A stretch of DNA of 64,000 nucleotides, from assembly GCF_030144855.1 (NCBI RefSeq), contig NC_082715.1:135098001-135162000 (forward strand), in the 5' to 3' direction. Source of the stretch: Hypanus sabinus. Its lineage: Eukaryota. The first letter of the stretch is position 1, and each line of letters starts with the position of its first letter. A program made the translations under genes and the position numbers. This document shows positions 1-64,000 of this stretch, one piece after another. A model generated the notes under the pieces. That model made no database searches, was not told where the DNA came from, and worked only from the letters and a program-made list of their open reading frames with translations.

Positions 1-1440
1 ATAAAAGGTCACACCTTCAGCACCGGACGCAGTGTACCACACCAGCCGACTCACAGGTGAAATGTTGCCTCACCTGGAAGGACTGTCTGGGGCCCGGAAT
101 GGTGGTGAGGGAGGAAGTGTAAGGACAGGTGTAGCACTTGATCTGCTTACAAGGATAAGTGCCAGGAGGGAGATCAGTAGGAAGGGATGGGGGTTGGAAT
201 GAATGGGCAAGGGAGTTGCGTAGTGAGCAATCCTGGCAGAAAGCAGAAGGGGGGGGGGGGGGGAAGGGAAAGATGTGCTTGGTAGTAGGATCCCATTGGA
301 GGTGGCAGAAGTTACGGAGAATTATATGTTGAACCCAGAGGCTGGTGGGGTGGCAGGTGAGAACAAGGGGAACCCTATCCCAAGCGGGGTGGCGGGTGGA
401 TGGGGTGAGGGCAGATGTGCGTGAAATGGAAAAGATGTGTTTGAGAGCAGAGTTGATGATGGAGAAAGGGAAGCCCCTTTGTTTATAAAAGAAAGACATC
501 TCCTTTGTCGTGGAATGAAAAGCCTCATCCTGAGAGCAGATGCAGTTTAGACGGAGGAATTGCGAGAAGGGAAAAGCATGTTTGCAAGAGACAGGGTGGG
601 AAGAGGAATAGTCCAGGTAGCTGTGAGAGCCAGTAGGTTTTCACCAGATACCAGTAGATAAGCCATCTCCAGAGATGGAGACAGAAAGATCAAGAAAGGG
701 GAGGGTGAAAGTTGGAGGCAAAATTAATGAAGTCATTGAGCTCAGCATGTGTGCAGGAGGCAGCGCCAATGCAGTCGTCGATTTAGCGAAGGAAAAGAGG
801 GGGGCGGATACCCGTATAGGCTTGGAACATGGACTGTTCCACAAAGCCAACAAAAAGACAGGCATAGCTGGGACCCAAACAGGTGTCCATGGCTACATCC
901 TTGGTTTGGAGGAAGTCTGAGGAGCCAATGGAGAAATTATTGAGAGTAAGGACTAATTCCGCTAGACGTTGGAGAGTGATGGTAGAGGGGAACTGGTTAG
1001 GTCTAGAATCGAAAAAGAAGCAAAAAGCTTTGAGACCATCCTGGTGGGGGATGGAGGTATATAGGGACTGGACGTCCTTGGTGAAAATAAGGTGGTGAGG
1101 GCCCGGGAACTTAAAATCATTGAAAAAATTCAAAGCATGAGAAGTGTCACGAACATAGGTGGGAAGGGATTGAACAAGGGAGGATAAAACAGTGTCAAGG
1201 TATGCAGAAATTAGTTTGGTGGGGCAGGAGCAAGTTGAGACAATGGGTCTCCCTGGGCAGGCAGGTTGCTGGTTCTTGGGTAGGAGGTAGAAACGGGAAG
1301 TCGGGGTGTGGGAACTATGAGGTTGGTGGCAGTGGATGAGAGATCCCCAGAGCTGATAAGGTTGATGATGGTATGGGAGGCAGTAGCCTGGTGCTCCTTA
1401 GTGGGGTCATGATAGAAGGGTAAATAAGAGGATATATCAG
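1..1440 (-). mobile_element. Penelope-like retroelement (RT + GIY-YIG), degraded
   Basis: Minus-strand ORFs give RT motifs (KDVQSLYTSIPHQDGL; TKDVAMDTCLGPSYACLFVG) and the Cys-rich linker/GIY-YIG start (PCKQIKCYTCPY...RQHFTCESAGVVHCVRC). Confidence 0.9.
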
Positions 1441-1442
1441 CC

Positions 1443-1870
1443 AGTTGTCAGCCATGATTGTCTCTTTACCCAGAAATCCCCACGAATAAGATACCCATCT
1501 ATCCGTCACGCTTCCAGTACTGCGCATGCGCAGTAGAAATGGCGTTGACACCATTGCATATCAGCAAAAATCAAAGTGGAGTCCGAATCGGGAGGTGGAG
1601 CTGACAGAGAGAAAGGACCGAGACTGTACCAAATTTACGAGGCCACCATATTACCAGAACTCACAGGAGTTTTCCCTTCGCCGCGGTGCCGACACCAATA
1701 CTGACGGATCCCCAAGCCGCAGCCCGCCTGCGGCCGATTCACCAGGGCCGTTTGTCCGCTGAGTCCTGCGCATGCGCAATTCTGGGACCTTTCCGCACCC
1801 CTTACGCCTGCGCAGTTGATCGATGGGTCACTGACGGTGAAATGTGAATCTCTGCGCTGTTGGGAGCAAC
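1443..1870 (-). promoter_or_regulatory. ZNF-type CpG promoter + non-coding exon 1, copy A (points left, out of window)
   Basis: TGCGCATGCGCA (NRF1) at 1521-1532, inside an 18-bp palindrome 1518-1535, and again at 1767-1778. AAATGGCG (YY1-like) at ~1537. Minus-strand donor CTGG|GTAAAG at 1469. Reverse-complement paralog of 15480-15915 and 22780-23190. Confidence 0.7.
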
Positions 1871-2459
1871 TAACACAAAATGCTGGAGCAACTCAGGCCT
1901 CGGCCTGAAATAGCAACACTTCCACACTTAATAATATTATATACGATCACCCTGAGCGTCCTGCGTTCAAAGGAAAATAAGCTATGACGGAAACGGAGAA
2001 CACTTGGTGCACGCGCACACACACATTCTTGCAGTTCTGCTGTCATTTTTATAAGGTCTTGGTTTTATGGTACTTCCCCGCCATACACAGGGGAATATTC
2101 TTTTTCTTTAGTAATCAGATGTGCAAATGTGTATATATTGCTTGTGTGCTGTATGTAACGTCGATACTTTTGTTTATTTTGTAATATGATTGTGGCGTGC
2201 AGCGTCTAAATCGTGTGCAGTCTTCCTTTAACTGTGCATAATTGACAGGGATCTTTGCTGTCAGAGATCGAGCTGCGATGAGTTCACACTGGACAAATAG
2301 TATGGAATTATTTATTGTGTCATGGTAGATATCTTATTGTAAATATTGGCAGTTTTCGCTAATTTTTGTAAGCTTAATTTTTGACACACTGAAGTGCAAA
2401 GCGACTTCAGCCGTTTTTTCGCTTTGGTCAGAACCCACTCCTTTTACACAGTTGCAGCG

Positions 2460-2934
2460 TATCCGGCTTTCCTTTATAACTCAAGCTCGCCAGTCCTGGT
2501 ACGAATCTTTTCTGCATCCTTTCCAACTTAACAACATCCTTTCTGTAGCTGTGAGACTGGAACTATGTGCAATATTCCAGGTGTGGAATCACTAAGGGTA
2601 TTTACGAGAATGGTTCAAGGATTGAAAGGTTTATCATATGAAAAATGTTCGGTGGCTCTGTGCCTGTACTCGCTGGAATTCAGAAGAATGACGGGGAATC
2701 TCCTTGAAATCAATTGAATGGTGATTTCCTTCAGTGGGGCGCAGCTCCAGAATAAAGGGGCATCCTTTTAGAAAGGGGAGGAGGAGGAATTTCTTTATTC
2801 AGTTAGTAATGAACCTGTAGATCTAGTTGCCACAGGCAGCAGTCGAGACCAGGTCATTGGGTATTTTTAAATTGGAAGTTGATGGATTCTTAATAAGTGA
2901 GGCCTTGAAAGGTTATGGGGAGAAGGCAGGAGAA
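2460..2934. mobile_element. old CR1 3' fragment with internal inversion; mirror copy of ~14313-14845
   Basis: CR1 ORF2 C-terminal sequence; reverse-complement match to 14313-14845, including the same inversion junction. Confidence 0.7.
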
Positions 2935-2936
2935 AA

Positions 2937-5350
2937 CGCTTAATGTTACAGGCCAGACAGCTCCAGGAAAGGATGATAAAAGTATATGTTATTGTATGTT
3001 TAAACTTGTGGCTGACAGTTCCATTGGGATAACAAAAATTTTGAATTGTATTTGGAGTTTAGGCCATCTTCCGTCCTCATGGAAAATGGCAGTAGTAGTT
3101 CCTATTCTAAAACCTGGGAAACCCCTGCTGGATCATTGCAATTATAGACCAATATCACTAACATCCCATTTGTGTAGACTTGTGTAAGGTATAGTAATAG
3201 AGCAGTTGAATTATATTTTGGAAAAGAGATGATAGTGTTTTATCAGAGCAGATTTCAGAAAGGGGGTATGGCATTGGATTCAGTTTTGTGTTTGGAAGAT
3301 GATATTCAGAAAGCGTAATTAAAGAAGTTGGAGTAGCAGTATTATTTGATATTGATAAAAAAAACTGATACCTTTATGGAGTGATGGTCTTTTGATTACA
3401 TTATGGAAATTAGTTTTTTTATTATTTGGACCATCAATGCAGGAAGGGTAGGAAAAATGTATTTAGATTTCTATGAGATGGAGAATAGGACCCCACAAGG
3501 AATTATTTGTAGCCCTTTATTGGTTAATATTATGATTAATGATTTTTTTTGAAATGGGTACTTGGGTGGGTAATCAATTTTTGCATATGTATTATAGTGG
3601 AGAGGTAAAATTTTCAATTTGACTGCAGTTAAAGTCAAACAGTAGACAACTATATGTGTGTTTATGTTTCAGTAGCTAAAATACAAGTTACGTGTTTTAC
3701 AAAGAAGATCAATAGACCTGCACTTGATTTGAAATTGTTTGGACAAACTCTTGAAGAGCCAGTGGTAAGATTCCTCAGCATGTGGCTGGATAACAAACTG
3801 GCATGAAAGTGCCATATCAGTAAAGTAATTGATAAATCAAAAAGGACATTAAATATCCCTGGATGTCTATGTGAGTCTTCTTGGGGTGCTACATGAAAAT
3901 CTCTGATCATTTATTTGTTTAATTAGATCTCTGCTTGATTAAGTCTTACGAATCAGCTTCATCTTCAATTTAAAATGCTTGGATGTGATACAAGCACAGG
4001 CTTTAAGACTGTGTTATGGTGCAGTAAGATCATCTCCAATTTTGGCTTTACAGTTTGAAATGAGACAATTACCCGTACAGTTGTGGAGGTTGAAGTTGTT
4101 AACATACTGGATTAATTTGAGGGGGCAGAGAACTGATCGCCCTGTTAAGTGTTTTGCAAACTGTTCACAACATTACAAGAAGAGTTTTTAGTTCTGCGTG
4201 GCTGGGTTCTTATCACACTAGGAAAATGGGTTTGCTGGATTATGCAATATGTCCCACTAGCTTTTTCAGTAACCCTACCTTGGTTTTTTCCCCCAATGAA
4301 TTTAGTTGATTTTTAGGTGGCGCATGATTTAATGAAATCTAAGATCCTGATATGTTTGACAGTCTAGGTTCATCAGTATGTTAAAGAAAATTTTTATTAT
4401 ATGCTAATCATTTCTACTAATGGGTCAAAAGATAATTTAACAGGGAATGTGGTTGTGGGTATTTTTGTGCCTGAATTACAGGTAACAATAAAGAAACATC
4501 TTGACCATCTATCAGTGTACACAGCCACAGCAGAACTGGTTGCCATAATTTTGGGCTTACTGTGGGTTGAGGAAATCTGTCTTTTCAACGTTGCAATTTG
4601 TTCATGTTCTTTTTTGGTTTTATTAGTCATTCTATCAGTAGGCGAGATTTACTGCTGGAAGCTCTTCAAATTTCATTTTATATTCTAAGTATTGGTTTAC
4701 AAATCACCTTGTGGGTCCCTGTACATAGACGTGTTGAGGGGAACGAGCAGTTTGATTGTTTGGCCACAGAAGCTGTTAAAAGTCCAACTGTGGATGTAAA
4801 CCTTCCACTTAGCAAACCAGAATCTAAGGTGTTGGTGAGGCTAAGAATTGGAGGATGATGGCAAAATTTGTGGGATAATGGACATCAGTGGAGACACTGT
4901 ACAGATTATGTAAACTGCTGGATTAATGGGGAAAGGGGTAAAACAAGAAATTATATTGACTTGGAATTTGGCACAGCATATTTAAGTATATCTTGTATCT
5001 TCTTGGAAAACACCACTATGGGATGTAATTAAGTTGTTGTAATTATGAAACAGTTGAACACATTTTTTACAATATGAAGTATACAAGGATGAAAGAAAGG
5101 AAATGCAGACTGCACTACTATCTTTGGGGGTTGATAGGATTCATTTAAATACATTACAAAGTTATGGAAGTGACTTTAATTTAATTCACAATATTGTCTT
5201 TCATTATTTACAATCTATAGATTTTGTGGGTAACTTTGTTTTCATTTGATAAAGAACTAGTAGGGATTTTATTTCCCAACTCTACACCACACTCCAGTCC
5301 AGTTGGTGGCGGTAATGCACTTTATGTTGGACTGCCAACCGCCATTAAAA
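2937..5350 (+). mobile_element. Nimb/I-clade LINE, 3' half (RT, RNase H, 3' terminus), degraded
   Basis: TAPGKD, WKMAVVVPILKPGK, YRPISLTS; RNase H remnants STNGSKD, TAELVAI, WVPVHRRVEGNEQFD. 3' end CCACACTCCAGTCCAGTTGGTGGCGGTAATGCAC...CCAACCGCCATTAAAA is typical of Nimb elements. Confidence 0.8.
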
Positions 5351-5351
5351 G

Positions 5352-5910
5352 TTGTCAGAAGGTTACATGGGGTCATTTGTTCGTGTTCTTAGGCCCAAAG
5401 AGATGCACCTTGGAGGAATATATAAAGGAAGCTTCATTCGGTGGTCATCCTCACCTGCGGGTGCAGGTTTCTTCTTCGTACAAAAGAAATACAGGAGCCT
5501 GCGGCCGCGCATTTGTTATAACGGATTAAACTGCATAATGACCGAGAATTGCTACCCCTTCTTCTTACGAGCGTATTCACAAAATTAGACCTCTGAGAGC
5601 CTACCATCTGGTCCATATCAAGGAGGGCAATGAGTGGAAGTCAATATTCAGTACACCAACAGCACACTATAAATACCGGGTTACGTATGCCCTTTGGCCT
5701 TGTGAACACCTCAGCCTTTTTCCAAGCAATTATGAACTTCATGCTCTGGGACACTTCCCAAAAGAATGCCTGCATTGACTTGGATGATATCCTAATCTTC
5801 TCCAAGTCCTCCATGGTGGAGCATATCACGCATGTCAGAGACATTTTAAAGAGGCTACTGGATCATGGACTTTGTCAAGTTGGGGAAGTCAGAGTTTCAG
5901 ATGATCATTT
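5352..5910 (+). mobile_element. Ty3/gypsy RT fragment
   Basis: [43 protein letters not shown]. Confidence 0.85.
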
Positions 5911-7498
5911 CATTTTTGAGTTTCAAATATATAATTCAACTGCTCTATTACGGTACGTTACACAAGTCCACACAAATAGGATGTTAGTGATACTGGTCTA
6001 AAACCAGAACGATCCAGCAGGGGTTTCCCAGGTTTCAGAATATGCACTACTACTGTCATTTTCCATGAGGACGGAAGATGGCCTAAACTCCAAATACGAT
6101 TCAAAAATTTTGTTATCCCAATGGAACTGTCAGCCACAAATTTAAATGTACAATAACATATACTTGTATCATCCTTTCCTGAAGCTGTCTGGCCCGTATC
6201 ATTAATCATTTTCTTAAATTCACACGAAGAAAACTCTACATCACGAGCATTGCTACTGCCAGATTCCAACACATCAGGGTATTCACTTAGAGCTTTATCC
6301 CTACATTGTTTAGCCTCTTCACTTAAATGGTCTTGATTATGAATTGACCAAGCTAGAAACTCAACCTTCTCAATTTCAGTAACAATCATTATCTTTAATA
6401 CTTGAATGTTATTAGCTCTATCAATCCATCCACACTGCCCATTTTCTTAATAATTTCCCCAAACAGCTCCAAGTTTAGTATCCCTTCAAATGCTAACACA
6501 ATATGACCTCCAGTAAACCTTATTCACAACTTTCACCACTTTTCTCACCACAGCCTGTGCCCTTTTATTCTTAACTGGTATCACTCTCCAAGTGACCTTA
6601 TTAACTTTCCTAAGTATCTTATTTCTCTCTCTAATTGCCTCTGCACACTCATCAGTCCACCATGGTACAGCCTTTCTCCTATTAGAGGTCCTTTTTAATA
6701 GGGATCACTTCCACCACAGTTTGGTGAATAATGTGACATAACCTTTCATTGCAAAAATCCACACTGTCCTCAACATTCAGCCCTGAAAGATGTTCATCAC
6801 ATAAAATCTTACACTTCTCCCAATTTGCTTTATCACAATTCCACCTCCTAAAAGTGGCCTCCTGTCCCCTATACAAATCCAAAACCAAGGTTATAAATAC
6901 AGGAAAATGATCACTCAGTGTTTCATCTCCCATGACATCCCTCTCATTCACTCCAGCCAGAATGTTCTAAACTAAAGTTAAATCCATAGCAATTTCATAA
7001 CTATTAATGCATGTCCCTCCCATCATTAACACACACAAGATTGAAAATACCCAAAAAAGTTCTACAATCATTCTCTGAACAACAGTGAACTATGTGTGTT
7101 AAAATCCCCACACCATACAAACCTTAGTGAGCTTGAACTACATATGCTTTGCAACAAATCAGTTGAAAGCTTACCATAAGGGTTTACCACTTCAAAGTGG
7201 GCTTTTGAATCGGGAGCAAGTTACAGCTTGTGATTCAGCTGGGAGCTCAGAGAATTCGACCGTGCAGGTAGGATTTAAGCCTACCTGGTCAATACCTGTG
7301 GAGGAGGGGGAACTGTGCAGGCGCGAGTGACGTCAGCGTCGAGCGGGCAGCGGAGTCCGTGGTAGCAGAGTCCTGGGCTTTGGCTAAGTGGGCTTCGGCG
7401 TTAGGGGACTTAGGTAAGCTTGTGTGATTGCTCGCTGAGGGGAAGAAGGTAAGGTCGCTAGGTGCTTTTTAGACTTATTCTATTAATCCAGTTCAGGT

Positions 7499-8446
7499 AT
7501 GGGGGAGACAGTCAGAGCAGTGGTGTGCTCCGTATGCAGTATGTGGGAGGTCAGGGTCAACACAGTTGTCCCTGATGACCACACCTGCAAAAGGTGCGTC
7601 CAGCTGCAGCTCCTATCAGACCGAGTTAGGGAGTTGGAGCAGGAGCTGGATGAACTACGGATCATTCGGGAGGCGGAGGCAGAGATAGATTGGAGTTATC
7701 AGGAGGTAGTCACACCAAAAAACCAAGAAGTAGGCAGATGGGTGACGGTCCAGAGAGGCAGGGGGAGCAGGCAGAGAGAGCAGAGCACCCCTGCGGCCAT
7801 TCCCATTAACAATAAGTATACCGTACTGGATACTGTTGATGGGGATGACCTACCAGGAATGAGTTGTAGTGGTCCTGCCTCTGGCACAGAGGTTGAACCC
7901 TCAACTAGAAAGGGGAGGAGGGAAGAGAAGAGAGCGATAGTTTTAGGGGACTCTATAGTTAGGGGGGCAGATAGGAGATTTTGTGGGGCAGATCGGGAGT
8001 CTCGGATGGAATGATGCCTCCCTGGTGCCAGGGTCCGGGACATCTCAGATCGGGTGCAGGCTATTCTTGAGAGTGAGGGCATGAACCCAGATGTAGTGGT
8101 CCATGTAGGGACCAATGATGTAGGTAAGGTGAGTGAGGGGGTCCTGCTTAGAGAGTTCAGGGAGTTAGGAGTGAAGCTGAAAGGCAGGACCTCCAGGGTT
8201 ACAATCTCGGGATTGCTACCTGTGCCACGTGCGAGTGAGGCGAAGAATAGAATGATTATGCACATTAATACGAGGCTGAGAGCATGGTGCAGGAAGGAAG
8301 GGTTCAGGTTTTTGGATAATTGGTCTTTGTTCCAGGGACATTGGGATCTGTTTCGAAGGGATGGTCTACATCTGAACCGGAGGGGTACTAACATTCTTGC
8401 AGGAGTATTTGCCAGTGCTGCTCGGGGGGGGGGGGGTTTAAACTAG
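7499..8446 (+). pseudogene. CR1 ORF1 (Zn finger, leucine zipper, SGNH esterase) with in-frame TGA at 8012-8014
   Basis: CSVC...CKRC, LxxxVxELExEL, VLGDSIVRG, VVHVGTND, DGLHLN. ORFs 7499-8014 and 8054-8446 are in the same frame. Confidence 0.9.
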
Positions 8447-8448
8447 AT

Positions 8449-11410
8449 GTGCAGGGGGCAGGGATCCAGATCCAGAGGGTTGGTCAGAAGGTGCATGGGG
8501 TTAAATGTGTACAAGGTTTGGGTGATCTTGAGAAGGTCATCAAAATTCAGGGTGCAATTTGCCCGATGGAAGTTCAAGGAGCTGGGTTAGGTACAGTAGA
8601 CAGTGTTTTAAGCAAAGAGAGGAGGAATGGGCTAAGAATTCTATACTTGAATGCGTGTAGTGTCAGAAATAAGACAGATGAGCTTGAAGCTCAGATGAAA
8701 ATGGGGAGCTACGATATTGTTGGGATAACGGAGACATGGCTGCAAGGGGATCAGGCCTGGGAATTGAGTGTACCAGGGTATACGTGCTATCGTAGAGACA
8801 GAAATATGGGAAGAGGGGGTGGGGTGGCCCTGTTGGTGAGGAATGAGATTCAGTCCTTAGCAAGAGGTGACTTGGGAACAGGGGAAGTAGAGTCTGTGTG
8901 GATTGAGCTGAGGAACAGTAAGGATAAAAAGACCCTTATGGGTGTTGTGTACAGGCCCCCAAACAGTAGCGTGGATATTGGGTACAAGTTGATTAGGGAG
9001 TTAACATTGGCATGTGCTAAAGGTAATGCAGTCGTTATGGGAGATTTCAACATGCAGGTGGACTGGGAGAATCAGGTAGGTGCTGGACCCCAGGATAGGG
9101 AGTTTGTGGAGTGTCTAAGGGATGTATTTTTGGAACAGCTTGTGCTTGAGCCAACCAGGAACGAGGCTATTTTGGACTTGGTGATGTGTAATGCACAGGA
9201 ATTGATAAGTGATCTTGAAGTAAAGGAGCCATTAGGAAGTAGTGATCATAACATGATAAGTTTTTATCTACAATTTGAGAGGGATAGGGGCAGATCAGAG
9301 GTGTCAATGTTGCAATTAAATAAAGGAGACTACGGAGCCATGAGGGAAGAGCTGGCCAAAGTTAAATGGGCGGATGCCCTGGCAGGAAAGACAGTGGATC
9401 AGCATTGGCAGATATTCTTGGGCATAATACAAAAGATGCAAAAGCAGTTCATTCCAATGAGAAGGAAGGATTCAAAGAGGGGAAAGGGGCCACAGTGGTT
9501 GACAAAGGAAGTCAGAGATTGAATAGCATTAAAGAAAAAGAAGAATGACAGGGCTAAGATGAGTGGGAATACAGATGATTGGGAAAGTTTTAAGGAACAG
9601 CAGATCTTAACTAAAAAAGCAATACGGAGAGAAAAAATCAGGTATGAGCTCAGTCTAGCCAGGAATATAAAAGGGGATAGCAAAAGCTTTTTTAGCTATG
9701 TGAAGAGAAAGAAGATAGTTAAGAACAATGTTGGCCCCTTGAAGAATGAATTGGGAGAAATTGTTATGGGAAACAGGGAAATGGCAACAGAATTTAATGC
9801 GTACTTTAGATCTGTCTTCACCAGGGAGGACACAAGCAATCTCCCAGATGTATGGATGGGCCAGGGTCATAAGATATCAGAGGAATTGAGACAGATTGAC
9901 ATTAGGAAAGAAACTGTGATGAGTAGACTGGTAGGACTGAAGGCTAATAAATCCCCAGGTCCAGATGGTCTGCATCCGAGGGTTCTAAAAGAGGTGGCCA
10001 AGGAAATTGCGGATGCATTGGTAATCATTTTCCAATGTTCCTTAGATTCAGGATCAGTTCCTGAAGATTGGAGAGTGGCTAATGTTATCCCACTTTTCAA
10101 GAAGGGAGGGAAGGAGAAAACGGAGAACTATCGCCCTGTTAGCCTAACGTCAGTCGTGGGGAAGATGCTTGAGTCCATTATTAAGGACGAAATAGTGGCA
10201 CATCTTGATGGCAGAAATAGGATTAGGCCGAGCCAGCATGGATTTACCAAGGGCAAATCATGCTTGACTAATCTGTTGGAGTTTTTTGAGGGTGTAACAA
10301 GGATGTTAGACGAGGGTAAGCCAGTGGATGTTGTGTACCTAGATTTTCAGAAGGCATTCGATAAGGTGCCACATAGGAGATTGGTGAGTAAAATCAGAGC
10401 TCATGGCATTGGGGGCAGGGTTTCAACATGGATAGAAAACTGGTTGGCAGATAGAAAGCAAAGGGTAGCAGTGAATGGGTGTTTCTCGGACTGGCTGGAG
10501 GTGACTAGTGGGGTACCACAGGACTCTGTATTGGGACCACAGCTCTTTACGATTTATGTCAACGATTTAGATGAGGGCATTGAAAACTATATCAGCAAGT
10601 TTGCTGACAATACTAAACTGGGTGGCAGTGTGACATGCGAAGAGGACGTTAGGAGAATACAGGGAGACTTGGATAGGCTGGGTGAGTGGGCAGATACTTG
10701 GCAGATGTCATTCAATGTGAATAAATGTGAAGTTATCCACTTTGGAAGCTGGAACAAGAGGGCAGAGTATTGTCTGAACGGTGTCGAGTTAGGTAAGGGA
10801 GAAATGCAAAGAGACCTAGGAGTCCTAGTTCACCAGTCAATGAAGGTGAATGAGCAAGTGCAACAGGCAGTGAAGAGGGCAAATGGAATGTTGGCCTTTG
10901 TTACAAGGGGAATTGAATACAAGAGCAAGGATGTTCTTTTGCATTTGTACAGGGCCCTGGTGAGACCACACCTGGAATATTGTGTACAGTTTTGGTCTCC
11001 AGGTTTAAGGAAGGACATTCTGGCAATTGAGGAAGTGCAGCATAGATTCACTAGGTTGATTCCTGGGATGGCAGGGCTGTCTTACGCAGAGAGATTGGAG
11101 AGATTGGGCTTGTACACGCTGGAATTGAGGAGATTGAGAGGGGATCTGATTGAAACGTTTAAGATAATTAAAGGATTTGATAGGATTGAGGCAGGAAATA
11201 TGTTCCAGATGTTGGGAGAGTCCAGTACCAGAGGGCATGGATTGAGAATAAGAGGTCAGTTATTTAAAACAGTTGAGGAAGAGCTTCTTCTCCCAGAGAG
11301 TTGTGGAGGTGTGGAATGCACTACCTCGGAAGACGGTGGAGGCCAATTCTCTGGATGCTTTCAAGAAGGAGCTGGATAGATATCTGATGGATAGGGGAAT
11401 CAAGGGATAT
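8449..11410 (+). pseudogene. CR1 ORF2 (APE + RT) with stop at 9520-9522 and a frameshift near 11270
   Basis: GITETW, GDFN, SDH; KSPGPDG, YRPVSLTS, YLDFQKAFDKV, GVPQDSVLGP, KFADNTK. Confidence 0.93.
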
Positions 11411-13479
11411 GGGGACAAGGCAGGGACTGGGTATTGATAGTGAATGATCAGCCATGATCTCAGAATGGCGGTGCAGACTCGAGGGGCCGAATGGTCTACT
11501 TCTGCACCTATTTTCTATTGTCTAATACCCCTACCCACTGAATCAAATATTTCCACAATCAGTGCCACATACATATCATTCACATCCACAACTCTATATC
11601 TTACCCCATTCCTTATAAAACTAGCAACACCACTCTTTATTCTATCACACCTAATTACAATATAATCCTGCAAAGAAAAACTTAAATGTGGCAACAAACA
11701 GGTTTCTTGAATACATACAAGATCATATAGATTTGATAAATCAGAAACAAACTTTTTTAACTCTTGTCCATTAGAAATCAGGCTTCTCGCATTCCTTTGC
11801 AATATTCTTATGTGCATTATGTATATTCACAAGGAGACTGAAGTACAGATACCCCACCCATTAGAGCTTTATTTGCAGCTTCCCACATAACACCTGTCAC
11901 ACCCAGATACTTTTCAGCAGCTTTCACCATGGTTTTAATTTTCTCAGTATGACTTGATGTTTGAGCAGTACAATTCACCACATCCATTATGAACATCACA
12001 AACTTCATTTTATCAAAAAAAGTATCTTTAGTAAGAGAACTATGATGCAGTCATATAGCCTCCAACTTCACATTCTGTTCTCTGACTGGTAATACTTTAT
12101 CAACGTTTGGTTTAACTCTTTGCAAGGCCTCTGCACAAGACACACCTAACTGTACCTAAACCTACTGAACTTCAGCTGCCTCCTTAAGCACTTCACATCC
12201 TCCATAAGCTGCACCATGTTCTCTTCCACAATTACAATTCAACTTTATGCCTTCACAATCTTCATACTTCTGTTCCACACCACACTTAACTACATCTTAG
12301 TTTCCCATGACATACTGCTGCAACATGCACAGACCTCTGATATTTGTAAAATCTAAGTGAAGGTGGAATATAAGCTCATACATTACAAGTAACATATACC
12401 CCAAACTTTTATCATGGAACTTCACCTCAAAAATACAGCAATAGAGATAAACCATCCATCCTTTCCGCATTTCTGACAACTTGCAATCTCTTTACACCCT
12501 TAACCTTTCCTCCCAATAAATGAGATTTAACCTCTTGTGTCGAAATCTCCACCACAACACCCATTATGACATCCCCAATACCTCTGTTTTCATTGGGTAA
12601 CATAGATACTATCCTTTCTCCAAGTAAAGTTTTCAAAAGTAATGCCTTCTCACACTGTTTCTTACCTTACAAATGATTAACACTTTACCCCCTCTTAAAG
12701 TACGAACATAATCTATATTCCACGATGGCCAATTCTAACTCTGTAGATTACTTAATGGGATTGATAGAAGGCAGTTCCGTATCGATCTTAAACAATACCT
12801 TGAAGGATTCTTTTCTTCCCCCACCCCCCATATCCTGCCCCTCCTCTCCATCACTTGAAATCATTCCAACGTTATACTTCTTTTCCCGTTTTCCATATCT
12901 AGATTCAACTTTATTCCAACCTCCTCCTGCCAACCTGCACTCACCCGAACCCTCCATTTGCGGATCCTTTTCCAGACTCTTCCCCCCCCCCCATCTGAAC
13001 CTACAATACTTTCCAACATCCCCACACCATTCACAGTCAGCACCACCAACCACCACTCCTCCGAGTTAAAAAATCCACGGGATTTCTCAAAAGAGCCCAA
13101 CGAGCCGATACAGGCAATAAACTAATGGTCAGGTGTTCCTTAAGCACTCAATTCTGAGCACAAAACATGATTATCAATTAACGGGAACATCCTAAGCCCT
13201 TAAAGAGGCTGCGCCAGCTATCAATACTCTGGAGAGTTAGAGTATTGAATTCTCGGAAGCTGGCATGATTAGGAGTGTCTCGTAGCAATGGCATTATTGA
13301 AGCCATGATAGAAATATGGTGAGGGAGGGACAGAACTAGAAACTCACAGTTTCAAGGTATAGATGAAACATATGTGACAGAGTTAGAGATGAGAGAAGAG
13401 AGGCAGTTATGTTTTGGATCAGGGTGAACTCAGTTTATAAATAGGATATTCCTGAAGGATGGTCTGCTGAGACTATAGG

Positions 13480-13685
13480 TGTCACTTTAAGGACTCTATC
13501 TTGTTATTTCATGCTTGTTATTTATTGCTATTTATTTATAATTCCACAGTTTGTTGTTCATTGATGCTGTTTACAGTGACTATTCTATAGATTTCCTAAG
13601 TATCCCTGCAGGAAAAAAAATCTCAAGATTGAATGTGGTGACGTGTATGTATTCTGATAATAAATTTTACTCTAAACTTTAATAG
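13480..13685 (+). repeat. short interspersed repeat matching the Rex1-type 3' UTR at ~58870-59030
   Basis: Shares TTTCATGCT..TATTGCTATTTATTTATA...ATCTCA...TGGTGA..TGTATGT..TCTGAT with the LINE tail at 58886-59026. Confidence 0.55.
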
Positions 13686-14214
13686 AGGCATTTTGAACTT
13701 TCTTCCCACTTCCAAAGATGTATGAGTCAGTGTTAGAAGTTGTGAGCATGCTATGTTAGTGCTCGAAGTGGTGCGACATTTGTGGGCTACCACAGCATAT
13801 CTCTGACGCACATAACCATTTAAATGTATGGTTTAATGTTTTGACATATACCTGACAAATAATGAGAGCTAATCTTTAATAAGTGAGAGACATGTCCCTC
13901 AAAGATCAGTGTGGTCATCCACATGCGGAGGCTCAGGGGATGGAAGAGATTTTAAATGAATACTTCTTGTTTGTATTTACTCTGGTGAATATGATGAAAG
14001 CTAATGATTTAAGGGAATGATTCATCAACTCCTTGTGCATATTGGCATTACAAACTTTAAGCCACATGAAGGAGAATACATCACCAATGTCTCATAATGT
14101 TGATCCTTGGATACTGTGGAGAAGCAAGGAAAGTGTTTGTATGTGTCCTAAAAGAAATATTTATATAATCTTCTGGCCAGATAAATGGAGGGTTGATAAT
14201 GGTGTGTCTTAAAA

Positions 14215-14845
14215 CTGTAAGACCACAAGACCAGGAGCAGAATTGGGCCACTGTGCTCATTGAGTCTGCTCTGCCATTTCATTATGGCTGATTCATTGCT
14301 CCCTCAACTCCATTCTCCTGCCTTCTCCGCATAACCTTCCATGGCCTCTCTTATAAGGAATCTATCAACTTCCACTTTAAATATACCCAATTACCTGGTC
14401 TCGACAGCTGCCTGTGGCAACCAATTCCACAGATTCATTACTCTCGGAATAAAGAAATTCCTCCTGCTCCTCCTCTTTCTAAAGGGATGTCCCTTTATTC
14501 TGGAGCTGTGCCCTCTGGTCTTAGACTCCCCCACTGAAGAAAACATACTCGCCACATCAAATTTTTCTGGGCTTTTCACCATTCAATAGATTTCAAGGAG
14601 ACTCCCCGTCATTCTTCAGAATTCCAGTGAGTACAGGTGCAGAGCCACCAAACATTTTTCATACGATAAACCTTTCAATCCTGAAACCATTCTCGTAAAT
14701 ACCATTGGTGATTCCACACTTGGAATACTGCACACAGTCGTAGTCTCCCAGCTACAGAAAAGATGTCATTAAGTTGGAAAGGGTGCAGAAAAGATTCGTA
14801 CCAGGACTGGAGAGCTCGAGTTATAAAGGAAAGCTGGATTGTGTT
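14215..14845. mobile_element. old CR1 3' fragment with inversion
   Basis: Minus ORF 14391-14582 gives SKTRGHS..RRNFF..RVMNLWN; a plus-strand piece follows at ~14700-14845. Confidence 0.75.
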
Positions 14846-15479
14846 CCTACCAAAGGGAAAAAACGACTGGAATCGCTTTGAATTTTTGTGTGTCATAAAT
14901 CAAGCTTACAAAAATTAGTTTAAAGAAAACTGCCAATATTTACAAAAAGATATCTGCCATGACACAATAAATCACTGCATACTATTTGTCCAGTGTGAAC
15001 TCATCGTAGCTCGATCTCTGAGAGCGAAGAACCCTGTCAACTATGCACAAACTTAAATTAAGACTACACATAATTTAGTCCAGATGCATGTCATAATGTA
15101 GTTACAATCATATTACAAATTAAAGAGAAGTATCTACGTTACATACAGCACACAAACAATATATACGCACTTGCACATCCGGTCACTAAAGAAAAAGAAT
15201 ATTCCTGTGTGTGTGGCGGGGAAGTACAATAAAACCAATACCTCATGAGAAGGGCAACAGAACTACAACAATACTTGTGTGTGTGTGCGCGCGCGCAAAG
15301 TGCGTTTACCAAGTGTTCTCCGTCTCTATCAGATTGTTTTCCTGAGAAGGTAGGACGATCACATATAATATTATTAAGTGTGTAAATAAGGCAGATGGTC
15401 AGTTTTTTTTCTCTCAGGGTAGGGGATGCCTGTTGATATTTCAGTGAGTTGCTCCAGCATTTTGTGTTTTTCGCTCCCA

Positions 15480-15915
15480 ACAGCGCAGCCATTCACAATT
15501 CGCCGTCTCCGACCCAGCGATCAACTGCGCAGGCGTCGGGGGAGGAGCGAGGGAAAAAAATCCCCGAAATTGCGCATGCGCTCAACGGACAAATGACTCT
15601 GGCGAATTGGACGTAGGTCGAATCAAGGCTGCAGTTTGGGGATCCATCAGTACTGGCGTCGGTACCGCGGCTAACGGAAAACTTCTGTGAGTTCCGGTAA
15701 CATGGTGACCCCGCTAGTTCGGGACAATCTCGGTCCTTTCCCTCTGTCAGCCCCACCTCCCTATTAGGACTCCACTGCAATTTCTGCGGATCAGTAATGG
15801 CGGCGGCGGCGGCGCCATTTCTACTGCGCATGCGCATTACTGGAAGCGTGCCGGATAGATGGGTGTCTTATTCGTGGCGATTTCTGGGTAAAGAGGCAGT
15901 CATGGCTGAAATTTT
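15480..15915 (+). promoter_or_regulatory. CpG promoter + non-coding exon 1 of ZNF-1 (copy B)
   Basis: NRF1 sites at 15571-15581 and 15825-15836. ATGGCG(GCG)nCCAT gives opposed YY1-like sites at 15797-15820. Donor CTGG|GTAAAG at 15888. CpG-rich relative to the flanks. Confidence 0.72.
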
Positions 15916-16059
15916 ACTGCTTTCCTCACCAGTCCGTAGATTGTGTTTGGAAGCACAAGTGGATGGAATATGAGTGGATGGGTCTCCCAAACACGCCGAC
16001 CTCCAGATACCAAATTCCAAGGTTTAGGTACTCGGAACAAAAATATCGTTCATTTTTTA

Positions 16060-17630
16060 TAATAGAATATAGAAGTGTTCTGCTCAGGAACAGGCCATTC
16101 TGCCCACATTATCGTGCCAAACCAGCTGGAAAGCAAATCAAAGTTACCTAAATCCCTCCTACATACACCATGTCTAAATCCCTCCGTCCTCCTTGTTGTT
16201 TCGATGTGTGCATCCAAACTTCTCTTAAAAGCCTCTAATGTATTTGTGTCTACTACCATACTGGGCAGTACATTCCAGGCATCCATGACTGTGAGTAAAA
16301 AAAACTTACCCCTACCACACCCACTCCACCTTAACCTGTCCACTCTCACTGTCAATGCATGCCCTCTGCTATTTGACATTTCAACCCTGGGAAACACATA
16401 CCCTCTGTCCAGTCTATCTCTGCCTCTCATAATCTTATAAACATGTATCAAATCTCCCCTCCAGCGCTCCAGAGAAACCAACCCAAGTTTATTCAGCCTC
16501 TTGTGATAGCACATGCTTTCTGAACCAGCCAGCGTCCTGGTGAGCTAATTCTCCACCTCCAAAGCCTCAACATTCTCCTAAGTTTGGGTGACCAGAATTG
16601 TACTCCAGATGTGGCCAAACTAAAGTTTTATAAAGTTGCAACATAAAAGCAAGCATACCATAAACCCTCTTAACCACTTTGTCAACCTGTGAAGCCACTT
16701 TCAAGAACCTATGAACTTGGATTCCAAGATCTCTCTGCTCAGCAACACAATTAAGGGTCCTGCCCTGAACAGTGTATTGTATCCTTATATTTGCCTATCG
16801 AGCTGCAATCCCTGACATTTATCTGGGTGAATCTCTCCATCTGCCATTTCTCAGCCCATATCTGCGACTGATCTACATTGTACTCTGTTCTTTGCCAGTC
16901 TTTTCCACTATCCACAACTCCATTAATCATGCTGTCATCTGCAAATTTTCCAATCCACTCATCTATCTTTTCATCCAGGTCATTCATATACATTACGAAC
17001 AGCAGAGATCCCAGCACTGATCCCTGTGAAACACCACTAATTACAGACCTCCAGCTGGAATAAGTCACTTCAACAATTACCCTCTGTCTTCTATGTGCAA
17101 ACCTGTTCTGAATCTAAACAGCCAACTTGTATAAATCCCATGCATTTTAATCTTCAGGATTAGCCTCCCATAAGGGACTTTGTCAAAGACCATACTGAAA
17201 TTCATGTAGACAACATCCACTGCCCCACTACACTCATTAATCTCTCTCATCACCTTGTCAAAAAACTCATTCAAGCTGGTAAGCCATGGCTTGCCCTGCA
17301 CAAAGCCATTCTGACTCTCCCTAATTAGGCCATGGGTTTCCAAATGCTTATATATTTTATCCTTCAGAAATTTCTACAGCTATTTCCCTACGACTGACGT
17401 GAGACTCACTGGTCTATACTTCCCAGGATTTTCCCTTGTTCCCTTTTTAAGTAGAGGGACAACATTAGTGACATTCCAGTCTCCAGGACCTCGTCTGTTA
17501 CAAGAGAGGACACAACACTACTGACCAAGGGCCACCTTTGGTAACCTAGGGTAAATCCCAGCAGGCCCTCAGGATTAATCCATCTCAATACCCCTTAGGA
17601 GGCCCAAAACTTCCTCTTCCTTGACCTCCG
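16060..17630 (-). mobile_element. old CR1 ORF2 remnant in ZNF-1 intron
   Basis: GVSQGSVLGSLLF, KFADD, FDKVPYGRL; paralogous to 27280-29005. Confidence 0.85.
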
Positions 17631-17849
17631 AGAACAGGTTGAAGATGGGCAGAAATGGCACATTCTGATGCAGAAAGGAAAACAGAGAATTTGATGGTCA
17701 GTCCAGATGACTGATCTCTGCCCAGTTGGAAGAGGAGGAGGAGTTCCTTCAACGTGGGTTGAATTTCACTTGTTACAGTGTGATGTCAGAGCTCTCCATA
17801 GTGACTAAAATTATCACATCAAAAATGCTGTCCATCACTCATCGATGTA

Positions 17850-18331
17850 TTTTATAAATCTTACAGGGTTAGAAATGGCGAAGAATTCGAGCACCTCAGG
17901 TTTGCTGTCTCTGCATATTTTAAAGAGTGACCAGATATTTCCTCTGTGACACCAATATATTTATTGTGATCCTTGGAGATGAAGAATTTTCTCATTCCAG
18001 CTGAGAATGTGCTTTGTGACTGAGATGAAGATTTCTGTTGTGACTCAGTGAAATCCACTGGAACGGATGTGCTGAGAACACTCGGTCTTCAACTTCTTTA
18101 ATTGTACAAGGGAGTCACTACGTCATACATCTGACTTAGTGAATTGCTAGAGAGTTGACAGTAGGGAGATATCATTCTCATTCTGTTACGTGGAAGGGAT
18201 TCACTCAGTTATCTGACCAACTGTCTCACTGTTCATTTCACCTTAGAGAAAGGCTGTTCACCTCAGAATTTGGGAAGGAATCCATTCAGTCATCTGACCT
18301 ACTGACACACTAATCAGTTCATACTGGGAAG
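17850..18331 (+). other. splice acceptor and 5' UTR of ZNF-1, containing decayed zinc fingers
   Basis: TTTATAAATCTTACAG|G (exon starts 17867) is conserved at 30310-30326. Finger remnants at 18170-18331 have lost a Cys codon. Confidence 0.65.
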
Positions 18332-19348
18332 ATGCTGTTTACTTGCTCAGACTGTGGGAAGGGATTTCCACGGTCATGTCAACTGAAGCTACATCAACGA
18401 GATCACACTGATAAGAAACAGTTCACCTGCTCAGACTGTGGGAAGGGATTTGATTCATCATCTCAGCTGCAGAGACATCGGTCAGTTCACACTGGGAAGA
18501 AACCATTCACCTGCACGGACTGTGGAAAAGGATTCACTCTCTCATCCAACTTATCTAGACATCTGAAAACTCACACTGAGGAAAATCTGTTCAGCTGCTC
18601 AGACTGTGGAAAACGATTCACTCGGTCATCTGACCTTCTCAAACACCAGCCAGTTCACACTGGGAAGTGGTCGTACACCTGCTCAAACTGTGGGAAAGGA
18701 TTCAGTGAGTTATCTGACCTTCGCAGACACCAGTCACTTCACACTGGGATGTGGCCATTTACCTGCTCAAATTGTGGGAAAGGATTCAGTCGGTTATCTG
18801 ATCTGAAAGGACATACGCGAGTTCACACTGGGGAGAGGCCATTCACCTGCTCAGACTGTGGGAAGCAATTCATTTGGTCATCTCACTTGTACAGACACCA
18901 GCGACTTCACTCTGGAGAGAGGCCATTCACCTGTTCCGTGTGTGGGAAAGGGTTTGCTCGATCATCCCACCTACAAAGACATGAGTCAACTCACAGTGTG
19001 AAGAAACCGTTCACCTGCTCAGACTGTGGAAAGGGATTTTGTCAGTCAACAGACCTACTGATACACCAGTCAGTTCACAGGGGGGAGTATTTGTTCACCT
19101 GCTCAGATTGTGGGAAAGGATTCACTCTGTTATACAACCTACAGGTACACCAGCGAACTCACACTGGGGAGAAACCGTTCATCTGCTCAGAGTGTGGGAA
19201 GCGATTTGCTCAGATATCCAACCTGCAGACACACCTGCGAGTGCACACTGGTGAGAGGCCGTTCTCCTGCTCTGAATGTGGGAAGCGATTCAGTCGGACA
19301 TCCGAACTTACGAAACACTACCGAGTTCACAGTGAGGACATAATTTAA
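18332..19348 (+). CDS. tandem C2H2 zinc-finger protein ZNF-1, 12 fingers, no effector domain
   Basis: 338 aa = 12 x CxxC-x12-HxxxH with TGEKP-like linkers; uninterrupted; AATAAA at 19561-19566. Confidence 0.93.
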
Positions 19349-19560
19349 GGATGCCTTATGCTGGATATTTAATCATCAAAGTTGCTGAATCCAGAGACAA
19401 ATTTAAAAGAGACTGTTGGTATTGAACTCACTAATTATTGCTGCTGCTTATCACACCCAGTTCTACACCCTGGCCACTGGACATGAGAGGAGTTTCTTCT
19501 GCTGATGTTCACCTTTAATCCTTTAATGGAAGTGGAAATTAATATTCTGGATCTGTGATT

Positions 19561-19566
19561 AATAAA
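19561..19566 (+). terminator. polyadenylation signal of ZNF-1
   Basis: AATAAA 212 bp after the stop; conserved in the paralog at 32627-32632. Confidence 0.6.
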
Positions 19567-19872
19567 TCAGTTGTATTATATCATTTGCCTTGGGTTCATG
19601 CTGAATTTACAACTCACCCCATGTACAGTAGGGAATCATCTTAGTCCAGTTAGACCCTTCCAGTGTTTCTGTTCCATGATAATCCTTTTAAATCCATCTT
19701 GCTGTTCACCTCTCACTCTTCCTTTGGTGATGGGTTCCAGACAGTTTCCACTGTGGGTGAAGAAGTTTCCCATGAATTTCCTGCATGACTTTCTGCAGAC
19801 TGAAGAAGAAGAAGACAAACTGACTGCAGTTATGTTTCTCTCTCAGATCTCTTGCCTGAGGAAGAATATCCT

Positions 19873-20385
19873 TGTTGGCCAGAAGGGACTACTGTCTACA
19901 AATCATTGGATTTGAATGAATGGAGGTCAGTGGAAGTAGACAAAAAGAACAACAGTCTACAAATCAGTGGATTCAGATGAATCAGGACAGAAGTAGCAGA
20001 CAATCCAAATGTCTTTGTTTTCCCCCATTTTGTGAACTCTGATCTGATACTTGCTTGGGGATAATCTAATCAGAGCAATTGAATGAGGAGTTTCAAGTGC
20101 TGACTTGCTGAACCTGTATTTGTTCTCAGAGGAGTAGCTATTTATTATGCAAAGTTCCAGACCTACCAAAGAAGCAATCTGTAATCACGTGTCTGAGTCA
20201 CCTTGTTTAACTGGTTTGGACTAGTCAGAGTTGAAAGGCACAAATACAGAAAGATGGGAGGGGCAGAAACCATGGAACAACATTGGTTGTAGTGCTGGAC
20301 TAGAACAAGTAAGAAGGTGACTTTGAGCCAATAGAATGGAAATCCACTAATTCAACTGATGAGGGAAACTAAGAGTCTGGAGCTT
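19873..20385 (+). mobile_element. partial ERV LTR (paralog of 32936-33490)
   Basis: Starts TGTTGGCCAGAAGG after the same flank (GAAGAATATCCT) as the 5' LTR at 32936; truncated by L1 sequence. Confidence 0.85.
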
Positions 20386-20389
20386 CAAG

Positions 20390-21935
20390 ATTCAAATAAA
20401 CCAAGGTCTATTTTAGTTTGCTTTCATCACTTTAAAATGAAAGATCAAATTATGAGAGGGCAAGGAAAGTGAGAATTTTCAGATTCAAGATGAGGATTAC
20501 CCGAAGGAGGTAATGGAACAAAGATCAAAATTTGCTTTGGGAATGAAACAGGCATATGATTTTTTAAAAAACTGTACCTGTTCTTGCGTTACCCAACCTG
20601 AATTAAAGTTTTTCCCCCAATTCTTCTGCTCGTACATTTTTTGATCATGAAGATGCACTATACCCACTGTAATTGACGATTGAACTGTGTGGAAGACTGC
20701 TTGGTTATCTGACATCTCATTGGTATTTCGGAAAGAAGATTTATGAAGATCACTTGGACATTTCATTGAGAGACTATTAAAAAGAAGATAAAGGTTCTTG
20801 TTCATTATTGCATATCATTGGTATTTCGGAAAGAAGATACATGGTTCAAATATGTTCAAATGGTTATTCGGACATTTGTCCGAGGAAAATAAGATAAAGG
20901 GACTTGTTCCTTTGACCTATTAATTGGTTTGATGTTTTTTTTTGTTTGTTTCTTAATGAATTGGTAGTTTTTCTTATTAATGGATTTTTATATATATATA
21001 CACACACACACACATATAGCTGGGGAGGGTTCAATTACTTACATAATATTACTAGTTGGTATTTTTGAAAATTTATTTGGGTTAAATATGCTATTAATCT
21101 TTTTTTCCTACTCTTTTTTTGAAGAACTGTGCTGATTTGTTATTAAAAACTATGCTTAGGTTTTTCTAGGTGACATGTTTTAGATCTTAAAAATTGCTTT
21201 TTTTTTCTTTTTTGGTTTAATTTCAATATATCAGTATGTTTTTAGATAATAGAATGTCATACCATCATATAACAGAATTTAAAGCTTTTTTAGGGATTTA
21301 ATGTTAAATTTAAGATGGTGTTGGATTTTCTTTTTCAGCCATAACATAGTTATCTTTAATTTATTGTTTTGGTCCTGTCGGGTTCTTTCTTCATTTAAGA
21401 AAGGCTAAATATGAACATGGGATAGTTTATAGATGTTGGAAATGTAAACATTTTCCTTCATTGAGATTTTGCTTTTCCTCTTACAAGGTCAGTGAGTTTT
21501 GTTTCTTTTAACTAGAGGGAGCGATTTAAAAATCTTTCTGAATTTTCTGTTTTTTTTTCACAGTACATCACTTTGTATCTATTTATGGGGTGCCTGCTAT
21601 CCTTCAGGCTGTGGGGGGAGGGAGTGGGGTTAGAGTTCGGGGGCTTTTCCCATTGGGTGGTTCCGGAGCATGCGTGTTTTCTATATGGTGGTTTCTTCAT
21701 CACTGCCATTTTTGATTATCCCATATTGGTATGTGCTCTGCGCTTGTGTAAAGTAGAATAAAACTCTGTTATGGTATTTAAACGGATTAATGTAATATGC
21801 TGGAATGTGTCTGGTTGGAATCATCCTATCAAACTAAAAAAGACTTTTAAAATCATCAATTGATTCCAATCTGATACAATTTTTGCCCAGGAGACACAAA
21901 TCAGGGCAGGAGATCGAAAGAGATTTTTTAGATGG
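20390..21935 (+). mobile_element. L1-clade fragment (ORF1 end, spacer, ORF2 endonuclease start)
   Basis: DYPKEVMEQRSKF at ~20495; INVICWNVSGWNHPIK...FAQETQ at 21785-21900. Confidence 0.7.
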
Positions 21936-21936
21936 T

Positions 21937-22687
21937 AACCACAAGGAAATCTACAGATGCTGTAAATTCAAATAACACACACAAAATGCTGGTGGAACAC
22001 AGCAGGTCAAGCAGCATCTATAAGGAGAAGCACTGTCGACGGTTCGGGCCGAGACCCTTCGTCAGGACTAGCTGAAGGGAAAGATACTATGAAATTTTAA
22101 ATTTAATAGGGGGAGGGGGAAATGCGAAATGATAGGAAAAGACTGGAGGGGGTGGGATGAAGCTAAGAGCTGTAAAGGTGATTGGTGAAAGTGGTACAGA
22201 GCTGGAGAAGGGAAAGGATCATGGGACGGGAGGACTTGTGAGTAAGAAAGAGGGAGGGGGAAGCACCAGAGGGAGATGGAGAACAGGCAAAGAACTAAAT
22301 AGGTCGGTGATGGGGTAAGAAGGGGAGGAGGGGCATTAACGTAAGTTAGAGAAGTCAATGTTCATGCCATCAGGTTGGAGGCTACCCAGCCGGTATATAA
22401 TGTGTTGTTCCTCCAACCTGAGTTTGGATTCATTTTGACAGTAGAGGAGGCCATGGATAGACATAGCAGAATGTGAATGGGACATGGAATTAAAATGTGT
22501 GGCCACTAGGGGATCCTGCTTTCTCTGGCGGACCGAGCGCAGGTGTACATCCCTTCCCACCGATCTCCCTCCTGGCACTTAAACTTGTAAGCGGAACAAG
22601 TGCTACACCTGCCCTTACACTTCCTCCCTCACCACCATTCAGGACCCCAGACAGTCCTTCCAGGTGAGGCAACATTTCACCTGTGAG
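21937..22687 (-). mobile_element. Penelope 3' fragment with pseudo-LTR and an inverted 5' piece (22548-22687 on +)
   Basis: GIY-YIG C-terminus VATHFNS...RLEEQHIIYRLGSLQPDGMNIDF; the plus-strand piece is the reverse complement of ~50-190. Confidence 0.88.
22035..22069 (-). ncRNA. minimal type-I hammerhead ribozyme motif of the Penelope pLTR (core mutated)
   Basis: Minus strand reads AGTC-CTGACGA-AGGG-TCTCGG-CCC-GAAC-CGTC-GAC; canonical GAAA is GAAC here. Confidence 0.75.
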
Positions 22688-22779
22688 TTTTTTTCTCTCA
22701 GGGTAGGGGATGCCTGTTGATATTTGAGGCCGAGGCCTGAGTTTCTCCAGCATTTTGTGATAGTTGCTCCCAACAGGGC

Positions 22780-23190
22780 ACAATTCGCCCGCAATGACCC
22801 GCGATCAACTGCGCAGGCGTAAGAAGTGCCCAAAAAAATTATTCCCGCAATTGCGCATGCGCAGAACACAACGGACAAACTGGTGAATCGGCAGCAGGAA
22901 GAAGCGGGGCTGCGGCTTCGGGATTCATCAGTACTGGAGTCGGCACTGCGGCTAACGGAAAACTGCTGTGAGTTCCGGTAATATGGTGGCCCCACAAATT
23001 CGGAACAGTCTCGGTGCTTTCCCTCTCTGTCAGCCCCACCTCTCTATTCGGACGCCACTGCGATTTCGCTTATATACAATGGCATCGGCGCCATTTCTGC
23101 TACGCATGCGCATTACTGGAAGCGTGATGGATAGATGGGTATCCTATTCGTGGGGATTTCTGGGTAAAGAGGCCGTCATGGCTGTGATTT
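22780..23190 (+). promoter_or_regulatory. CpG promoter + non-coding exon 1 of ZNF-2 (copy C)
   Basis: Perfect NRF1 site at 22852-22863; proximal site mutated to TACGCATGCGCA (23101-23112); CGCCATTT YY1-like motif; donor CTGG|GTAAAG at 23164. Confidence 0.7.
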
Positions 23191-23289
23191 TACCGCTTTC
23201 CTCACCAGTCCGTAGGGTGTGTTTGGAAGCGTAGGCGGAAGGAATATGATAGGATGGGTCTCCCAAACACTGCCGAACTCAAGCTACCG

Positions 23290-26200
23290 GGAGCTGGATG
23301 AACTACGGATCATTCGGGAGGCAGAGGCAGAGATAGATAGGAGTTATCAGGAGGTAGTCACACCAAAAATCCAAGAAGTAGACAGATGGGAGAGGCAGAG
23401 AGAGCAGAGCACCCCTGCGGCCATTCCCATTAACAATAAGTATACCGTACTGGATACTGTTGATGAGGATGACCTACCAGGAATGAGTTGTAGTGGTCCT
23501 GCCTCTGGCACAGAGGTTGAACCCTCAACTAGAAAGGGGAGGAGTGAAGAGAAGAGAGCGATAGTTTTAGGGGATTCTATAGTCAAGGGGGCAGATAGGA
23601 GATTTTGTGGGGCAGATCGGGAGTCTCGGATGGAATGATGCCTCCCTGGTACCTGGGTCCGGGACATCTCAGATCGGGTGCAGCCTATTCTTGAGAACGA
23701 GGGCATGAACCCAGATGTAGTGGTCCATGTAGAGACCAACGATGTAGGTAAGGTGAGTGAGGGGGTCCTGCTTAGAGAGTTCAGGGAGTTAGGAGTGAAG
23801 CTGAAAGGCAGGACCTCCAGGGTTACAATCTCGGGATTGCTACCTGTGCCACGTGCGAGTGAGGCGAAGAATAGAATGATTATGCACATTAATACGAGGC
23901 TGAGAGCATGGTGCAGGAAGGAAGGGTTCAGGTTTTTGGATAATTGGTCTTTGTTCCAGGGACATTGGGATCTGTTTCGAAGGGATGGTCTACATCTGAA
24001 CCGGAGGGGTACTAACATTCTTGCAGGAGTATTTGCCAGTGCTGCTCGGGGGGGGGGGGGGGGTTTAAACTAGATGTGCAGGGGGCAGGGATCCAGATCC
24101 AGAGGGTTGGTCAGAAGGTGCATGGGGTTAAATGTGTACAAGGTTTGGGTGATCTTGAGAAGGTCATCAAAATTCAGGGTGCAATTTGCCCGATGGAAGT
24201 TCAAGGAGCTGGGTTAGGTACAGTAGACAGTGTTTTAAGCAAAGAGAGGAGGAATGGGCTAAGAATTCTATACTTGAATGCGTGTAGTGTCAGAAATAAG
24301 ACAGATGAGCTTGAAGCTCAGATGAAAATGGGGAGCTACGATATTGTTGGGATAACGGAGACATGGCTGCAAGGGGATCAGGCCTGGGAATTGAGTGTAC
24401 CAGGGTATACGTGCTATCGTAGAGACAGAAATATGGGAAGAGGGGGTGGGGTGGCCCTGTTGGTGAGGAATGAGATTCAGTCCTTAGCAAGAGGTGACTT
24501 GGGAACAGGGGAAGTAGAGTCTGTGTGGATTGAGCTGAGGAACAGTAAGGGTAAAAAGACCCTAATGGGTGTTGTGTACAGGCCCCCAAACAGTAGTGTG
24601 GATATTGGGTACAAGTTGATTAGGCACATTGGCATGTGCTAAAGGTAATGCAGTCGTTTTGGGAGATTTCAACATGGAGGTGAACTGGGAGAATCAGGTA
24701 GGTGCTGGGCCCCAGGATAGGGAGTTTGTGGAGTGTCTAAGGGATGTATTTTTGGAACAGCTTGTGCTTGAGCCAACCAGGAACGAGGCTATTTTGGACT
24801 TGGTGATGTGTAATGAACAGGAATTGACAAGTGATCTTGAAGTAAAGGAGCCATTAGGAAGTAGTGATCATAACATGATAAGTTTTTATCTACAATTTGA
24901 GAGGGATAAGGGCAGATCAGAGGTGTCAGTGTTGCAATTAAATAAAGGAGACTATGGAGCCATGAGGGAAGAGCTGGCAAAAGTTAAATGGGCGGATGCC
25001 CTGGCAGGAAAATCAGTGGATCAGCAGTGGCAGATGTTCTTGGGGATAATACAAAAGATGCAAAAGCAGTTCATTCCAATGAGAAGGAAGGATTCAAAGA
25101 GGGGGAAGGGGCCACAGTGGTTGACAAAGGAAGTCAGAGATTGTATAGCATTAAAGAAAAAGAAGTATGACAAGGCTAAGATGAGTGGGAATACAGATGA
25201 TTGGGAAAGTTTTAAGGAACAGCAGATCTTAACTAAAAAAGCAATACGGAGAGAAAAAAATCAGGTATGAGCTCAGTCTAGCCAGGAATATAAAAGGGGA
25301 TAGCAAAAGCTTTTTTAGCTATGTGAAGAGAAAGAAGATAGTTAAGAACAATGTTGGCCCCTTGAAGAATGAATTGGGAGAAATTGTTTATGGGAAACAG
25401 GGAAATGGCAACAGAATTTAATGCGTACTTTAGATCTGTCTTCACCAGGAAGGACACAAGCAATCTCCCAGATGTATGGATGGGCCAGGGTCATAAGATA
25501 TCAGAGGAATTGAGACAGATTGACATTAGGAAAGAAACTGTGACGAGTAGACTGGTAGGACTGAAGGCTAATAAATCCCCAGGTCCAGATGGTCTGCATC
25601 TGAGGGTTCTAAAAGAGATGGCTCAGGAAATTGCGGATGCATTGGTAATCATTTTCCAATGTTCCTTAGATTCAGGATCAGTTCCTGAAGATTGGAGATT
25701 GGCTAATGTTATCCCACTTTTCAAGAAGGGAGGGAAGGAGAAAACAGAGAACTATCCTAGCCTAACGTCAGTCGTGGGGAAGATGCTTGAGTCCATTATT
25801 AAGGACAAAATAGTGGCATATCTTGATGGCAGTAATAGGATTAGGCCGAGCCAGCATGGATTTACCAAGGGCAAATCATGCTTGACTAATCTGTTGCAGT
25901 TTTTTGAGGGTGTAACAGGGATGTTAGACGAGGGTAAGCCAGTGGATGTTGTGTACCTAGATTTTCAGAAGGCATTCGATAAGGTGCCACATAGGAGATT
26001 GGTGAGTAAAATCAGAGCTCATGGCATTGGGGGCAGGGTTTCAACATGGGTAGAAAACTGGTTGGCAGATAGAAAGCAAAGGGCAGCAGTGAATGGATGT
26101 TTCTCGGACTGGCTGGAGGTGACTAGTGGGGTACCCCAGGGCTCTGTATTGGGACCACAGCTCTTTACGATTTATGTCAATGATTTAGATGAGGGCATTG

Positions 26201-27151
26201 AAAACTATATCAGCAAGTTTGCTGACGATACTAAACTGGGTGGCAGTGTGACATGCGAAGAGGGCGTTAGGAGAATACAGGGAGACTTGGATAGGCTGGG
26301 TGAGTGGGCAAATACTTGGCAGATGTCATTCAAAGTGAATAAATGTGAAGTTATCCACTTTGGAAGCTGGAACAAGAGGGCAGAGTATTATCTGAACGGT
26401 GTAGAGTTAGGTAAGGGAGAGATGCAAAGAGACCGAGGAGTCATAGTTCATCAGTCAATGAAGGTGAATGAGCAAGTGCAACAGGCAGTGAAGAGGGCAA
26501 ATGGAATGTTGGCCTTTATTACAAGGGGAATTGAGTTCAAGAGCAAGGATGTCCTTTTGCATTTGTATGGGGCCCTGGTGAGACCACACCTAGAATATTG
26601 TGTACAGTTTTGGTCTCCAGGTTTGAGGAAGGACATTCTGGCAATTGAGGAAGTGCAGCGTAGATTCACTAGGTTGATTCCTGGGATGGCAGGGCTGTCT
26701 TACGCAGAGAGATTGGAGAGATTGGGCTTGTACACACTGGAATTGAGGAGATTGAGAGGGGATCTGATTGAAACGTTTAAGATAATTAAAGGATTTGATA
26801 GGATTGAGGCAGGAAATATGTTCCAGATGTTGGGAGAGTCCAGTACCAGAGGGCATGGATTGAGAATAAGAGGTCAGTTATTTAAAACAGAGTTGAGGAA
26901 GAACTTCTTCTCCCAGGGAGTTGTGGAGGTGTGGAATGCACTGCCTCGGAAGATGGTGGAGGCCAATTCTCTGGATGCTTTCAAGAAGGAGCTAGATAGA
27001 TATCTGATGGATAGATAGGGGAATCAAGGGATATGGGGACAAGGCAGGGACTGGGTATTGATAGTGAATGATCAGCCATGATCTCAGAATGGCGGTGCAG
27101 ACTCGAGGGGCCAAATGGTCTCCTTCTGCTCCTATTGTCTTTTGTCTTTTT
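23290..27151 (+). mobile_element. 5'-truncated young CR1 LINE, copy 2, in ZNF-2 intron 1
   Basis: Nearly identical to 7642-11524, with ORF2 frameshifted. Flanks CTACCG / GAATTC rejoin to match the empty paralogous site GATACCAAATTCC at ~16006-16018. Confidence 0.95.
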
Positions 27152-27279
27152 GAATTCTAGGGATTAGGGACTGGGAACAAAAATTGGAGATTTAATCTCC
27201 AATGAGGAATCATCTTCCAGTCTCTGAAAATGCCAGTAAGGGCTGTATGGAGAAATAGAACAAAATCCTCCCATCAGCT

Positions 27280-29200
27280 TTAGAACATAGAAGTGTACTG
27301 CAGAGGAACAGGCCATTCTACTCACATTATCCTGCCAAACCGGCTAGAAAGCAAATCAAAGTCACCTAAATCCCTCTACATACACCATGTCCATATCCCT
27401 CCCTCCATCATTCTATCTATGTGTGCATCCAAACTTCTCTTAAAAGCCCCTGTTGTATTTGTCTCTATCACCGTACTTGGCAGTGCATTCCAGGCATCCA
27501 TGACTCTGAGTAAAAAATTTATTCCTCCCAACCCCCATTAACCTACCCCCTCTCACCTTCAATGCACGCCCTCTGGAAGTTGACATTTGACATTTCAACC
27601 CTGGGAAACACATAGCCCCTGTCCAGTCTATCTATGCCTCTCATAATCTTATAAAGATGTATCGAATCTCCCCTGAGCCTCCAACACTCCAGAGAAACCA
27701 ACCCAAGTTTATCAATCCTCTTGTGATAGTACATGCTTTCTGAACCAGGCAGCATTGTGGTGAACTACTTCTGCACCCTCTCCAAAGCCTCAACATTAAA
27801 TTGAATTGAATTTTGGTTTATTGTCATTTAGATACCACAACTGCAATGCAGCGTGCCTTAAAAAATGAAACAACGTTCCTCTAGAATGATATCACAAAAG
27901 CACACGACAACCAGACTACACCAGAAAATCCATGTAACATTTGGCAATCCCAAATCTAGAGTCTGGAAATGCTGCCTAAAGTTGGGTAACCAGAATTGTA
28001 CTCCAGATATGGCCAAACCAAAGTTTTATAAAGTTGCAACATAATGTACTGACTCTAGAACTCTGTGCCTCAACTAATAAAAGCAAGCATTCCATAAGCC
28101 TTCTTAACCACCTTGCCAACCTGTGAAGACACTTTCAAGAAGCTATGAACTTGGATCCCAAGATCTCTCTGCTCAGCAACACCATTGAGGGTCTTGCCCT
28201 TAATAGTGTACTGTATCCTTATATTTGCCTATCAATGCCTCACATTTATCTGGGTGAAACTCCATCTGCCATTTCTCAGCCCATATCTGCAACTGATCAA
28301 CATTGTACTCTGTTCTTTGCCAGTCTTCTTCACTATACACAACTTCATTAATCTTAGTGTCATCTGCAAATTTACTAACCCACTCATCAATATTTTCCAC
28401 CAGGTCAACAGCAGAAATCCCAGCACCGATCCCTGTGGAACACCACTAATTACAGACCTCCAGCTTGAATAAGTCACTTCAACTATTACCCTCTGCCTTC
28501 CATGTGCAAACCTGTTGTGAATCTAAACAGCCAACTTGCTGCAGATCCCATGCATTTTAATCTTCTGGGTTAGCCTCCCATGAGGGACTTTGTCAAAGGC
28601 CTTACTGAAATCCATGTAGACAACATCCACTGCCCTACTACACTCATTAATCTCTTTCATCACCTTGTCAAAAACCTCAAATCAAGCTGGCTCTCCCTAA
28701 TTAGGCCATGGGTTTCCAAATGCTTATATATCTTATCCTTAAGAATTTTCTATAGCAATTTCCCTACAACTGACGTGAGACTCATTGGTCTGCGTTTGCC
28801 AGGATTCTCCCTTGTTCCCTTCTTAAGTAGAGGTACATCATCAGCCAATCTCCAGTCTCCAGGTCTCGCCTGTTGCTAGAGAGGACACAAAAATGCTGGT
28901 TAAGGGCACCTTTAGTAACTTGGGGCAAATCCCATCAGGCCCTGCGGATTAATCCACCTTAATAGCCATTAGGAGTCCCAAAACTTCCTCTTCTTTGATC
29001 TCTGAAACTCCAAACATATTTATACACATGACATTGATCTTCTGGTCCTTCCTATCCTTTTCCTTAGGAAATGCAGGAAGTACTCATTAAGTACCACACT
29101 CACATTTTCTGCTTCCAGGCAGATATTCCCCCCTTTATCCTTACAGACACACCCTCTCCCAGGTTATCTTTTTACTCTTCATGTGTGTAGAGAATGAAAA
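27280..29200 (-). mobile_element. old CR1 remnant in ZNF-2 intron, with a ~177-bp short insertion at 27798-27974
   Basis: Paralog of 16060-17630; the insertion is absent at ~16575. Confidence 0.8.
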
Positions 29201-30811
29201 AGGACCTATTATGTCCTGGTGTGTATGATGACTATGTTCTTGTTCTTAACCGACGTTTTGATGACAACCCCCCCTCCCCTGTTGTCCATTCTTCCTGATT
29301 GGTTAGTCCTTTCCAATCAGCTTTCTGCTGTCCCACTTTATTTACAATTGAATTTCAGTTCTTACTTAAGAGTGAGACCCTCATCTTTGTTAAAATTCTT
29401 CTTTTCTAGTTTGATTTCAATAGCTGGCTTAGCTAGGCAGTCCCAAAAGCGATTGGCGTGACGCAGTAGTTTTGTGCCCTCAAAGTTAATCCTATGGCCG
29501 TTGCCATCTTCGTCCACTTTTCCTGTACTCTGTGCAATTGATCTTTAAACACCCTCCACATGTCTGATGTGGACTTGCCAGAATAATGGTGTTCCCAATC
29601 AAATCTTAGTTCCTGCCCAATGCCCTCATAGTTTGTCCTACTGCAATTTAAAACTCCGACAAGGACCATACCTATCCTTATCTATAGCTATCCTGAAATA
29701 TAAGGAGCTGTCGCCTCTGTTCCCGAACCGTTCATCCACTGAAAGGTCAGTCACCTGGCCAGGCTCATTATCCAACACTAGGTCCTGTTATGACCCTCCT
29801 CTTGTTGATTTAGCTTTAGTTCTTGAGAATATCTTTTTTGCTCTGCCTTCTCTTAGTCTGGACCTTTTTACTTCTGAGAACGTGTTTTACCCCACTCTCT
29901 CTGGGTATTTCAAAAATTTCAATATTCATTGGCATTGCTGAGTTCACCACTATCAATTACTTGAGGGGGAGGGGTTCAGAATAACTAGAAAGTGTCCAGA
30001 TCAGCCATGTAATATCATGTATTCTTTGTAGTCCTGTGGGACTTGACCAGAACTTGAAATAATACTAATGCAGGCAGACTGAGCCAAGTCACAGGTTGAA
30101 GTTGGGCAGATATGGCCCATTCTGATACGGACAGAAAAACAGTCAGAGAATTTGATGGTCAGTCCAGATGACTGATCTCCGCCCAGTTAGAAGAGGAGGA
30201 GTGTTCCTTCAATGTGGGTTGAATTTCGCAGTTACAGTGTGATGTCAGAGGTCACCGTAAGGACTAAAATTATCACATCTAAAATGCTGTCCTTCACCAA
30301 CTGATGTCTTTTATAAATCTTACAGGGTTAGAAATGGTGAAGTTGTGAACGGGAATCTCAAACTCGAGCACCTCAGGTTTGCTGCGTCTGTGCAGATTTT
30401 AAGGAGTGACCAGATATTTCCTCTGTACCACCAATATATTTATTGCGATCGTTGGAGATGAAGAACTATTACATTCCAGCTGGGAATGTGCTTTGTGACT
30501 GAGATGAAGATTTTTGTTGTGACTCAGTGAAATCCACTAGAACTGACGTGCTGAGAACACTAGGTCTTCAACTGCATTGATTGTACAAGGGAGTCACTAC
30601 GTCAATCATCTGACTTAATGAATTGCTAGAGAATTGACAGTAGGGAGATATCATTCTCGTTCTGTCACGTGGAAGGGATTCACTCAGTTATCTGACCAAC
30701 TGTTCTCACTGTTCAGTTCACCTTGGAGAGAGGCTGTTCACCTCAGAATGTGGGAAGGAATCCATTAAGTCATCTGACCTACTGACACACCAATCAGTTC
30801 ACACTGGGAAA

Positions 30812-32158
30812 ATGCCGTTTACTTGCTCAGACTGTGGAAAGGGATTCTCTTTCTCATCCAACTTACAAAGACATCAGCGAGTTCACACTGGGGAGAGGCC
30901 ATTCACCTGCTCAGACTGTGGGAAGCGATTCACTAGACAATCTCACCTGCAGTCACATCAGTCAGTTCACACCGGGGAGAAACCATTCACCTGTTCAGAA
31001 TGTGGGAAGGGATTCACTCAGTCAAATGAGCTTCTCAGACACCAGTCAGTTCACACTGGGGAGTGGTTGTTCACTTGCTCAGATTGCGGGAAAGGATTCA
31101 ATTCGTTATCTGCTCTTCACAGACACCAGTCAGTTCACGCTGGGAAGGGGTTGTTCACCTGCTCAGATTGTGGGAAAGGATTCAATTCGTTATCTGCCCT
31201 TCACAGACACCAGTCAGTTCACACTGGGAAGGGATTGTTCACTTGCTCAGATTGTGGGAAAGGATTCTCTCGGTTATCTGAACTGAAAATACATCAGCGA
31301 GTTCACACTGGGGAGAGGCCATTCAACTGCTCAGACTGTGGGAAGCGATTCGCTAGGTCATCTCTCCTGTACAGACATCAGCGAATTCACACTGGGGAGA
31401 GGCCATTCACCTGCTCCGTGTGTGGGAAAGGGTTTGCTCGCTCATCCCACCTAAAGAGACATGAATCAACTCACAGTGTGAAGAAACCATTCACCTGCTC
31501 AGACTGTGGAAAGGGATTTTCCCAATCATCAGACCTACTGACACACCAGTCAGTTCACACGGGAGAGTGGTTGTTCACCTGCTCAGATTGTGGGAAAGGA
31601 TTCATCTCGTCATCTCAACTGAAAACACATCAGCGAGTTCACACTGGGGAGAAGCCGTTCACCTGCTCAGACTGTGGGAAGGGATTCGCTCAGTTATCCA
31701 CCCTACAGGCACACCGGCGACTTCACTCTGGGGAGAAACCATTCACCTGCTCAGACTGTGGTAAGCAATTCACTCAGATAACCAGGCTGCAGACACACCT
31801 GCGAGTTCACACTGGTGAGAGGCCGTTCTCCTGCTCTGAATGTGGAAAAGGATTCAGTCGGTTTTCTGAACTGAAAATACATCAGCGAGTTCACACTGGG
31901 GAGAGGCCATTCACCTGCTCAGACTGTGGGAAGCGATTCACTAGTTCATCTCTCCTGTACAGACACCAGCGAGTTCACACTGGGGAGAGACCATTCACCT
32001 GCTCCGTGTGTGGGAAAGGGTTTGCTCGAACATCCCACCTACAGAGACATGAGTCAACTCACAGTGTGAAGAAACCATTCACCTGCTCAGACTGTGGAAA
32101 GGGATTTTCCGAATCATCAGACCTACTGACACACCAGTCAGTTCACACGGGAGAGTAG
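30812..32158 (+). CDS. tandem C2H2 zinc-finger protein ZNF-2, 16 fingers, no effector domain
   Basis: 448 aa with 16 intact fingers; acceptor at 30325; ends at TAG 32156-32158 where sister linkers have TGG (TGEW). Confidence 0.92.
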   Translation: MPFTCSDCGKGFSFSSNLQRHQRVHTGERPFTCSDCGKRFTRQSHLQSHQSVHTGEKPFTCSECGKGFTQSNELLRHQSVHTGEWLFTCSDCGKGFNSLSALHRHQSVHAGKGLFTCSDCGKGFNSLSALHRHQSVHTGKGLFTCSDCGKGFSRLSELKIHQRVHTGERPFNCSDCGKRFARSSLLYRHQRIHTGERPFTCSVCGKGFARSSHLKRHESTHSVKKPFTCSDCGKGFSQSSDLLTHQSVHTGEWLFTCSDCGKGFISSSQLKTHQRVHTGEKPFTCSDCGKGFAQLSTLQAHRRLHSGEKPFTCSDCGKQFTQITRLQTHLRVHTGERPFSCSECGKGFSRFSELKIHQRVHTGERPFTCSDCGKRFTSSSLLYRHQRVHTGERPFTCSVCGKGFARTSHLQRHESTHSVKKPFTCSDCGKGFSESSDLLTHQSVHTGE

Positions 32159-32437
32159 TTGTTCACCTGCTCAGACTGTGGGAAGGGATTCGCTGAGTTA
32201 TCCACCTTCCAGGCACACCAGCGACTTCACTCTGGGGAGAAACCATTCACCTGCTCAGACTGTGGTAAGCAATTCACTGAGATAACCAGGCTGCAGACAC
32301 ACCTGCAAGTTCACACTGGTGAAAGGCTGTTCTGCTCTGAATGTGGGAAGCTATTCAGTCGGACATCCGAACTTACGAAACACTACCGAGTTCACAGAGA
32401 GGACACAATTTTAATATGCCTCATGCTGGATATTTAA
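32159..32437 (+). pseudogene. three further in-frame fingers (17-19) cut off by the TAG
   Basis: Same frame. The last finger [12 protein letters not shown] equals the last finger of ZNF-1. Shows L>F at the conserved Leu and a one-codon deletion. Confidence 0.85.
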
Positions 32438-33790
32438 CCATCAAATTTGCTGAAGTCAGAGACGAATTCAAAAGAGACTGTTGGTGTTGAACTCCAGTAA
32501 TTTTTGCTGCTGCTTATCACATCCAGTTCTACATCCTGGCCTCTGGAACTGAGAGGAGTTTCTTCTGCTGATGTTCACCTTTAATCCTTTAATGGGAGTG
32601 GAAATTAATTTTCTGGATACATTATTAATAAATCATTTGTATTTTAAACTTTGCCTCAGGTACTTGCTGGATTTACAACTCACCCCATGTACAGTAGACA
32701 GGCAGCTCAGTCCAGCTAGACCCTTCCAGTGTTTCTGTTCCATGATAATCCTTTTAAATCCATCCTGCTGTTCACCTCTCACTCGCTCTTTGGTGATGGG
32801 TTCCAGACAGTCTCCACCATGGCTGAAGAAGTTTCCCATGAATTTCCTGCATGACTATCTGCAGACCGAAGAAGAAGACAAACTGACTGCAGTTATGTTT
32901 CTGTCTCAGATCTCTTGCCTGAGGAAGAATATCCTTGTTGGCCAGAAGGGACTACAGTCTACAAATTATTGGATTTGAATGAATCAAGGACAGTGGAAGT
33001 AGACAAAAAGAACAACCGTCTACAAATCAGTGGATTCAGATGACTCAGGACAGAAGTAGCAGACAATCCAAATGTCTCTGTTTTCCATCATTTTGTGAAC
33101 TCTGAACTGATACTTGCTCGGGGATAATCTAATCAGAGCAATTGAATGTGGACATAAGGAGGTTCAAGTGATGACCTAGTGAATCTGAGATCATTCTCAG
33201 ACAAGTAGCTATTTATTAAGTAAAGTTCTAGTCCTACTAAAGAAGCAATCTGTAATCATGTTAAATTGAGTGTTTGGGTCAACTCGTTTAACTGGTTTGG
33301 ACCAGTCAGAGTTGAAAGGCACAAACACACAAAGATGGGAGGGGCATTAACCATGGAACAACATTGGTTGTAGCCCTAGACTAGAGCCAGTAAGAAGGTG
33401 ACCAAAGTAGGTCAGGTGACTTTGAGCCAATGGGATGGAAATCCATTCATTCAACTGATGAAGGAAACTATAAGAATCTGGAGCTCCAAATGCAAAATGG
33501 TGATAACTCTCCAGCAACCAGAGACCAACTATCATGGATGACAAGGGCGCCACAGACATGTGAGATTGGGACCACAAGGAACACCTGTCCAGCATAGACT
33601 CCTTTACTGGGTAATACCTTTTCTCTTAATTGACTGTTCATGGAGGGTCAGGGAATTCTAGTGGATATGCATACAGTTAGCTAGATTATGAACCACGTGT
33701 TCTTTAGTTGAGACAATAAAGGCTACTTCTTGGTAAATACAGATTCTCTCTGACTCTCTCTTCGGTATTATAAGATCTGTATAATAAAAT

Positions 33791-33811
33791 TGGCATCCCT
33801 GATGGTGGCTC
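33791..33811 (+). promoter_or_regulatory. ERV primer-binding site, tRNA-Asn-like
   Basis: TGGCATCCCTGATGGTGGCTC, 4 nt after the LTR, versus the tRNA-Asn complement TGGCGTCCCTGGGTGGGCTC. Confidence 0.6.
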
Positions 33812-33973
33812 AAGGATAAATCTTTCTCTTCATTTGTCGGGTCATGAAGGTAGGTAGTTAGAAGTTACTAACCCACATGAAAACCTCAAGGAAAATCTGC
33901 AAGCTCAAAGGTCTTGGGTTGTTTTGATTGGAAGGGATTCCTCTAGAAATTTGTGTTGAGGAAGTGGCCACAA

Positions 33974-36621
33974 GGGGACATCACGTGATGACGTAGGATC
34001 GAGACGTGGAAATCCAGCTCTCCCGTAAAAAACCAGTAAAACAATGTTTAAGTGAAGAAAAGTTAGTAAATACTTTCTAAAAGTTATTTATAAACTACTC
34101 AGGATTGTCCCAAGATATGTCTCATAAACAGAAGCAGAAGAAAACTACTACCTTGAAGACAACACAAGTTGGAAAAGAATCAAGGCCGGCCGCAATGGAA
34201 GGGCCGCGGGCTCAAGTGCATTTTACCTCTGGCGATACACAACAGGAAACTGCGGCAACATCAACAGTCTCCAAAAAAAAAGAGCAAAAGGAATTGCGCA
34301 TGCGTGAAGGAAGGGGAATGCGCAAACACGAGCAACTTAAACTACAAATCCCAGCTACGATTGGAACTGAAAATGAAAGTGAATCTGAGGTAGATTTAGA
34401 TTCTTTGGATAAATCAGACGAAGATGAAGAGACAAAATAAAGAAGAACAACAGGAAGAGATTGGAGGTGAAAGTTTTTCTGGAGACATAAGAAAATCTTT
34501 GGTGCAAATAATGCATTAATGAAAAGCATTAAAAGTAATAAAAATATTAAAAATATGAAGACTATGATAAAATGATAAAAAGACAGGACAAAATGGACAA
34601 GAAAATTAAAAATGAAACAAGTGACATCATTGATGGAATGAATAAAATGGAAGATAATATTTCTGCCTGGACATCAGAAAGAAAACAGTTGTTGGAAAAA
34701 GTGGACATGCTTGAAAATTTTAGCAGACGAAATAATATTAAGATTGTTGGACTTAAAGAAGTTATAGAGGGAGAGGATCCAATAATTTTTTTTCAAAAAT
34801 GGATCCCGGAAAATTTGGAAATGGAAGAAGGAACCCAGTTAATTGAAATTGAAAGGGCTCACAGAACCTTAAGACCAAGACCTCAAGTTGATCAAAACCC
34901 ACAATCAATCTTGATAAAATGCTTAAGATAGCAAGATAAAGTAAAGATCCTGAAGGCGGCTGCCCAACATGCCAGAAAGAGAAACGGGCCATTGATGATA
35001 GAAGGGAAAGCAGTTCTTTTCTATCCTGATATAAGTTATGACCTTTTGAAGAGAAAGAATGAATTTAATCCAGAGAAAAAAGTTTTATGGGAAAAGGGTT
35101 ATAAATTTATATTGCGTCACCTGGCAATCCTGATAGTTTTTTTGGATGTCGGAAAAAGAAGATTTTTTACTGATTATCGGGATGGGGAAGGGTTTGCACA
35201 AAAACTGCCAAATATTTGCTAACCACAGCCTAAGATTTAAAAGTGAAGTGGATTAAAGATGAAGACAGGGACAGTGAATGGAGTTGATGGACATATAAGA
35301 ACAGAAGAATATTGAAATATATTAGTAATTATATGATACAGGGGGTAAAGGTTAAAATTTGAGAAATATTAATCGAGAGTAGCGATATTTTTTCTTTTCT
35401 TATATATACTTTTTTAAGTTACGGGGGAGCTGGGGGAACTTCGGATCGATTGCTACGGGAATCACGTGTGTAATCATGGCGATTGCCATGACCCGTACAC
35501 CGGAGGGGGGTAATGTGTTTTCTTTTATCCACAACATTAGTAGGGGGGTATTCTGTTACTTTTTTCTTTATAATCTATTTTTCTTTTATTTTTCTTTCTT
35601 TGCCTGGATGATCACATAGCAACATGGAGAATTTTAAAAAGATTCCCCAAGGTACTCTGAAAGTTGAAAGATTAGGTATTATTATAGATTGGAGTAACCC
35701 TGTTAAAAATAATGACTAATTTACTGAATTTTTAAAGTTTTAACGTTAATGGGCTTAATGGACCGGTGAAAAGAAAAAGAATTTTAACATACATTAAGAA
35801 AATGAAAATCAATATAGCTTTTTTACACAAAACAAACTTAACAGAGACAGAACATCAGACATTAAAGAGAGATTGGGTCGGAAATGTTATTGCAGCTTCA
35901 TTTAATTCAAAGGCGAGGGGAGTTGCAATTTTGGTTAATAAAACTTTACCAATTAAAATACAAAATGTATTAATTCATTCGGTGGGCAGATATGTAATTA
36001 TACATTGACAAATTTTTTCAGAACTATGGACTTATGAATATTTATGCACCAAATGAAAATGGTGTAAAACTTATATGAGGCCTTTTTGAATTTGGCTGAC
36101 GCACACGACAAAATATTAATAGGTGTCTAGACCCAGTTTTAGATAGATCAACAACAGTTGTTACAAAATCAAAAGTAGCAAAATTAACTTTTTGATGAAA
36201 GATTTAAATTTGATTGATATATGGAGAAGAATTAATCCAAAAGAAAGAGATAGTTGGAAGAATGAAATTTTCAGCTGCATTCCACTTGAAAAAATTGCTT
36301 ATAATTTAAGAGATAAATATGAAATATTTCCGAAAATTTGGCGCACTTATTTACAAAAGATAGGATTAAATATATAGATGCTCCGAAGATAAAATTACTG
36401 GTTATTTGGGGAAATAAATAAATATATATACTAAAGCTATTATGAACTCCATGGAGCATGTGGGGATCTTCCGATATCCAGTCATTCTTTCTTTCTTTTT
36501 TCTTTTCATTGTTTTCTCTTCTATAGGGATATGCTGCGGGGAGGGGGGAAGGGTTGATAATTTTTTTTTTCTTTTTGTAACCTATTTGAAAACTCAATAA
36601 AAAAAATTATTAAAAAAAAGT
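33974..36621 (+). mobile_element. L1-clade element with 5' UTR, ORF1, EN and 3' end (RT deleted), inserted in the ERV leader
   Basis: LENFSRRNNIKIVGL, IEIERAHR, FYPDIS; SFNVNGLNGPVKRK; A-rich tail. TSD AAGTGG(C/T)CACAA at 33962-33973 and 36622-36633. Confidence 0.88.
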
Positions 36622-37499
36622 AAGTGGTCACAATATGAAGGGTTTGTCAGTCACCCTGGCTGCGAAGGGAAACCTACAGGGTATACCCTTTGGAAAATCG
36701 CCCAAGAGAAGCTGCCGGAATTGTTTAAACAATTACTAAAACTAGTTACAGTTGGTTATTTAATTGAGGATTTGCTACAATTACCACAGAGTGCTAAGGC
36801 AGAATGACACAGATTAGTAATAGAAAACAAATGTCAGCATAAAGCAAGTGAGATAGGTTACAACTAGAAATATTAGAAAATCGGCATAAAGCAGAAGCTG
36901 ACTAAGGTAGGTTAAATGGAGAATACAAAAGGAGGTAGAAAGCTTGAGAGAAAGGGTTACTGATTTACAGGGTCGAAGGAGTATGGGCTTGATGCTTGTG
37001 AACCAGTTTCAGAGAAAGCAGCCAAGATAGCAAAAAGTGAAGTGGAAGGATTAAGGAAACAGTGCAGTGATTTAAAGATGGCAATGCATATGATTCAGGA
37101 ATCAGCACAGGAAAGGAAGAATAACACTGGCGATCATGCAAAGTGTTTAAAGCAGATGCAAAAGCTGCAGGACCAACTTGCTGCACAGCGAGGAATAATA
37201 TGTGCTTTTGGATATGAAAGAGGGGAGGAAGGTGAATTTGGAGATATTGATTGGTATGATTTTGCAGATGAAGCTACTAGGTGACGGTTTTGATAATTAG
37301 GGATTTTTAAATTATGCTGAGGAACTATGACTGAAACCCTGGCAATGGCAACACTTTACATCAGTGAGATTGGGAGGGAGAAGGAACAACAGATTATGGA
37401 TTTAACCAAGGAGCAGAAGAAAAATAAAGATTTCAAAAAATGAATAGAAGGAGCAGGGTCTGAAATATACAAAGACAACAAGGGAGTGTTTGTTAAAGA

Positions 37500-38489
37500 T
37501 GAAGTAGTCCTGTATCATCAATGGGGACACCAGGGGTACAAAAGCACTCTGGAAAAGATAAAGGAAGTGTGCTGGTAGCCTAAGATGAAGGATGTCAAGA
37601 AATGCTTGATCTCTGCACCATATAAACCAGACAGAAAGGTAAAGAAAGGAGCCCTACAACACACCAGACCAGTGGAAGGGTCTTGGACTAATTTGCAGAT
37701 AGATTAATGTTGGTTCATTACTCTCCACCCCAGGAGGGTACAAATACATTCTGGTAATAGTAGAGACCTTTACGGAGTGGGTGGAAGGTTTCCTAGCTAG
37801 GACAAGCACAACAAAGGCCTTTGTAAAAATCCTATTGGAAAGATATTCACTTGCTGGGGATCAAGGCAGACATTTCACAGCCCAGATAATGCAAGATGTC
37901 ATGGCAGTTTAATGGATCAAGCAGAGATTTCATACACCCTGTAGACCACAGTCTAGTGGAATTGTGAAAAGAATGAATTGAACACTAAAAAATATGTTGC
38001 AAAAATGGTGCAGAAACATGGCAGGCAGTTTTGATAATAAGGAATAGAGAGCCATCTTCAACAGTTTACACCCCTTATAAGCACGTGACTAGAACGGACG
38101 TGAAAGGATTGGAGGAGTTGTTAGGATTAGATGTCAGAATGTGAAATTGATGGGATTGTGTTGGAAAAGTGGCTACAACAATTGGTAGAGACAGTGAAAG
38201 AGGCCAATTATGTGGCAGCCCACCAATTAGAAAAATGAAGAATCAACAAAGTGAAGCCTACTGTGACTCAAAAGTCAGTCTCATAGAATTAAGTCCAGGA
38301 TGGAGAGTGATGATTCAAATACATCAACCCACCTCATTTTTAAATCCAAAGTTTGCAGGGATCTATGAAGTTATAGACAAATCAAGTCCTTCAGTGTACA
38401 AAGTACTGACTCTTCCATATAAAAGTGGGTGGTACCATGTCAACCAACTGAAATTGCTGGGGGAGAAACAGGAATGTTATCACCATTGA
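37500..38489 (+). pseudogene. retroviral integrase remnant
   Basis: GHQG, GSWTNLQID, GYKYILVIVETFTEWVEGF, DQGRHFT, RPQSSGIV, and C-terminal LNPKFAGIYEV. Confidence 0.88.
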
Positions 38490-38822
38490 CACAGAACAAT
38501 TGATGTAGCCCTGATTTGGGAGTCTTGAGGATGAAACAACTTTTCCAAGTAAATGGGGACAGATCCCAGCAAGGGGTAATTTTCAGTTTCCTCATCCTGA
38601 GAACTGGGGATTTTTGTCAAAAAAAAAGGAAAAGGAAAATGTGCTAGTGCTTATCTCTCCTATCCTGAAATCACGTTGGGTGCCTTCAGTCCAAAGACAA
38701 TTGCGAGTCCAGATTGGATGGTCTAGAAAAACAAATCGAAAATATAGACTTAAAATAACTTAAGATTTAAACTTGAAATAAGAACAGTAATTACTGTTGT
38801 GTAATACAGATTTAATTCAACA

Positions 38823-41800
38823 TGGAGAGAATAATGTATCTTGTTGCAATGGAATTAACCCTGACTGGGGCCATGGTCAGTCTTGCTTCAGAGCTATTAC
38901 ACAAACATATCAATGGTGAGGTCATTGCTTGGAGAACACTCAGTGAACAAAAACAAATCTACTCAATGGAATTGGGTAATGTGGACTAACAAAGGAGAAA
39001 TGGAGGACTCCAATTTGTATTGTACTGGGGTAGATGGCTTGACAAAAGGTACAAAGCTACAATTCCTATGCAATAAAATTCTAGAGGTGGCATTATTCAG
39101 TATCCCAGAGGGGATAATCATACGCCGGTCTTTAGGTGCAATTACTCAGTAGCCTTCAGGTAATGATGGCCACAGTAAGATTACAGTTCTGTGGGATCAC
39201 ACTCAAGTGAATATTGAGTGTAGTAGTGATCTATACAAGAGGTATGTCGACTGGGCTGGCCATTCCAAGCATTTCGCAAAGGTTGCTTCTATCGTTATAA
39301 ACTGTCCACAGGAGAGTAGAATGGAGAATGCCCTAAAGGAGATGGGAAAGAGTTGCTGTCAGGGCCCAAGCCCTTTCCAGGTTTTTAAAACTTTGAAAAA
39401 TCTCTACCCCACAGCCTCTAGTGACGGAAACTACACCAGAGCCTAAATGTAGTGGTAACCAGTGTAATACGAACGGGATAAGATTAGTGTTAGAAGATAT
39501 GTGGAATTTGTCATTTCGGTACCAGGGTACCAGCATGTGCAGGTAAGTTTTAATCTCACTGAAGTAATGGTGCTCACCTACAATGGAGCAATAATTTACT
39601 CACCTTTTTGGAAGGTAACTAAGCAGTAGTGAATTTAAGTCCGTCAAAAGTAGAAGGGGTAGCAAGAGTCACCACCCTAGACATAGCAGAATTAGAAAGC
39701 CAGGTACAGTCTCTCCAGCAGAAAATACGAGATATTACTAGAGAAAATTATAAAGGTCAGCTACAAACTAATCAGATTGGTCGAGATGCATCCCAAGTAA
39801 CTCTGGATATGGTTAAATTTCTGAAGCCCCTTGTGACGGACATGGACTGTGCCTTTAAAAGAGAGAGCGAGAAACTGACTACTGCTGCCTGCTTCTAGGT
39901 TGCTATGGTGAAAGAAGTGGAGTTATATGATAGACAATTGATGTTTCCAGATGCTTTGCAGCGTGTTTATTTAAGGAAGATCAGATGACTCTCTTGCTGA
40001 GAGACACAGAGTGGAACACCAGTTAAGGCGGCCAGTCAAAAAAACAGGAAGCCAAGGACAGAAAAGTCACTGGGTAAAACTTTTGAGTGCCCACAAGGGT
40101 GGGTTGAGGATCGACCAGGGAAATCGTTCAGTGTCCATCATGGTGTGTAGAAGGGCTGACCCTGTGGAGGCTACCGGTGTGTTTACCCATGCTTGGGTGG
40201 TAGTTTTCCATCAAAGGCAGTACCCTTTGTGATCAGCTACGTTTGGTTAACTCGAGAGTGGATTTGGAGTTTGACGAGGGAAGACCAACCTGATTATTCA
40301 TTCTTCTCCTATTGAGGATTTCACCTTGGCTGACAGATACCTCTCTCTTCCCCCCCTCCCCCAAACCAACTCTGCATTGAACTGAACTTTCTTACATTAC
40401 CATCATAAGACTTTAAATCTTGCCACTGGAGCTTGAACGACTTTGGAAATCGTATTTACACACATGTATATGCATAACACTGCTATCTTTTGATTTACCT
40501 GGTTTAAGTTACTAAATTAAGTAGTTTCTAATAAATAGTGGTTTTTAGCATCAAAACCAGACTCCAGGTGTAGTCTATTGCTGCTGGTTCTTTTAAACCA
40601 TTGCATGCATGTAACAAATTTGGGGGCTTATTGATTGATCCATAATCTGAGTAGAAGATCGCAGCAATGGAGGTTGATAGGTTTCTGGCAAAGCCAGCCC
40701 CTGAAGCATTGGATGACGCTAAGAGGGCTGGGCTGTTGGAAATTGCTCAAAAGTTAAAACTTAAGGGGAACACTAAAATGAGGAAGGCTCAGATTTAGAC
40801 GTTAATAGTGGAGTATTATGTATCCAAGAAAGTGTTTGAGGAAGATGTGTTGGACATGTTTGCTGAAAGTAAATCTACTGAGGTTGAGATTCAGCTTCAG
40901 GTAGAAAAAATCAAGATGGCAGCTGAGGATAGGCAAAGATGGCATGAGTGCAATTAAAACAGCTCAAGGCAGTGGAAGCAGATAAAAAGAGGCAGTTGGA
41001 AAAGATAGGGATTGCAGCAAGGAGATCTACTGTTAGACCCTGGTGATTGGTTTAGTGCCAGTCGAGAAGTTGAAGTTGGTACCTCCGTTTGAAGAAACAG
41101 AAGTTGATAAATATTTCCTGCATTTTGAATAAATTTCTCAAAATCGAAAGTGACGGAAAGACGACTGGCCTGTTTTGTTACAAATTGTATTTAAGGGTAA
41201 AGCACAACAAACTTATTCAGCCCTATCACTTGAAGAGACAGGTGATTACGAATTAGTGAAAGAGGCTGTGCTCAAGACTTATCAGTTGGTTCTGGAAGCT
41301 TGCAGATAAAGGTTTAGGAATTTGAGGAAATCTGTGAACCGGACTTAAGTGGAATTTGCTTATGAGAAGTTTGTGTATTTTGATCGCAGGTGCACTTCTA
41401 AAAATGTAAATGATGATTTTAACAGCTTGAAAGAGTTGGTTTTGATTCAGGTTTTCAAAACCTGATGAGGTAAAGACAAATTTAGTTGAAAAGGATGCTA
41501 CCTCTTCGCATGCATCTGCTAGACTAGCTGATGAGTATGCTTTAACCCACAAGGTTAAGTTTACCCCAAATAAAGCTTCCAAAAGAGTAGCAGGGATAAC
41601 CCACAGGGTAAGCAAGAAATTAAATCGGGGACTAGTGACAGAAATAAGGACGATGGGAAGCAGTTGAGGGAGAAATCTTCCAGTCTTACTTGGTACTATT
41701 TTAAGAAACTGGGTCATATGATGACTAATTGTTCCATTCTGAAGAAGAGAAAGGAAAAGGAAAAGAAGGCAGTCCTGAATGCCTGTGTTCAGTGTGCTGA

Positions 41801-44800
41801 GGCACTGCTAAGGTTGGAGGGTCTGACCGAATTAAGGAGGGATTCGAATGGTTTCATATCAGATGGGTTTGTGTCCATAAAGGAGGGGTCAACCCCAGTC
41901 CCAGTGAGGATCTTTTGAGATACTGGAGCTTGTCAGCCCCTTATATTGGACAGTGTTCTGGAGTTTGGTGATGAGACAAAAACTGGTGAAGTCAATATTG
42001 TTAGAGGTATTGGGAAAGGGACTGGTTCCGTGCCTCTGCATAAGGTGATTTTGGAGTCCGGATTAGTATCAGGACATGTTAAGATAGGGATAGAACCTGA
42101 ATTACTGCTGAAGAATGGTTCTTTGTTGTTGGGCCATGACCTTGCAGGTGGTGAAGATTATCCAGCAGTGCAGCTAGCAAGCAAACCTGCCACTGATGAT
42201 CCATATGTGGATTCTGATGTTTATCCCCCCTGTGCAGTAACCCGAAGTATGACTAAAAGGTCTGCCGACACAGACAGTTCTGGGCAATTTGATTCTGATG
42301 CCCATGATAGCCAAAATCAGGGTTCAGGTTATGATGATTGACTTTTCAACACCTTTTCTACCCTCTATTTTTCAACAGGATGTAGGTAGTAAGTCTGATG
42401 AGAAAGGTTTGTCTGGGAAGGAGGTTATAGCAGAACTGAATCAATATTTTGAGACTGAAGCTTTCAAAGAAACAGCTCTCTCAGATTATGAGATTAAGAA
42501 AGTGCCAGTAGGGTATTATAGCAAGGATGGAGTATTGATCAGGAAGTGGAGGCCACCTACTGTACCTGTGAGCGAGGAATGGGTAATTGTTCTCCAAGTT
42601 GTAGTTCCTAAAGTCGATATAGGACTGAGATTTTAACTTCGGCTCATAATATGCCTTCAGGTGGACACTTCGGAGTGAAGAAGACTGTGAACAAGATTAT
42701 GAAGGCATTTTGCTGTCTAATTTAAGGGAAGATCTTGTGACCTTTTGCAGGACCTGTCGCACTTGTCAAGTTGTCGATAAACCTAACCAGGCCATCCCAG
42801 TGGTCCCACTTCAGCCTATACCCACTTTTGGAGCAACTTTTTCCACAATCCTAGTGGATTGTGTTGGCCCAGTGCCAAAGACTGCAGCTGGCCATCAGTA
42901 TTTGTGAAGCATTGTGTGCACTGCATCTAGGATCCTTGTAGTGATCCCTCTCAGGAATATTAAGGCTAAAACTGTGGTCAAAACCTTCATTAGGTTTTTT
43001 TATCTTGTTTGGTCTGCCCAGAGAGATTCAATCCGACCAGGGCAGTAATTTTACCTCAGGAATATTCCAGCAGATAGTTTATGAAGTGGGAGCTAAACAA
43101 ATTACATCGTCTGCATATCACCTGGAATCCCAGTGAAATTTAGAAAGATTTCATTCTACCCTTAAAACAATGACTAAGACATACTGTATTGAGAATAGGA
43201 AAGATTGGGATGAGGGGGTACATTTGCTCCTGTTTGCTGTAAGGGACTCAGTGCAGGTGTTGTTAGGGTTTAATCCATTTCAACTCGTGTTTGGTCACCG
43301 AGCGAGAGGACCTTTGACCTTGCTCAGTGAACACTGGTCTGATGAGAAGATGCATGTCAGCTTGTTATGTTTTGGAATTCAAGGGTAGACTCAACAGGGT
43401 ATGTAATCTTGCAAAACAGAACCTACAAAGTTGTCAAAATAAAATGAAGATCTGGTATGGTAAACGAGCTCGAGAGCAGACATACCACGTGGGTGACAAA
43501 GTGCTGGTGCTGTTTCCAATATTGACCAATCCGCTTCAAGCAAAGTTTAGTGGGCCATACCAAATAATTTCTAAAATCGATTCTTTAAATTATGTTATTA
43601 AAACAATCGACTGTAGAAAGCCCAGTCAATATGATAAAACGTTATTATGACTCAGAAATGGCATCTGTGAGTATTGTTGTGAGAACACATGAAACTGGAG
43701 AGCCTGAGGAAGGGGTGATTGACATGTTAGAAAACTTTATCAAGCCAAACATAGTCTCAGTGTGGCTCATGAATTCCACTAACCTGGAAAACATTGACAC
43801 CAAATTAAGCCATCCGCAGCCATGGCAGCAAAAACAATTGAAAAGTTGCTTCTTGAGTATGTGGATTTATTTCCCATTGTGCCCAAGCAAACCACTACTG
43901 CTGCTGTGCATGATGTTTATGTATGTCAGGCTGACCCAATTAAGCAGCACCCCTACCGGATGAATTTAGAAAAGAGTAAATTGGCTGAGCAAGAGATTGA
44001 ACACATGCTGAAAAATGGTATTGTTAGTCCGTCAACATCTGATTGGGTCTCACCTTGTGTTATTGTCCCCAAGCCTGACGGTAGTGTGAGATTTTGTACT
44101 GATTATAGGAAAGTAAATAGAGTGACAAAGACAGATGCTTATCCTATCCCTCGGGTGGATGATTGTATTGATAAGGTTGGAAAGGCTACATTCCTTATGA
44201 TGATTGACCTGTTAAAAGCGTACCGGTGTGTTCTGTTGACAGAAAGAGCCAGAGAAATCTCTGCGTTTGTAACACCTTTTGGACTGTATGAGTATAATGT
44301 TTTACCCTTTGGAATGAAAAATGCTGCTGAAACATTCCAAACAATAATTAATTCTGTGATTTGAGGTTTAGAAAATACAGATGCCTACATTGATAATTTA
44401 GATGTAGGGAGTGACACGTGGAAAGGACATATCTTGGCAGTAGAAAAACTATTTGACAGGCTCTCCAAGGCCCACCTTACTGTCAACCTAGCTAAGAGTG
44501 AATTTGGCCATGCTGCTGTTACATGTCTTGGCTATGTAGTAGGTCAAGGCCAATTGGCTCCGGTTCAGTCAAATGCTGAGGTTCCTATTCCAATAGGTAA
44601 AAAGGCTTTAAGAAGGTTTTTGGGAATGGTTGGACACTATCGTAAGTTTTGTAAAAACTGTTCTGATCTCGCTCTTCCCCTAACTAATCTACTTAAGAAG
44701 GGTGAAAAATTGGTGTGGACTGAACCTTGTTAGGAGGCGTTTGATCAATTAAATACTATTCTACAAACGTATGTTATCAACCTGTGCTCAGAGCACATGA

Positions 44801-47070
44801 TTTTACAAAGCCATTTTCTATAGCTGTGGACGCCAGTGACGAAGCTGCTGGAGCAGTGTTGTTACAAAAGAATGATGATGATGATGTTGAACATCCAGTA
44901 GCTTACTTTTCATGGAAATTTAATGAACATCAGAAGAATTATTCCACTATCGAGAAAGCATTGTTGTCACTCATTTTGGCCTTGCAACATTTTAATGTCT
45001 ACGTTTGTCCCGCACAGAAACTATTTGTGGTTTACACTGATCATAATCCATTAGTGCTTCTGAGTAAGATAAAGGACAAGAATAGAAGGTTGTTGAACTG
45101 GTGTCTGATTTTGCAGGAATATGACATGGTAATAAATCATGTAAAAGGTACCGATAACATTATCGCAGATTGTTTATCCGCGTGTTAAGTTAAAGTATGT
45201 ATACGCTTCTGGAATGTGTTACCTGATAGTTACATATGTATTGCTTCACATTCTATAAACTACAGTTATAAATCTTGCTCCTTGATCAAAATGTTCCCTT
45301 TTGGAGTGAGGTGTGATGGACATGGACTGTGCCTTTAAAAGAGAGAGAGAAAAACTGACTGCAGTACTGCTGCCTGCTTCTGGATTGCTATTTTGAGAGA
45401 AGTGGAGTTATATGATGGACAATTGATGTTTACAGATGTTTTGCAGCGTGTTTATTTAAGCAAGGTCAGATGACTCTCTTGCAGAGAGACACAGAATGGA
45501 ACACTGGTTCAGGCGGCCAGTCACAAAAAAGGAAGCCAAGGACAGAAAAGTAATTGGGTGAAACTTTCGAGTGTCCACAAGGGTGGGTTGAGGATCGATC
45601 AGTGTCTATCACGGTGTGTAGAAGGGCTGACCCTGTGAAGGCTGCCAGTGTGTTTACCCTTGCCTGGGTGGTAGCTTTCTCTCGAAGACGGTACTGTTTG
45701 TGATAAGCTACGTTTGGTTAACTCGAGAGTGGATTCGGAGTCCAATTATGGAAATCCAACAGCACCTGTTTATTCGTTCTTCTCCTATTGTGTATTTCTC
45801 CTTCGATTACAGATACCTCTCTCTTTCCCACCCCCCGCACCCAACGACTCCGTGCATTGAACTGAACTTTCTTACATTACCATCATAAGACTTTATGCTA
45901 TATTAAGTAGTGACTAATAAATAGAGGATTTTAGCATCAAAGCCAGACTCCAGGTGTATTCTATTGCTGCCGGTTCTTTTAAACCATTTTGTGTACATAA
46001 CACCCTTCAAGATACAACCAATCTGATTAGTGACCACATAGACGTAAATGTCTAAGGAAATGCATAAAACTGAGATATGTGTTACATATACTAGTTGGTT
46101 GCTACCATGATTGGATCTAATTTATTACAAATTGATGCACATGAAGTACCAAAATGGGTATCCGATGAGCAACTTGAAGAATGGGTTGTAGAAAGGGCAC
46201 AATTGTGTCATACTGGAAGCCTCACAATACCCAACAGGGTACTGGGTACCTGCGATGATGGTAAAGGAAGGTTTTATGTCAGTACAGTATTCCACATTCC
46301 CCAACATGGAATTAACTCAACCTACCATTGAAAAGGGTTCACAATGTTAGTAACTATGAGAATACATGGATATCCTCAAGTAACCCACGAACACATGCTA
46401 TTGTTATGAATGGCACTGGGAAGGAGACAGAATTATCAAGAGACCATTAGTCCTGTCCAGAAAAAATGACAAAGCAGAAACTTACAAATTGTGGTCTCAG
46501 TACTTAAGAAAATTGTTCATTGTCTACTTTGCCTGTGAATAATCAGTCTGTCTTACAATTTGCATTGGTGGGACAGACATTATATAGCAACAGTAGACGC
46601 AAGTTATACAAAGTGATGGAAGCATGCCCTTTGGAAAGTCTGAATGTTGCCATTGGGAATGCAGCATTGGATCTGGCCATTGGAGGACCAACTTTGTCAC
46701 AGCCAGCAGGAGATAGTAATGAAGGAGAACTTCAAGATCCAATGCTCTGATGCAGATCAATATCTGTGAGACTAAGTTATTACTGAATTGCCACCAATTC
46801 CTCACTTCAGTGCAGACTGGACAAGTGTTGTGGAGGGGTCAAGGGAGATGATCCATCAATGAACTAAACACACTAAAGTAATTAAAACACATGCTGGTAA
46901 GGCAAAAGAAATATTGTGTGACCCAGGCATTTGGAGTAACTTTTGGAACTGGGGAACAAATGTTCAAATACATCCGTGGGTGAGAATAGTATTGCATGTT
47001 GCTGTAATACAAATTGTATGTACACTGATTATTGTAATTCTTAATGAATATCAGCTGAGAAGGTGAAGGC
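38823..47070 (+). pseudogene. env remnant, class I fusion / F-like, split by a gypsy insertion
   Basis: Hydrophobic leader MERIMYLVAMELTLTGAMVSL. Heptad TLDIAELESQVQSLQQKI. The frame rejoins across the TSD (FLKPL|QDTTNLISDH). Then SNLLQIDAHEVPKWVSDEQL, a Cys-rich segment, and WSNFWNWGTNVQIHPWVRIVLHVAVIQIVCTLIIVIL (membrane-proximal + TM). Confidence 0.75.
39832..46002 (+). mobile_element. full-length Gmr1-like Ty3/gypsy element (gag-PR-IN-RT-RH), degraded
   Basis: LTRs 39832-40616 and 45312-46002 (TGTGA..TAACA); 4-bp TSD CCCT; PBS TGGGGGCT (tRNA-Pro-like) at 40621. PR DTGA ~41920, IN (CRTC, VDCVGP) 42640-43600, RT (FCTDYRKVN, PFGMKNA) 43900-44700, RH (DASD, YSTIEK) 44784-45188. Confidence 0.93.
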
Positions 47071-48514
47071 TGAAATAATGCAAAATCTAGAGGATAATAT
47101 TTTCATGAAACAGTAAAGTCTATTGTCAGTATGGTGTGTAAATTTAGTAAGTAAATGTTAGTATTATTTGTAGAATGTAAATATTACACACCTACTGGGG
47201 TTCCATGGCAGTCAACTGAATGAGAGAAGGAAAGGATCCTAAAGTAAGTATCTTTCCATCAAGAGCAGGGAGATCTTGGCCAGAAGGAACAGCAGTCTAC
47301 AAATCAGTGGATTCAGATGAATCAAGAACAGGGGAAGCAGACGAACCTATGGTCTTTGTTTCCCCCATTTTGTGAACTCTGAACTGATTCTTGCTCTGGG
47401 GTAAGGGTAATCTAACCAGAGCAATTGTATGTGGACACAAGGAGCTTTAGATAATGACCTGCTAAACTGGAGACCATTCTCAGACTAGTTGCTATTTATT
47501 ATGTAAAGTGCCAGACCTGCCAAAGAAGCAATCTATAATCTCATTAGACTGAGTGTCTGAGTCGCCTAGTTTAACTCGTTTGGACCAGTCAGGGTTGAAA
47601 GACATATATACAAAAGGCTGGGGAGGTGGAGGGCTGAAACCATGGAACAACATAGGTTGTAGCCCTGGACTAGAGCCAGTAAGAACATGAACCAGGTAGG
47701 TTAGGTGATCTTGAGCCATGGGGATAAGATCCATCAGTTGAACTGATGATGAACACGTTAAGAGTCTGGAGATCCAAATGTATAACAGCAATAACACTCC
47801 AGCAACCAGAGACCAACCATCACGGCTGAGGAAGATCCCACAGATACGTGGAGGTTGGGTCCACAAGAAACGCTTGGTCAGCATATTCTCCTTTCCTGTG
47901 TAATACCTTTTCTCTTCATTGACTGTTCATGGGGGATTGGGGAATTCTGGTGGGTGTGCACACAGTTAATTGGTTTGTAAGCCCACGTGCTTTTTAGTTG
48001 AGACAATAAAGGTTACTTGTTGGGAAATACAGATTCTCTCTCCCCCTCTCTGATCATTATTACAAAGGTACAGCCATATAACACTCTCATTATTCCCTGA
48101 TCATTTAAATGGTTTGGATCATTTTACCTGCTTCCAAAGGACTGTATCTCACACAGCTTATTTGTTAAAATACGCCACTGTCCTCTAAAGTCTGAAAGCA
48201 GAATGGAGAGCCATTTGTTGGATGTTTAACAGAGCAGACTGGTCAGTCAGCACAGGGCAGAGCTCTGGGCTCTGTTCAGTGGTAGGTGTAAGAGCATATG
48301 CTAGGGAGCAGGGAAATAAAGCAGGGGGTGCGTGGCATGAATAAAAAGCAACATTTGGAAGCTGATTGACAGAAAAAATTGGGTTGACTTTGTTGACACA
48401 ATGCCTGTTGACATTGAGTACAGTGTCTGTTGGGTTAAACTGGCTACTGAGTTCTCATAAAATTGATTGGCGCCATTTGGCAAAGTGAGGGCAATTCTTG
48501 TGAACACTTTCAAT

Positions 48515-48590
48515 GACTCTGTTCTTACCCAGAAATCTCTGAACTTCAGAACACTATCACTGTGAATCGGGTGCACATACACTGGGAGTT
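48515..48590 (-). promoter_or_regulatory. fossil ZNF-type promoter/exon 1 (CpG-decayed NRF1 + donor)
   Basis: TGCACATACAC at 48572-48582 and minus-strand GATTTCTGG|GTAAG at 48528; paralog at 53990-54062. Confidence 0.45.
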
Positions 48591-48699
48591 TAAAGTTGTG
48601 TGAAAGGGTGTGTATGAATTCAGTGGGGAAAAGACTCCAGGAATGGAATTGATTGAACTTCCAGACAGAACTAAAGTCTTGTTCTTAATTGGGAATTCA

Positions 48700-50638
48700 T
48701 ACCTTGAGCATGAATACCTTGATACCTAATCACTTTAGTGTTCATGCATTTTGATTTTTTTTGATATTTTATATATATTTTTTGATGTTTTTCTCTATTA
48801 ATAAGGCTTAGTATGGGTATGTATTTTTTATTATTTTGAAATTCCAATAATTAATCTTTGTGTGTTTTTCGTAAGAGGTTTAAGTTTCTTTCTCAGTTGT
48901 TTTGTCTAGGTTGGAATGCAGCTAATCTTGATATAGATTGGAGCTAGAATAGCAGGATTTTTTGGGGGGATGACGTTATTAGTAGTAGCTGCCAGCTCTC
49001 TATTGGTCGGCTTTCTGGCTTTGGGTGGAGGGAGGGGAAAAAAGCTCTCTTTCTGGAAGTTGTGTTGGGTTCTCAGCCTAATCTGTTGCTTGGTTACCTT
49101 ATCTCAAGGTTGGTTGTCTGGTTTTCGTATACATTCTAGTGTGGTCATTATCCTAACCTTTTTTTTAAATAGTACTAAAAATGGATCAAATTATTAATTT
49201 ACTTAGTCTTAATGTGAAAAGATTAAATCACGCTGTGAAACAGAATAAGATTTTTGCCTATATTAAAAAAAACTTAAGGTCCCAATTGTGTTTTTACAAG
49301 AAACTCATGTATGTAACTGTGACAATCCACGCCTTTTCATCCCTTTCTTCGAGCTAAATCTAGAAGGGTTTCAATCTTTATAGATAATACTGTTCCTTTT
49401 GTTCAACGTAAAGTAGTGTCTGATATTAATCGGCTAATAAATTAATATTATTCGCTAATCTTTATTCCCCGAATATAGATGACCCAGGATTATTTCACTG
49501 TTTTTTTTCCACTCTTGCCAGATTTGAGTCTTTATTCATTAGTTTTCGGAGGAGACTTTGATTGCTGATTAGATCCAGTTTTAGATCGGTCATCTTCCAA
49601 ACCAGCTACCCTTAACAAATCAGCTTTATTTATTCAATCTTTCCTAGTTAAATGAGGTATTGTTGAATTTTGGCATTTTTCACATCCAGAAGATAGGGAG
49701 TACTCGTTTTCTTTTCTCATGTTCACCATACATATTCCAGGATTGATTTTTTTATTGATAGTCAAATGATTACATCAGTTCGATCCTGTGAATATGAAGA
49801 GATTGCTGTTTCAGACCATGCTCCTGTGCTTTTATCTTTAAACCTTCCTGGTCTCCCTCAAATAGATTTTGGCGTTTTACTCTAACTTTGCTATCTGGTA
49901 GGGATCTTTTAAAGTTTCTGGAGAAACAAATTATTCTTTTTTTAAAGAGAATATGCTAGAAGTGACTTCTCATCTTATTATATGGGACGATTTAAGGCCT
50001 ATATTAGAGGACAAATTATTTCTTCTACTGCAATTGTTACGAAAAAAGCTAATAAAGAGAGAATTGATTTAACTAATCTGTTGAAACAATTAGACCAAAA
50101 ATATGCTTTGGCTCAATTTTCTGCTTTATATAAAAGACATGTTGAAATTAAAACTAAATATGATCTTCTTTTAACATATCCAATTGAAAGTCAACTCCTA
50201 AAATATAAAATTCAATTCCATATTCATGGAGACAAAACAGGTAAATTATTGGCTAACCACTTAAAAACGTTTATTGCTAAATGGCAAATTAAAGAAATTT
50301 TTAAAGCTAATGGTGATAGGACAACTGACCATTTAGAAATAAATGATACCTTTAGAGAATTTTATTCTAAACTTTATAGTTCTGACTCTCCTAAAGATAA
50401 TGCTGTAATGAATATTTTTAGACCAATTAAACATCCCTGTACTTTCTGTTGATAATCGAAAGCAGTTGGATCAACCTATTTCTTATGAGGAAAATGCAGA
50501 GGCTGTATGTTCATTGCACTCCGGGAAGTCTCCGGGTCCTGATGGATTTTCTGGAGAATTTTACAAGGCTTTTTCCTCATTGCTTATACCTTATTTATGT
50601 TCTGTTTTTCGGATTTCTTTAAGTTAGGTAGACTGACA
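48700..50638 (+). mobile_element. L1-clade ORF2 5' part, truncated at a junction with ERV copy B
   Basis: SLNVKRLN, LQETH, SDHAPV, KAYIRGQII, GDKTGKLLA, KSPGPDGF. Confidence 0.88.
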
Positions 50639-50646
50639 TAAAGGTA

Positions 50647-53558
50647 ACAATTACCAAAACCAGTCGCAGTTGGCTGTTTAGTTGAAGATTTGATGCAATT
50701 ACCGCAGAATGCTAAGGCAGAATGTCACAGAATAGAAACAGAAAATGAATGTCGGCATATGGCAGAAGCCAAGTGAGTTAGCTTACAACAGGACATATTG
50801 GAAAACTGGCATAAAGCAGAAGCTGACTGAGATAGGTTAAATGGAGAACACAAAAGGAGGTAGAAAGCTTGAGAGAAAGGGTTACTGATTTACAGGGTGA
50901 AAAGAGTATGGACTTGATGCATGTGAACCAGTATCAGTTGAAGTCTAAGAAATTACTTAAAGAAAAATGTAAACAAGAGGAAGCCCCCGAACCAGCGAAG
51001 AGTGAAGTGGAAGGATTAAGGAAACAGTGCAGTGAATTAACGATGGCAATGAATGTGATTCAGGAATCAGCACAGGAAAGGAAGAGTAACACTGGCAATC
51101 ATGCAAAGTGTTTAAAGCAGATACAAAAGCTGCAGGATCAACTTGATGTACAGCGAGGAATAATATATGCTTTTGGATCTAAACGAGGGGAGGGTGAATG
51201 TAGAGATATTGATTGGTATGATTTCACAGATGAAGCTACTAGATAACGGTTTTGATAATTAAAAATGTTTTAATTTCGCCGAGGAGCTCCCACCAACACC
51301 CTACCAATGGGAGCACTTTACATCACTGTGATTGGGAGGCAGAAGGAACAACAGATTATGGATTTAATCAAGGACCAGAAGAAAGATAAACAATTCAAAC
51401 AAGTAATAGAAGGAGCAGGTTCTAAAATATACAAGGACAACAAGGGAGAGTTTGTTAAAGATGAAGTAGCCTATGATGAAGGATAACATGCAGCATTATG
51501 TCAAGAAATGCTTGATCTCTGCACCATATAAACCTGACAGAAATGTAAAGAAAGGAGCCCTACAACACACCAGCCCAGTGGAAGGGTCTTGGACTAATTT
51601 GCAGATAGATTATTTTGGTCCCTTACTGTCCACCCTAAGAGGGTACAAATATATTCTGGTAATAATAGAGAACTTTATGAAGTGGGTGGATGCTTTCCCA
51701 GTTAAGACAAGCACAGCAAGGGCTTTGTAAAAATCTTATTGGAAGGATATTCACTCGATGGTGATCAAGGCATCATTTCATAGCCCAGATAATGCAGGAT
51801 GTCATGGCAGTTTAAGGGATCAAGCAGAGATTTCATATACCCTGTAGACCACAGTCTAGTGGAATTGTGGAAAGAATGAATTGAACACTAAAAAAATATG
51901 ATTGCAAAAATGGTGCAGAAACATGGCAGGTAGTTTTGCCTTATGCCCTGATGATACTAAGGAATAGAGAGGCATCTTCAACAGCTTTATAAGCTCATGA
52001 CTAGAAGGGATATGAAAGGATTGGAGGATTATTCAGGATTAGATTTGTCAGAATGCGTAATTGAAGGGATTGTTTCGGAAAAGTGGGTACAACAATTGGT
52101 AGAGACAGTGAAAGAGGCCAATTATGTGGCAGCCCACCAAAGAGGAAAAAAAGAATCAGCGAAGTGAAGCCTACTGTGACTCAAAAGTCAGTCTCATAGA
52201 ATTAAGCCCAGGACAGAGAGTGATGATTCAAATACACCAACCCACCACATTTTCTTAAATCCAAAGTTTGCGGGGCTCTATGAAATTATAGACAAAACAA
52301 GTCCTTCAGTGTACAAAGTACTGTCTTCTCCATATGAAAGTGGGTGGTACCGTGTCAACCAACTGAAAAATTGCTGGGGGAGAAACAGGAATGTTATTAT
52401 TATTGGCACGTAACAATTGATGTAGCCCTGATTTGGGAGACTTGAGGATGGAACAACTTTTCCAAAAAGATGGGGACAGGTCCCAGCAAGGAGTGATTTT
52501 CAGTTCTCTTATCCTGGGAACTGGGGGATTTCTGTCAAAAACAAAGAAAAGGAAAATATGTTAGTGCTTGTTTCTCTTATCCTGAAATTAAGTTCGGTGA
52601 AGAAAAATGGATGCCTCGAGTCCAGAGACAATTGGACGTCCAGATTGGATGGTCTAGAAAAACAAATCGAAAATATAGACTTAAAATAACTTTAAGATTT
52701 AAACTTGAACTAAGAAGAGATATTACCATTGTGTGTTACAGGTTTAATTTAATGAGGACTAACAAAGGAGAAATGGAGGACTCAAATTTGTATTGTACTG
52801 GGGTAGATGGTTTGACAAAACCTTAGTTATTCCAGAAGGTACAAAACTATAATTCCTATGTTATAAAATTCTAGACGGCATTATTCAGTATCCTAGAGGG
52901 GATAATCATAAGTCAGTCTTTAGGTCCGATTATTGAGCAGCCTTCATGTAATGATGACAAGATAAGATTACAGTTCTGTGGGATCACACTCAACTGAATA
53001 TTGAGTGGCATAGCAATCTCTACAAGAGGAATGTCAACTGGGCCTTTCGCCTAGTTTAACTGGTTTGGACCAATCAGAGTTGAAAGACACATATAAAGAA
53101 GGCTGGGTGGGGTGTGGGGTGGTAGAAGCCATGGAACAACATTGGTTGTCGCCCTGGACTAGAACCAGTAAGAAGTTGACCCAGGTAGATTAGGTGATCT
53201 TGAGCCACGGGGATGAAGATCCATTAGTTAAACTGATGATGAACACAATAAGAGTCAGGAGATTCAAATGTATAATGGCGATAACACACCAGCAACCAGA
53301 GACCAACCATCACGGCTGAGGAAGACCCCACAGATATGTGGAGATTAGGACCACAAGGAACGCCTGGTCAGCTTGGACTCCTTTCCTATGTAATACCATT
53401 TCACTTCATTGACTGTTCATGGAGGTTTAAGGAATTCTAGTGGGTGTGCACACAGTTCATTAGTTTGTGAACCCAGGTGCTTTTCGGTTGAGACAATAAA
53501 GATTACTTGTTGGGAAGTACAGATTCTCTCCGCCTCTCTGATCATTATTACAAGTGTA
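50647..53558 (+). mobile_element. second, more deleted copy (B) of the ERV: gag remnant-IN-env start-partial 3' LTR
   Basis: Colinear with 36728-39256 and 47562-48075. Has the same gag/IN junction (DEATR) and the same downstream flank (53560-54160 vs 48084-48690). Confidence 0.88.
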
Positions 53559-55469
53559 TCTCATTATTCCCTGCTCATATAAATGGTTTGGGTCATTTTC
53601 ATTGCTTCTAAAGGACTGTTGGCTCACACAGCTGAGTTGTTAGAATAAACCACTGTCCTCTAAAGTCTGAAAGCAGAATGGATAACCATTAGTTGGATGT
53701 TCAATAGAGCAGGGTTTGAGACTGGTCATCACAGAGCTCTGGGCTCTGTTCAGTGGTAGGTGTAAGAGCATATGATAGGGAGCAGGGAAATAAAGCAGGG
53801 GGTGCGTGGCAGTGAATAATAGAGCAACATTTGGAAGCTGATTGAAAGAAGAAAAATTGCGTTGACTTTGTTGACATAGTGCCTGTTGAGATTGAGTACA
53901 GTGCTTGTCGTGTTAAACTGGCTACTGAGTTCTCATAACATTGGTGCCATTTGGCAGAGAGGAGGCAATTCTTGTGAACACCTTCAATGGCTCCATTCTT
54001 ACCCAGAAATCTCTGCGCTTCAGAATTTACTATCACTGTGAATCGAGTATGCATGTGCTGGGAGTTTAAAATTGTGTCAAAAGGTGTGTCAAATTCATCG
54101 GGAAAAAGGCTCCAGGAATGGATGTGATTGAATTCTCAGAAAGAACTGAGATCTTGTTCTTGATTTTCCACCAATTGAAGTGGAACATTGAGATCAGATC
54201 TGATATTCTCAACCAGCTGATGTCCATACCTTGGTAGATAATAGGAATAGTTGATACTGAGGCCTAAAAGAAAGAACTGGGACCAACTTCTGCTGAATTA
54301 AAATGTCAATTAGAGCTGCACAGGATAAACAAACTCCTTGTGTCACTTTTGGTTCTTTAACAGATCACTTTTGTTGGACGTCATCTGGTTCTGGATTCTT
54401 CTGCAAGGTGAGACTGTTGTTTCTTCTATTCTGTCTAGATTTATAACGATAGCAAACATCTCTGTTTTGGGCATCAAGTGACCTATGGCATTCACACCAT
54501 AAATGTTCCACACATTAACGACTTCCAGTGAGAAAATCTAATCACCCACTCTTCACTTTCATTGACATTGCCATTGCTGAGTTCACAACCATCAGTCACT
54601 TCAGGGTCACAGTGATCAGAACATCTCCCTAAGCAGCTGTGAAATACCACACATTTCCTGGAGGGCAGTGGGATATGACCAAAACATAACAGTGGGAAAA
54701 GTGGGGATTAAAAAGGGAGATAGTTGTGACCTGTGCTGGAAGTGGTGGAATTGAGGGGAAGAGGGTGGCCTAGAGGTGGAGACCCAGATTGATCATGGGA
54801 ACGAGCCCTCCAATTGACAGGGTAGAGTAAAAGGGAATAACCTAGTGAAGGGTGAGGGGTTAAATAGATGACAGAGATTTTGGAGAAATTAGGGTCAATC
54901 CAGAGGTGGGGGATCTGAGGGGGGCATCCCAGAGATGCAGGGGAGAGGAAAGTTAATGACCCAGAGAAGGGACAAGGGAGATAAGTGTGGAATGACCCAA
55001 ATAAATGGTGAGAGTAGTGACCCAAAGACTGGGAAGAAGGGAGTGGCCCTGAGATGAGGAGTGGGAGTGCACAAGTTTTCAATTGATCAATGTGCATATA
55101 TAATTGAGAATTCTGAGCAGAAGTTTCAGAGTATTTTGGTGAGATGGGCTGGACTGTTGCCCTTGGACACAAGATTGGTAAATTAAGTTTGAAGGAAGAA
55201 TGAGTGCAAGTTGTCAGAGACTAGTTAATCAGTGACGTCACTTCCTCACCGACAGTGATGACTATTCAGAACCCATCACCACAGGGACAGCCAAAAGGTG
55301 AGCAGCAGGGACACATTGAAGGGAAAGCTGAGTGAACAGAGATAGAGAAAAGAACATCACTACATGGTGATGGGAGGACATGGAACAGAAACAGTGGCAG
55401 GGACCAGAGGGGCAGAATGGCCTCTCCACTGTACATTAGTGTTTTTCAGAGTCAGTGGGTTTCCGAAAC

Positions 55470-56680
55470 ACAAGTTTTAAAATAGAACTATATTTATTTA
55501 TGACATATCCGTAGTGTTACATTCCAGTATAATTAAAGGCGAATGTGATCAGAGTAAACCCATCCCGTGCCCAGTGACCACGGTCCATCTCCCGGTGTGA
55601 TGAACAACAGCAAAAACTGTACAATCTGACAACAGTCACTACTCAATTTGCAACTGGATTCAAGAGCTATGAAGGTTAAAATTCTAACACACAGCCTATT
55701 TGAACTTCCTCCCTGATGTGAACCTGCTGGTGCTTGAGCTGGTGGGATGACTGAGTAAACCCCTTTGCTCACATAGGATCAGAGAGCACTCACTATTGCC
55801 TCACAATGTTGGAGAACTGAATGAATTCTTTCTCACAGTCTCAGCCACTGAATGGCCTCTTCCCAGTAAATCCAAGAAACACAGTGCAATCAGTGGAAGA
55901 CCACACCCAACAGGATGGATCAGCAGCTAATGTGCAGAACACAGTAAATTGCAAATAAAAAATAAGAGAGAATAATATTTTTTTTTAAAAAAAGCAATAA
56001 TTACTGAGAAAATGAGATGAAGAATCCTTGAAATGGAGTCCGTAGGTTTTGGGAAGTTCAGTGGTGGAGCAAGTGAAATTGACTAAAGTTATCCTTTCTG
56101 GTTCAGGAGCCTGGTGGTTTATGGTGACAGGAAATTCCCTCATGGATAAAGAGCAGTTGAAAAGCTGGTGTGAACTCTGTGATGTGTTAGTCACTCAGAT
56201 GAATGAATCCCATCCCACATATGGAGCAGATGAATGGCCTCTCTCCAGTGTGAATTTTCTGATGTGTCTTCAGTTGCACAACTGAATGAATTTCATCCTA
56301 CAGTCAGAACCTGTGTACTGTCTCTGTGCTGTGAACTCCCTGATGTATCTTCAGACTAAGTGACTGCATTTACCCCATCCTACACACCTAGCAAAGGAAT
56401 AGCCTCTCTACAGTGTGAATTCACTGGGGTTTTGCAGTTTGGAAGTGTGAAAATATTCCTTCCCACACATAGAGCAGGTGAACGACCTTTCCCCACTGTG
56501 AACTCGCCGGTGTGTCTGCAGTCTAGATGAACAACTGAATCCCTTCACACTCAGAAGAGGTGAATGATTTCTCCTTGCTCTGAATTCTCTGATGTCTCAT
56601 CAGGTCAGATGATGTAGTGAATCCCTCTCACAATTCAAGCAGTTGACCATCTAATCTCCAGTGAAGCTTCTCAGGGCCTG
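55470..56680 (-). pseudogene. decayed C2H2 ZNF gene with homologous 3' UTR
   Basis: Minus strand reads [17 protein letters not shown] and HRRVHSGERSFTCSMCGK with frameshifts. 55470-55620 resembles the ZNF-1/2 3' UTR, including the AATAAA. A short repeat is inserted at ~55880-56150. Confidence 0.8.
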
Positions 56681-56744
56681 GAATCCGATGGATTTCAAAG
56701 AGAAGCTGAAACAGAATCCCCAGGGCACATTTAACAAGTGTTTT

Positions 56745-59030
56745 GAGTCATTGTTTGCTTGTGAATAAAAGTTGCAAAGATACATACACCAGGATGCTCT
56801 TTATCAATTACAGCTTGGCATTTAACACAATCATCCACCCAAAACTAATCAGTAAACCTCAAGACCTGGACCTCAATACCCATTTATGCAATTTGATCCT
56901 GTATTTCCTCACCTGTACAACCCCATTCAGCTCAGATTGGCAAAAACATCTTCATGATCTCCATCAGCACAGGATCAATGCAGGGATGTGTACTTAGCCC
57001 CCTGTTCTACTCATTTTCACCTATGTCTGTGTGGCTAAGTACAGCTCCAACACCATATACAAATTGCAAATGACAACACTGTTGTGGGTTGTATCAAAGG
57101 AGCTGATGAATCAGCATACAGAAGGAGACTGAAAACTTGGCTGAGTGGTGTAATAACAACAACCTCTACTCAAGGCCAATAAAGACCAAGGAACTGATTG
57201 TAGACTTCAAGAATGGGAAACCATAGATTCATCAGCCAGTAATCATTGCAGGATGAAAGGTGGAGAGGGTCAGTAATTTTTAATTCCTGGGTGTCACTAT
57301 CTCAGAAGACCTGCCCAGGACTCATCATATAAATATTATTGCAAGAAAAGCACAACAGTGCCTCTGCTTCCTCAGGAGTTTGAGGAGGCTTGGCATGTCA
57401 TCAAGAACCTAGTCAAATTTCTTTAGATGTGTACTGACTGGCGGCACTATGGCCTGGAATGGGAACACCAATGCCTTTGAGTGGAAAATCCTACAAAAGG
57501 TAATGGATTCGGCCCAGTACATCACAGGTAAAACCCTTCCAATCATTGAGCACATCTACATGAGATGTTGCCATAGAAAAGCAGCATCCATCATCAACTA
57601 GCCCCATTACCAAGGCTATGCTCTTTTCTCACTGTCATAAGGGGAGGTGAGACTGGACCCAAATGCAGGACGCAGCACTGAAGTACTAGGGGCAGGATGG
57701 AACAAGCTAAAGGATAGGACGAGGCGTGGAGACCATGGCGTTTGTGGAGATCCTGGAGTTCAGAGATGATCCTGGAGTTCAGAGAGATCTTGGAGTCCAA
57801 GGTGGTCTCAAGGCTTGGCTAGAGGCAGGGGTCTCGAGGCTTGGCTAGAGGCAGGGGTCTCGAGGGCTTCACTGGAAGCTGGTGTCTAGAGGCTTGAGTC
57901 TTAAGGCTTGCTTGAGGCTGAGGTCTTGAGGCTTGGCTTGAGGATGGGTTCTTGAGGCTGGTTTCTTGAGGCTTGCTTGAGGCTTGGCTAGAGGCAGGGG
58001 TCTCGAGGGCTTTGCTAGAGGCTGATGTCTAGAGGCTTGAGTCTTGAGGCTGAGGTCTTGAGGCTTGGCTTGAGGATGGGTTCATGGGACTAGGAATGCT
58101 GGGAGCATAGCTCCCTGGGCGTGCCGCAGAACTCTTGGGCAGGACCTGGACCTCCCAGGCAGGACATAGGGGTTTGGGCAGGTCGTGGGACACAACCCGT
58201 TGGAGGCGATGGATAGAAAGGGGCTGAGTCCTCTGGGTGGGCCACAGAACTCTTGGGCAGGACTCGGACCTCCCAGGCAGGGCACAGTGGCCTGGGCAGG
58301 TCGCGGGGCACAACCCATCGGAGGCAAGGTATAGGAAGAGGCAGAGCTCTCCGCTGGGCAACAGCAATCTGGCCTGGCTTACCCGACGGAGGCAAAGGAT
58401 AGGAAGGGAGCTAAGTCCAGGGTGACTTCAAGACTCACTGCGGCCAGAAGACTCGGGTGGGCTACAGAGCAGCCCAGTCCATAACTCACTCACAGAACTC
58501 GTCGTTAACGGTGGTGCTACAAGCCCAGATGGACAGGACAACCCCCATCTATACTCAATCCCAGAGCCCTTATGTTCACAGCCAACTGATAGGCATCAGA
58601 TGTGCCTCCTTGAGCCCAACCAAGCTAAGATGATCCTCAAGTGTGACTATTTGAGTTCAAGGCGAAACGAGGGGTGGTCAAGGGACCCGGAGTCCGCGGA
58701 ACGGATCAAGAACCGGAATGCGGACTTCAGACCCAACCCTTACACTCACTGCTGCCATCACATAGAAGGTACAAGGGCTTCAGGACTCGCACCACCGGGT
58801 TCAAGAACAGTTACTACCCCTCAACCAACAGGCTCCTGAATAAAAGGGGATAATTACACTCATTTAAGTAATCTGTTTGACTGTAATTTCATGCTCGTTA
58901 TGTATTGCTATTTATTTATATCTGCATTTGCAGTTTGTTTACAGTTACTGTTCCACAGTTTTGCTCAGTATGCCCGCAGATAAAGGATCTCAGTGTTGCA
59001 TTTGGTGATATGTATGTCCTCTGATTTAAA
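56745..59030 (+). mobile_element. Rex1/Babar-type LINE 3' part, interrupted by a solo LTR
   Basis: YTRMLFINYSLAFNTII, QGCVLSPLFYS, NDNT (decayed ADDT), KTKELIVDF, KAQQCLCFLRSL. Confidence 0.75.
57633..58744. mobile_element. solo LTR-like element with internal tandem repeats
   Basis: TG...CA ends; 5-bp TSD CTCAC at 57628-57632 and 58745-58749. GAGGCTTG-based minisatellite at 57800-58085 and a ~118-bp tandem unit at 58127-58340. Confidence 0.85.
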
Positions 59031-59910
59031 AAATTACTTTGTATCTTTGTCACTTTCAGCAAATTATGTTCCTGTATTCCCAGATCCCACTGTTCTACCA
59101 CACACACCAGTGCCCTACCATTCACTGGGTAAAACCTACTTTGGTTGGTCCCACCTCGCATTTGTCCACATTACATTCCATCTGCAACTTGTTAGACAAT
59201 TGCTCCAGCGGTCCAGATCCCACTGCAAGCCATGATACTCTTCCACACTGTCATCCAAATCGTTGATATCAATGAGAAGCAACAACAGACCCAGCACCAT
59301 TTATTGCGGCACTCCACTAGTCAGAATCCTCCAGTCAGAGAGGCAACCATCTACTAACACTCACTGGCTTCACCCCTACAAACCCAGTGTTAAATCCAAT
59401 TTACTACCTCATCTTGAATGCCTTGTGACTGAATACAATGTAGACAACATCCACTGCCTTGCTTTCATCAACTTTCTGGGTAACTTCCTCAAAAAAAATT
59501 ATAAGATTGGCTTGACCCGACCTCCAATGTCACATTCAAAAGATCGATGGTATTCAAGTACTGGTGAACTGTCATGCAGAGCAGAATTGATCAGTTGTAT
59601 TTGAGATTTCCGAACATAAATCCTTTGACTTTTCTACACAGAGTTTTAAAAAAGGGAACAACGTATGAAGAGCACAATTTCAGATGAGACAGTTTTAGTC
59701 TCCAAGGTGATATACGTCCTTCCTGTAGGTAGGTGACGATACTCCAAATTAGGCTTCACCAATGTCTTGTACAACTTCAATGTAACATCCCATCCCCATT
59801 ACTCAATATGATGTTTACAATGAGGCTCCACAGAAGTTAAGAGAACAAATCCTCATCTTCTATCTGGTTAGAGTTCAAACATCTGGACTCAACATCAAGT
59901 TCCCTGACTG
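59030..59910. mobile_element. old CR1 fragments (-) and a small Penelope GIY-YIG fragment (~59820-59910, +)
   Basis: QWDLGIQEHNLLKV and AVDVVY remnants; KLREQILIFYLVRVQTSGLNIKF. Confidence 0.6.
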
Positions 59911-60009
59911 TTCACTGATCTGTATCATAATGAGATAATCTTCCCCATCACCTGTCTGTGATTTGGTTTAGTGTATCTGAATATAACAGTTCTGCTCATA
60001 TCCCACTGC

Positions 60010-61396
60010 CCTCCAGGAAATTTGTGGTATTTCACAGCTGCTCAGGGAGATGTTCTGATCACTGTGACCCTGCGGTGACTGATGGTTGTGAACTCAGCAA
60101 TGGCAATGTCAGTGAACGTGAAGGGTGGGTGATTAGACTTTCTCACTGGAAATCGTTAATGTGTGAAACATTTATGGTGTGAATGCCATAGGTCACTTGA
60201 TACCCAAAACCGAGATGTTTGTTATCATTATAAACCTAGACAGAATAGAAGTGTTATGATCCCAGCCCCCTCCTTTGTGAGAATCGCAAGAGCACCCGTT
60301 GGGGGGGGGGGGTCAGTAGACCCAGGAAGTGAGAGAGAGAGAAACGTGAAAAATTGCACGTCCCACCAAGGATACAGAATAAGATGCCAGCAACTATTGT
60401 CTCATGGAGACCACGTGAAAAGCCCTCGGGCAAGGTGGGCTGGTTGAGAGAGAGATTGCTTCATCCCAACCTGATTGACACCTGCGACCCCGTGAGGAAG
60501 TATAAAGGAGAGTCTCAGGGGGACAGCCCCTCAGACGCACCCAGAAGACACGAGAGAGTGATCCCGCAGCAGCGGGAAGCCATTCTGAAGGAAGCCACGT
60601 GCATTAGATTCCGGGATTGGAATTTGTGGCTGGAATCACAGAAAACCGCTTTTAACTAACATCGGGGAGAGGAAACCAACGCTCCCCCGATTTCACTGAA
60701 GACTCATCAAGACTCGGCAAGTTCTTTCTCTTCTCCCCCAATCTCTCTCTCTCGGTCGCCCCACACAAAACCCAGCGATTTTCAAAGGGCTGAGGCCTGC
60801 AGACTTTCAGAGTGACTTTTATATTTCCAACGGACAATCTATTAACCCCTAGACACCAGCAGAGCTCACTTCTTAATGATGATTATTACTATACCCGCGC
60901 TTTAGATTGAATGTTGACAATGTGCACTATCTGAATGTATGTATTAACCCTACTTTTGTGTCCCTTTATGAATAAAATGTTTGAAAATAGTGACATCAGA
61001 CTTCAACGGACCTCTCTATCTTTGCTGGTAAGTTCTCCAGTTAAGGGATTCATAACAGAAGAAACAACAGTCTCACCTTGCAGAATCCAGAACCAGATGA
61101 CATTCAACAAAAGTGATCTGTTAAAAAATCAAAAGTGACACAAGGAACTTGTTTATTCTGTGCAGCTCCGAGTGACAGTTTAATTCACCAGAAGTTGAAC
61201 CCAGTTCTTTCCTGTCGGCCTCAGTCTCACTGTTCCTATTATCTACCAAGACATTGACATCAGCTGGTACAGAATATCAGATCTGATCTCAATGTTCCAC
61301 TTCAATTGGTGGAAAATCAAGAACAAGATCTCAGCTCTGTCTGGGAGTTCAATCGTATCCATTCCTGGAGCTTTTTCCCCAATGAATTTATACATA
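60010..61396 (-). repeat. inverted segmental duplicate of ~54080-54670 (with solo LTR inserted)
   Basis: 60015-60251 and 61058-61396 are reverse complements of 54080-54665. Confidence 0.9.
60252..61057 (+). mobile_element. solo LTR (806 bp)
   Basis: Perfect terminal IR TGTTATGA/TCATAACA; 4-bp TSD GAAG; TATAAA at ~60501 and AATAAA at 60971; empty site in the paralog at ~54423. Confidence 0.93.
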
Positions 61397-64000
61397 CTTT
61401 TTCTCAATATTTGTATTAATTTTCACATAGAATACAGAGTACATGAGAATATATATTATGAGCCAATAAAAAAAGATAGAATAGTACTGAATACATTATA
61501 TTTAAATCAAACTTGCAACCACAGTACCCTATATTCATAATCAAACACATGTATTAATTAAATTGTAATTTGAATTGTAATAAAAATTTTATTATAAAAA
61601 GAATCTAAACCCACTATGAAAATCAAAGCTGTTTGGTAAAGAAGGAAAGACAGAAAAAATCCATATCACATAGTGATTTATGTTATTAGCTAACATCTGT
61701 ACTTTAACACCAAATCAAAGGTTTTGAAAGTAGTTCAAGAATGCTGCCCACAATGTTTGATAGTCTTGGTTAAAATCAGAAATTGAACAACGGGTCTTCT
61801 CTAAATTTAAGCATTGAGCGTTTGTAAATGGAGGAACATCCTTCCATTTAAGCAACACAGCCCTCCTAGCTATAAGAGAAAGAAAAGCCAGTACATGCAA
61901 ACCAGATGTCTCCGAAGTTATGCCTTTTTCTCCAACAATACCAAATAAAGGATTAGGCTTTAAGAAGTACAGAAAAAGTTTGAAATACTTGCTTCCAGTA
62001 TTTTCAAGACTCGGACCTGTCCAAATCATATGGATTTGTGAAGCCTCTCCATTGTTACATCTATCGCAATAGGGAGATATATCCGGATAAAAGTGAGATT
62101 GCTTGTCTTTGGACACGTGGGCCCTGTGGAACCAATTGTAGGAGGGAGTGGTGAGCACACAGTGATGAAGTGTTAACCAATTTAAACATTTCATTCCAAG
62201 TCTTCTCAGAAATTGATATTTGTAATCTTGACCCCATGCATTTTAGTTCTGTCTAAAGGAGCCTCTCTTATTCCCAACAACATGCTATAAATATTAGATA
62301 TTGAACCATTCTGAAAATGTATCAAATTAGAAATTACATCTATCAGTTCTTATCAGCAATAGCAAAGGCATCTAAAGCCAGATCAAAGAGCAAAGGGCTC
62401 AAAGGACATCTTCGTCTGGTTCCACATTGAAGTTTAGAAGGTTTTGAATTCTGAAAATTAGTAAGAACCCGAGCAGAGGGAGATAAATAAAGTAATTTAA
62501 TCCTCTGAATAAAATTAGGCCCAAAGTTAAAATTTTCTGATGTTTTAAATAAATAATTACATTCAACCCAATCGAAAGCCTTCTCAGCATCTAGAGATAT
62601 CATGCATTCTGATATCTCCCTAGAAGGCGAATACATAACATTCAGTAAATGATGTATATTAGAATGGGAATAGCGATTTTTAATAAATCCACTCTGATCA
62701 TCAGATATGATAGATGGTAAATATTCTCAAGCCCATGAGCCAAAGCTTTGGTTAGAATTTTAGAATCAACATTCAGGTAAGAAATTGGTCTATGTGAAGA
62801 GCATTCCGTAGGGTTCCTAATTTTATTAAGAATAAGTGAAATGGAAGCTTCATAAAAAGATTGTGTCAGTCTACCTAACTTAAAGGAATCCAAAAAACAG
62901 AACATAAATGTGGTATAAGCAATGAGGAAAAAGCTTTGTAAAATTCTCCAGAAAATCCATCAGGACCCGGAGTCTTCCCGGAGTGCAATGAACATACAGC
63001 CTCTGCATTTTCCTCATAAGAAATAGGTTGATCCAACTGCTTTCGATTATCAACAGAAAGTACAGGGATGTTTAATTGGTCTAAAAATATTCATTACAGC
63101 ATTATCTTTAGGAGAGTCAGAACTATAAAGTTTAGAATAAAATTCTCTAAAGGTATCATTTATTTCTAAATGGTCAGTTGTCCTATTACCATTAGCTTTA
63201 AAAATTTCTTTATTTTGCCATTTAGCAATAAACGTTTTTAAATGGTTAGCCAATAATTTACCTGTTTTATCTCCATGAATATAGAATTGAATTTTATATT
63301 TTAGGAGTTGACTTTCAATTGGATATGTTAAAAGAAGATCATATTTAGTTTTAATTTCAACATGTCTTTTATATAAAGCAGAAAATGGAGCCAAAGCATA
63401 TTTTTGGTCAGATTGTTTCAACAGATTAGTTAAATCAATTCTCTCTTTATTAGCTTTTTTCGTAACACTTGCAGTAGAAGAAATAATTTGTCCTCTAATA
63501 TAGGCCTTAAATCATCTCAAAATAAGACGAGAAGTCACTTCCAGCATATTCTCTTTTAAAAAAGAATAATTTGTTTCTCCAGAAACTTTAAAAGATCCTT
63601 ACCAGATAGCAAAGTTAGAGTAAAATGCCAAAATTATTTATTTGAGGGAGACCAGGAAGGTTTAAAGATAAAAGCACAGGAGCATGGTCTGAAACAGCAA
63701 TCTCTTCATATTCACAGGATTGAACTAATGGAATCATTTGACTATCAATAAAAAATCAATCCTGGAATATGAATGGTGAACATGAGAAAAGAAAACGAGT
63801 ACTCCCTATCTTCTGGATGTGAAAAATGCCAAAATTCAACAGTACCGCATTTAACTAGGAAAGATTGAATAAATAAAGCTGATTTGTTAAGGGTAGCTGG
63901 TTTGGAAGATGACTGATGTAAAACTGGATCTAATCAGCAAAGTCTCTTCCGAAAACTAATGAATAAAGACTCAAATCTGGCAAGAGTGAAAAAGCACTAA
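61397..64000 (-). mobile_element. L1-clade ORF2 to 3' end; 62863-64000 is an inverted near-identical copy of 49505-50638
   Basis: ISLDAEKAFD, CPLSPLLF, C-terminal CDRC..HMIW; shares the frameshift NIFRPIKHPCTFC with 49982-50452. Confidence 0.9.

What the first reader, a model, noticed from the sequence alone, without database searches (positions are those of the whole stretch)
15480..33790. Duplicating cassette: NRF1/YY1 promoter + effector-less tandem ZNF gene + ERV LTR (candidate KRAB-independent anti-TE ZNF system)
Seen: two direct copies (~15400-20385 and ~22687-33490) of promoter, non-coding exon 1, intron and a single coding exon made only of C2H2 fingers. Each is followed ~300 bp after AATAAA by the same ERV LTR at the same junction. 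A third promoter points out of the window and a dead ZNF lies at 55.5-56.7 kb. Non-coding parts align well, whereas finger number (12 vs 19) and helix residues differ. Known: tetrapod KRAB-ZNF and cyprinid FiNZ-ZNF clusters evolve this way against TEs but carry an N-terminal repressor domain. Inference: a birth-and-death ZNF array without a visible effector, possibly acting by steric blocking or a partner in trans, and co-amplifying with retroviral DNA.
Basis: partly seen in the sequence, partly recalled or inferred. Interest (0 to 1): 0.8.

Follow-up and report, generated by a model that had tools for sequence, protein, structure and literature searches.

The report
Duplicated finger-only zinc-finger genes in ray
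Two duplicated, fast-changing DNA-binding zinc-finger genes from a ray-like fish lack the silencing domain their mammalian counterparts carry, and the dead retrovirus beside them was copied along as an older passenger rather than being part of the system.

Summary
The structure is real, but two details need correcting. The DNA is cartilaginous-fish, probably stingray-like. Two segmental-duplicate genes each have an NRF1-motif promoter, a short exon 1 and one C2H2 exon.

Copy 1 encodes 12 intact fingers. Copy 2 has a stop after finger 16 of 19. Stops in all three frames after the main acceptor exclude a spliced-in effector, and no known effector domain was found upstream. Zinc-ligand and core residues are frozen (0 changes in 104 nonsynonymous sites), while DNA-contact residues change about twice as fast as synonymous sites (nominal P≈0.04). 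These look like selected, diversifying finger-only proteins.

The 'LTR' is the 5' LTR of one old, dead provirus running 32.9-48.1 kb. Its two LTRs differ by 20%, the gene copies by about 10%, so it integrated first and hitchhiked, as described in mouse KRAB-ZNF clusters.

TE targeting is an analogy: a crude motif test showed no ERV match. Sharks and rays are already known to hold 315-3586 tandem-ZNF ORFs, but I found no paper describing their gene structure. Verdict: an undescribed effector-less variant of a known kind; moderate interest.

The parts
15404..15887 (+). Copy 1 CpG-rich promoter and exon 1: two NRF1-type palindromes (15572, 15826), a YY1-like site (about 15797-15820), ATG 15797 opening a 30-codon frame, donor after 15887. 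Transcription start not known.
15888..17866 (+). Copy 1 intron, mostly antisense LINE (CR1-like) relics shared with copy 2; no effector-domain frame
17867..18331 (+). Copy 1 exon 2, 5' non-coding part: several upstream ATGs, two decayed fingers, TAA at 18311 just before the array
18332..19348 (+). Copy 1 ORF, 338 aa, 12 intact tandem C2H2 fingers, no other domain
19561..19566 (+). Copy 1 AATAAA
19873..20390 (+). Truncated 5' part of the ERV LTR in copy 1, cut off by L1-like sequence
22688..23163 (+). Copy 2 promoter and exon 1 (ATG 23079, 28 codons, donor after 23163). Begins abruptly after a Penelope-like piece (class named from recalled features).
23290..27147 (+). Young CR1-type LINE in copy 2's intron, 96.5% identical to the copy at 7642-11523
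30326..30811 (+). Copy 2 exon 2, 5' non-coding part
30812..32158 (+). Copy 2 ORF, 448 aa, 16 fingers, ending at an in-frame TAG in the linker after finger 16
32159..32408 (+). Fingers 17-19 of copy 2, stranded behind the stop. Fingers 14-18 are an internal duplicate of 7-9 and 11-12 (92-99% identical).
32627..32632 (+). Copy 2 AATAAA
32936..33786 (+). 5' LTR of the provirus, followed by a primer-binding-site-like sequence at about 33791 (resemblance to tRNA-Asn is recalled, not from a call)
33787..47273 (+). Dead ERV internal region: coiled-coil frame, integrase pieces and env-like pieces, with many stops. No gag capsid, protease or RT seen. Interrupted by an L1 (about 33974-36619) and a Gypsy element (39832-46002, 4-bp target duplication).
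47274..48083 (+). 3' LTR of the same provirus, preceded by a polypurine tract; 19.9% diverged from the 5' LTR; no target-site duplication recognisable
50646..54165 (+). Third, internally deleted duplicate of the provirus with part of the 3' LTR and 600 nt of host flank, which shows duplication rather than a new integration
1449..2934 (-). Third copy of upstream region, promoter and exon 1 (ATG 1554, donor after 1470); the gene runs out of the window
55379..56663 (-). Decayed older paralogue: fingers broken by stops and frameshifts, 65-70% identical. 3'-UTR similarity at 55379-55436; intron similarity at 59850-60108.

Best explanation
This is a piece of a cartilaginous-fish tandem C2H2 gene cluster evolving by birth and death.

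SHOWN FROM SEQUENCE
- An ancestral two-exon ZNF gene acquired an ERV about 310 nt downstream of its poly(A) signal. The ERV died.
- Later segmental duplications copied promoter, gene and ERV together; the ERV is a passenger.
- The copies then diverged by finger duplication, loss and substitution concentrated on DNA-contact residues, while zinc ligands and core residues were preserved.
- The main splice form can only give a finger-only protein, starting at a Met in the linker before finger 1.

INFERRED
- The promoter is a broadly active CpG/NRF1 type.
- The protein binds a long, fast-changing DNA target. By analogy with KZNF and FZNF genes this is most likely transposable-element DNA (about 45% on its own).
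- Lacking a tethered repressor, it would act by occupancy (blocking polymerase or activators), or by using some fingers or a partner protein to bring in silencing machinery in trans.
- Copy 1 is the better candidate for a working gene. Copy 2 is a recently truncated 16-finger version.
For: - Collinear duplication with identical LTR junction.
- Order of events: LTR-LTR p=0.199, against 0.08-0.15 between gene copies and 0.107-0.122 between provirus duplicates, which share host flank.
- Ligand/core positions: 0 nonsynonymous changes in 104 sites against pooled pS 0.129 (Fisher P=2.5e-5). Contact positions: pN 0.255, dN/dS 2.2, P=0.043 in 7 finger pairs, and 1.85-2.38 in two other pairings.
- 17 of 84 contact-codon bases differ, none as a CpG transition; P=0.004 against the 0.10 non-coding rate.
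- Neutral simulation: copy 1 stays open in 0.08% of 5000 runs, and never with all ligands kept.
- Stops in all frames upstream of the array; no effector Pfam match in 99 frames.
- 0 of 19 named non-PRDM9 chondrichthyan relatives list KRAB, SCAN or BTB; 5 of 19 start within 16 residues of finger 1.
- Passive ERV duplication in ZNF clusters: PMC12575710 section 12. ZNF-TE co-evolution beyond tetrapods: PMC10547256.
Against: - No expression, splicing or binding data.
- The contact-site excess is nominal: five site classes were tested, pairs were chosen by best identity, and finger orthology is blurred by shuffling. It is absent among copy 2's internal duplicates (dN/dS 0.87).
- Linkers and non-core scaffold evolve near neutrally (0.77-0.98).
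- Copy 2 carries a nonsense change, both copies have decayed upstream fingers, and 8 and 10 ATGs precede the start Met.
- A crude recalled recognition code gave no excess in ERV LTR/PBS, ERV internal, Gypsy, L1 or promoter DNA. There was only a weak CR1 excess (22 vs 12.5-14.3; 1 of 40 and 4 of 40 shuffles; 1 of 9 regions).
Confidence: 0.6

Rival explanations
1. The genes are functional diversifying DNA binders, but their targets are host regulatory or satellite sequences rather than TEs, as for Drosophila ZAD-ZNFs.
For: The selection pattern says nothing about the target. The motif test shows no ERV match. PMC10547256 notes ZNF families that do not track TEs.
Against: Fast contact-residue change and cluster turnover fit a moving target. 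The ZNF-retroelement correlation holds across metazoans (PMC10547256).
Confidence: 0.2
2. They are dying remnants: copies that lost an effector or their use and are now drifting, the intact fingers being a recent leftover.
For: Stop in copy 2, decayed 5' fingers, near-neutral linkers and scaffold, many upstream ATGs and a dead paralogue. PMC2604467 lists pseudogenes with N-terminal deletions as one source of domain-less poly-ZF genes.
Against: 0 of 104 core changes and an intact 1014-nt ORF after about 10% divergence; neutral survival below 0.1%. Both copies keep the same unusual linker Met, while copy 1 tolerates a stop just upstream of it.
Confidence: 0.15
3. There is a hidden short effector. 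The 28-30-codon exon-1 frame is spliced through a weak downstream acceptor (exon start 18318 or 30798) in frame onto the fingers, giving a FiNZ-sized N-terminal peptide.
For: The frame is open and phase 1 in all three promoters. A phase-matching AG with an open frame exists at the same place in both copies. pS exceeds pN in two of three pairwise comparisons (0.23-0.24 vs 0.07; P about 0.05). FiNZ is 28 aa on its own exon (PMC10547256).
Against: The third pair shows no bias (0.09 vs 0.10). That AG recurs in many fingers and has a T-poor tract. The NRF1 motif inside the frame explains part of the conservation. There were 0 hits among 1.84 billion proteins and 0 Pfam matches. The peptide is basic and hydrophobic, not acidic like KRAB or FiNZ.
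Confidence: 0.07
4. One reading: ZNF gene and LTR are a coupled unit, with the LTR serving as enhancer, terminator, autoregulatory target or recombination handle that drives amplification.
For: Same junction in both copies, and three pieces of the provirus in 64 kb. A Heptranchias gene model fuses an env-like stretch related to this ERV (E=1.3e-7) to a ZNF array. ERV-promoted recombination is proposed in mouse (PMC12575710).
Against: The LTR diverges at the neutral rate between copies (0.101), is truncated in copy 1 and is older than the duplication. The dead paralogue has no such LTR. The block edges seen lie at L1- and Penelope-like sequence. No predicted binding to the LTR.
Confidence: 0.07

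Closest known systems
Tetrapod KRAB-ZNF (KZFP) clusters
   Same: Clustered tandem C2H2 arrays on one large exon behind an intron; segmental duplication; contact-residue diversification; ERVs enriched and duplicated with the genes (PMC5363842, PMC12575710).
   Different: No KRAB exon; the frames between acceptor and array are closed; the host lineage is reported to lack KRAB families (PMC8455134). TRIM28 recruitment is therefore not expected.
Cyprinid FiNZ-ZNF genes (PMC10547256)
   Same: Two-exon layout, non-tetrapod, lineage-specific expansion, dN/dS above 1 at base-contacting residues.
   Different: No acidic 28-aa FiNZ domain joined to the array in the main splice form; TE repression has been shown for FZNFs, not here.
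Domain-less poly-ZF genes (PMC2604467) and chondrichthyan tandem-ZNF ORFs counted in PMC10547256 Supplemental Data 1
   Same: Finger-only predicted proteins; 315-3586 ORFs with at least 5 fingers in the 10 shark, ray and chimaera rows seen; the closest scaffold among hits is Hemitrygon akajei (0.67).
   Different: Those sources leave open whether the missing domain is real or an annotation gap and do not discuss cartilaginous fishes in the passages seen. Here the exon structure itself excludes a spliced-in domain at the main acceptor.
PRDM9
   Same: Fast-changing C2H2 array; two Rhinoraja PRDM9-like proteins were among the hits.
   Different: No PR/SET or KRAB-like exon in either unit. Fingers are 60-80% identical within an array rather than near-identical minisatellite-like repeats.
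Spumaretrovirus-related ERVs / lokiretroviruses (PMC7947760), for the passenger element
   Same: LTR-PBS-...-IN-env-PPT-LTR order; weak best structural-database match to foamy-virus integrase (E=0.03); a coiled-coil frame before pol; a related env stretch resembles viral fusion glycoproteins in the Atlas at 0.88 (lead only).
   Different: RT is absent, so the defining phylogeny could not be made; no SMC or Fusion_gly Pfam match.

Membership tests
KRAB-ZNF | N-terminal KRAB domain on an upstream coding exon | tested here: not met
   0 of 99 plus-strand frames of at least 28 aa match KRAB (the CR1 insert was left out); all frames closed after the acceptor
KRAB-ZNF | Tandem C2H2 array on a single 3' exon | tested here: met
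   12 and 16(+3) fingers at 84-nt spacing
KRAB-ZNF | TRIM28-dependent silencing of TE targets | not testable with these tools
   needs binding and reporter assays
FiNZ-ZNF | Acidic 28-aa FiNZ domain in frame with the array | tested here: not met
   The exon-1 peptide stops at 57 and 35 codons in the main splice form, is not acidic and has no relatives. No FiNZ profile was available for a direct scan.
FiNZ-ZNF | Positive selection at base-contacting residues | tested here: inconclusive
   dN/dS about 2, nominal P 0.04, P 0.004 against the non-coding rate; only 7 finger pairs
Lineage-specific poly-ZF birth-and-death cluster | Clustered paralogues with at least 5 fingers, duplication, finger gain and loss, pseudogenes | tested here: met
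Lineage-specific poly-ZF birth-and-death cluster | Conserved ligands and core, variable contact residues | tested here: met
   0 of 104 vs 16 of 63 nonsynonymous sites changed
TE-targeting ZNF system | Binding sites enriched in TEs | tested here: inconclusive
   Crude recalled code, 22 motifs, 9 regions; no ERV excess, weak CR1 excess
TE-targeting ZNF system | Expression in germline or early embryo; derepression of TEs on loss | not testable with these tools
   no transcript data available
PRDM9 | PR/SET domain upstream of the array | tested here: not met
   the control P0193 did give PR/SET
Endogenous retrovirus (passenger) | Paired LTRs, PBS, PPT, integrase, env-like region | tested here: met
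   (rve E=9e-5, below the curated cut-off); target-site duplication not found
Lokiretrovirus | RT phylogeny sister to other retroviruses; env similar to PF00523; optional smc gene | tested here: inconclusive
   RT missing; no PF00523 or SMC match; Atlas lead below 0.9

The most novel reading that the evidence does not exclude
Cartilaginous fishes run a third, KRAB- and FiNZ-independent vertebrate anti-transposon ZNF system of hundreds to thousands of genes. In it, finger-only proteins (or fingers joined by alternative splicing to an unrecognised 28-30-residue exon-1 peptide) are under arms-race selection and silence TEs by occupancy or through a shared partner in trans. These two genes are members caught in mid-turnover.
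Probability: 0.3. Interest if true: 0.75.

Novelty: new variant of a known kind. Interest (0 to 1): 0.4.

Why it matters
Sharks and rays sit outside the bony vertebrates, are reported to lack KRAB families, and yet hold hundreds to thousands of tandem-ZNF ORFs whose structure and role I found described nowhere. If their fingers chase TEs without a tethered repressor, then DNA recognition alone, or a partner in trans, is enough to drive ZNF expansion, and KRAB and FiNZ are later add-ons. This locus gives a concrete gene model, a selection signature and a dated duplication history to test that. The ERV part extends to a cartilaginous fish what was shown in mice: ERVs pile up in ZNF clusters by duplication.

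Tried and rejected
- Homology of the exon-2 start to the spacer of shark ZNF proteins: it looked plausible by eye, but 0 of 24 local alignments (2 queries x 12 proteins) beat shuffles. A spacer search gave only 2 hits among 5 candidates. The Atlas gave only generic ZNF clusters below 0.9. Rejected as unshown.
- Exon-1 peptide profile: 0 hits in 1.84 billion proteins.
- Whole-protein homology search: saturated by tetrapod ZNFs (7271 hits among 8000 scored, 120 listed). No orthologue was found and the species is not identified. Searches covered 185-592 aa only, so longer fused forms in relatives were not examined.
- Crude recognition-code scan: inconclusive.
- ERV target-site duplication: not found.
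- ERV pieces against solved structures: 0 hits for one piece, weak hits for two.
- No tRNA genes and no Rfam matches.
- No fold or complex prediction was run: there was no partner to test.
- Bacterial, phage and plasmid collections were not searched as irrelevant. No eukaryotic genome or transcript collection was available, so the genome-wide count and splicing stayed unchecked.
- PMC3205565 was not held. PMC13709654 had 0 occurrences of my six terms.


Full report
ORIGIN. The window is vertebrate DNA rich in CR1-, L1-, Gypsy- and Penelope-like relics (the class names other than Gypsy RT/RNase H rest on recalled features). Among 234 stored hits from two protein searches, the finger scaffold is closest to two Hemitrygon akajei proteins (0.67), then to shark proteins (0.57-0.62), with named non-chondrichthyan hits at 0.55 or less. 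It is therefore a cartilaginous fish, probably a stingray-like batoid. No orthologue was found, so the species is unknown.

THE DUPLICATION. A self-comparison gives collinear blocks 15404-16011 / 22688-23288, 16063-17631 / 27281-29005 and 17634-20396 / 30091-33496. A third, inverted copy of the upstream region and promoter lies at 2934-1448. Ungapped divergence between copies 1 and 2 is 0.146 (promoter), 0.107-0.118 (intron), 0.077 (exon-2 5' part), 0.103 (3' UTR), 0.080 (AATAAA to LTR) and 0.101 (LTR). The NRF1-type palindrome occurs 5 times, only in the three promoters, against 0.0014 expected. The YY1 site fits only a loose pattern. Copy 2's intron is longer because of a young CR1 (96.5% identical to a copy at 7642-11523).

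GENE STRUCTURE. Donors and acceptors are canonical and conserved. After the acceptor come about 460 nt with 7-11 stops in every frame in both copies, ending in two decayed fingers. The first in-frame ATG lies in the linker before finger 1 in both copies (18332, 30812), and copy 1 has a stop seven codons before it. No upstream exon spliced to this acceptor can therefore add a domain. None of 99 plus-strand frames of at least 28 aa in the upstream, exon-1, intron and exon-2 5' regions (CR1 insert left out) matched KRAB, SCAN, BTB, SET or ZAD; six frames gave sub-threshold matches, one of them the decayed finger. Copy 1 encodes 338 aa with 12 fingers. Copy 2 encodes 448 aa with 16 fingers; a TAG at 32156 strands fingers 17-19. 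Fingers 14-18 of copy 2 repeat fingers 7-9 and 11-12 at 92-99%, which explains most of the length difference. Of 21 chondrichthyan proteins that I picked by name from the listed hits, 2 are PRDM9-like. None of the other 19 lists KRAB, SCAN or BTB, and 5 start within 16 residues of finger 1. The longer N-termini are heterogeneous and in at least two cases are TE sequence. The sample is small and made of automatic gene models.

A LOOSE END. Exon 1 carries an ATG-started frame of 28-30 codons, open and phase 1 in all three promoters. In the main splice form it ends after 57 or 35 codons, so it is an upstream ORF. A weak AG just before the array (exon start 18318 / 30798) would join it in frame in both copies. 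Synonymous bias is borderline in two of three pairs and absent in the third, and the peptide has no relatives in Pfam or in 1.84 billion proteins. I keep it as a low-probability rival.

SELECTION. In 7 best-matching finger pairs, ligand and core positions show 0 changes in 104 nonsynonymous sites, against pooled pS 0.129 (P=2.5e-5). Contact positions show 16 in 63 (dN/dS 2.2, P=0.043). Linkers and other scaffold show 0.84 and 0.96. Two other pairings give contact ratios of 2.38 and 1.85; copy 2's internal duplicates give 0.87. Fingers a1-a4 and a10 were left out of the main set for lack of a match above 83% or for ambiguity; a4 and a10 are in the collinear set. None of the 17 contact-codon differences is a CpG transition. 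Under neutral decay copy 1 would stay open in 0.08% of 5000 runs and kept all ligands in none (rates estimated from the flanks, and three quarters of indels assumed to shift frame). The fold has therefore been maintained since the duplication and specificity has probably been pushed apart. The second point rests on few sites and a nominal P.

THE ERV. The repeat after each gene starts at an identical junction about 310 nt past AATAAA. In copy 2 it is a full 5' LTR (32936-33786), followed by a PBS-like sequence, a dead internal region (integrase pieces, E=9e-5 to rve; env-like pieces; no RT seen), a polypurine tract and a 3' LTR (47274-48083). An L1 and a Gypsy element are nested inside it. Copy 1 keeps about 515 nt of the LTR. 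A third piece (50646-54165) includes 600 nt of the same host flank, so it is a duplicate, not a new integration. The two LTRs differ by 0.199, about twice the divergence of the duplicated blocks. Integration came first and the LTR has drifted at the background rate since. One caveat: no target-site duplication was found, so the two LTRs could come from two recombined proviruses. The element's class is unresolved, with weak leads to foamy-like or lokiretrovirus-like ERVs. A Heptranchias gene model places a related env stretch next to a ZNF array, a single hint that such ERVs frequent these clusters in sharks too.

MECHANISM. Shown: duplication history, finger-only coding capacity at the main acceptor, conserved fold. 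Likely: diversifying selection on contact residues. Inferred by analogy: TE targets and repression by occupancy or a partner in trans. A scan with a recalled, approximate recognition code (22 four-finger motifs, 9 regions) found no excess in the ERV and only a weak one in CR1; it has little power either way.

WHAT IS KNOWN.
- PMC10547256 (passages, Results parts 1-2 of 3, rows of Supplemental Data 1; supplementary files 3-5 not searched) shows ZNF-TE co-evolution across animals and counts 315-3586 tandem-ZNF ORFs in the 10 chondrichthyan rows I retrieved. Its main text has no occurrence of 'shark', 'chondrichth' or 'cartilaginous'.
- PMC2604467 (passages) notes many poly-ZF genes without an N-terminal domain, leaves open whether this is real, and reports positive selection in KRAB-less fish expansions.
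- PMC12575710 (abstract and section 12) shows ERVs multiplying by segmental duplication in mouse KZFP clusters. PMC5363842 (passages) reports ERV enrichment there.
- PMC8455134 (passages) reports KRAB families missing in cartilaginous fishes. PMC11603059 (passages) proposes TRIM33 as a partner of KRAB-like and FiNZ proteins. PMC7947760 (passages) defines lokiretroviruses.
- Searches returned no paper on the structure or function of shark or ray tandem-ZNF genes. I saw most results as listings only, and the library omits most subscription papers.

VERDICT. The genes work like KZNF/FZNF cluster genes in their evolution but fail membership of both families. The ERV is a passenger. Domain-less arrays and ERV hitchhiking are known in kind; a resolved effector-less gene model with this selection pattern in a cartilaginous fish appears undescribed. 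Novelty: new variant of a known kind. Interest 0.4; 0.75 if TE silencing without an effector were shown (probability about 0.3).

Noticed in passing
window 32936-48083: Old provirus with a coiled-coil frame before integrase and an env-like region resembling viral fusion glycoproteins. Possibly lokiretrovirus-like or foamy-related; the PMC7947760 passages seen list no cartilaginous fish hosts.
   Followed up: partly
protein P0138 (Heptranchias perlo), residues 138-219, vs window 46788-47042: A shark gene model fuses an env-like stretch related to this ERV to a tandem ZNF array, suggesting related ERVs also sit in shark ZNF clusters.
   Followed up: partly
window 39832-46002: Gypsy-type LTR retrotransposon nested in the ERV env region, with RT and RNase H pieces, LTRs about 85% identical and a 4-bp target duplication.
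   Followed up: partly
window 49505-54685 (+) and 59850-63993 (-): Inverted duplicate blocks sharing an L1 (96%) and sequence like the ZNF intron's 3' end, pointing to further decayed ZNF units and rearrangement.
   Followed up: partly
window 15797-15887, 23079-23163, 1554-1470 (-): Conserved 28-30-codon upstream ORF in exon 1 of all three promoters, overlapping the YY1-like and NRF1 motifs; it may regulate translation.
   Followed up: yes
window 17867-18331 vs 30326-30811 and 19581-19871 vs 32646-32934: These non-coding blocks are slightly more alike (p about 0.08) than introns and LTR (about 0.11); UTR constraint or gene conversion is possible.
   Followed up: no
window 1-1448 (-) and 21939-22688: Penelope-like pieces (class recalled; no Pfam match) abut exon 1 of the third copy and the 5' edge of copy 2; positions 49-189 and 22548-22688 are 93.6% identical.
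   Followed up: no
window 57720-58840 and 60300-61050: GC-richer repeats with short tandem units and LTR-like features upstream of the dead ZNF; not classified.
   Followed up: no
protein P0122 (Pristiophorus japonicus): A gene model joining retroelement-like, histone and ZNF sequence, suggesting shark ZNF genes lie beside histone genes.
   Followed up: no

What the first reader, a model, noticed from the sequence alone, without database searches (positions are those of the whole stretch)
31238..32330. Internal finger-block duplication with parallel changes at DNA-contact position -1
Seen: ZNF-2 fingers 6-9 and 11-12 are repeated as 13-16 and 17-18 (finger 10 is missing from the second block), and fingers 4 and 5 have identical helices. 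Four of six duplicated pairs differ at helix position -1: AGG>AGT (31355/31943, R>S) and three independent C>G changes giving Q>E (31523/32111, 31691/32195, 31775/32279). Three identical transversions at one codon position in otherwise near-identical DNA are hard to get by drift. Inference: selection for new base specificity, or conversion among fingers. Two of them lie beyond the present stop, so they probably predate it.
Basis: partly seen in the sequence, partly recalled or inferred. Interest (0 to 1): 0.72.

Follow-up and report, generated by a model that had tools for sequence, protein, structure and literature searches.

The report
Stingray zinc-finger block duplication, retuned
A young zinc-finger gene of the Atlantic stingray copied a run of its own DNA-reading fingers, and the copy then made the same Gln-to-Glu change at a base-contacting residue in three neighbouring fingers before a stop codon cut the gene short; this is a clear but ordinary example of how such genes evolve.

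Summary
ZNF-2 (units from 30818) has 19 C2H2 fingers. Fingers 13-18 copy fingers 6-9, 11 and 12 at 94.4% identity (28 differences in 504 nt).

New here:
- **Outgroup:** a collinear paralogue 12.5 kb upstream (ZNF-1, 18338-19345) carries C at all three sites, so the three Gln>Glu changes and the Arg>Ser change arose in the second block.
- **Position:** the three G's lie 84 nt apart, in consecutive fingers 16, 17 and 18.
- **Junction:** the first 20 nt of finger 13 come from the terminal finger type. This marks the unequal-crossover junction and explains four of the 28 differences.
- **Enrichment:** codon -1 holds 5 of the 23 remaining differences (P about 0.001).
- **Parallelism:** three identical parallel changes in one lineage have P about 0.004 at any position.
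- **Constraint:** all 124 zinc ligands are intact. Scaffold dN/dS is about 0.4 and helix dN/dS 1.3-2.0.
- **Conversion:** no donor is visible in the window.

Most likely, selection retuned the copied fingers and the TAG at 32156-32158 came later. Coincidence in a decaying gene is not excluded, and no alleles or sister-species sequences could be obtained. This mode of evolution is already well documented in mammals.

The parts
30818..32413 (+). ZNF-2 array: 19 C2H2 fingers in 84-nt register. Finger 19 lacks one codon.
   Evidence: TRF period 84, 20.3 copies. Pfam zf-C2H2 gives 16 stretches before the stop and 3 after it.
30812..32158 (+). Present open reading frame (448 aa). It runs from an ATG in a linker to the TAG after finger 16.
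   Evidence: The same ORF was found as a called gene only in assembly GCA_030144855.1.
31070..31237 (+). Fingers 4 and 5: a single-finger tandem duplicate with identical helices.
   Evidence: 94% identical; dN 0.016, dS 0.247.
31238..31573 (+). Block A, fingers 6-9.
31574..31657 (+). Finger 10, which has no counterpart in block B or in ZNF-1.
   Evidence: Its best match is finger 6 at 87%, lower than the 94% between blocks. It is therefore older than the block duplication and was most likely deleted from block B.
31658..31825 (+). Block A, fingers 11-12.
31826..32329 (+). Block B, fingers 13-18: the diverged copy.
   Evidence: 16 of the 28 differences are derived here.
31826..31845 (+). Duplication junction: the first 20 nt of finger 13 are of the terminal-finger (finger 19 / ZNF-1 finger 12) type.
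   Evidence: 20/20 identity to ZNF-1 finger 12 against 16/20 to finger 6. Positions 21-84 match finger 6 at 60/64.
31943..31945 (+). Finger 14, helix -1 codon AGT (Ser). It is AGG (Arg) in finger 7 and TGG (Trp) in ZNF-1.
   Evidence: The third-base T is derived in block B.
32111..32113 (+). Finger 16, helix -1 codon GAA (Glu). It is CAA in finger 9 and CAG in ZNF-1 finger 9.
32195..32197 (+). Finger 17, helix -1 codon GAG (Glu). It is CAG in finger 11 and CTG in ZNF-1 finger 10.
32279..32281 (+). Finger 18, helix -1 codon GAG (Glu). It is CAG in finger 12 and CAG in ZNF-1 finger 11.
32156..32158 (+). In-frame TAG in the linker after finger 16. The codon is TGG in finger 9 and TAT in ZNF-1.
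   Evidence: Its polarity by parsimony is ambiguous.
32330..32437 (+). Finger 19 and the original end of the frame (TAA at 32435-32437). One codon is lost between Phe and the first Cys, and a 1-nt indel replaces the ZNF-1 stop and lengthens the tail.
32627..32632 (+). AATAAA, conserved with ZNF-1, about 190 nt after the far stop.
18338..19345 (+). ZNF-1: a 12-finger collinear paralogue used as outgroup. Its fingers 6-12 correspond to ZNF-2 fingers 6-9, 11, 12 and 19, and equally to fingers 13-19.
30631..30817 (+). Decayed, frameshifted finger remnants upstream of the array, shared with ZNF-1 (18151-18337).

Best explanation
**Shown.** The window comes from the Atlantic stingray, Hypanus sabinus. 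It holds two tandem paralogous C2H2 poly-zinc-finger genes made by a segmental duplication of about 12.5 kb.

In the downstream gene, ZNF-2, an unequal crossover paired the 5' end of the terminal finger with the 5' end of finger 6. This duplicated a run of fingers in tandem.

**Inferred.**
- Seven fingers (588 bp) were duplicated, and the copy of finger 10 was later deleted.
- The upstream copy kept the ancestral helices. The downstream copy took replacements concentrated at the start of the recognition helix: Arg>Ser in finger 14 and the same Gln>Glu change at helix -1 in consecutive fingers 16, 17 and 18.
- These changes were fixed by selection on DNA-binding specificity while the whole array was still translated.
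- By the structural recognition rules, Gln at this position reads adenine, while Glu reads cytosine, 5-methylcytosine or thymine. The copied half would therefore shift the 3' base of three adjacent triplets and stop competing for the motif read by the first half.
- A later TGG>TAG mutation after finger 16 truncated the protein. The three distal fingers have since begun to decay: Pro>Leu in a linker, loss of one codon, and Leu>Phe at the core position.
For: - **Source:** both ORFs occur only in GCA_030144855.1. That assembly also carries a protein NCBI names as Hypanus sabinus.
- **Segmental duplication:** self-BLAST and flank alignments give about 90% identity.
- **Collinear outgroup and polarity:** the three G's and the Ser are derived in block B.
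- **Hybrid junction in finger 13:**
- **Enrichment at -1:** P=0.0009. Four of 13 block-B-lineage substitutions are at -1, P=0.0009, and 8 of 10 block-B non-synonymous changes are in the helix, P=0.0004.
- **Identical triple change:** P=0.004 at any position, 0.0004 in a contact codon.
- **Rare mutation class:** C<>G differences are only 8% of differences in the non-coding flanks.
- **Constraint while diverging:** scaffold dN/dS is 0.34-0.42 against helix 1.3-2.0. Replacement:silent counts are 20:2 in the helix against 25:19 in the scaffold, P=0.005.
- **Zinc ligands:** none of 124 is destroyed. Expected losses under neutrality are 7.5-8.8 for ZNF-1 vs ZNF-2, 4.0 between blocks, and 3.2-4.7 for the post-stop fingers.
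- **Asymmetry between copies:** replacement:silent counts are 10:3 in block B against 4:6 in block A.
- **Control branch:** the ZNF-1/ZNF-2 branch carries 46 changes. Its only triply hit positions lie in contact codons +3 and +6, with different outcomes.
- **Recognition rules:** Gln reads adenine; Glu reads cytosine, 5mC or thymine at the position equivalent to helix -1 (PMC12264921).
- **Precedent:** finger gain and loss, and selection at contact residues in young paralogues, are documented (PMC3126818; PMC5120217).
Against: - Helix dN/dS above 1 is a point estimate from few changes. The N:S asymmetry between the blocks is not significant (P=0.10).
- Contact positions +2, +3 and +6 show no difference between the blocks, so the four contact positions taken as a class are not enriched (5 of 28 differences against 4 expected).
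- Diversifying selection usually gives different residues, not the same one three times.
- The gene now carries a premature stop and other lesions. Post-stop fingers have dN/dS of about 0.8-0.95.
- Neither gene has a recognisable N-terminal region or a proven start, and expression is unknown.
- The pattern was picked out after the fact, so nominal P values are optimistic.
- Homogenisation among fingers could help preserve the ligands without selection.
- No allele, second haplotype or sister-species sequence could be obtained.
Confidence: 0.5

Rival explanations
1. Neutral coincidence in a dying gene. After the internal duplication the extra fingers were redundant or already untranslated. Substitutions accumulated without selection, and the three Gln>Glu changes are a chance pattern noticed after the fact.
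For: - There is a premature TAG at 32156-32158, a lost codon in finger 19, Pro>Leu in a linker and Leu>Phe at core position +4 in finger 17.
- Overall dN/dS between the blocks is 0.6, and 0.9 for fingers 17-18.
- By strict parsimony on TAT/TGG/TAG, the stop could even predate the block duplication.
- A unit position hit in three pairs regardless of the change made is not rare (P=0.13).
- Both genes are preceded by decayed fingers and lack a clear start.
Against: - Three identical changes in one lineage have P=0.004 (0.0004 in a contact codon), and C>G is the rarest class of change.
- Codon -1 is enriched at P=0.0009.
- Zinc ligands are intact in both blocks and beyond the stop, against expectations of 3-9 losses.
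- Scaffold dN/dS is about 0.4.
- The control branch has twice as many changes and shows no identical triple.
Confidence: 0.28
2. Non-independent mutation. One C>G arose once and spread to the neighbouring fingers by very short conversion patches between out-of-register repeats, or was copied from a Glu-bearing finger of a paralogue. The three changes would then count as one or two events.
For: - The three sites are exactly 84 nt apart in consecutive units.
- Fingers 17 and 18 share the 5-nt context CTGAG around the site.
- Finger 17 shares a 9-nt string through the site with ZNF-1 finger 5, which has Glu at -1.
- Spread of beneficial changes along repeat arrays has been proposed (PMC5120217).
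Against: - The flanking bases differ immediately next to the site in finger 16, so a tract could be at most about 2 nt. It could be at most about 5 nt between fingers 17 and 18.
- The longest matches elsewhere through the derived bases are 8-9 nt, which is chance level in 128 kb.
- No quasi-palindrome could template the change.
- C<>G changes gain nothing from GC-biased conversion (established knowledge).
- Donors outside the 64-kb window were not testable.
Confidence: 0.12
3. Assembly artefact. The second block is a false expansion of a repeat, or a mix of haplotypes.
For: Tandem 84-nt repeats are hard to assemble, and no reads were available here.
Against: - The blocks differ at 5.6% of sites, and the differences are consistent when polarised by the outgroup.
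- The copy has a clean hybrid junction and lacks one finger. A false duplication would be near-identical.
- ZNF-1 and ZNF-2 flanks differ by about 10%, far above the difference expected between haplotypes.
Confidence: 0.03

Closest known systems
Lineage-specific tandem C2H2 poly-zinc-finger genes, best studied as mammalian KRAB-ZNF clusters
   Same: - Tandem gene duplicates with 28-residue fingers in one exon.
- Gain and loss of whole fingers by unequal recombination.
- A conserved scaffold with variable helix positions, and replacements at DNA-contacting residues in young paralogues.
- Frequent pseudogenisation (PMC3126818; here).
   Different: - No KRAB, SCAN, BTB or SET domain was found in the ORFs tested.
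- The host is an elasmobranch.
- Many linkers are degenerate (GEWL, GKGL).
- The replacement is the same residue in three consecutive fingers rather than a scatter over -1, 2, 3 and 6.
PRDM9-type zinc-finger minisatellite arrays
   Same: Rapid evolution at base-contacting helix positions within a tandem finger array, with high dN/dS between repeats (PMC5120217; PMC3126818).
   Different: - Units here are only about 70-75% identical to one another, so there is no minisatellite-like homogeneity.
- There is no PR/SET domain.
- Change is at -1 only, not at -1, 3 and 6.
Horizontal evolution of protein repeats after duplication (Persi et al. 2016)
   Same: A freshly duplicated repeat passes through a phase of relaxed and/or positive selection and diverges quickly, while older repeats stay conserved (PMC5120217). 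Here block B has N:S of 10:3 against 4:6 in block A.
   Different: That work is statistical and proteome-wide. This is a single locus with a polarised history and an identifiable junction.
Glu at the helix -1 position in characterised fingers, such as CTCF ZF4
   Same: Glu at the position equivalent to helix -1 contacts cytosine or 5-methylcytosine on the recognition strand, and Gln or Asn reads adenine (PMC12264921). This gives a concrete prediction for the Gln>Glu change.
   Different: There is no structural or binding data for these stingray fingers, and context effects between neighbouring fingers can override the simple code.

Membership tests
C2H2 (Krueppel-type) tandem zinc-finger protein | C-x2-C-x12-H-x3-H ligand spacing in every unit, with conserved Phe and Leu core residues. 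| tested here: met
   All 19 ZNF-2 and 12 ZNF-1 fingers match the pattern. Cys, His, Phe9, Gly and Lys are invariant in 31 of 31, and Leu at +4 in 30 of 31.
C2H2 (Krueppel-type) tandem zinc-finger protein | Significant match to the Pfam zf-C2H2 and zf-H2C2_2 profiles. | tested here: met
   ZNF-2 before the stop: zf-C2H2 E=1.7e-107, 16 stretches. After the stop: 3 stretches. ZNF-1: 12 stretches.
C2H2 (Krueppel-type) tandem zinc-finger protein | TGEKP-type linkers between fingers. | tested here: inconclusive
   About two thirds of the linkers are TGE(K/R)P. The rest are GEWL, GKGL or SVKKP, and one is GE-stop-L.
KRAB-ZNF (or SCAN/BTB-ZNF) subfamily | An N-terminal KRAB, SCAN or BTB effector domain encoded upstream of the array. 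| tested here: inconclusive
   Pfam found no such domain in the array ORFs or in the flanking ORFs tested. Upstream sequence is decayed fingers and an antisense LINE fragment. Small upstream exons, or exons outside the window, were not exhaustively searched.
PRDM9-like minisatellite finger array | Near-identical DNA units (over 90%) that differ mainly at -1, 3 and 6, plus a PR/SET domain. | tested here: not met
   TRF gives 73% matches among units and pairwise unit identities are mostly 0.70-0.83. There is no SET hit.
In-array segmental duplication by unequal crossing-over | A hybrid repeat unit at the junction, with copies in register and collinear with an unduplicated relative. | tested here: met
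   Finger 13 is terminal-finger type over positions 1-20 (20/20) and finger-6 type over positions 21-84 (60/64). ZNF-1 fingers 6-12 are collinear with both copies.
Positive selection at DNA-contact residues after duplication | An excess of replacements at contact codons relative to the scaffold and to silent change. | tested here: met
   Codon -1 enrichment P=0.0009. Contact codons hold 16 of 45 amino-acid changes, P=0.0003. N:S is 16:1 at contact codons against 29:20 elsewhere, P=0.007.
Positive selection at DNA-contact residues after duplication | dN/dS significantly above 1 in a codon model, on a branch or at sites. | tested here: inconclusive
   NG86 helix dN/dS is 1.3-2.0 but rests on 10-25 differences. 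No likelihood branch-site test was possible with three sequences.
Positive selection at DNA-contact residues after duplication | Fixed differences exceed polymorphism (a McDonald-Kreitman-type test), or the changes are conserved in sister species. | not testable with these tools
   No second haplotype, population data or sister-species DNA could be reached.

The most novel reading that the evidence does not exclude
The three identical Gln>Glu changes in consecutive fingers could be a coordinated retuning of the duplicated half of the array. It would switch a 9-bp subsite from triplets ending in A to triplets ending in C, 5-methylcytosine or T. One zinc-finger protein without a KRAB domain would then read both an old and a new (mutated or methylated) version of a repeated target such as a transposon subfamily. 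That would be a stepwise arms-race footprint in an elasmobranch, caught just before the gene was lost.
Probability: 0.15. Interest if true: 0.55.

Novelty: new member of a known kind. Interest (0 to 1): 0.3.

Why it matters
Poly-zinc-finger genes are the largest and fastest-evolving class of vertebrate DNA-binding proteins. Almost all detailed histories come from mammalian KRAB-ZNF genes and PRDM9.

This locus offers a fully polarised small-scale history in a cartilaginous fish: gene duplication, an in-array block duplication with a visible junction, loss of a finger, replacements focused on one contact position, then truncation. It suggests the same birth, retuning and death cycle operates in elasmobranch zinc-finger families that lack KRAB.

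It also yields a concrete, testable prediction about specificity: an A to C/5mC/T shift at three triplets. In itself it confirms known principles rather than changing them.

Tried and rejected
- **Protein database searches for outgroups, alleles or sister-species copies.** Three searches were run, with the 448-aa ORF, ZNF-1 fingers 6-12, and the 92-aa piece after the stop. The first two were swamped by generic vertebrate zinc-finger proteins (best 55-59% identity). The third returned only 5 weak hits. No close relative was found.\n- **Exact look-ups.** The ORFs are not in the clustered protein collection. They occur on one 168-Mb record whose DNA could not be served.\n- **Conversion donors in the window.** None found.\n- **Quasi-palindrome templating of the C>G changes.** None found.\n- **CpG hypermutability.** The ancestral C's are not in CpG (read from the sequence).\n- **GC-biased conversion.** It does not act on C<>G changes (established knowledge).\n- **Finger 10 as a late insertion into block A.** Rejected, because its closest relative (finger 6, 87%) is more distant than the blocks are from each other.\n- **PRDM9-like minisatellite.** Rejected on unit identity.\n- **Representative-protein search and structure prediction.** Not used. 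The first would again be swamped by generic fingers, and the second would not bear on the question.
Full report
**What is there**

The window contains no N. It is vertebrate DNA carrying two C2H2 zinc-finger arrays on the + strand.
- ZNF-1 has 12 fingers in 84-nt units starting at 18338.
- ZNF-2 has 19 fingers in units starting at 30818.
- Pfam confirms zf-C2H2 in both genes and finds no other domain.
- Both ORFs occur as called genes only in assembly GCA_030144855.1. That assembly also holds a protein NCBI labels Hypanus sabinus, so the source is the Atlantic stingray, a batoid elasmobranch.

**Checking the observation**

- Fingers 6-9 and 11-12 recur as fingers 13-16 and 17-18, with 28 differences in 504 nt (94.4% identity). 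Nineteen differences lie in codons whose amino acid differs, and nine are silent.
- Fingers 4 and 5 share one helix.
- The three C>G differences are at the stated coordinates and each turns Gln into Glu at helix -1.
- For the Arg/Ser pair the changed base is 31357/31945.
- A fifth pair (fingers 8/15) also differs in that codon, but silently.
- The three G's lie at 32111, 32195 and 32279. They are exactly one unit apart, in consecutive fingers 16, 17 and 18.

**An outgroup inside the window**

Self-BLAST shows that the ZNF-1 and ZNF-2 loci are a tandem segmental duplication. Non-coding flanks are about 90% identical.

Finger by finger, ZNF-1 fingers 6-12 correspond to ZNF-2 fingers 6, 7, 8, 9, 11, 12 and 19, and equally to fingers 13-19. 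Using ZNF-1 to polarise the 28 differences gives 16 derived in block B, 11 derived in block A and one unresolved.

At the three sites ZNF-1 has C (codons CAG, CTG, CAG). Glu is therefore derived in block B in all three fingers, and the Ser of finger 14 is also derived. ZNF-1 is about equally distant from both blocks (58 and 62 differences), so it has not been homogenised with one of them.

**How the duplication arose**

The first 20 nt of finger 13 match the terminal finger type 20/20, against 16/20 for finger 6. Positions 21-84 match finger 6 at 60/64. Finger 13 is thus the hybrid unit left by an unequal crossover between the 5' ends of the terminal finger and finger 6.

Four of the eight finger 6/13 differences belong to this junction. 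Excluding positions 1-21 of finger 13 leaves 23 differences for the tests below.

Finger 10 is most similar to finger 6 (87%). That is less than the similarity between the blocks, so finger 10 is older than the block duplication and was most probably deleted from block B.

ZNF-1 finger 10 has the 5' 30 nt of ZNF-2 finger 10 and a helix like finger 11. This hints at an independent one-finger loss in ZNF-1, but it rests on only two diagnostic bases.

**Is the pattern more than chance?**

- Placing the 23 differences at random puts five or more in codon -1 with P=0.0009, or five or more in any single codon with P=0.02.
- A unit position hit in three pairs, regardless of the change made, is not unusual (P=0.13).
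- Requiring the same change in the same lineage gives P=0.004 at any position, 0.0004 in a contact codon and 0.00008 at -1. The substitution spectrum was taken from the flanks.
- C<>G differences are the rarest class in the flanks, 21 of 261.
- Gln>Glu has a single one-step path, so the identity of the nucleotide changes is the same fact as the identity of the amino-acid changes.
- As a control, the ZNF-1/ZNF-2 branch carries 46 changes. Its only triply hit positions are in contact codons +3 and +6, each with different outcomes.

**Was the array under selection while this happened?**

- NG86 estimates give scaffold dN/dS of 0.34-0.42 and helix dN/dS of 1.3-2.0 in all comparisons.
- Over the three-sequence tree, replacement:silent counts are 20:2 in the helix and 25:19 in the scaffold (P=0.005). 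They are 16:1 at contact codons against 29:20 elsewhere (P=0.007).
- Contact codons hold 16 of 45 amino-acid changes (P=0.0003).
- All 124 zinc ligands are intact:

| Comparison | Ligand losses expected under neutrality | P of none |
|---|---|---|
| ZNF-1 vs ZNF-2 | 7.5-8.8 | ≤0.0006 |
| Block A vs block B | 4.0 | 0.018 |
| Post-stop fingers vs ZNF-1 | 3.2-4.7 | 0.01-0.04 |

- The array, including the part now beyond the stop, was therefore a constrained coding sequence for most of its history.
- Block B carries 10 replacement and 3 silent changes, with 8 of the 10 in the helix (P=0.0004). Block A carries 4 and 6. The difference between the blocks is not significant (P=0.10).

**Conversion and other mutational explanations**

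The sequence around the three sites differs between fingers. A conversion tract could span at most about 2 nt for finger 16 and about 5 nt between fingers 17 and 18.

The longest exact match anywhere else in the window through each derived G is 8-9 nt, which is chance level. The only finger-derived match is a 9-mer shared by finger 17 and ZNF-1 finger 5. No inverted repeat could template the changes. The ancestral C's are not in CpG, and GC-biased conversion does not favour C<>G changes. Donors elsewhere in the genome could not be examined.

**The stop and what follows it**

The TAG at 32156-32158 corresponds to TGG in finger 9 and TAT in ZNF-1. Parsimony alone cannot say when it arose. TGG also occurs in other linkers of both genes.

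Beyond the stop lie several further changes:
- Leu>Phe at core position +4 of finger 17.
- Arg>Gln and Pro>Leu in finger 18.
- Loss of one codon in finger 19.
- A 1-nt indel that replaces the ZNF-1 stop.

dN/dS for this part is 0.8-0.95. An AATAAA conserved with ZNF-1 follows the far stop. Together with the intact ligands, this fits a recent truncation of a formerly 19-finger protein.

**Gene status**

Both genes are preceded by the same decayed, frameshifted finger remnants. ZNF-1 has a TAA where ZNF-2 has CAA. Further upstream lies an antisense LINE fragment. No N-terminal domain or proven start was found, and expression is unknown.

**Likely mechanism**

The shown steps are the segmental duplication, the in-array block duplication with its junction, the polarity of the changes, their concentration at -1, and the past constraint on the scaffold.

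The inferred steps are as follows. Selection fixed the replacements. They change specificity, because structural work shows Gln or Asn reading adenine and Glu reading cytosine, 5-methylcytosine or thymine at the position equivalent to helix -1 (PMC12264921). The truncation came afterwards.

I put 0.5 on this account, 0.28 on coincidence in a decaying gene, 0.12 on non-independent mutation and 0.03 on an assembly artefact.

**Relation to what is known**

Gain and loss of fingers within arrays is described as a common route of divergence. Contact residues in recently duplicated paralogues show positive selection (PMC3126818). Freshly duplicated protein repeats diverge quickly under relaxed and positive selection (PMC5120217).

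The locus is a new example of that known kind, in an elasmobranch and apparently without KRAB. Its unusual feature is the same replacement made three times in a row. It is not PRDM9-like, because the units are only about 73% alike.

**Limits**

Only three related sequences exist in the window. No population, haplotype or sister-species data could be reached. The pattern was selected after the fact, and the counts are small.

Noticed in passing
window 7642-11523 and 23290-27147: Two LINE copies with endonuclease (Exo_endo_phos) and reverse-transcriptase ORFs, including a 606-aa RT ORF at 9559-11379. They are 96.5% identical. This is clearly higher than the roughly 90% of the surrounding ZNF-1/ZNF-2 segmental duplication in which they seem to sit at matching positions. 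They are either younger independent insertions or have been homogenised.
   Followed up: partly
window 18151-18337 and 30631-30817: Both zinc-finger genes are preceded by the same decayed, frameshifted finger remnants, so the decay predates the gene duplication. The last remnant is in frame with the array in ZNF-2 (CAA) but interrupted by TAA in ZNF-1. Both keep an ATG in the following linker.
   Followed up: partly
window 19094-19177 (ZNF-1 finger 10): This finger has the 5' 30 nt of ZNF-2 finger 10 (30/30) and a helix like ZNF-2 finger 11. That is the pattern expected from a one-finger deletion by recombination between two ancestral fingers. It would mean finger 10 was lost twice independently, in ZNF-1 and in block B. 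It rests on two diagnostic bases only.
   Followed up: partly
ZNF-1 fingers 6-11 vs ZNF-2 (unit positions 44 and 53): On the branch separating the two genes, the only unit positions changed in three fingers are the second bases of the +3 and +6 codons, each with different outcomes. This is the classical diversifying pattern at contact residues, and it contrasts with the same-residue pattern at -1 between the blocks.
   Followed up: yes
window 32414-32437 vs 19340-19348: A 1-nt indel in ZNF-2 removes the stop used by ZNF-1 and lengthens the C-terminal tail by about 10 residues. An AATAAA about 190-215 nt downstream is conserved in both genes.
   Followed up: partly
window 56331-56393 (- strand): An isolated, stop-riddled C2H2 finger remnant, far from the two arrays.
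   Followed up: no
window 57747-58346: A cluster of short tandem repeats (periods 7, 14, 19, 26 and 118 nt), G+C-rich. Nature unknown.
   Followed up: no
window 36728-38820 / 50646-52752, and 49505-50641 / 62861-63993 (inverted, 96%): Further dispersed repeat pairs, one with a reverse-transcriptase ORF nearby (43822-44364). The window is rich in retrotransposon copies of several ages.
   Followed up: no

Follow-up and report, generated by a model that had tools for sequence, protein, structure and literature searches.

The window, a 64,000-nucleotide stretch of the Hypanus sabinus genome (contig NC_082715.1, positions 135,098,001 to 135,162,000), contains a provirus (copy A), dead and with an internal deletion, that belongs to an old family of stingray retroviruses, and the remnant of a second copy (copy B; Table 1). 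The TGTT..AACA-type LTR ends given in the preliminary description were found at the outer borders of the provirus, at the start of the 5' LTR and the end of the 3' LTR. No target-site duplication was found flanking the LTRs. The distance between the LTRs, calculated over 775 aligned sites, corresponds to about 200 My at a rate of 0.5e-9 (PMC10699275) and to about 460 My at 2.2e-10 (PMC4422223). LTR dating is unreliable here because the two rates give such different ages and no target duplication marks the LTRs as a pair.

Table 1. Features of the provirus (copy A) and of copy B in the window
Feature	Position	Strand	Basis or remark
5' LTR	32936..33790	+	Aligns with 47274-48075, K2P 0.20
Primer-binding site, tRNA-Asn type, diverged	33791..33808	+	Comparison with copy L026 and tRNA-Asn genes
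L1-like insert (ORF1, ORF2 start, poly(A) end)	33970..36620	+	Left end approximate
gag 5' part (coiled-coil region), broken	36630..37299	+	Comparison with fuller copies
Internal-deletion junction	37299..37366	+	About 3.7 kb lost relative to fuller copy L067
Integrase (HHCC zinc finger, core, SH3-like C-terminus), broken	37366..38486	+	
env signal region and N-terminal domain of unmatched fold, broken	38823..39430	+	Conserved among copies
env likely F2-like part, furin/fusion-peptide junction with 44-nt gap, HR1 start	39400..39831	+	
Nested gypsy retrotransposon	39832..46002	+	LTR K2P 0.12; 4-bp target duplication CCCT
env remainder (Cys-containing core, HR2, Trp-rich segment, TM, short tail), broken	46003..47115	+	
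Polypurine tract	47261..47273	+	
3' LTR	47274..~48082	+	Starts TCTT, ends AACA
Copy B: gag remnant, integrase, part of env N-terminal domain, partial LTR	50646..53554	+	

The primer-binding site begins with TGGCATCCCTG in the window and reads TGGCGTCCCTG in copy L026. The matching motif was found in all four genomic loci checked, each of which is a tRNA-Asn(GTT) gene; the window site agrees with tRNA-Asn at 10 of the first 11 bases and has diverged further along, which bears out the Asn-like site first proposed. The L1-like insert is absent from other copies of the family. The internal deletion removed the capsid, the nucleocapsid with its zinc knuckle, protease (PR), reverse transcriptase (RT), tether and RNase H. 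Copy B is 83% identical to copy A and has an internal deletion at the same place. The deletion is absent from the preliminary description, which had rightly called the integrase motif GSWTNLQIDYFGPL...KWVDAFP clearest in copy B; the motif is broken in copy A. The end of env lies about 160 nt from the 3' LTR, with no room taken by accessory genes, a Spumaretrovirinae and FLERV character, and none was found there in the window copy. The window copy is capable of neither movement nor fusion on its own.

Fuller genomic copies (L067 and L029) have the order gag-PR-RT-tether-RNase H-IN-env, with Pfam matches to PR, RT and RT_RNaseH. The gag of the family has a coiled coil and a CCHC zinc knuckle, the latter read in L067. 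A dual RNase H, composed of tether and RNase H and common to all retroviruses, is present. The env layout is signal peptide, N-terminal domain, Thr-rich linker, furin site, fusion peptide, HR1, Cys core, HR2 and TM.

As had been described, a long env is split by the gypsy insert; its two pieces (39400-39832 and 46066-47033) match an intact relative at 29-69% per piece. The suspected loss of the furin site and fusion peptide was confirmed: relative to four of the five other aligned copies, 44 nt spanning the furin site and the first part of the fusion peptide are missing (35 nt against the fifth). Neither CX6CC nor an immunosuppressive domain (ISD) was present in the intact relative, as the preliminary description had it, and both were present in the two gamma envs used as controls. 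A phmmer search with the env gave 36 matches, one of which (P0176, E 1.4e-5) in turn matched Pfam Fusion_gly with an E of 4.7e-6, which falls short of the curated cut-off, and was the only one of 16 scanned to do so. Collinear alignment from furin site to furin site gave z 5.9 with the SnRV env and z 5.9 with a WDSV-like env (0 of 300 shuffles in each case), z 4.4 with one foamy env (2 of 300 shuffles) and only z 2.8 with a second; a gamma env gave z 3.1 on a 55-residue stretch. The profile comparison with the SnRV env was weak (hhalign probability 2%; E 0.11 among 193 ORFs). The Loki-Str env has motifs in common with the family env by eye. Nine of 10 clusters of env homologs could be named, and they came from sharks, a skate and frogs.

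Direct searches with the env were largely negative. The intact env had no direct Pfam or PDB match to F (PF00523), and PDB sequence searches returned nothing relevant. Protein searches matched none of 646 candidates with a 180-aa env piece and one of 7211 with the intact env, which was the intact env itself; a PF00523 search of the species' own genome gave no match and was uninformative. AlphaFold and Foldseek, put forward earlier as a check on env and its N-terminal domain, gave poor models (pLDDT 46 from 74 rows for env and 34 from 20 rows for the front domain), the env model giving no support for an F fold, and nothing at E<=0.001 in three Foldseek searches, in which F proteins appeared only among non-significant rows. 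The Atlas leads for the whole env (spike, HA and Fusion_gly) scored 0.81-0.86, under the 0.9 mark. Judged from P0176 and the collinear alignments, the family env likely belongs to the paramyxovirus-F-type (class Ib) fusogens; the F relationship originally suggested is supported by this indirect route. At the sequence level this F-likeness does not single out lokiretroviruses, because furin-to-furin alignments were also obtained with SnRV, WDSV-like and foamy envs.

The region at 38823-39430, previously described as an extra or captured N-terminal domain, is indeed extra and is conserved in many copies; no donor that would speak for capture was found. The front domain had no known family match, Pfam found nothing in common among 20 rows, and the Atlas lead (Methyltransf_FA, 0.82) was under the 0.9 mark. 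When front domains of two subfamilies were aligned, 3, 10 and 7 of 100 shuffles reached the alignment score, which is only suggestive of homology.

The RT has the canonical LPQG motif. Its best named match was SnRV (190 bits, 47% identity), compared with 141-145 bits (36-38% identity) for loki, 125-135 for foamy, 133 for WDSV-like and 108-112 bits for gamma RTs; frog and coelacanth relatives scored 199-240 bits (53-54% identity). Trees of 57, 26, 44 and 37 rows were built from 120 database matches, 50 viral contigs and single-frame copy pieces, with redundant avian rows dropped. The family grouped with Latimeria and frog rows in two RT trees (support 87/93 and 92/93), and loki, foamy, ERV-L/S and epsilon-gamma-delta elements formed separate starred clades. 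The deep branching was a polytomy, and the clade joined SnRV in the best tree at a support of only 23/70. The family RT lay outside the gamma/epsilon clade of class I ERVs, and neither the single RNase H nor the RT placement of Ty3/gypsy elements (Metaviridae) was found. In a PDB search, the foamy RT ranked first in a database without SnRV or loki RTs. By sequence comparison, the RT is canonical, most like that of SnRV among named viruses, and belongs to a deep clade of its own with coelacanth and frog elements; the spuma-related placement of the preliminary description is supported, as a class III grade retrovirus. The tether and integrase lean toward lokiretroviruses.

We favor, with reasonable though not full confidence, an old stingray family with a canonical SnRV-like RT in its own deep clade and a likely F-type env with a predicted receptor-binding front domain. 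That the family is instead a lokiretrovirus, or a sister lineage extending lokiretroviruses to cartilaginous fish, appears improbable. Its likely F-type env and dual RNase H agree with that placement, and loki gave the best named matches for the tether (61-72 bits vs. 48-57 for SnRV) and the N-half of the integrase (100 bits vs. 72-77). The integrase phylogeny first suggested as a check placed the family with one partial loki integrase, away from SnRV (92/93), but in a grouping that also holds long-branch gypsy rows. The closest pol relatives are annotated NYNRIN-like, and loki integrase is reported to be close to CGIN1 (PMC7947760), of which the integrase tree had no row. A topology with the whole clade sister to loki was not rejected (p 0.29; sister to foamy, p 0.24), but the family alone with loki was (p-AU 0.044). 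Against a loki placement, three trees put the family RT apart from the loki clade, albeit with only two loki rows, one of them partial, and the RT was far closer to SnRV; all nine loki RTs shown have PFG in place of LPQG. The family gag has a CCHC knuckle, and none was noticed in the Loki-Str polyprotein. Since RT placement is the defining character, the loki membership originally proposed is unsupported; the lean toward loki does hold for tether and integrase.

A basal foamy-like ERV of the shark and frog FLERV kind (CmiFLERV, XtrFLERV, ERV-Spuma-Sca) is likewise improbable. The family differs from foamy viruses in having a gag with a CCHC knuckle, a tether that is well kept, and a signal peptide at the N-terminus. 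The foamy Env is F-like (PMC11468914), X. tropicalis rows lie inside the family's clade, and PMC5512871 reports newt FLERVs with an Asn primer-binding site and a grouping of shark with frog FLERVs. However, five foamy RTs formed their own clade at 100/100 in a tree without fish and shark FLERV rows, and fish FLERV RTs are unlike the family by eye, CmiFLERV and XtrFLERV being compared by description only. XtERV-S (PMC8278194), an ERV-L-like element with a dUTPase and a gamma-type env, belongs to a different clade.

The intact env relative, of a sister subfamily, lies outside the window at C28:118.0 Mb (LOC132401028) and encodes 745 aa; a contig of run X1 (presumed RNA) links it through GT-AG sites to an exon lying 5.4 kb upstream. 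It is 96% identical in Hemitrygon, where a full-length protein is annotated. Between these two lineages pN/pS is about 0.3, and the 40 of 48 differences listed comprise 21 synonymous and 19 non-synonymous changes (p<=0.0012) with no stop; there is no indel. The integrase and RNase H of the surrounding provirus are degraded, and all three dispersed relatives compared have 7-13 stops and 11-14 frameshifts. These patterns suggest a captured env that was likely kept by the host under purifying selection. A merely young or lucky proviral copy, which would not be a host gene, is the less likely explanation, although six of seven tandem paralogs are broken, with dN/dS of 0.49-0.82 against the intact copy, and the two genera have diverged little: only 32 of 970 nt (3.3%) differ in the 3' flank, and therefore the constraint on the gene relative to its flank is about two-fold. 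A literature search for a captured class Ib env in cartilaginous fish brought up none.

In the favored reading of an old family with an SnRV-like RT, the virus would have primed reverse transcription with tRNA-Asn and made env from spliced RNA. After furin cleavage, env may have fused membranes as an F-type trimer, with the N-terminal domain, predicted to bind receptors, staying on the surface subunit by analogy with coronavirus spike. One sister-subfamily env was likely retained by the host.

More speculatively, and with considerable doubt on our part, sharks, rays, coelacanth and frogs may host a deep, unnamed lineage of retroviruses that bridges loki and canonical retroviruses through a canonical RT, loki-like tether and integrase, and an F-type env with swappable front domains. 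The F-type fusogen would then be the ancestral retroviral env, which SnRV, WDSV and foamy viruses also retain, and one such env would have been domesticated in live-bearing stingrays to work as an F-type fusogen or to block receptors. Wang and Han saw no resemblance between the envs of loki and canonical retroviruses and favored separate env gains (PMC7947760, PMC9040795). A single-origin scenario becomes testable with a family that combines a canonical-type RT and an env having sequence links to F and to SnRV, WDSV-like and foamy envs, and the intact stingray gene, likely a natural host-encoded F-type env, is open to study of tissue and function.

The family resembles SnRV in its coiled-coil gag with a CCHC knuckle, its RT and an env with a long front part, a furin site followed by GL, and no CX6CC or ISD. 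It differs in a tether that is only 24-26% identical, an integrase on another branch, a shorter env (733 aa, compared with about 1100) whose front domain is unrelated, and no accessory ORF seen. Alongside SnRV, the elephant shark element CmiERV of lineage I (PMC4422223; Han, 2015), compared by description only, counts among the nearest known systems. Lokiretroviruses (Wang and Han, 2020; PMC7947760), not reported there from cartilaginous fish, share a likely F-type env, a dual RNase H with a Ty3-like tether, a coiled-coil region before the capsid, and a similar tether and integrase; the RT placement differs, and the extra front domain of about 190 aa is absent from the Loki-Str env. Foamy viruses and FLERVs share an F-like fusogen (PMC11468914) and, in some cases, an Asn primer-binding site (PMC5512871), but their RTs form a separate clade and the zinc knuckle is in the family gag; the predicted ray binding module precedes the F scaffold, whereas the foamy module is inserted in it. 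Like syncytins and other captured env genes, the C28:118.0 Mb env is intact, spliced and apparently selected within a decayed provirus. Known captured env genes are mostly gamma-type, whereas this one, in a cartilaginous fish, is likely F-type.

In the Hypanus sabinus genome (G000), the window env had 48 matches at the DNA level, with 40 of 489 candidates scored, and 151 at the protein level, with 150 of 498 scored. Two fuller copies, L067 and L029, each contain in a single run a coiled-coil gag, PR, RT, a Ty3-like tether, a second RNase H, IN and env, with a CCHC knuckle in the gag of L067. Every copy of the window subfamily examined was broken. Three copies of the window env close by (91-98% identity, one inverted) are likely segmental duplications, and the many pol copies of nearly the same score on small unplaced contigs (e.g., C2442, C2354, C1020, and C2427) probably belong to some larger repeat.

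Features of the window and related loci
Feature	Position	Remarks
Retrovirus element, copy A	32936 to ~48082
PBS of copy A	33791	tRNA-Asn type
L1-like piece	~33970-36620	nested in copy A
Internal deletion, copy A	37299-37366
Gypsy element	39832-46002	nested in copy A; LTR K2P 0.12; duplication CCCT
Copy B, partial	50646-53554
Internal deletion, copy B	51305-51330
C2H2 zinc-finger genes	18314-19348; 30644-32370
Duplicated block	18192-20396 / 31257-33496	takes in start of ERV LTR
CR1-like LINEs	7642-11523; 23290-27147	96.5% identical; long open frames in first
Window-env copies (L002-L004)	G000:C28:135005238, 135079375, 135164329
Tandem sister-subfamily env array	G000:C28:117.66-118.40 Mb	7 copies; L050, L056-L065
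LOC132401028	G000:C28:118.0 Mb	intact ORF
SnRV env	L101 6131-9535
WDSV-like env	L144, 5962 onward

The LTRs of copy A differ by a K2P of 0.20 over 775 aligned sites and a polypurine tract precedes the 3' LTR; no target-site duplication was found around the element. The Asn-like PBS of the preliminary description was borne out: four loci with its motif were checked, and all four are tRNA-Asn genes. Relative to L067, about 3.7 kb is absent from the same place in copies A and B, so that, of the viral genes, the window retains no more than a remnant of gag, the integrase and env. The apparent loss at the cleavage site also held: compared with 4 of 5 aligned copies, a 44-nt gap has removed the greater part of the furin site together with the beginning of the fusion peptide. 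Copies A and B are only 83% identical, yet have the internal deletion in common, a hint that they stem either from a non-autonomous derivative that carried env or from an old duplication. Copy A is itself inert. The duplicated block includes the LTR start, and the ERV insertion is therefore likely older than the zinc-finger gene duplication. Two CR1-like LINEs also lie in the window.

The intact env L050 of a sister subfamily (733 aa from a local ATG; ~46% identity over the searched env piece) consists of a signal peptide, a ~190-aa front domain, a Thr-rich linker, an RRRR furin site and a fusion peptide, followed by a long HR1, Cys core, HR2, Trp-rich segment and TM. A phmmer search detected 36 relatives, whose best-matching stretch never began before residue 197; named relatives (9 of 10 clusters looked up) belong to frogs, sharks and a skate, and one of them is annotated as Ig-like domain-containing. 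Among 16 relatives scanned, one (P0176) matched Fusion_gly (E 4.7e-6) and another Baculo_F (0.0011), both below cut-off. Furin-to-furin alignment of the F-like part was equaled in 0/300 shuffles for SnRV and for a WDSV-like fish retrovirus, 2/300 for one foamy env and, more weakly, 7/300 for a second; two gamma envs aligned over short stretches only (4/300 and 170/300). The predicted structure recovered the long helices and was otherwise poor. Thus, an F-type env is likely on sequence evidence (the relatives' matches and the alignments). The SnRV and WDSV-like envs lack CX6CC/ISD and align in this way with the ray env, which suggests that they too are F-type. The front domain had no match by Pfam (20 rows), Foldseek on the model or atlas search; comparison of the front domains between the two subfamilies was no more than suggestive of homology.

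Membership in the lokiretroviruses, as proposed earlier, was not upheld by RT. The family RT has the motifs QYTWTALPQGFHNSP and YVDD, while 9 of 9 loki RTs examined from the supplement of PMC7947760 have PFG. Its nearest database relatives are pol proteins of frog and coelacanth (51-52%), with which it grouped in two trees (support 87/93 and 92/93), outside the starred loki, foamy, ERV-L/S and epsilon-gamma-delta clades. Anchors were assigned by motif (P0013, the SnRV RT of that supplement; P0116 and P0051, with loki motifs) or drawn from viral contigs (foamy, WDSV-like, gamma, and delta). Grouping with loki alone was rejected (p-AU 0.044), but groupings with SnRV (0.086) and gypsy (0.108) were not, making the topology test weak; the wider clade as sister of loki (p 0.29) or of foamy (p 0.24) was likewise unrejected. 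For the RT, the named virus with the best score was SnRV (190 bits, against 141-145 for loki). Loki was the top named reference for the tether and N-half of IN, and gamma the top row for the IN core. In the suggested integrase phylogeny, copy B joined the family (96/87); their group also took in the frog and coelacanth rows, a partial loki IN and the gypsy rows on their long branches, and SnRV fell elsewhere. We regard the family as an SnRV-grade ERV with a likely F-type env and a front domain without known match.

The replicating ancestor would have primed reverse transcription on tRNA-Asn and made env via splicing, the furin-cleaved F-type trimer carrying out fusion and the front domain binding the receptor. 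Such a layout, with the receptor-binding part in front of the fusogen, is described for spike in PMC11468914.

The most testable result is a likely captured env. Six of the seven tandem sister-subfamily copies have frameshifts or stops, and the seventh is LOC132401028, with degraded IN and RNase H upstream. Contigs of X1, a sequencing run guessed to be RNA, cross its ORF with zero indels; one links it through GT-AG sites to an exon 5.4 kb upstream, yielding the N-terminus annotated by NCBI. Among 40 of 48 differences listed between the ORF and X1, 21 were synonymous, 19 non-synonymous and none stops (pN/pS 0.26-0.36, p<=0.0012); gauged by the 3' flank (3.3%), constraint is about two-fold. Hemitrygon akajei has an annotated 745-aa protein 96.1% identical to the product, and 18 of 18 amino-acid changes are common to it and X1, so the two count as one line of evidence. 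Splicing, conservation in Hemitrygon and a pN/pS of about 0.3 indicate that LOC132401028 is likely a captured env, probably serving the host as a fusogen or receptor blocker. Stingrays are viviparous.

Our literature search found no published description of the family's env or of the captured gene. SnRV-like ERVs are on record in the elephant shark (PMC4422223), and the present clade may already be among the sequences of RT-only screens, as a lineage sampled but not named.
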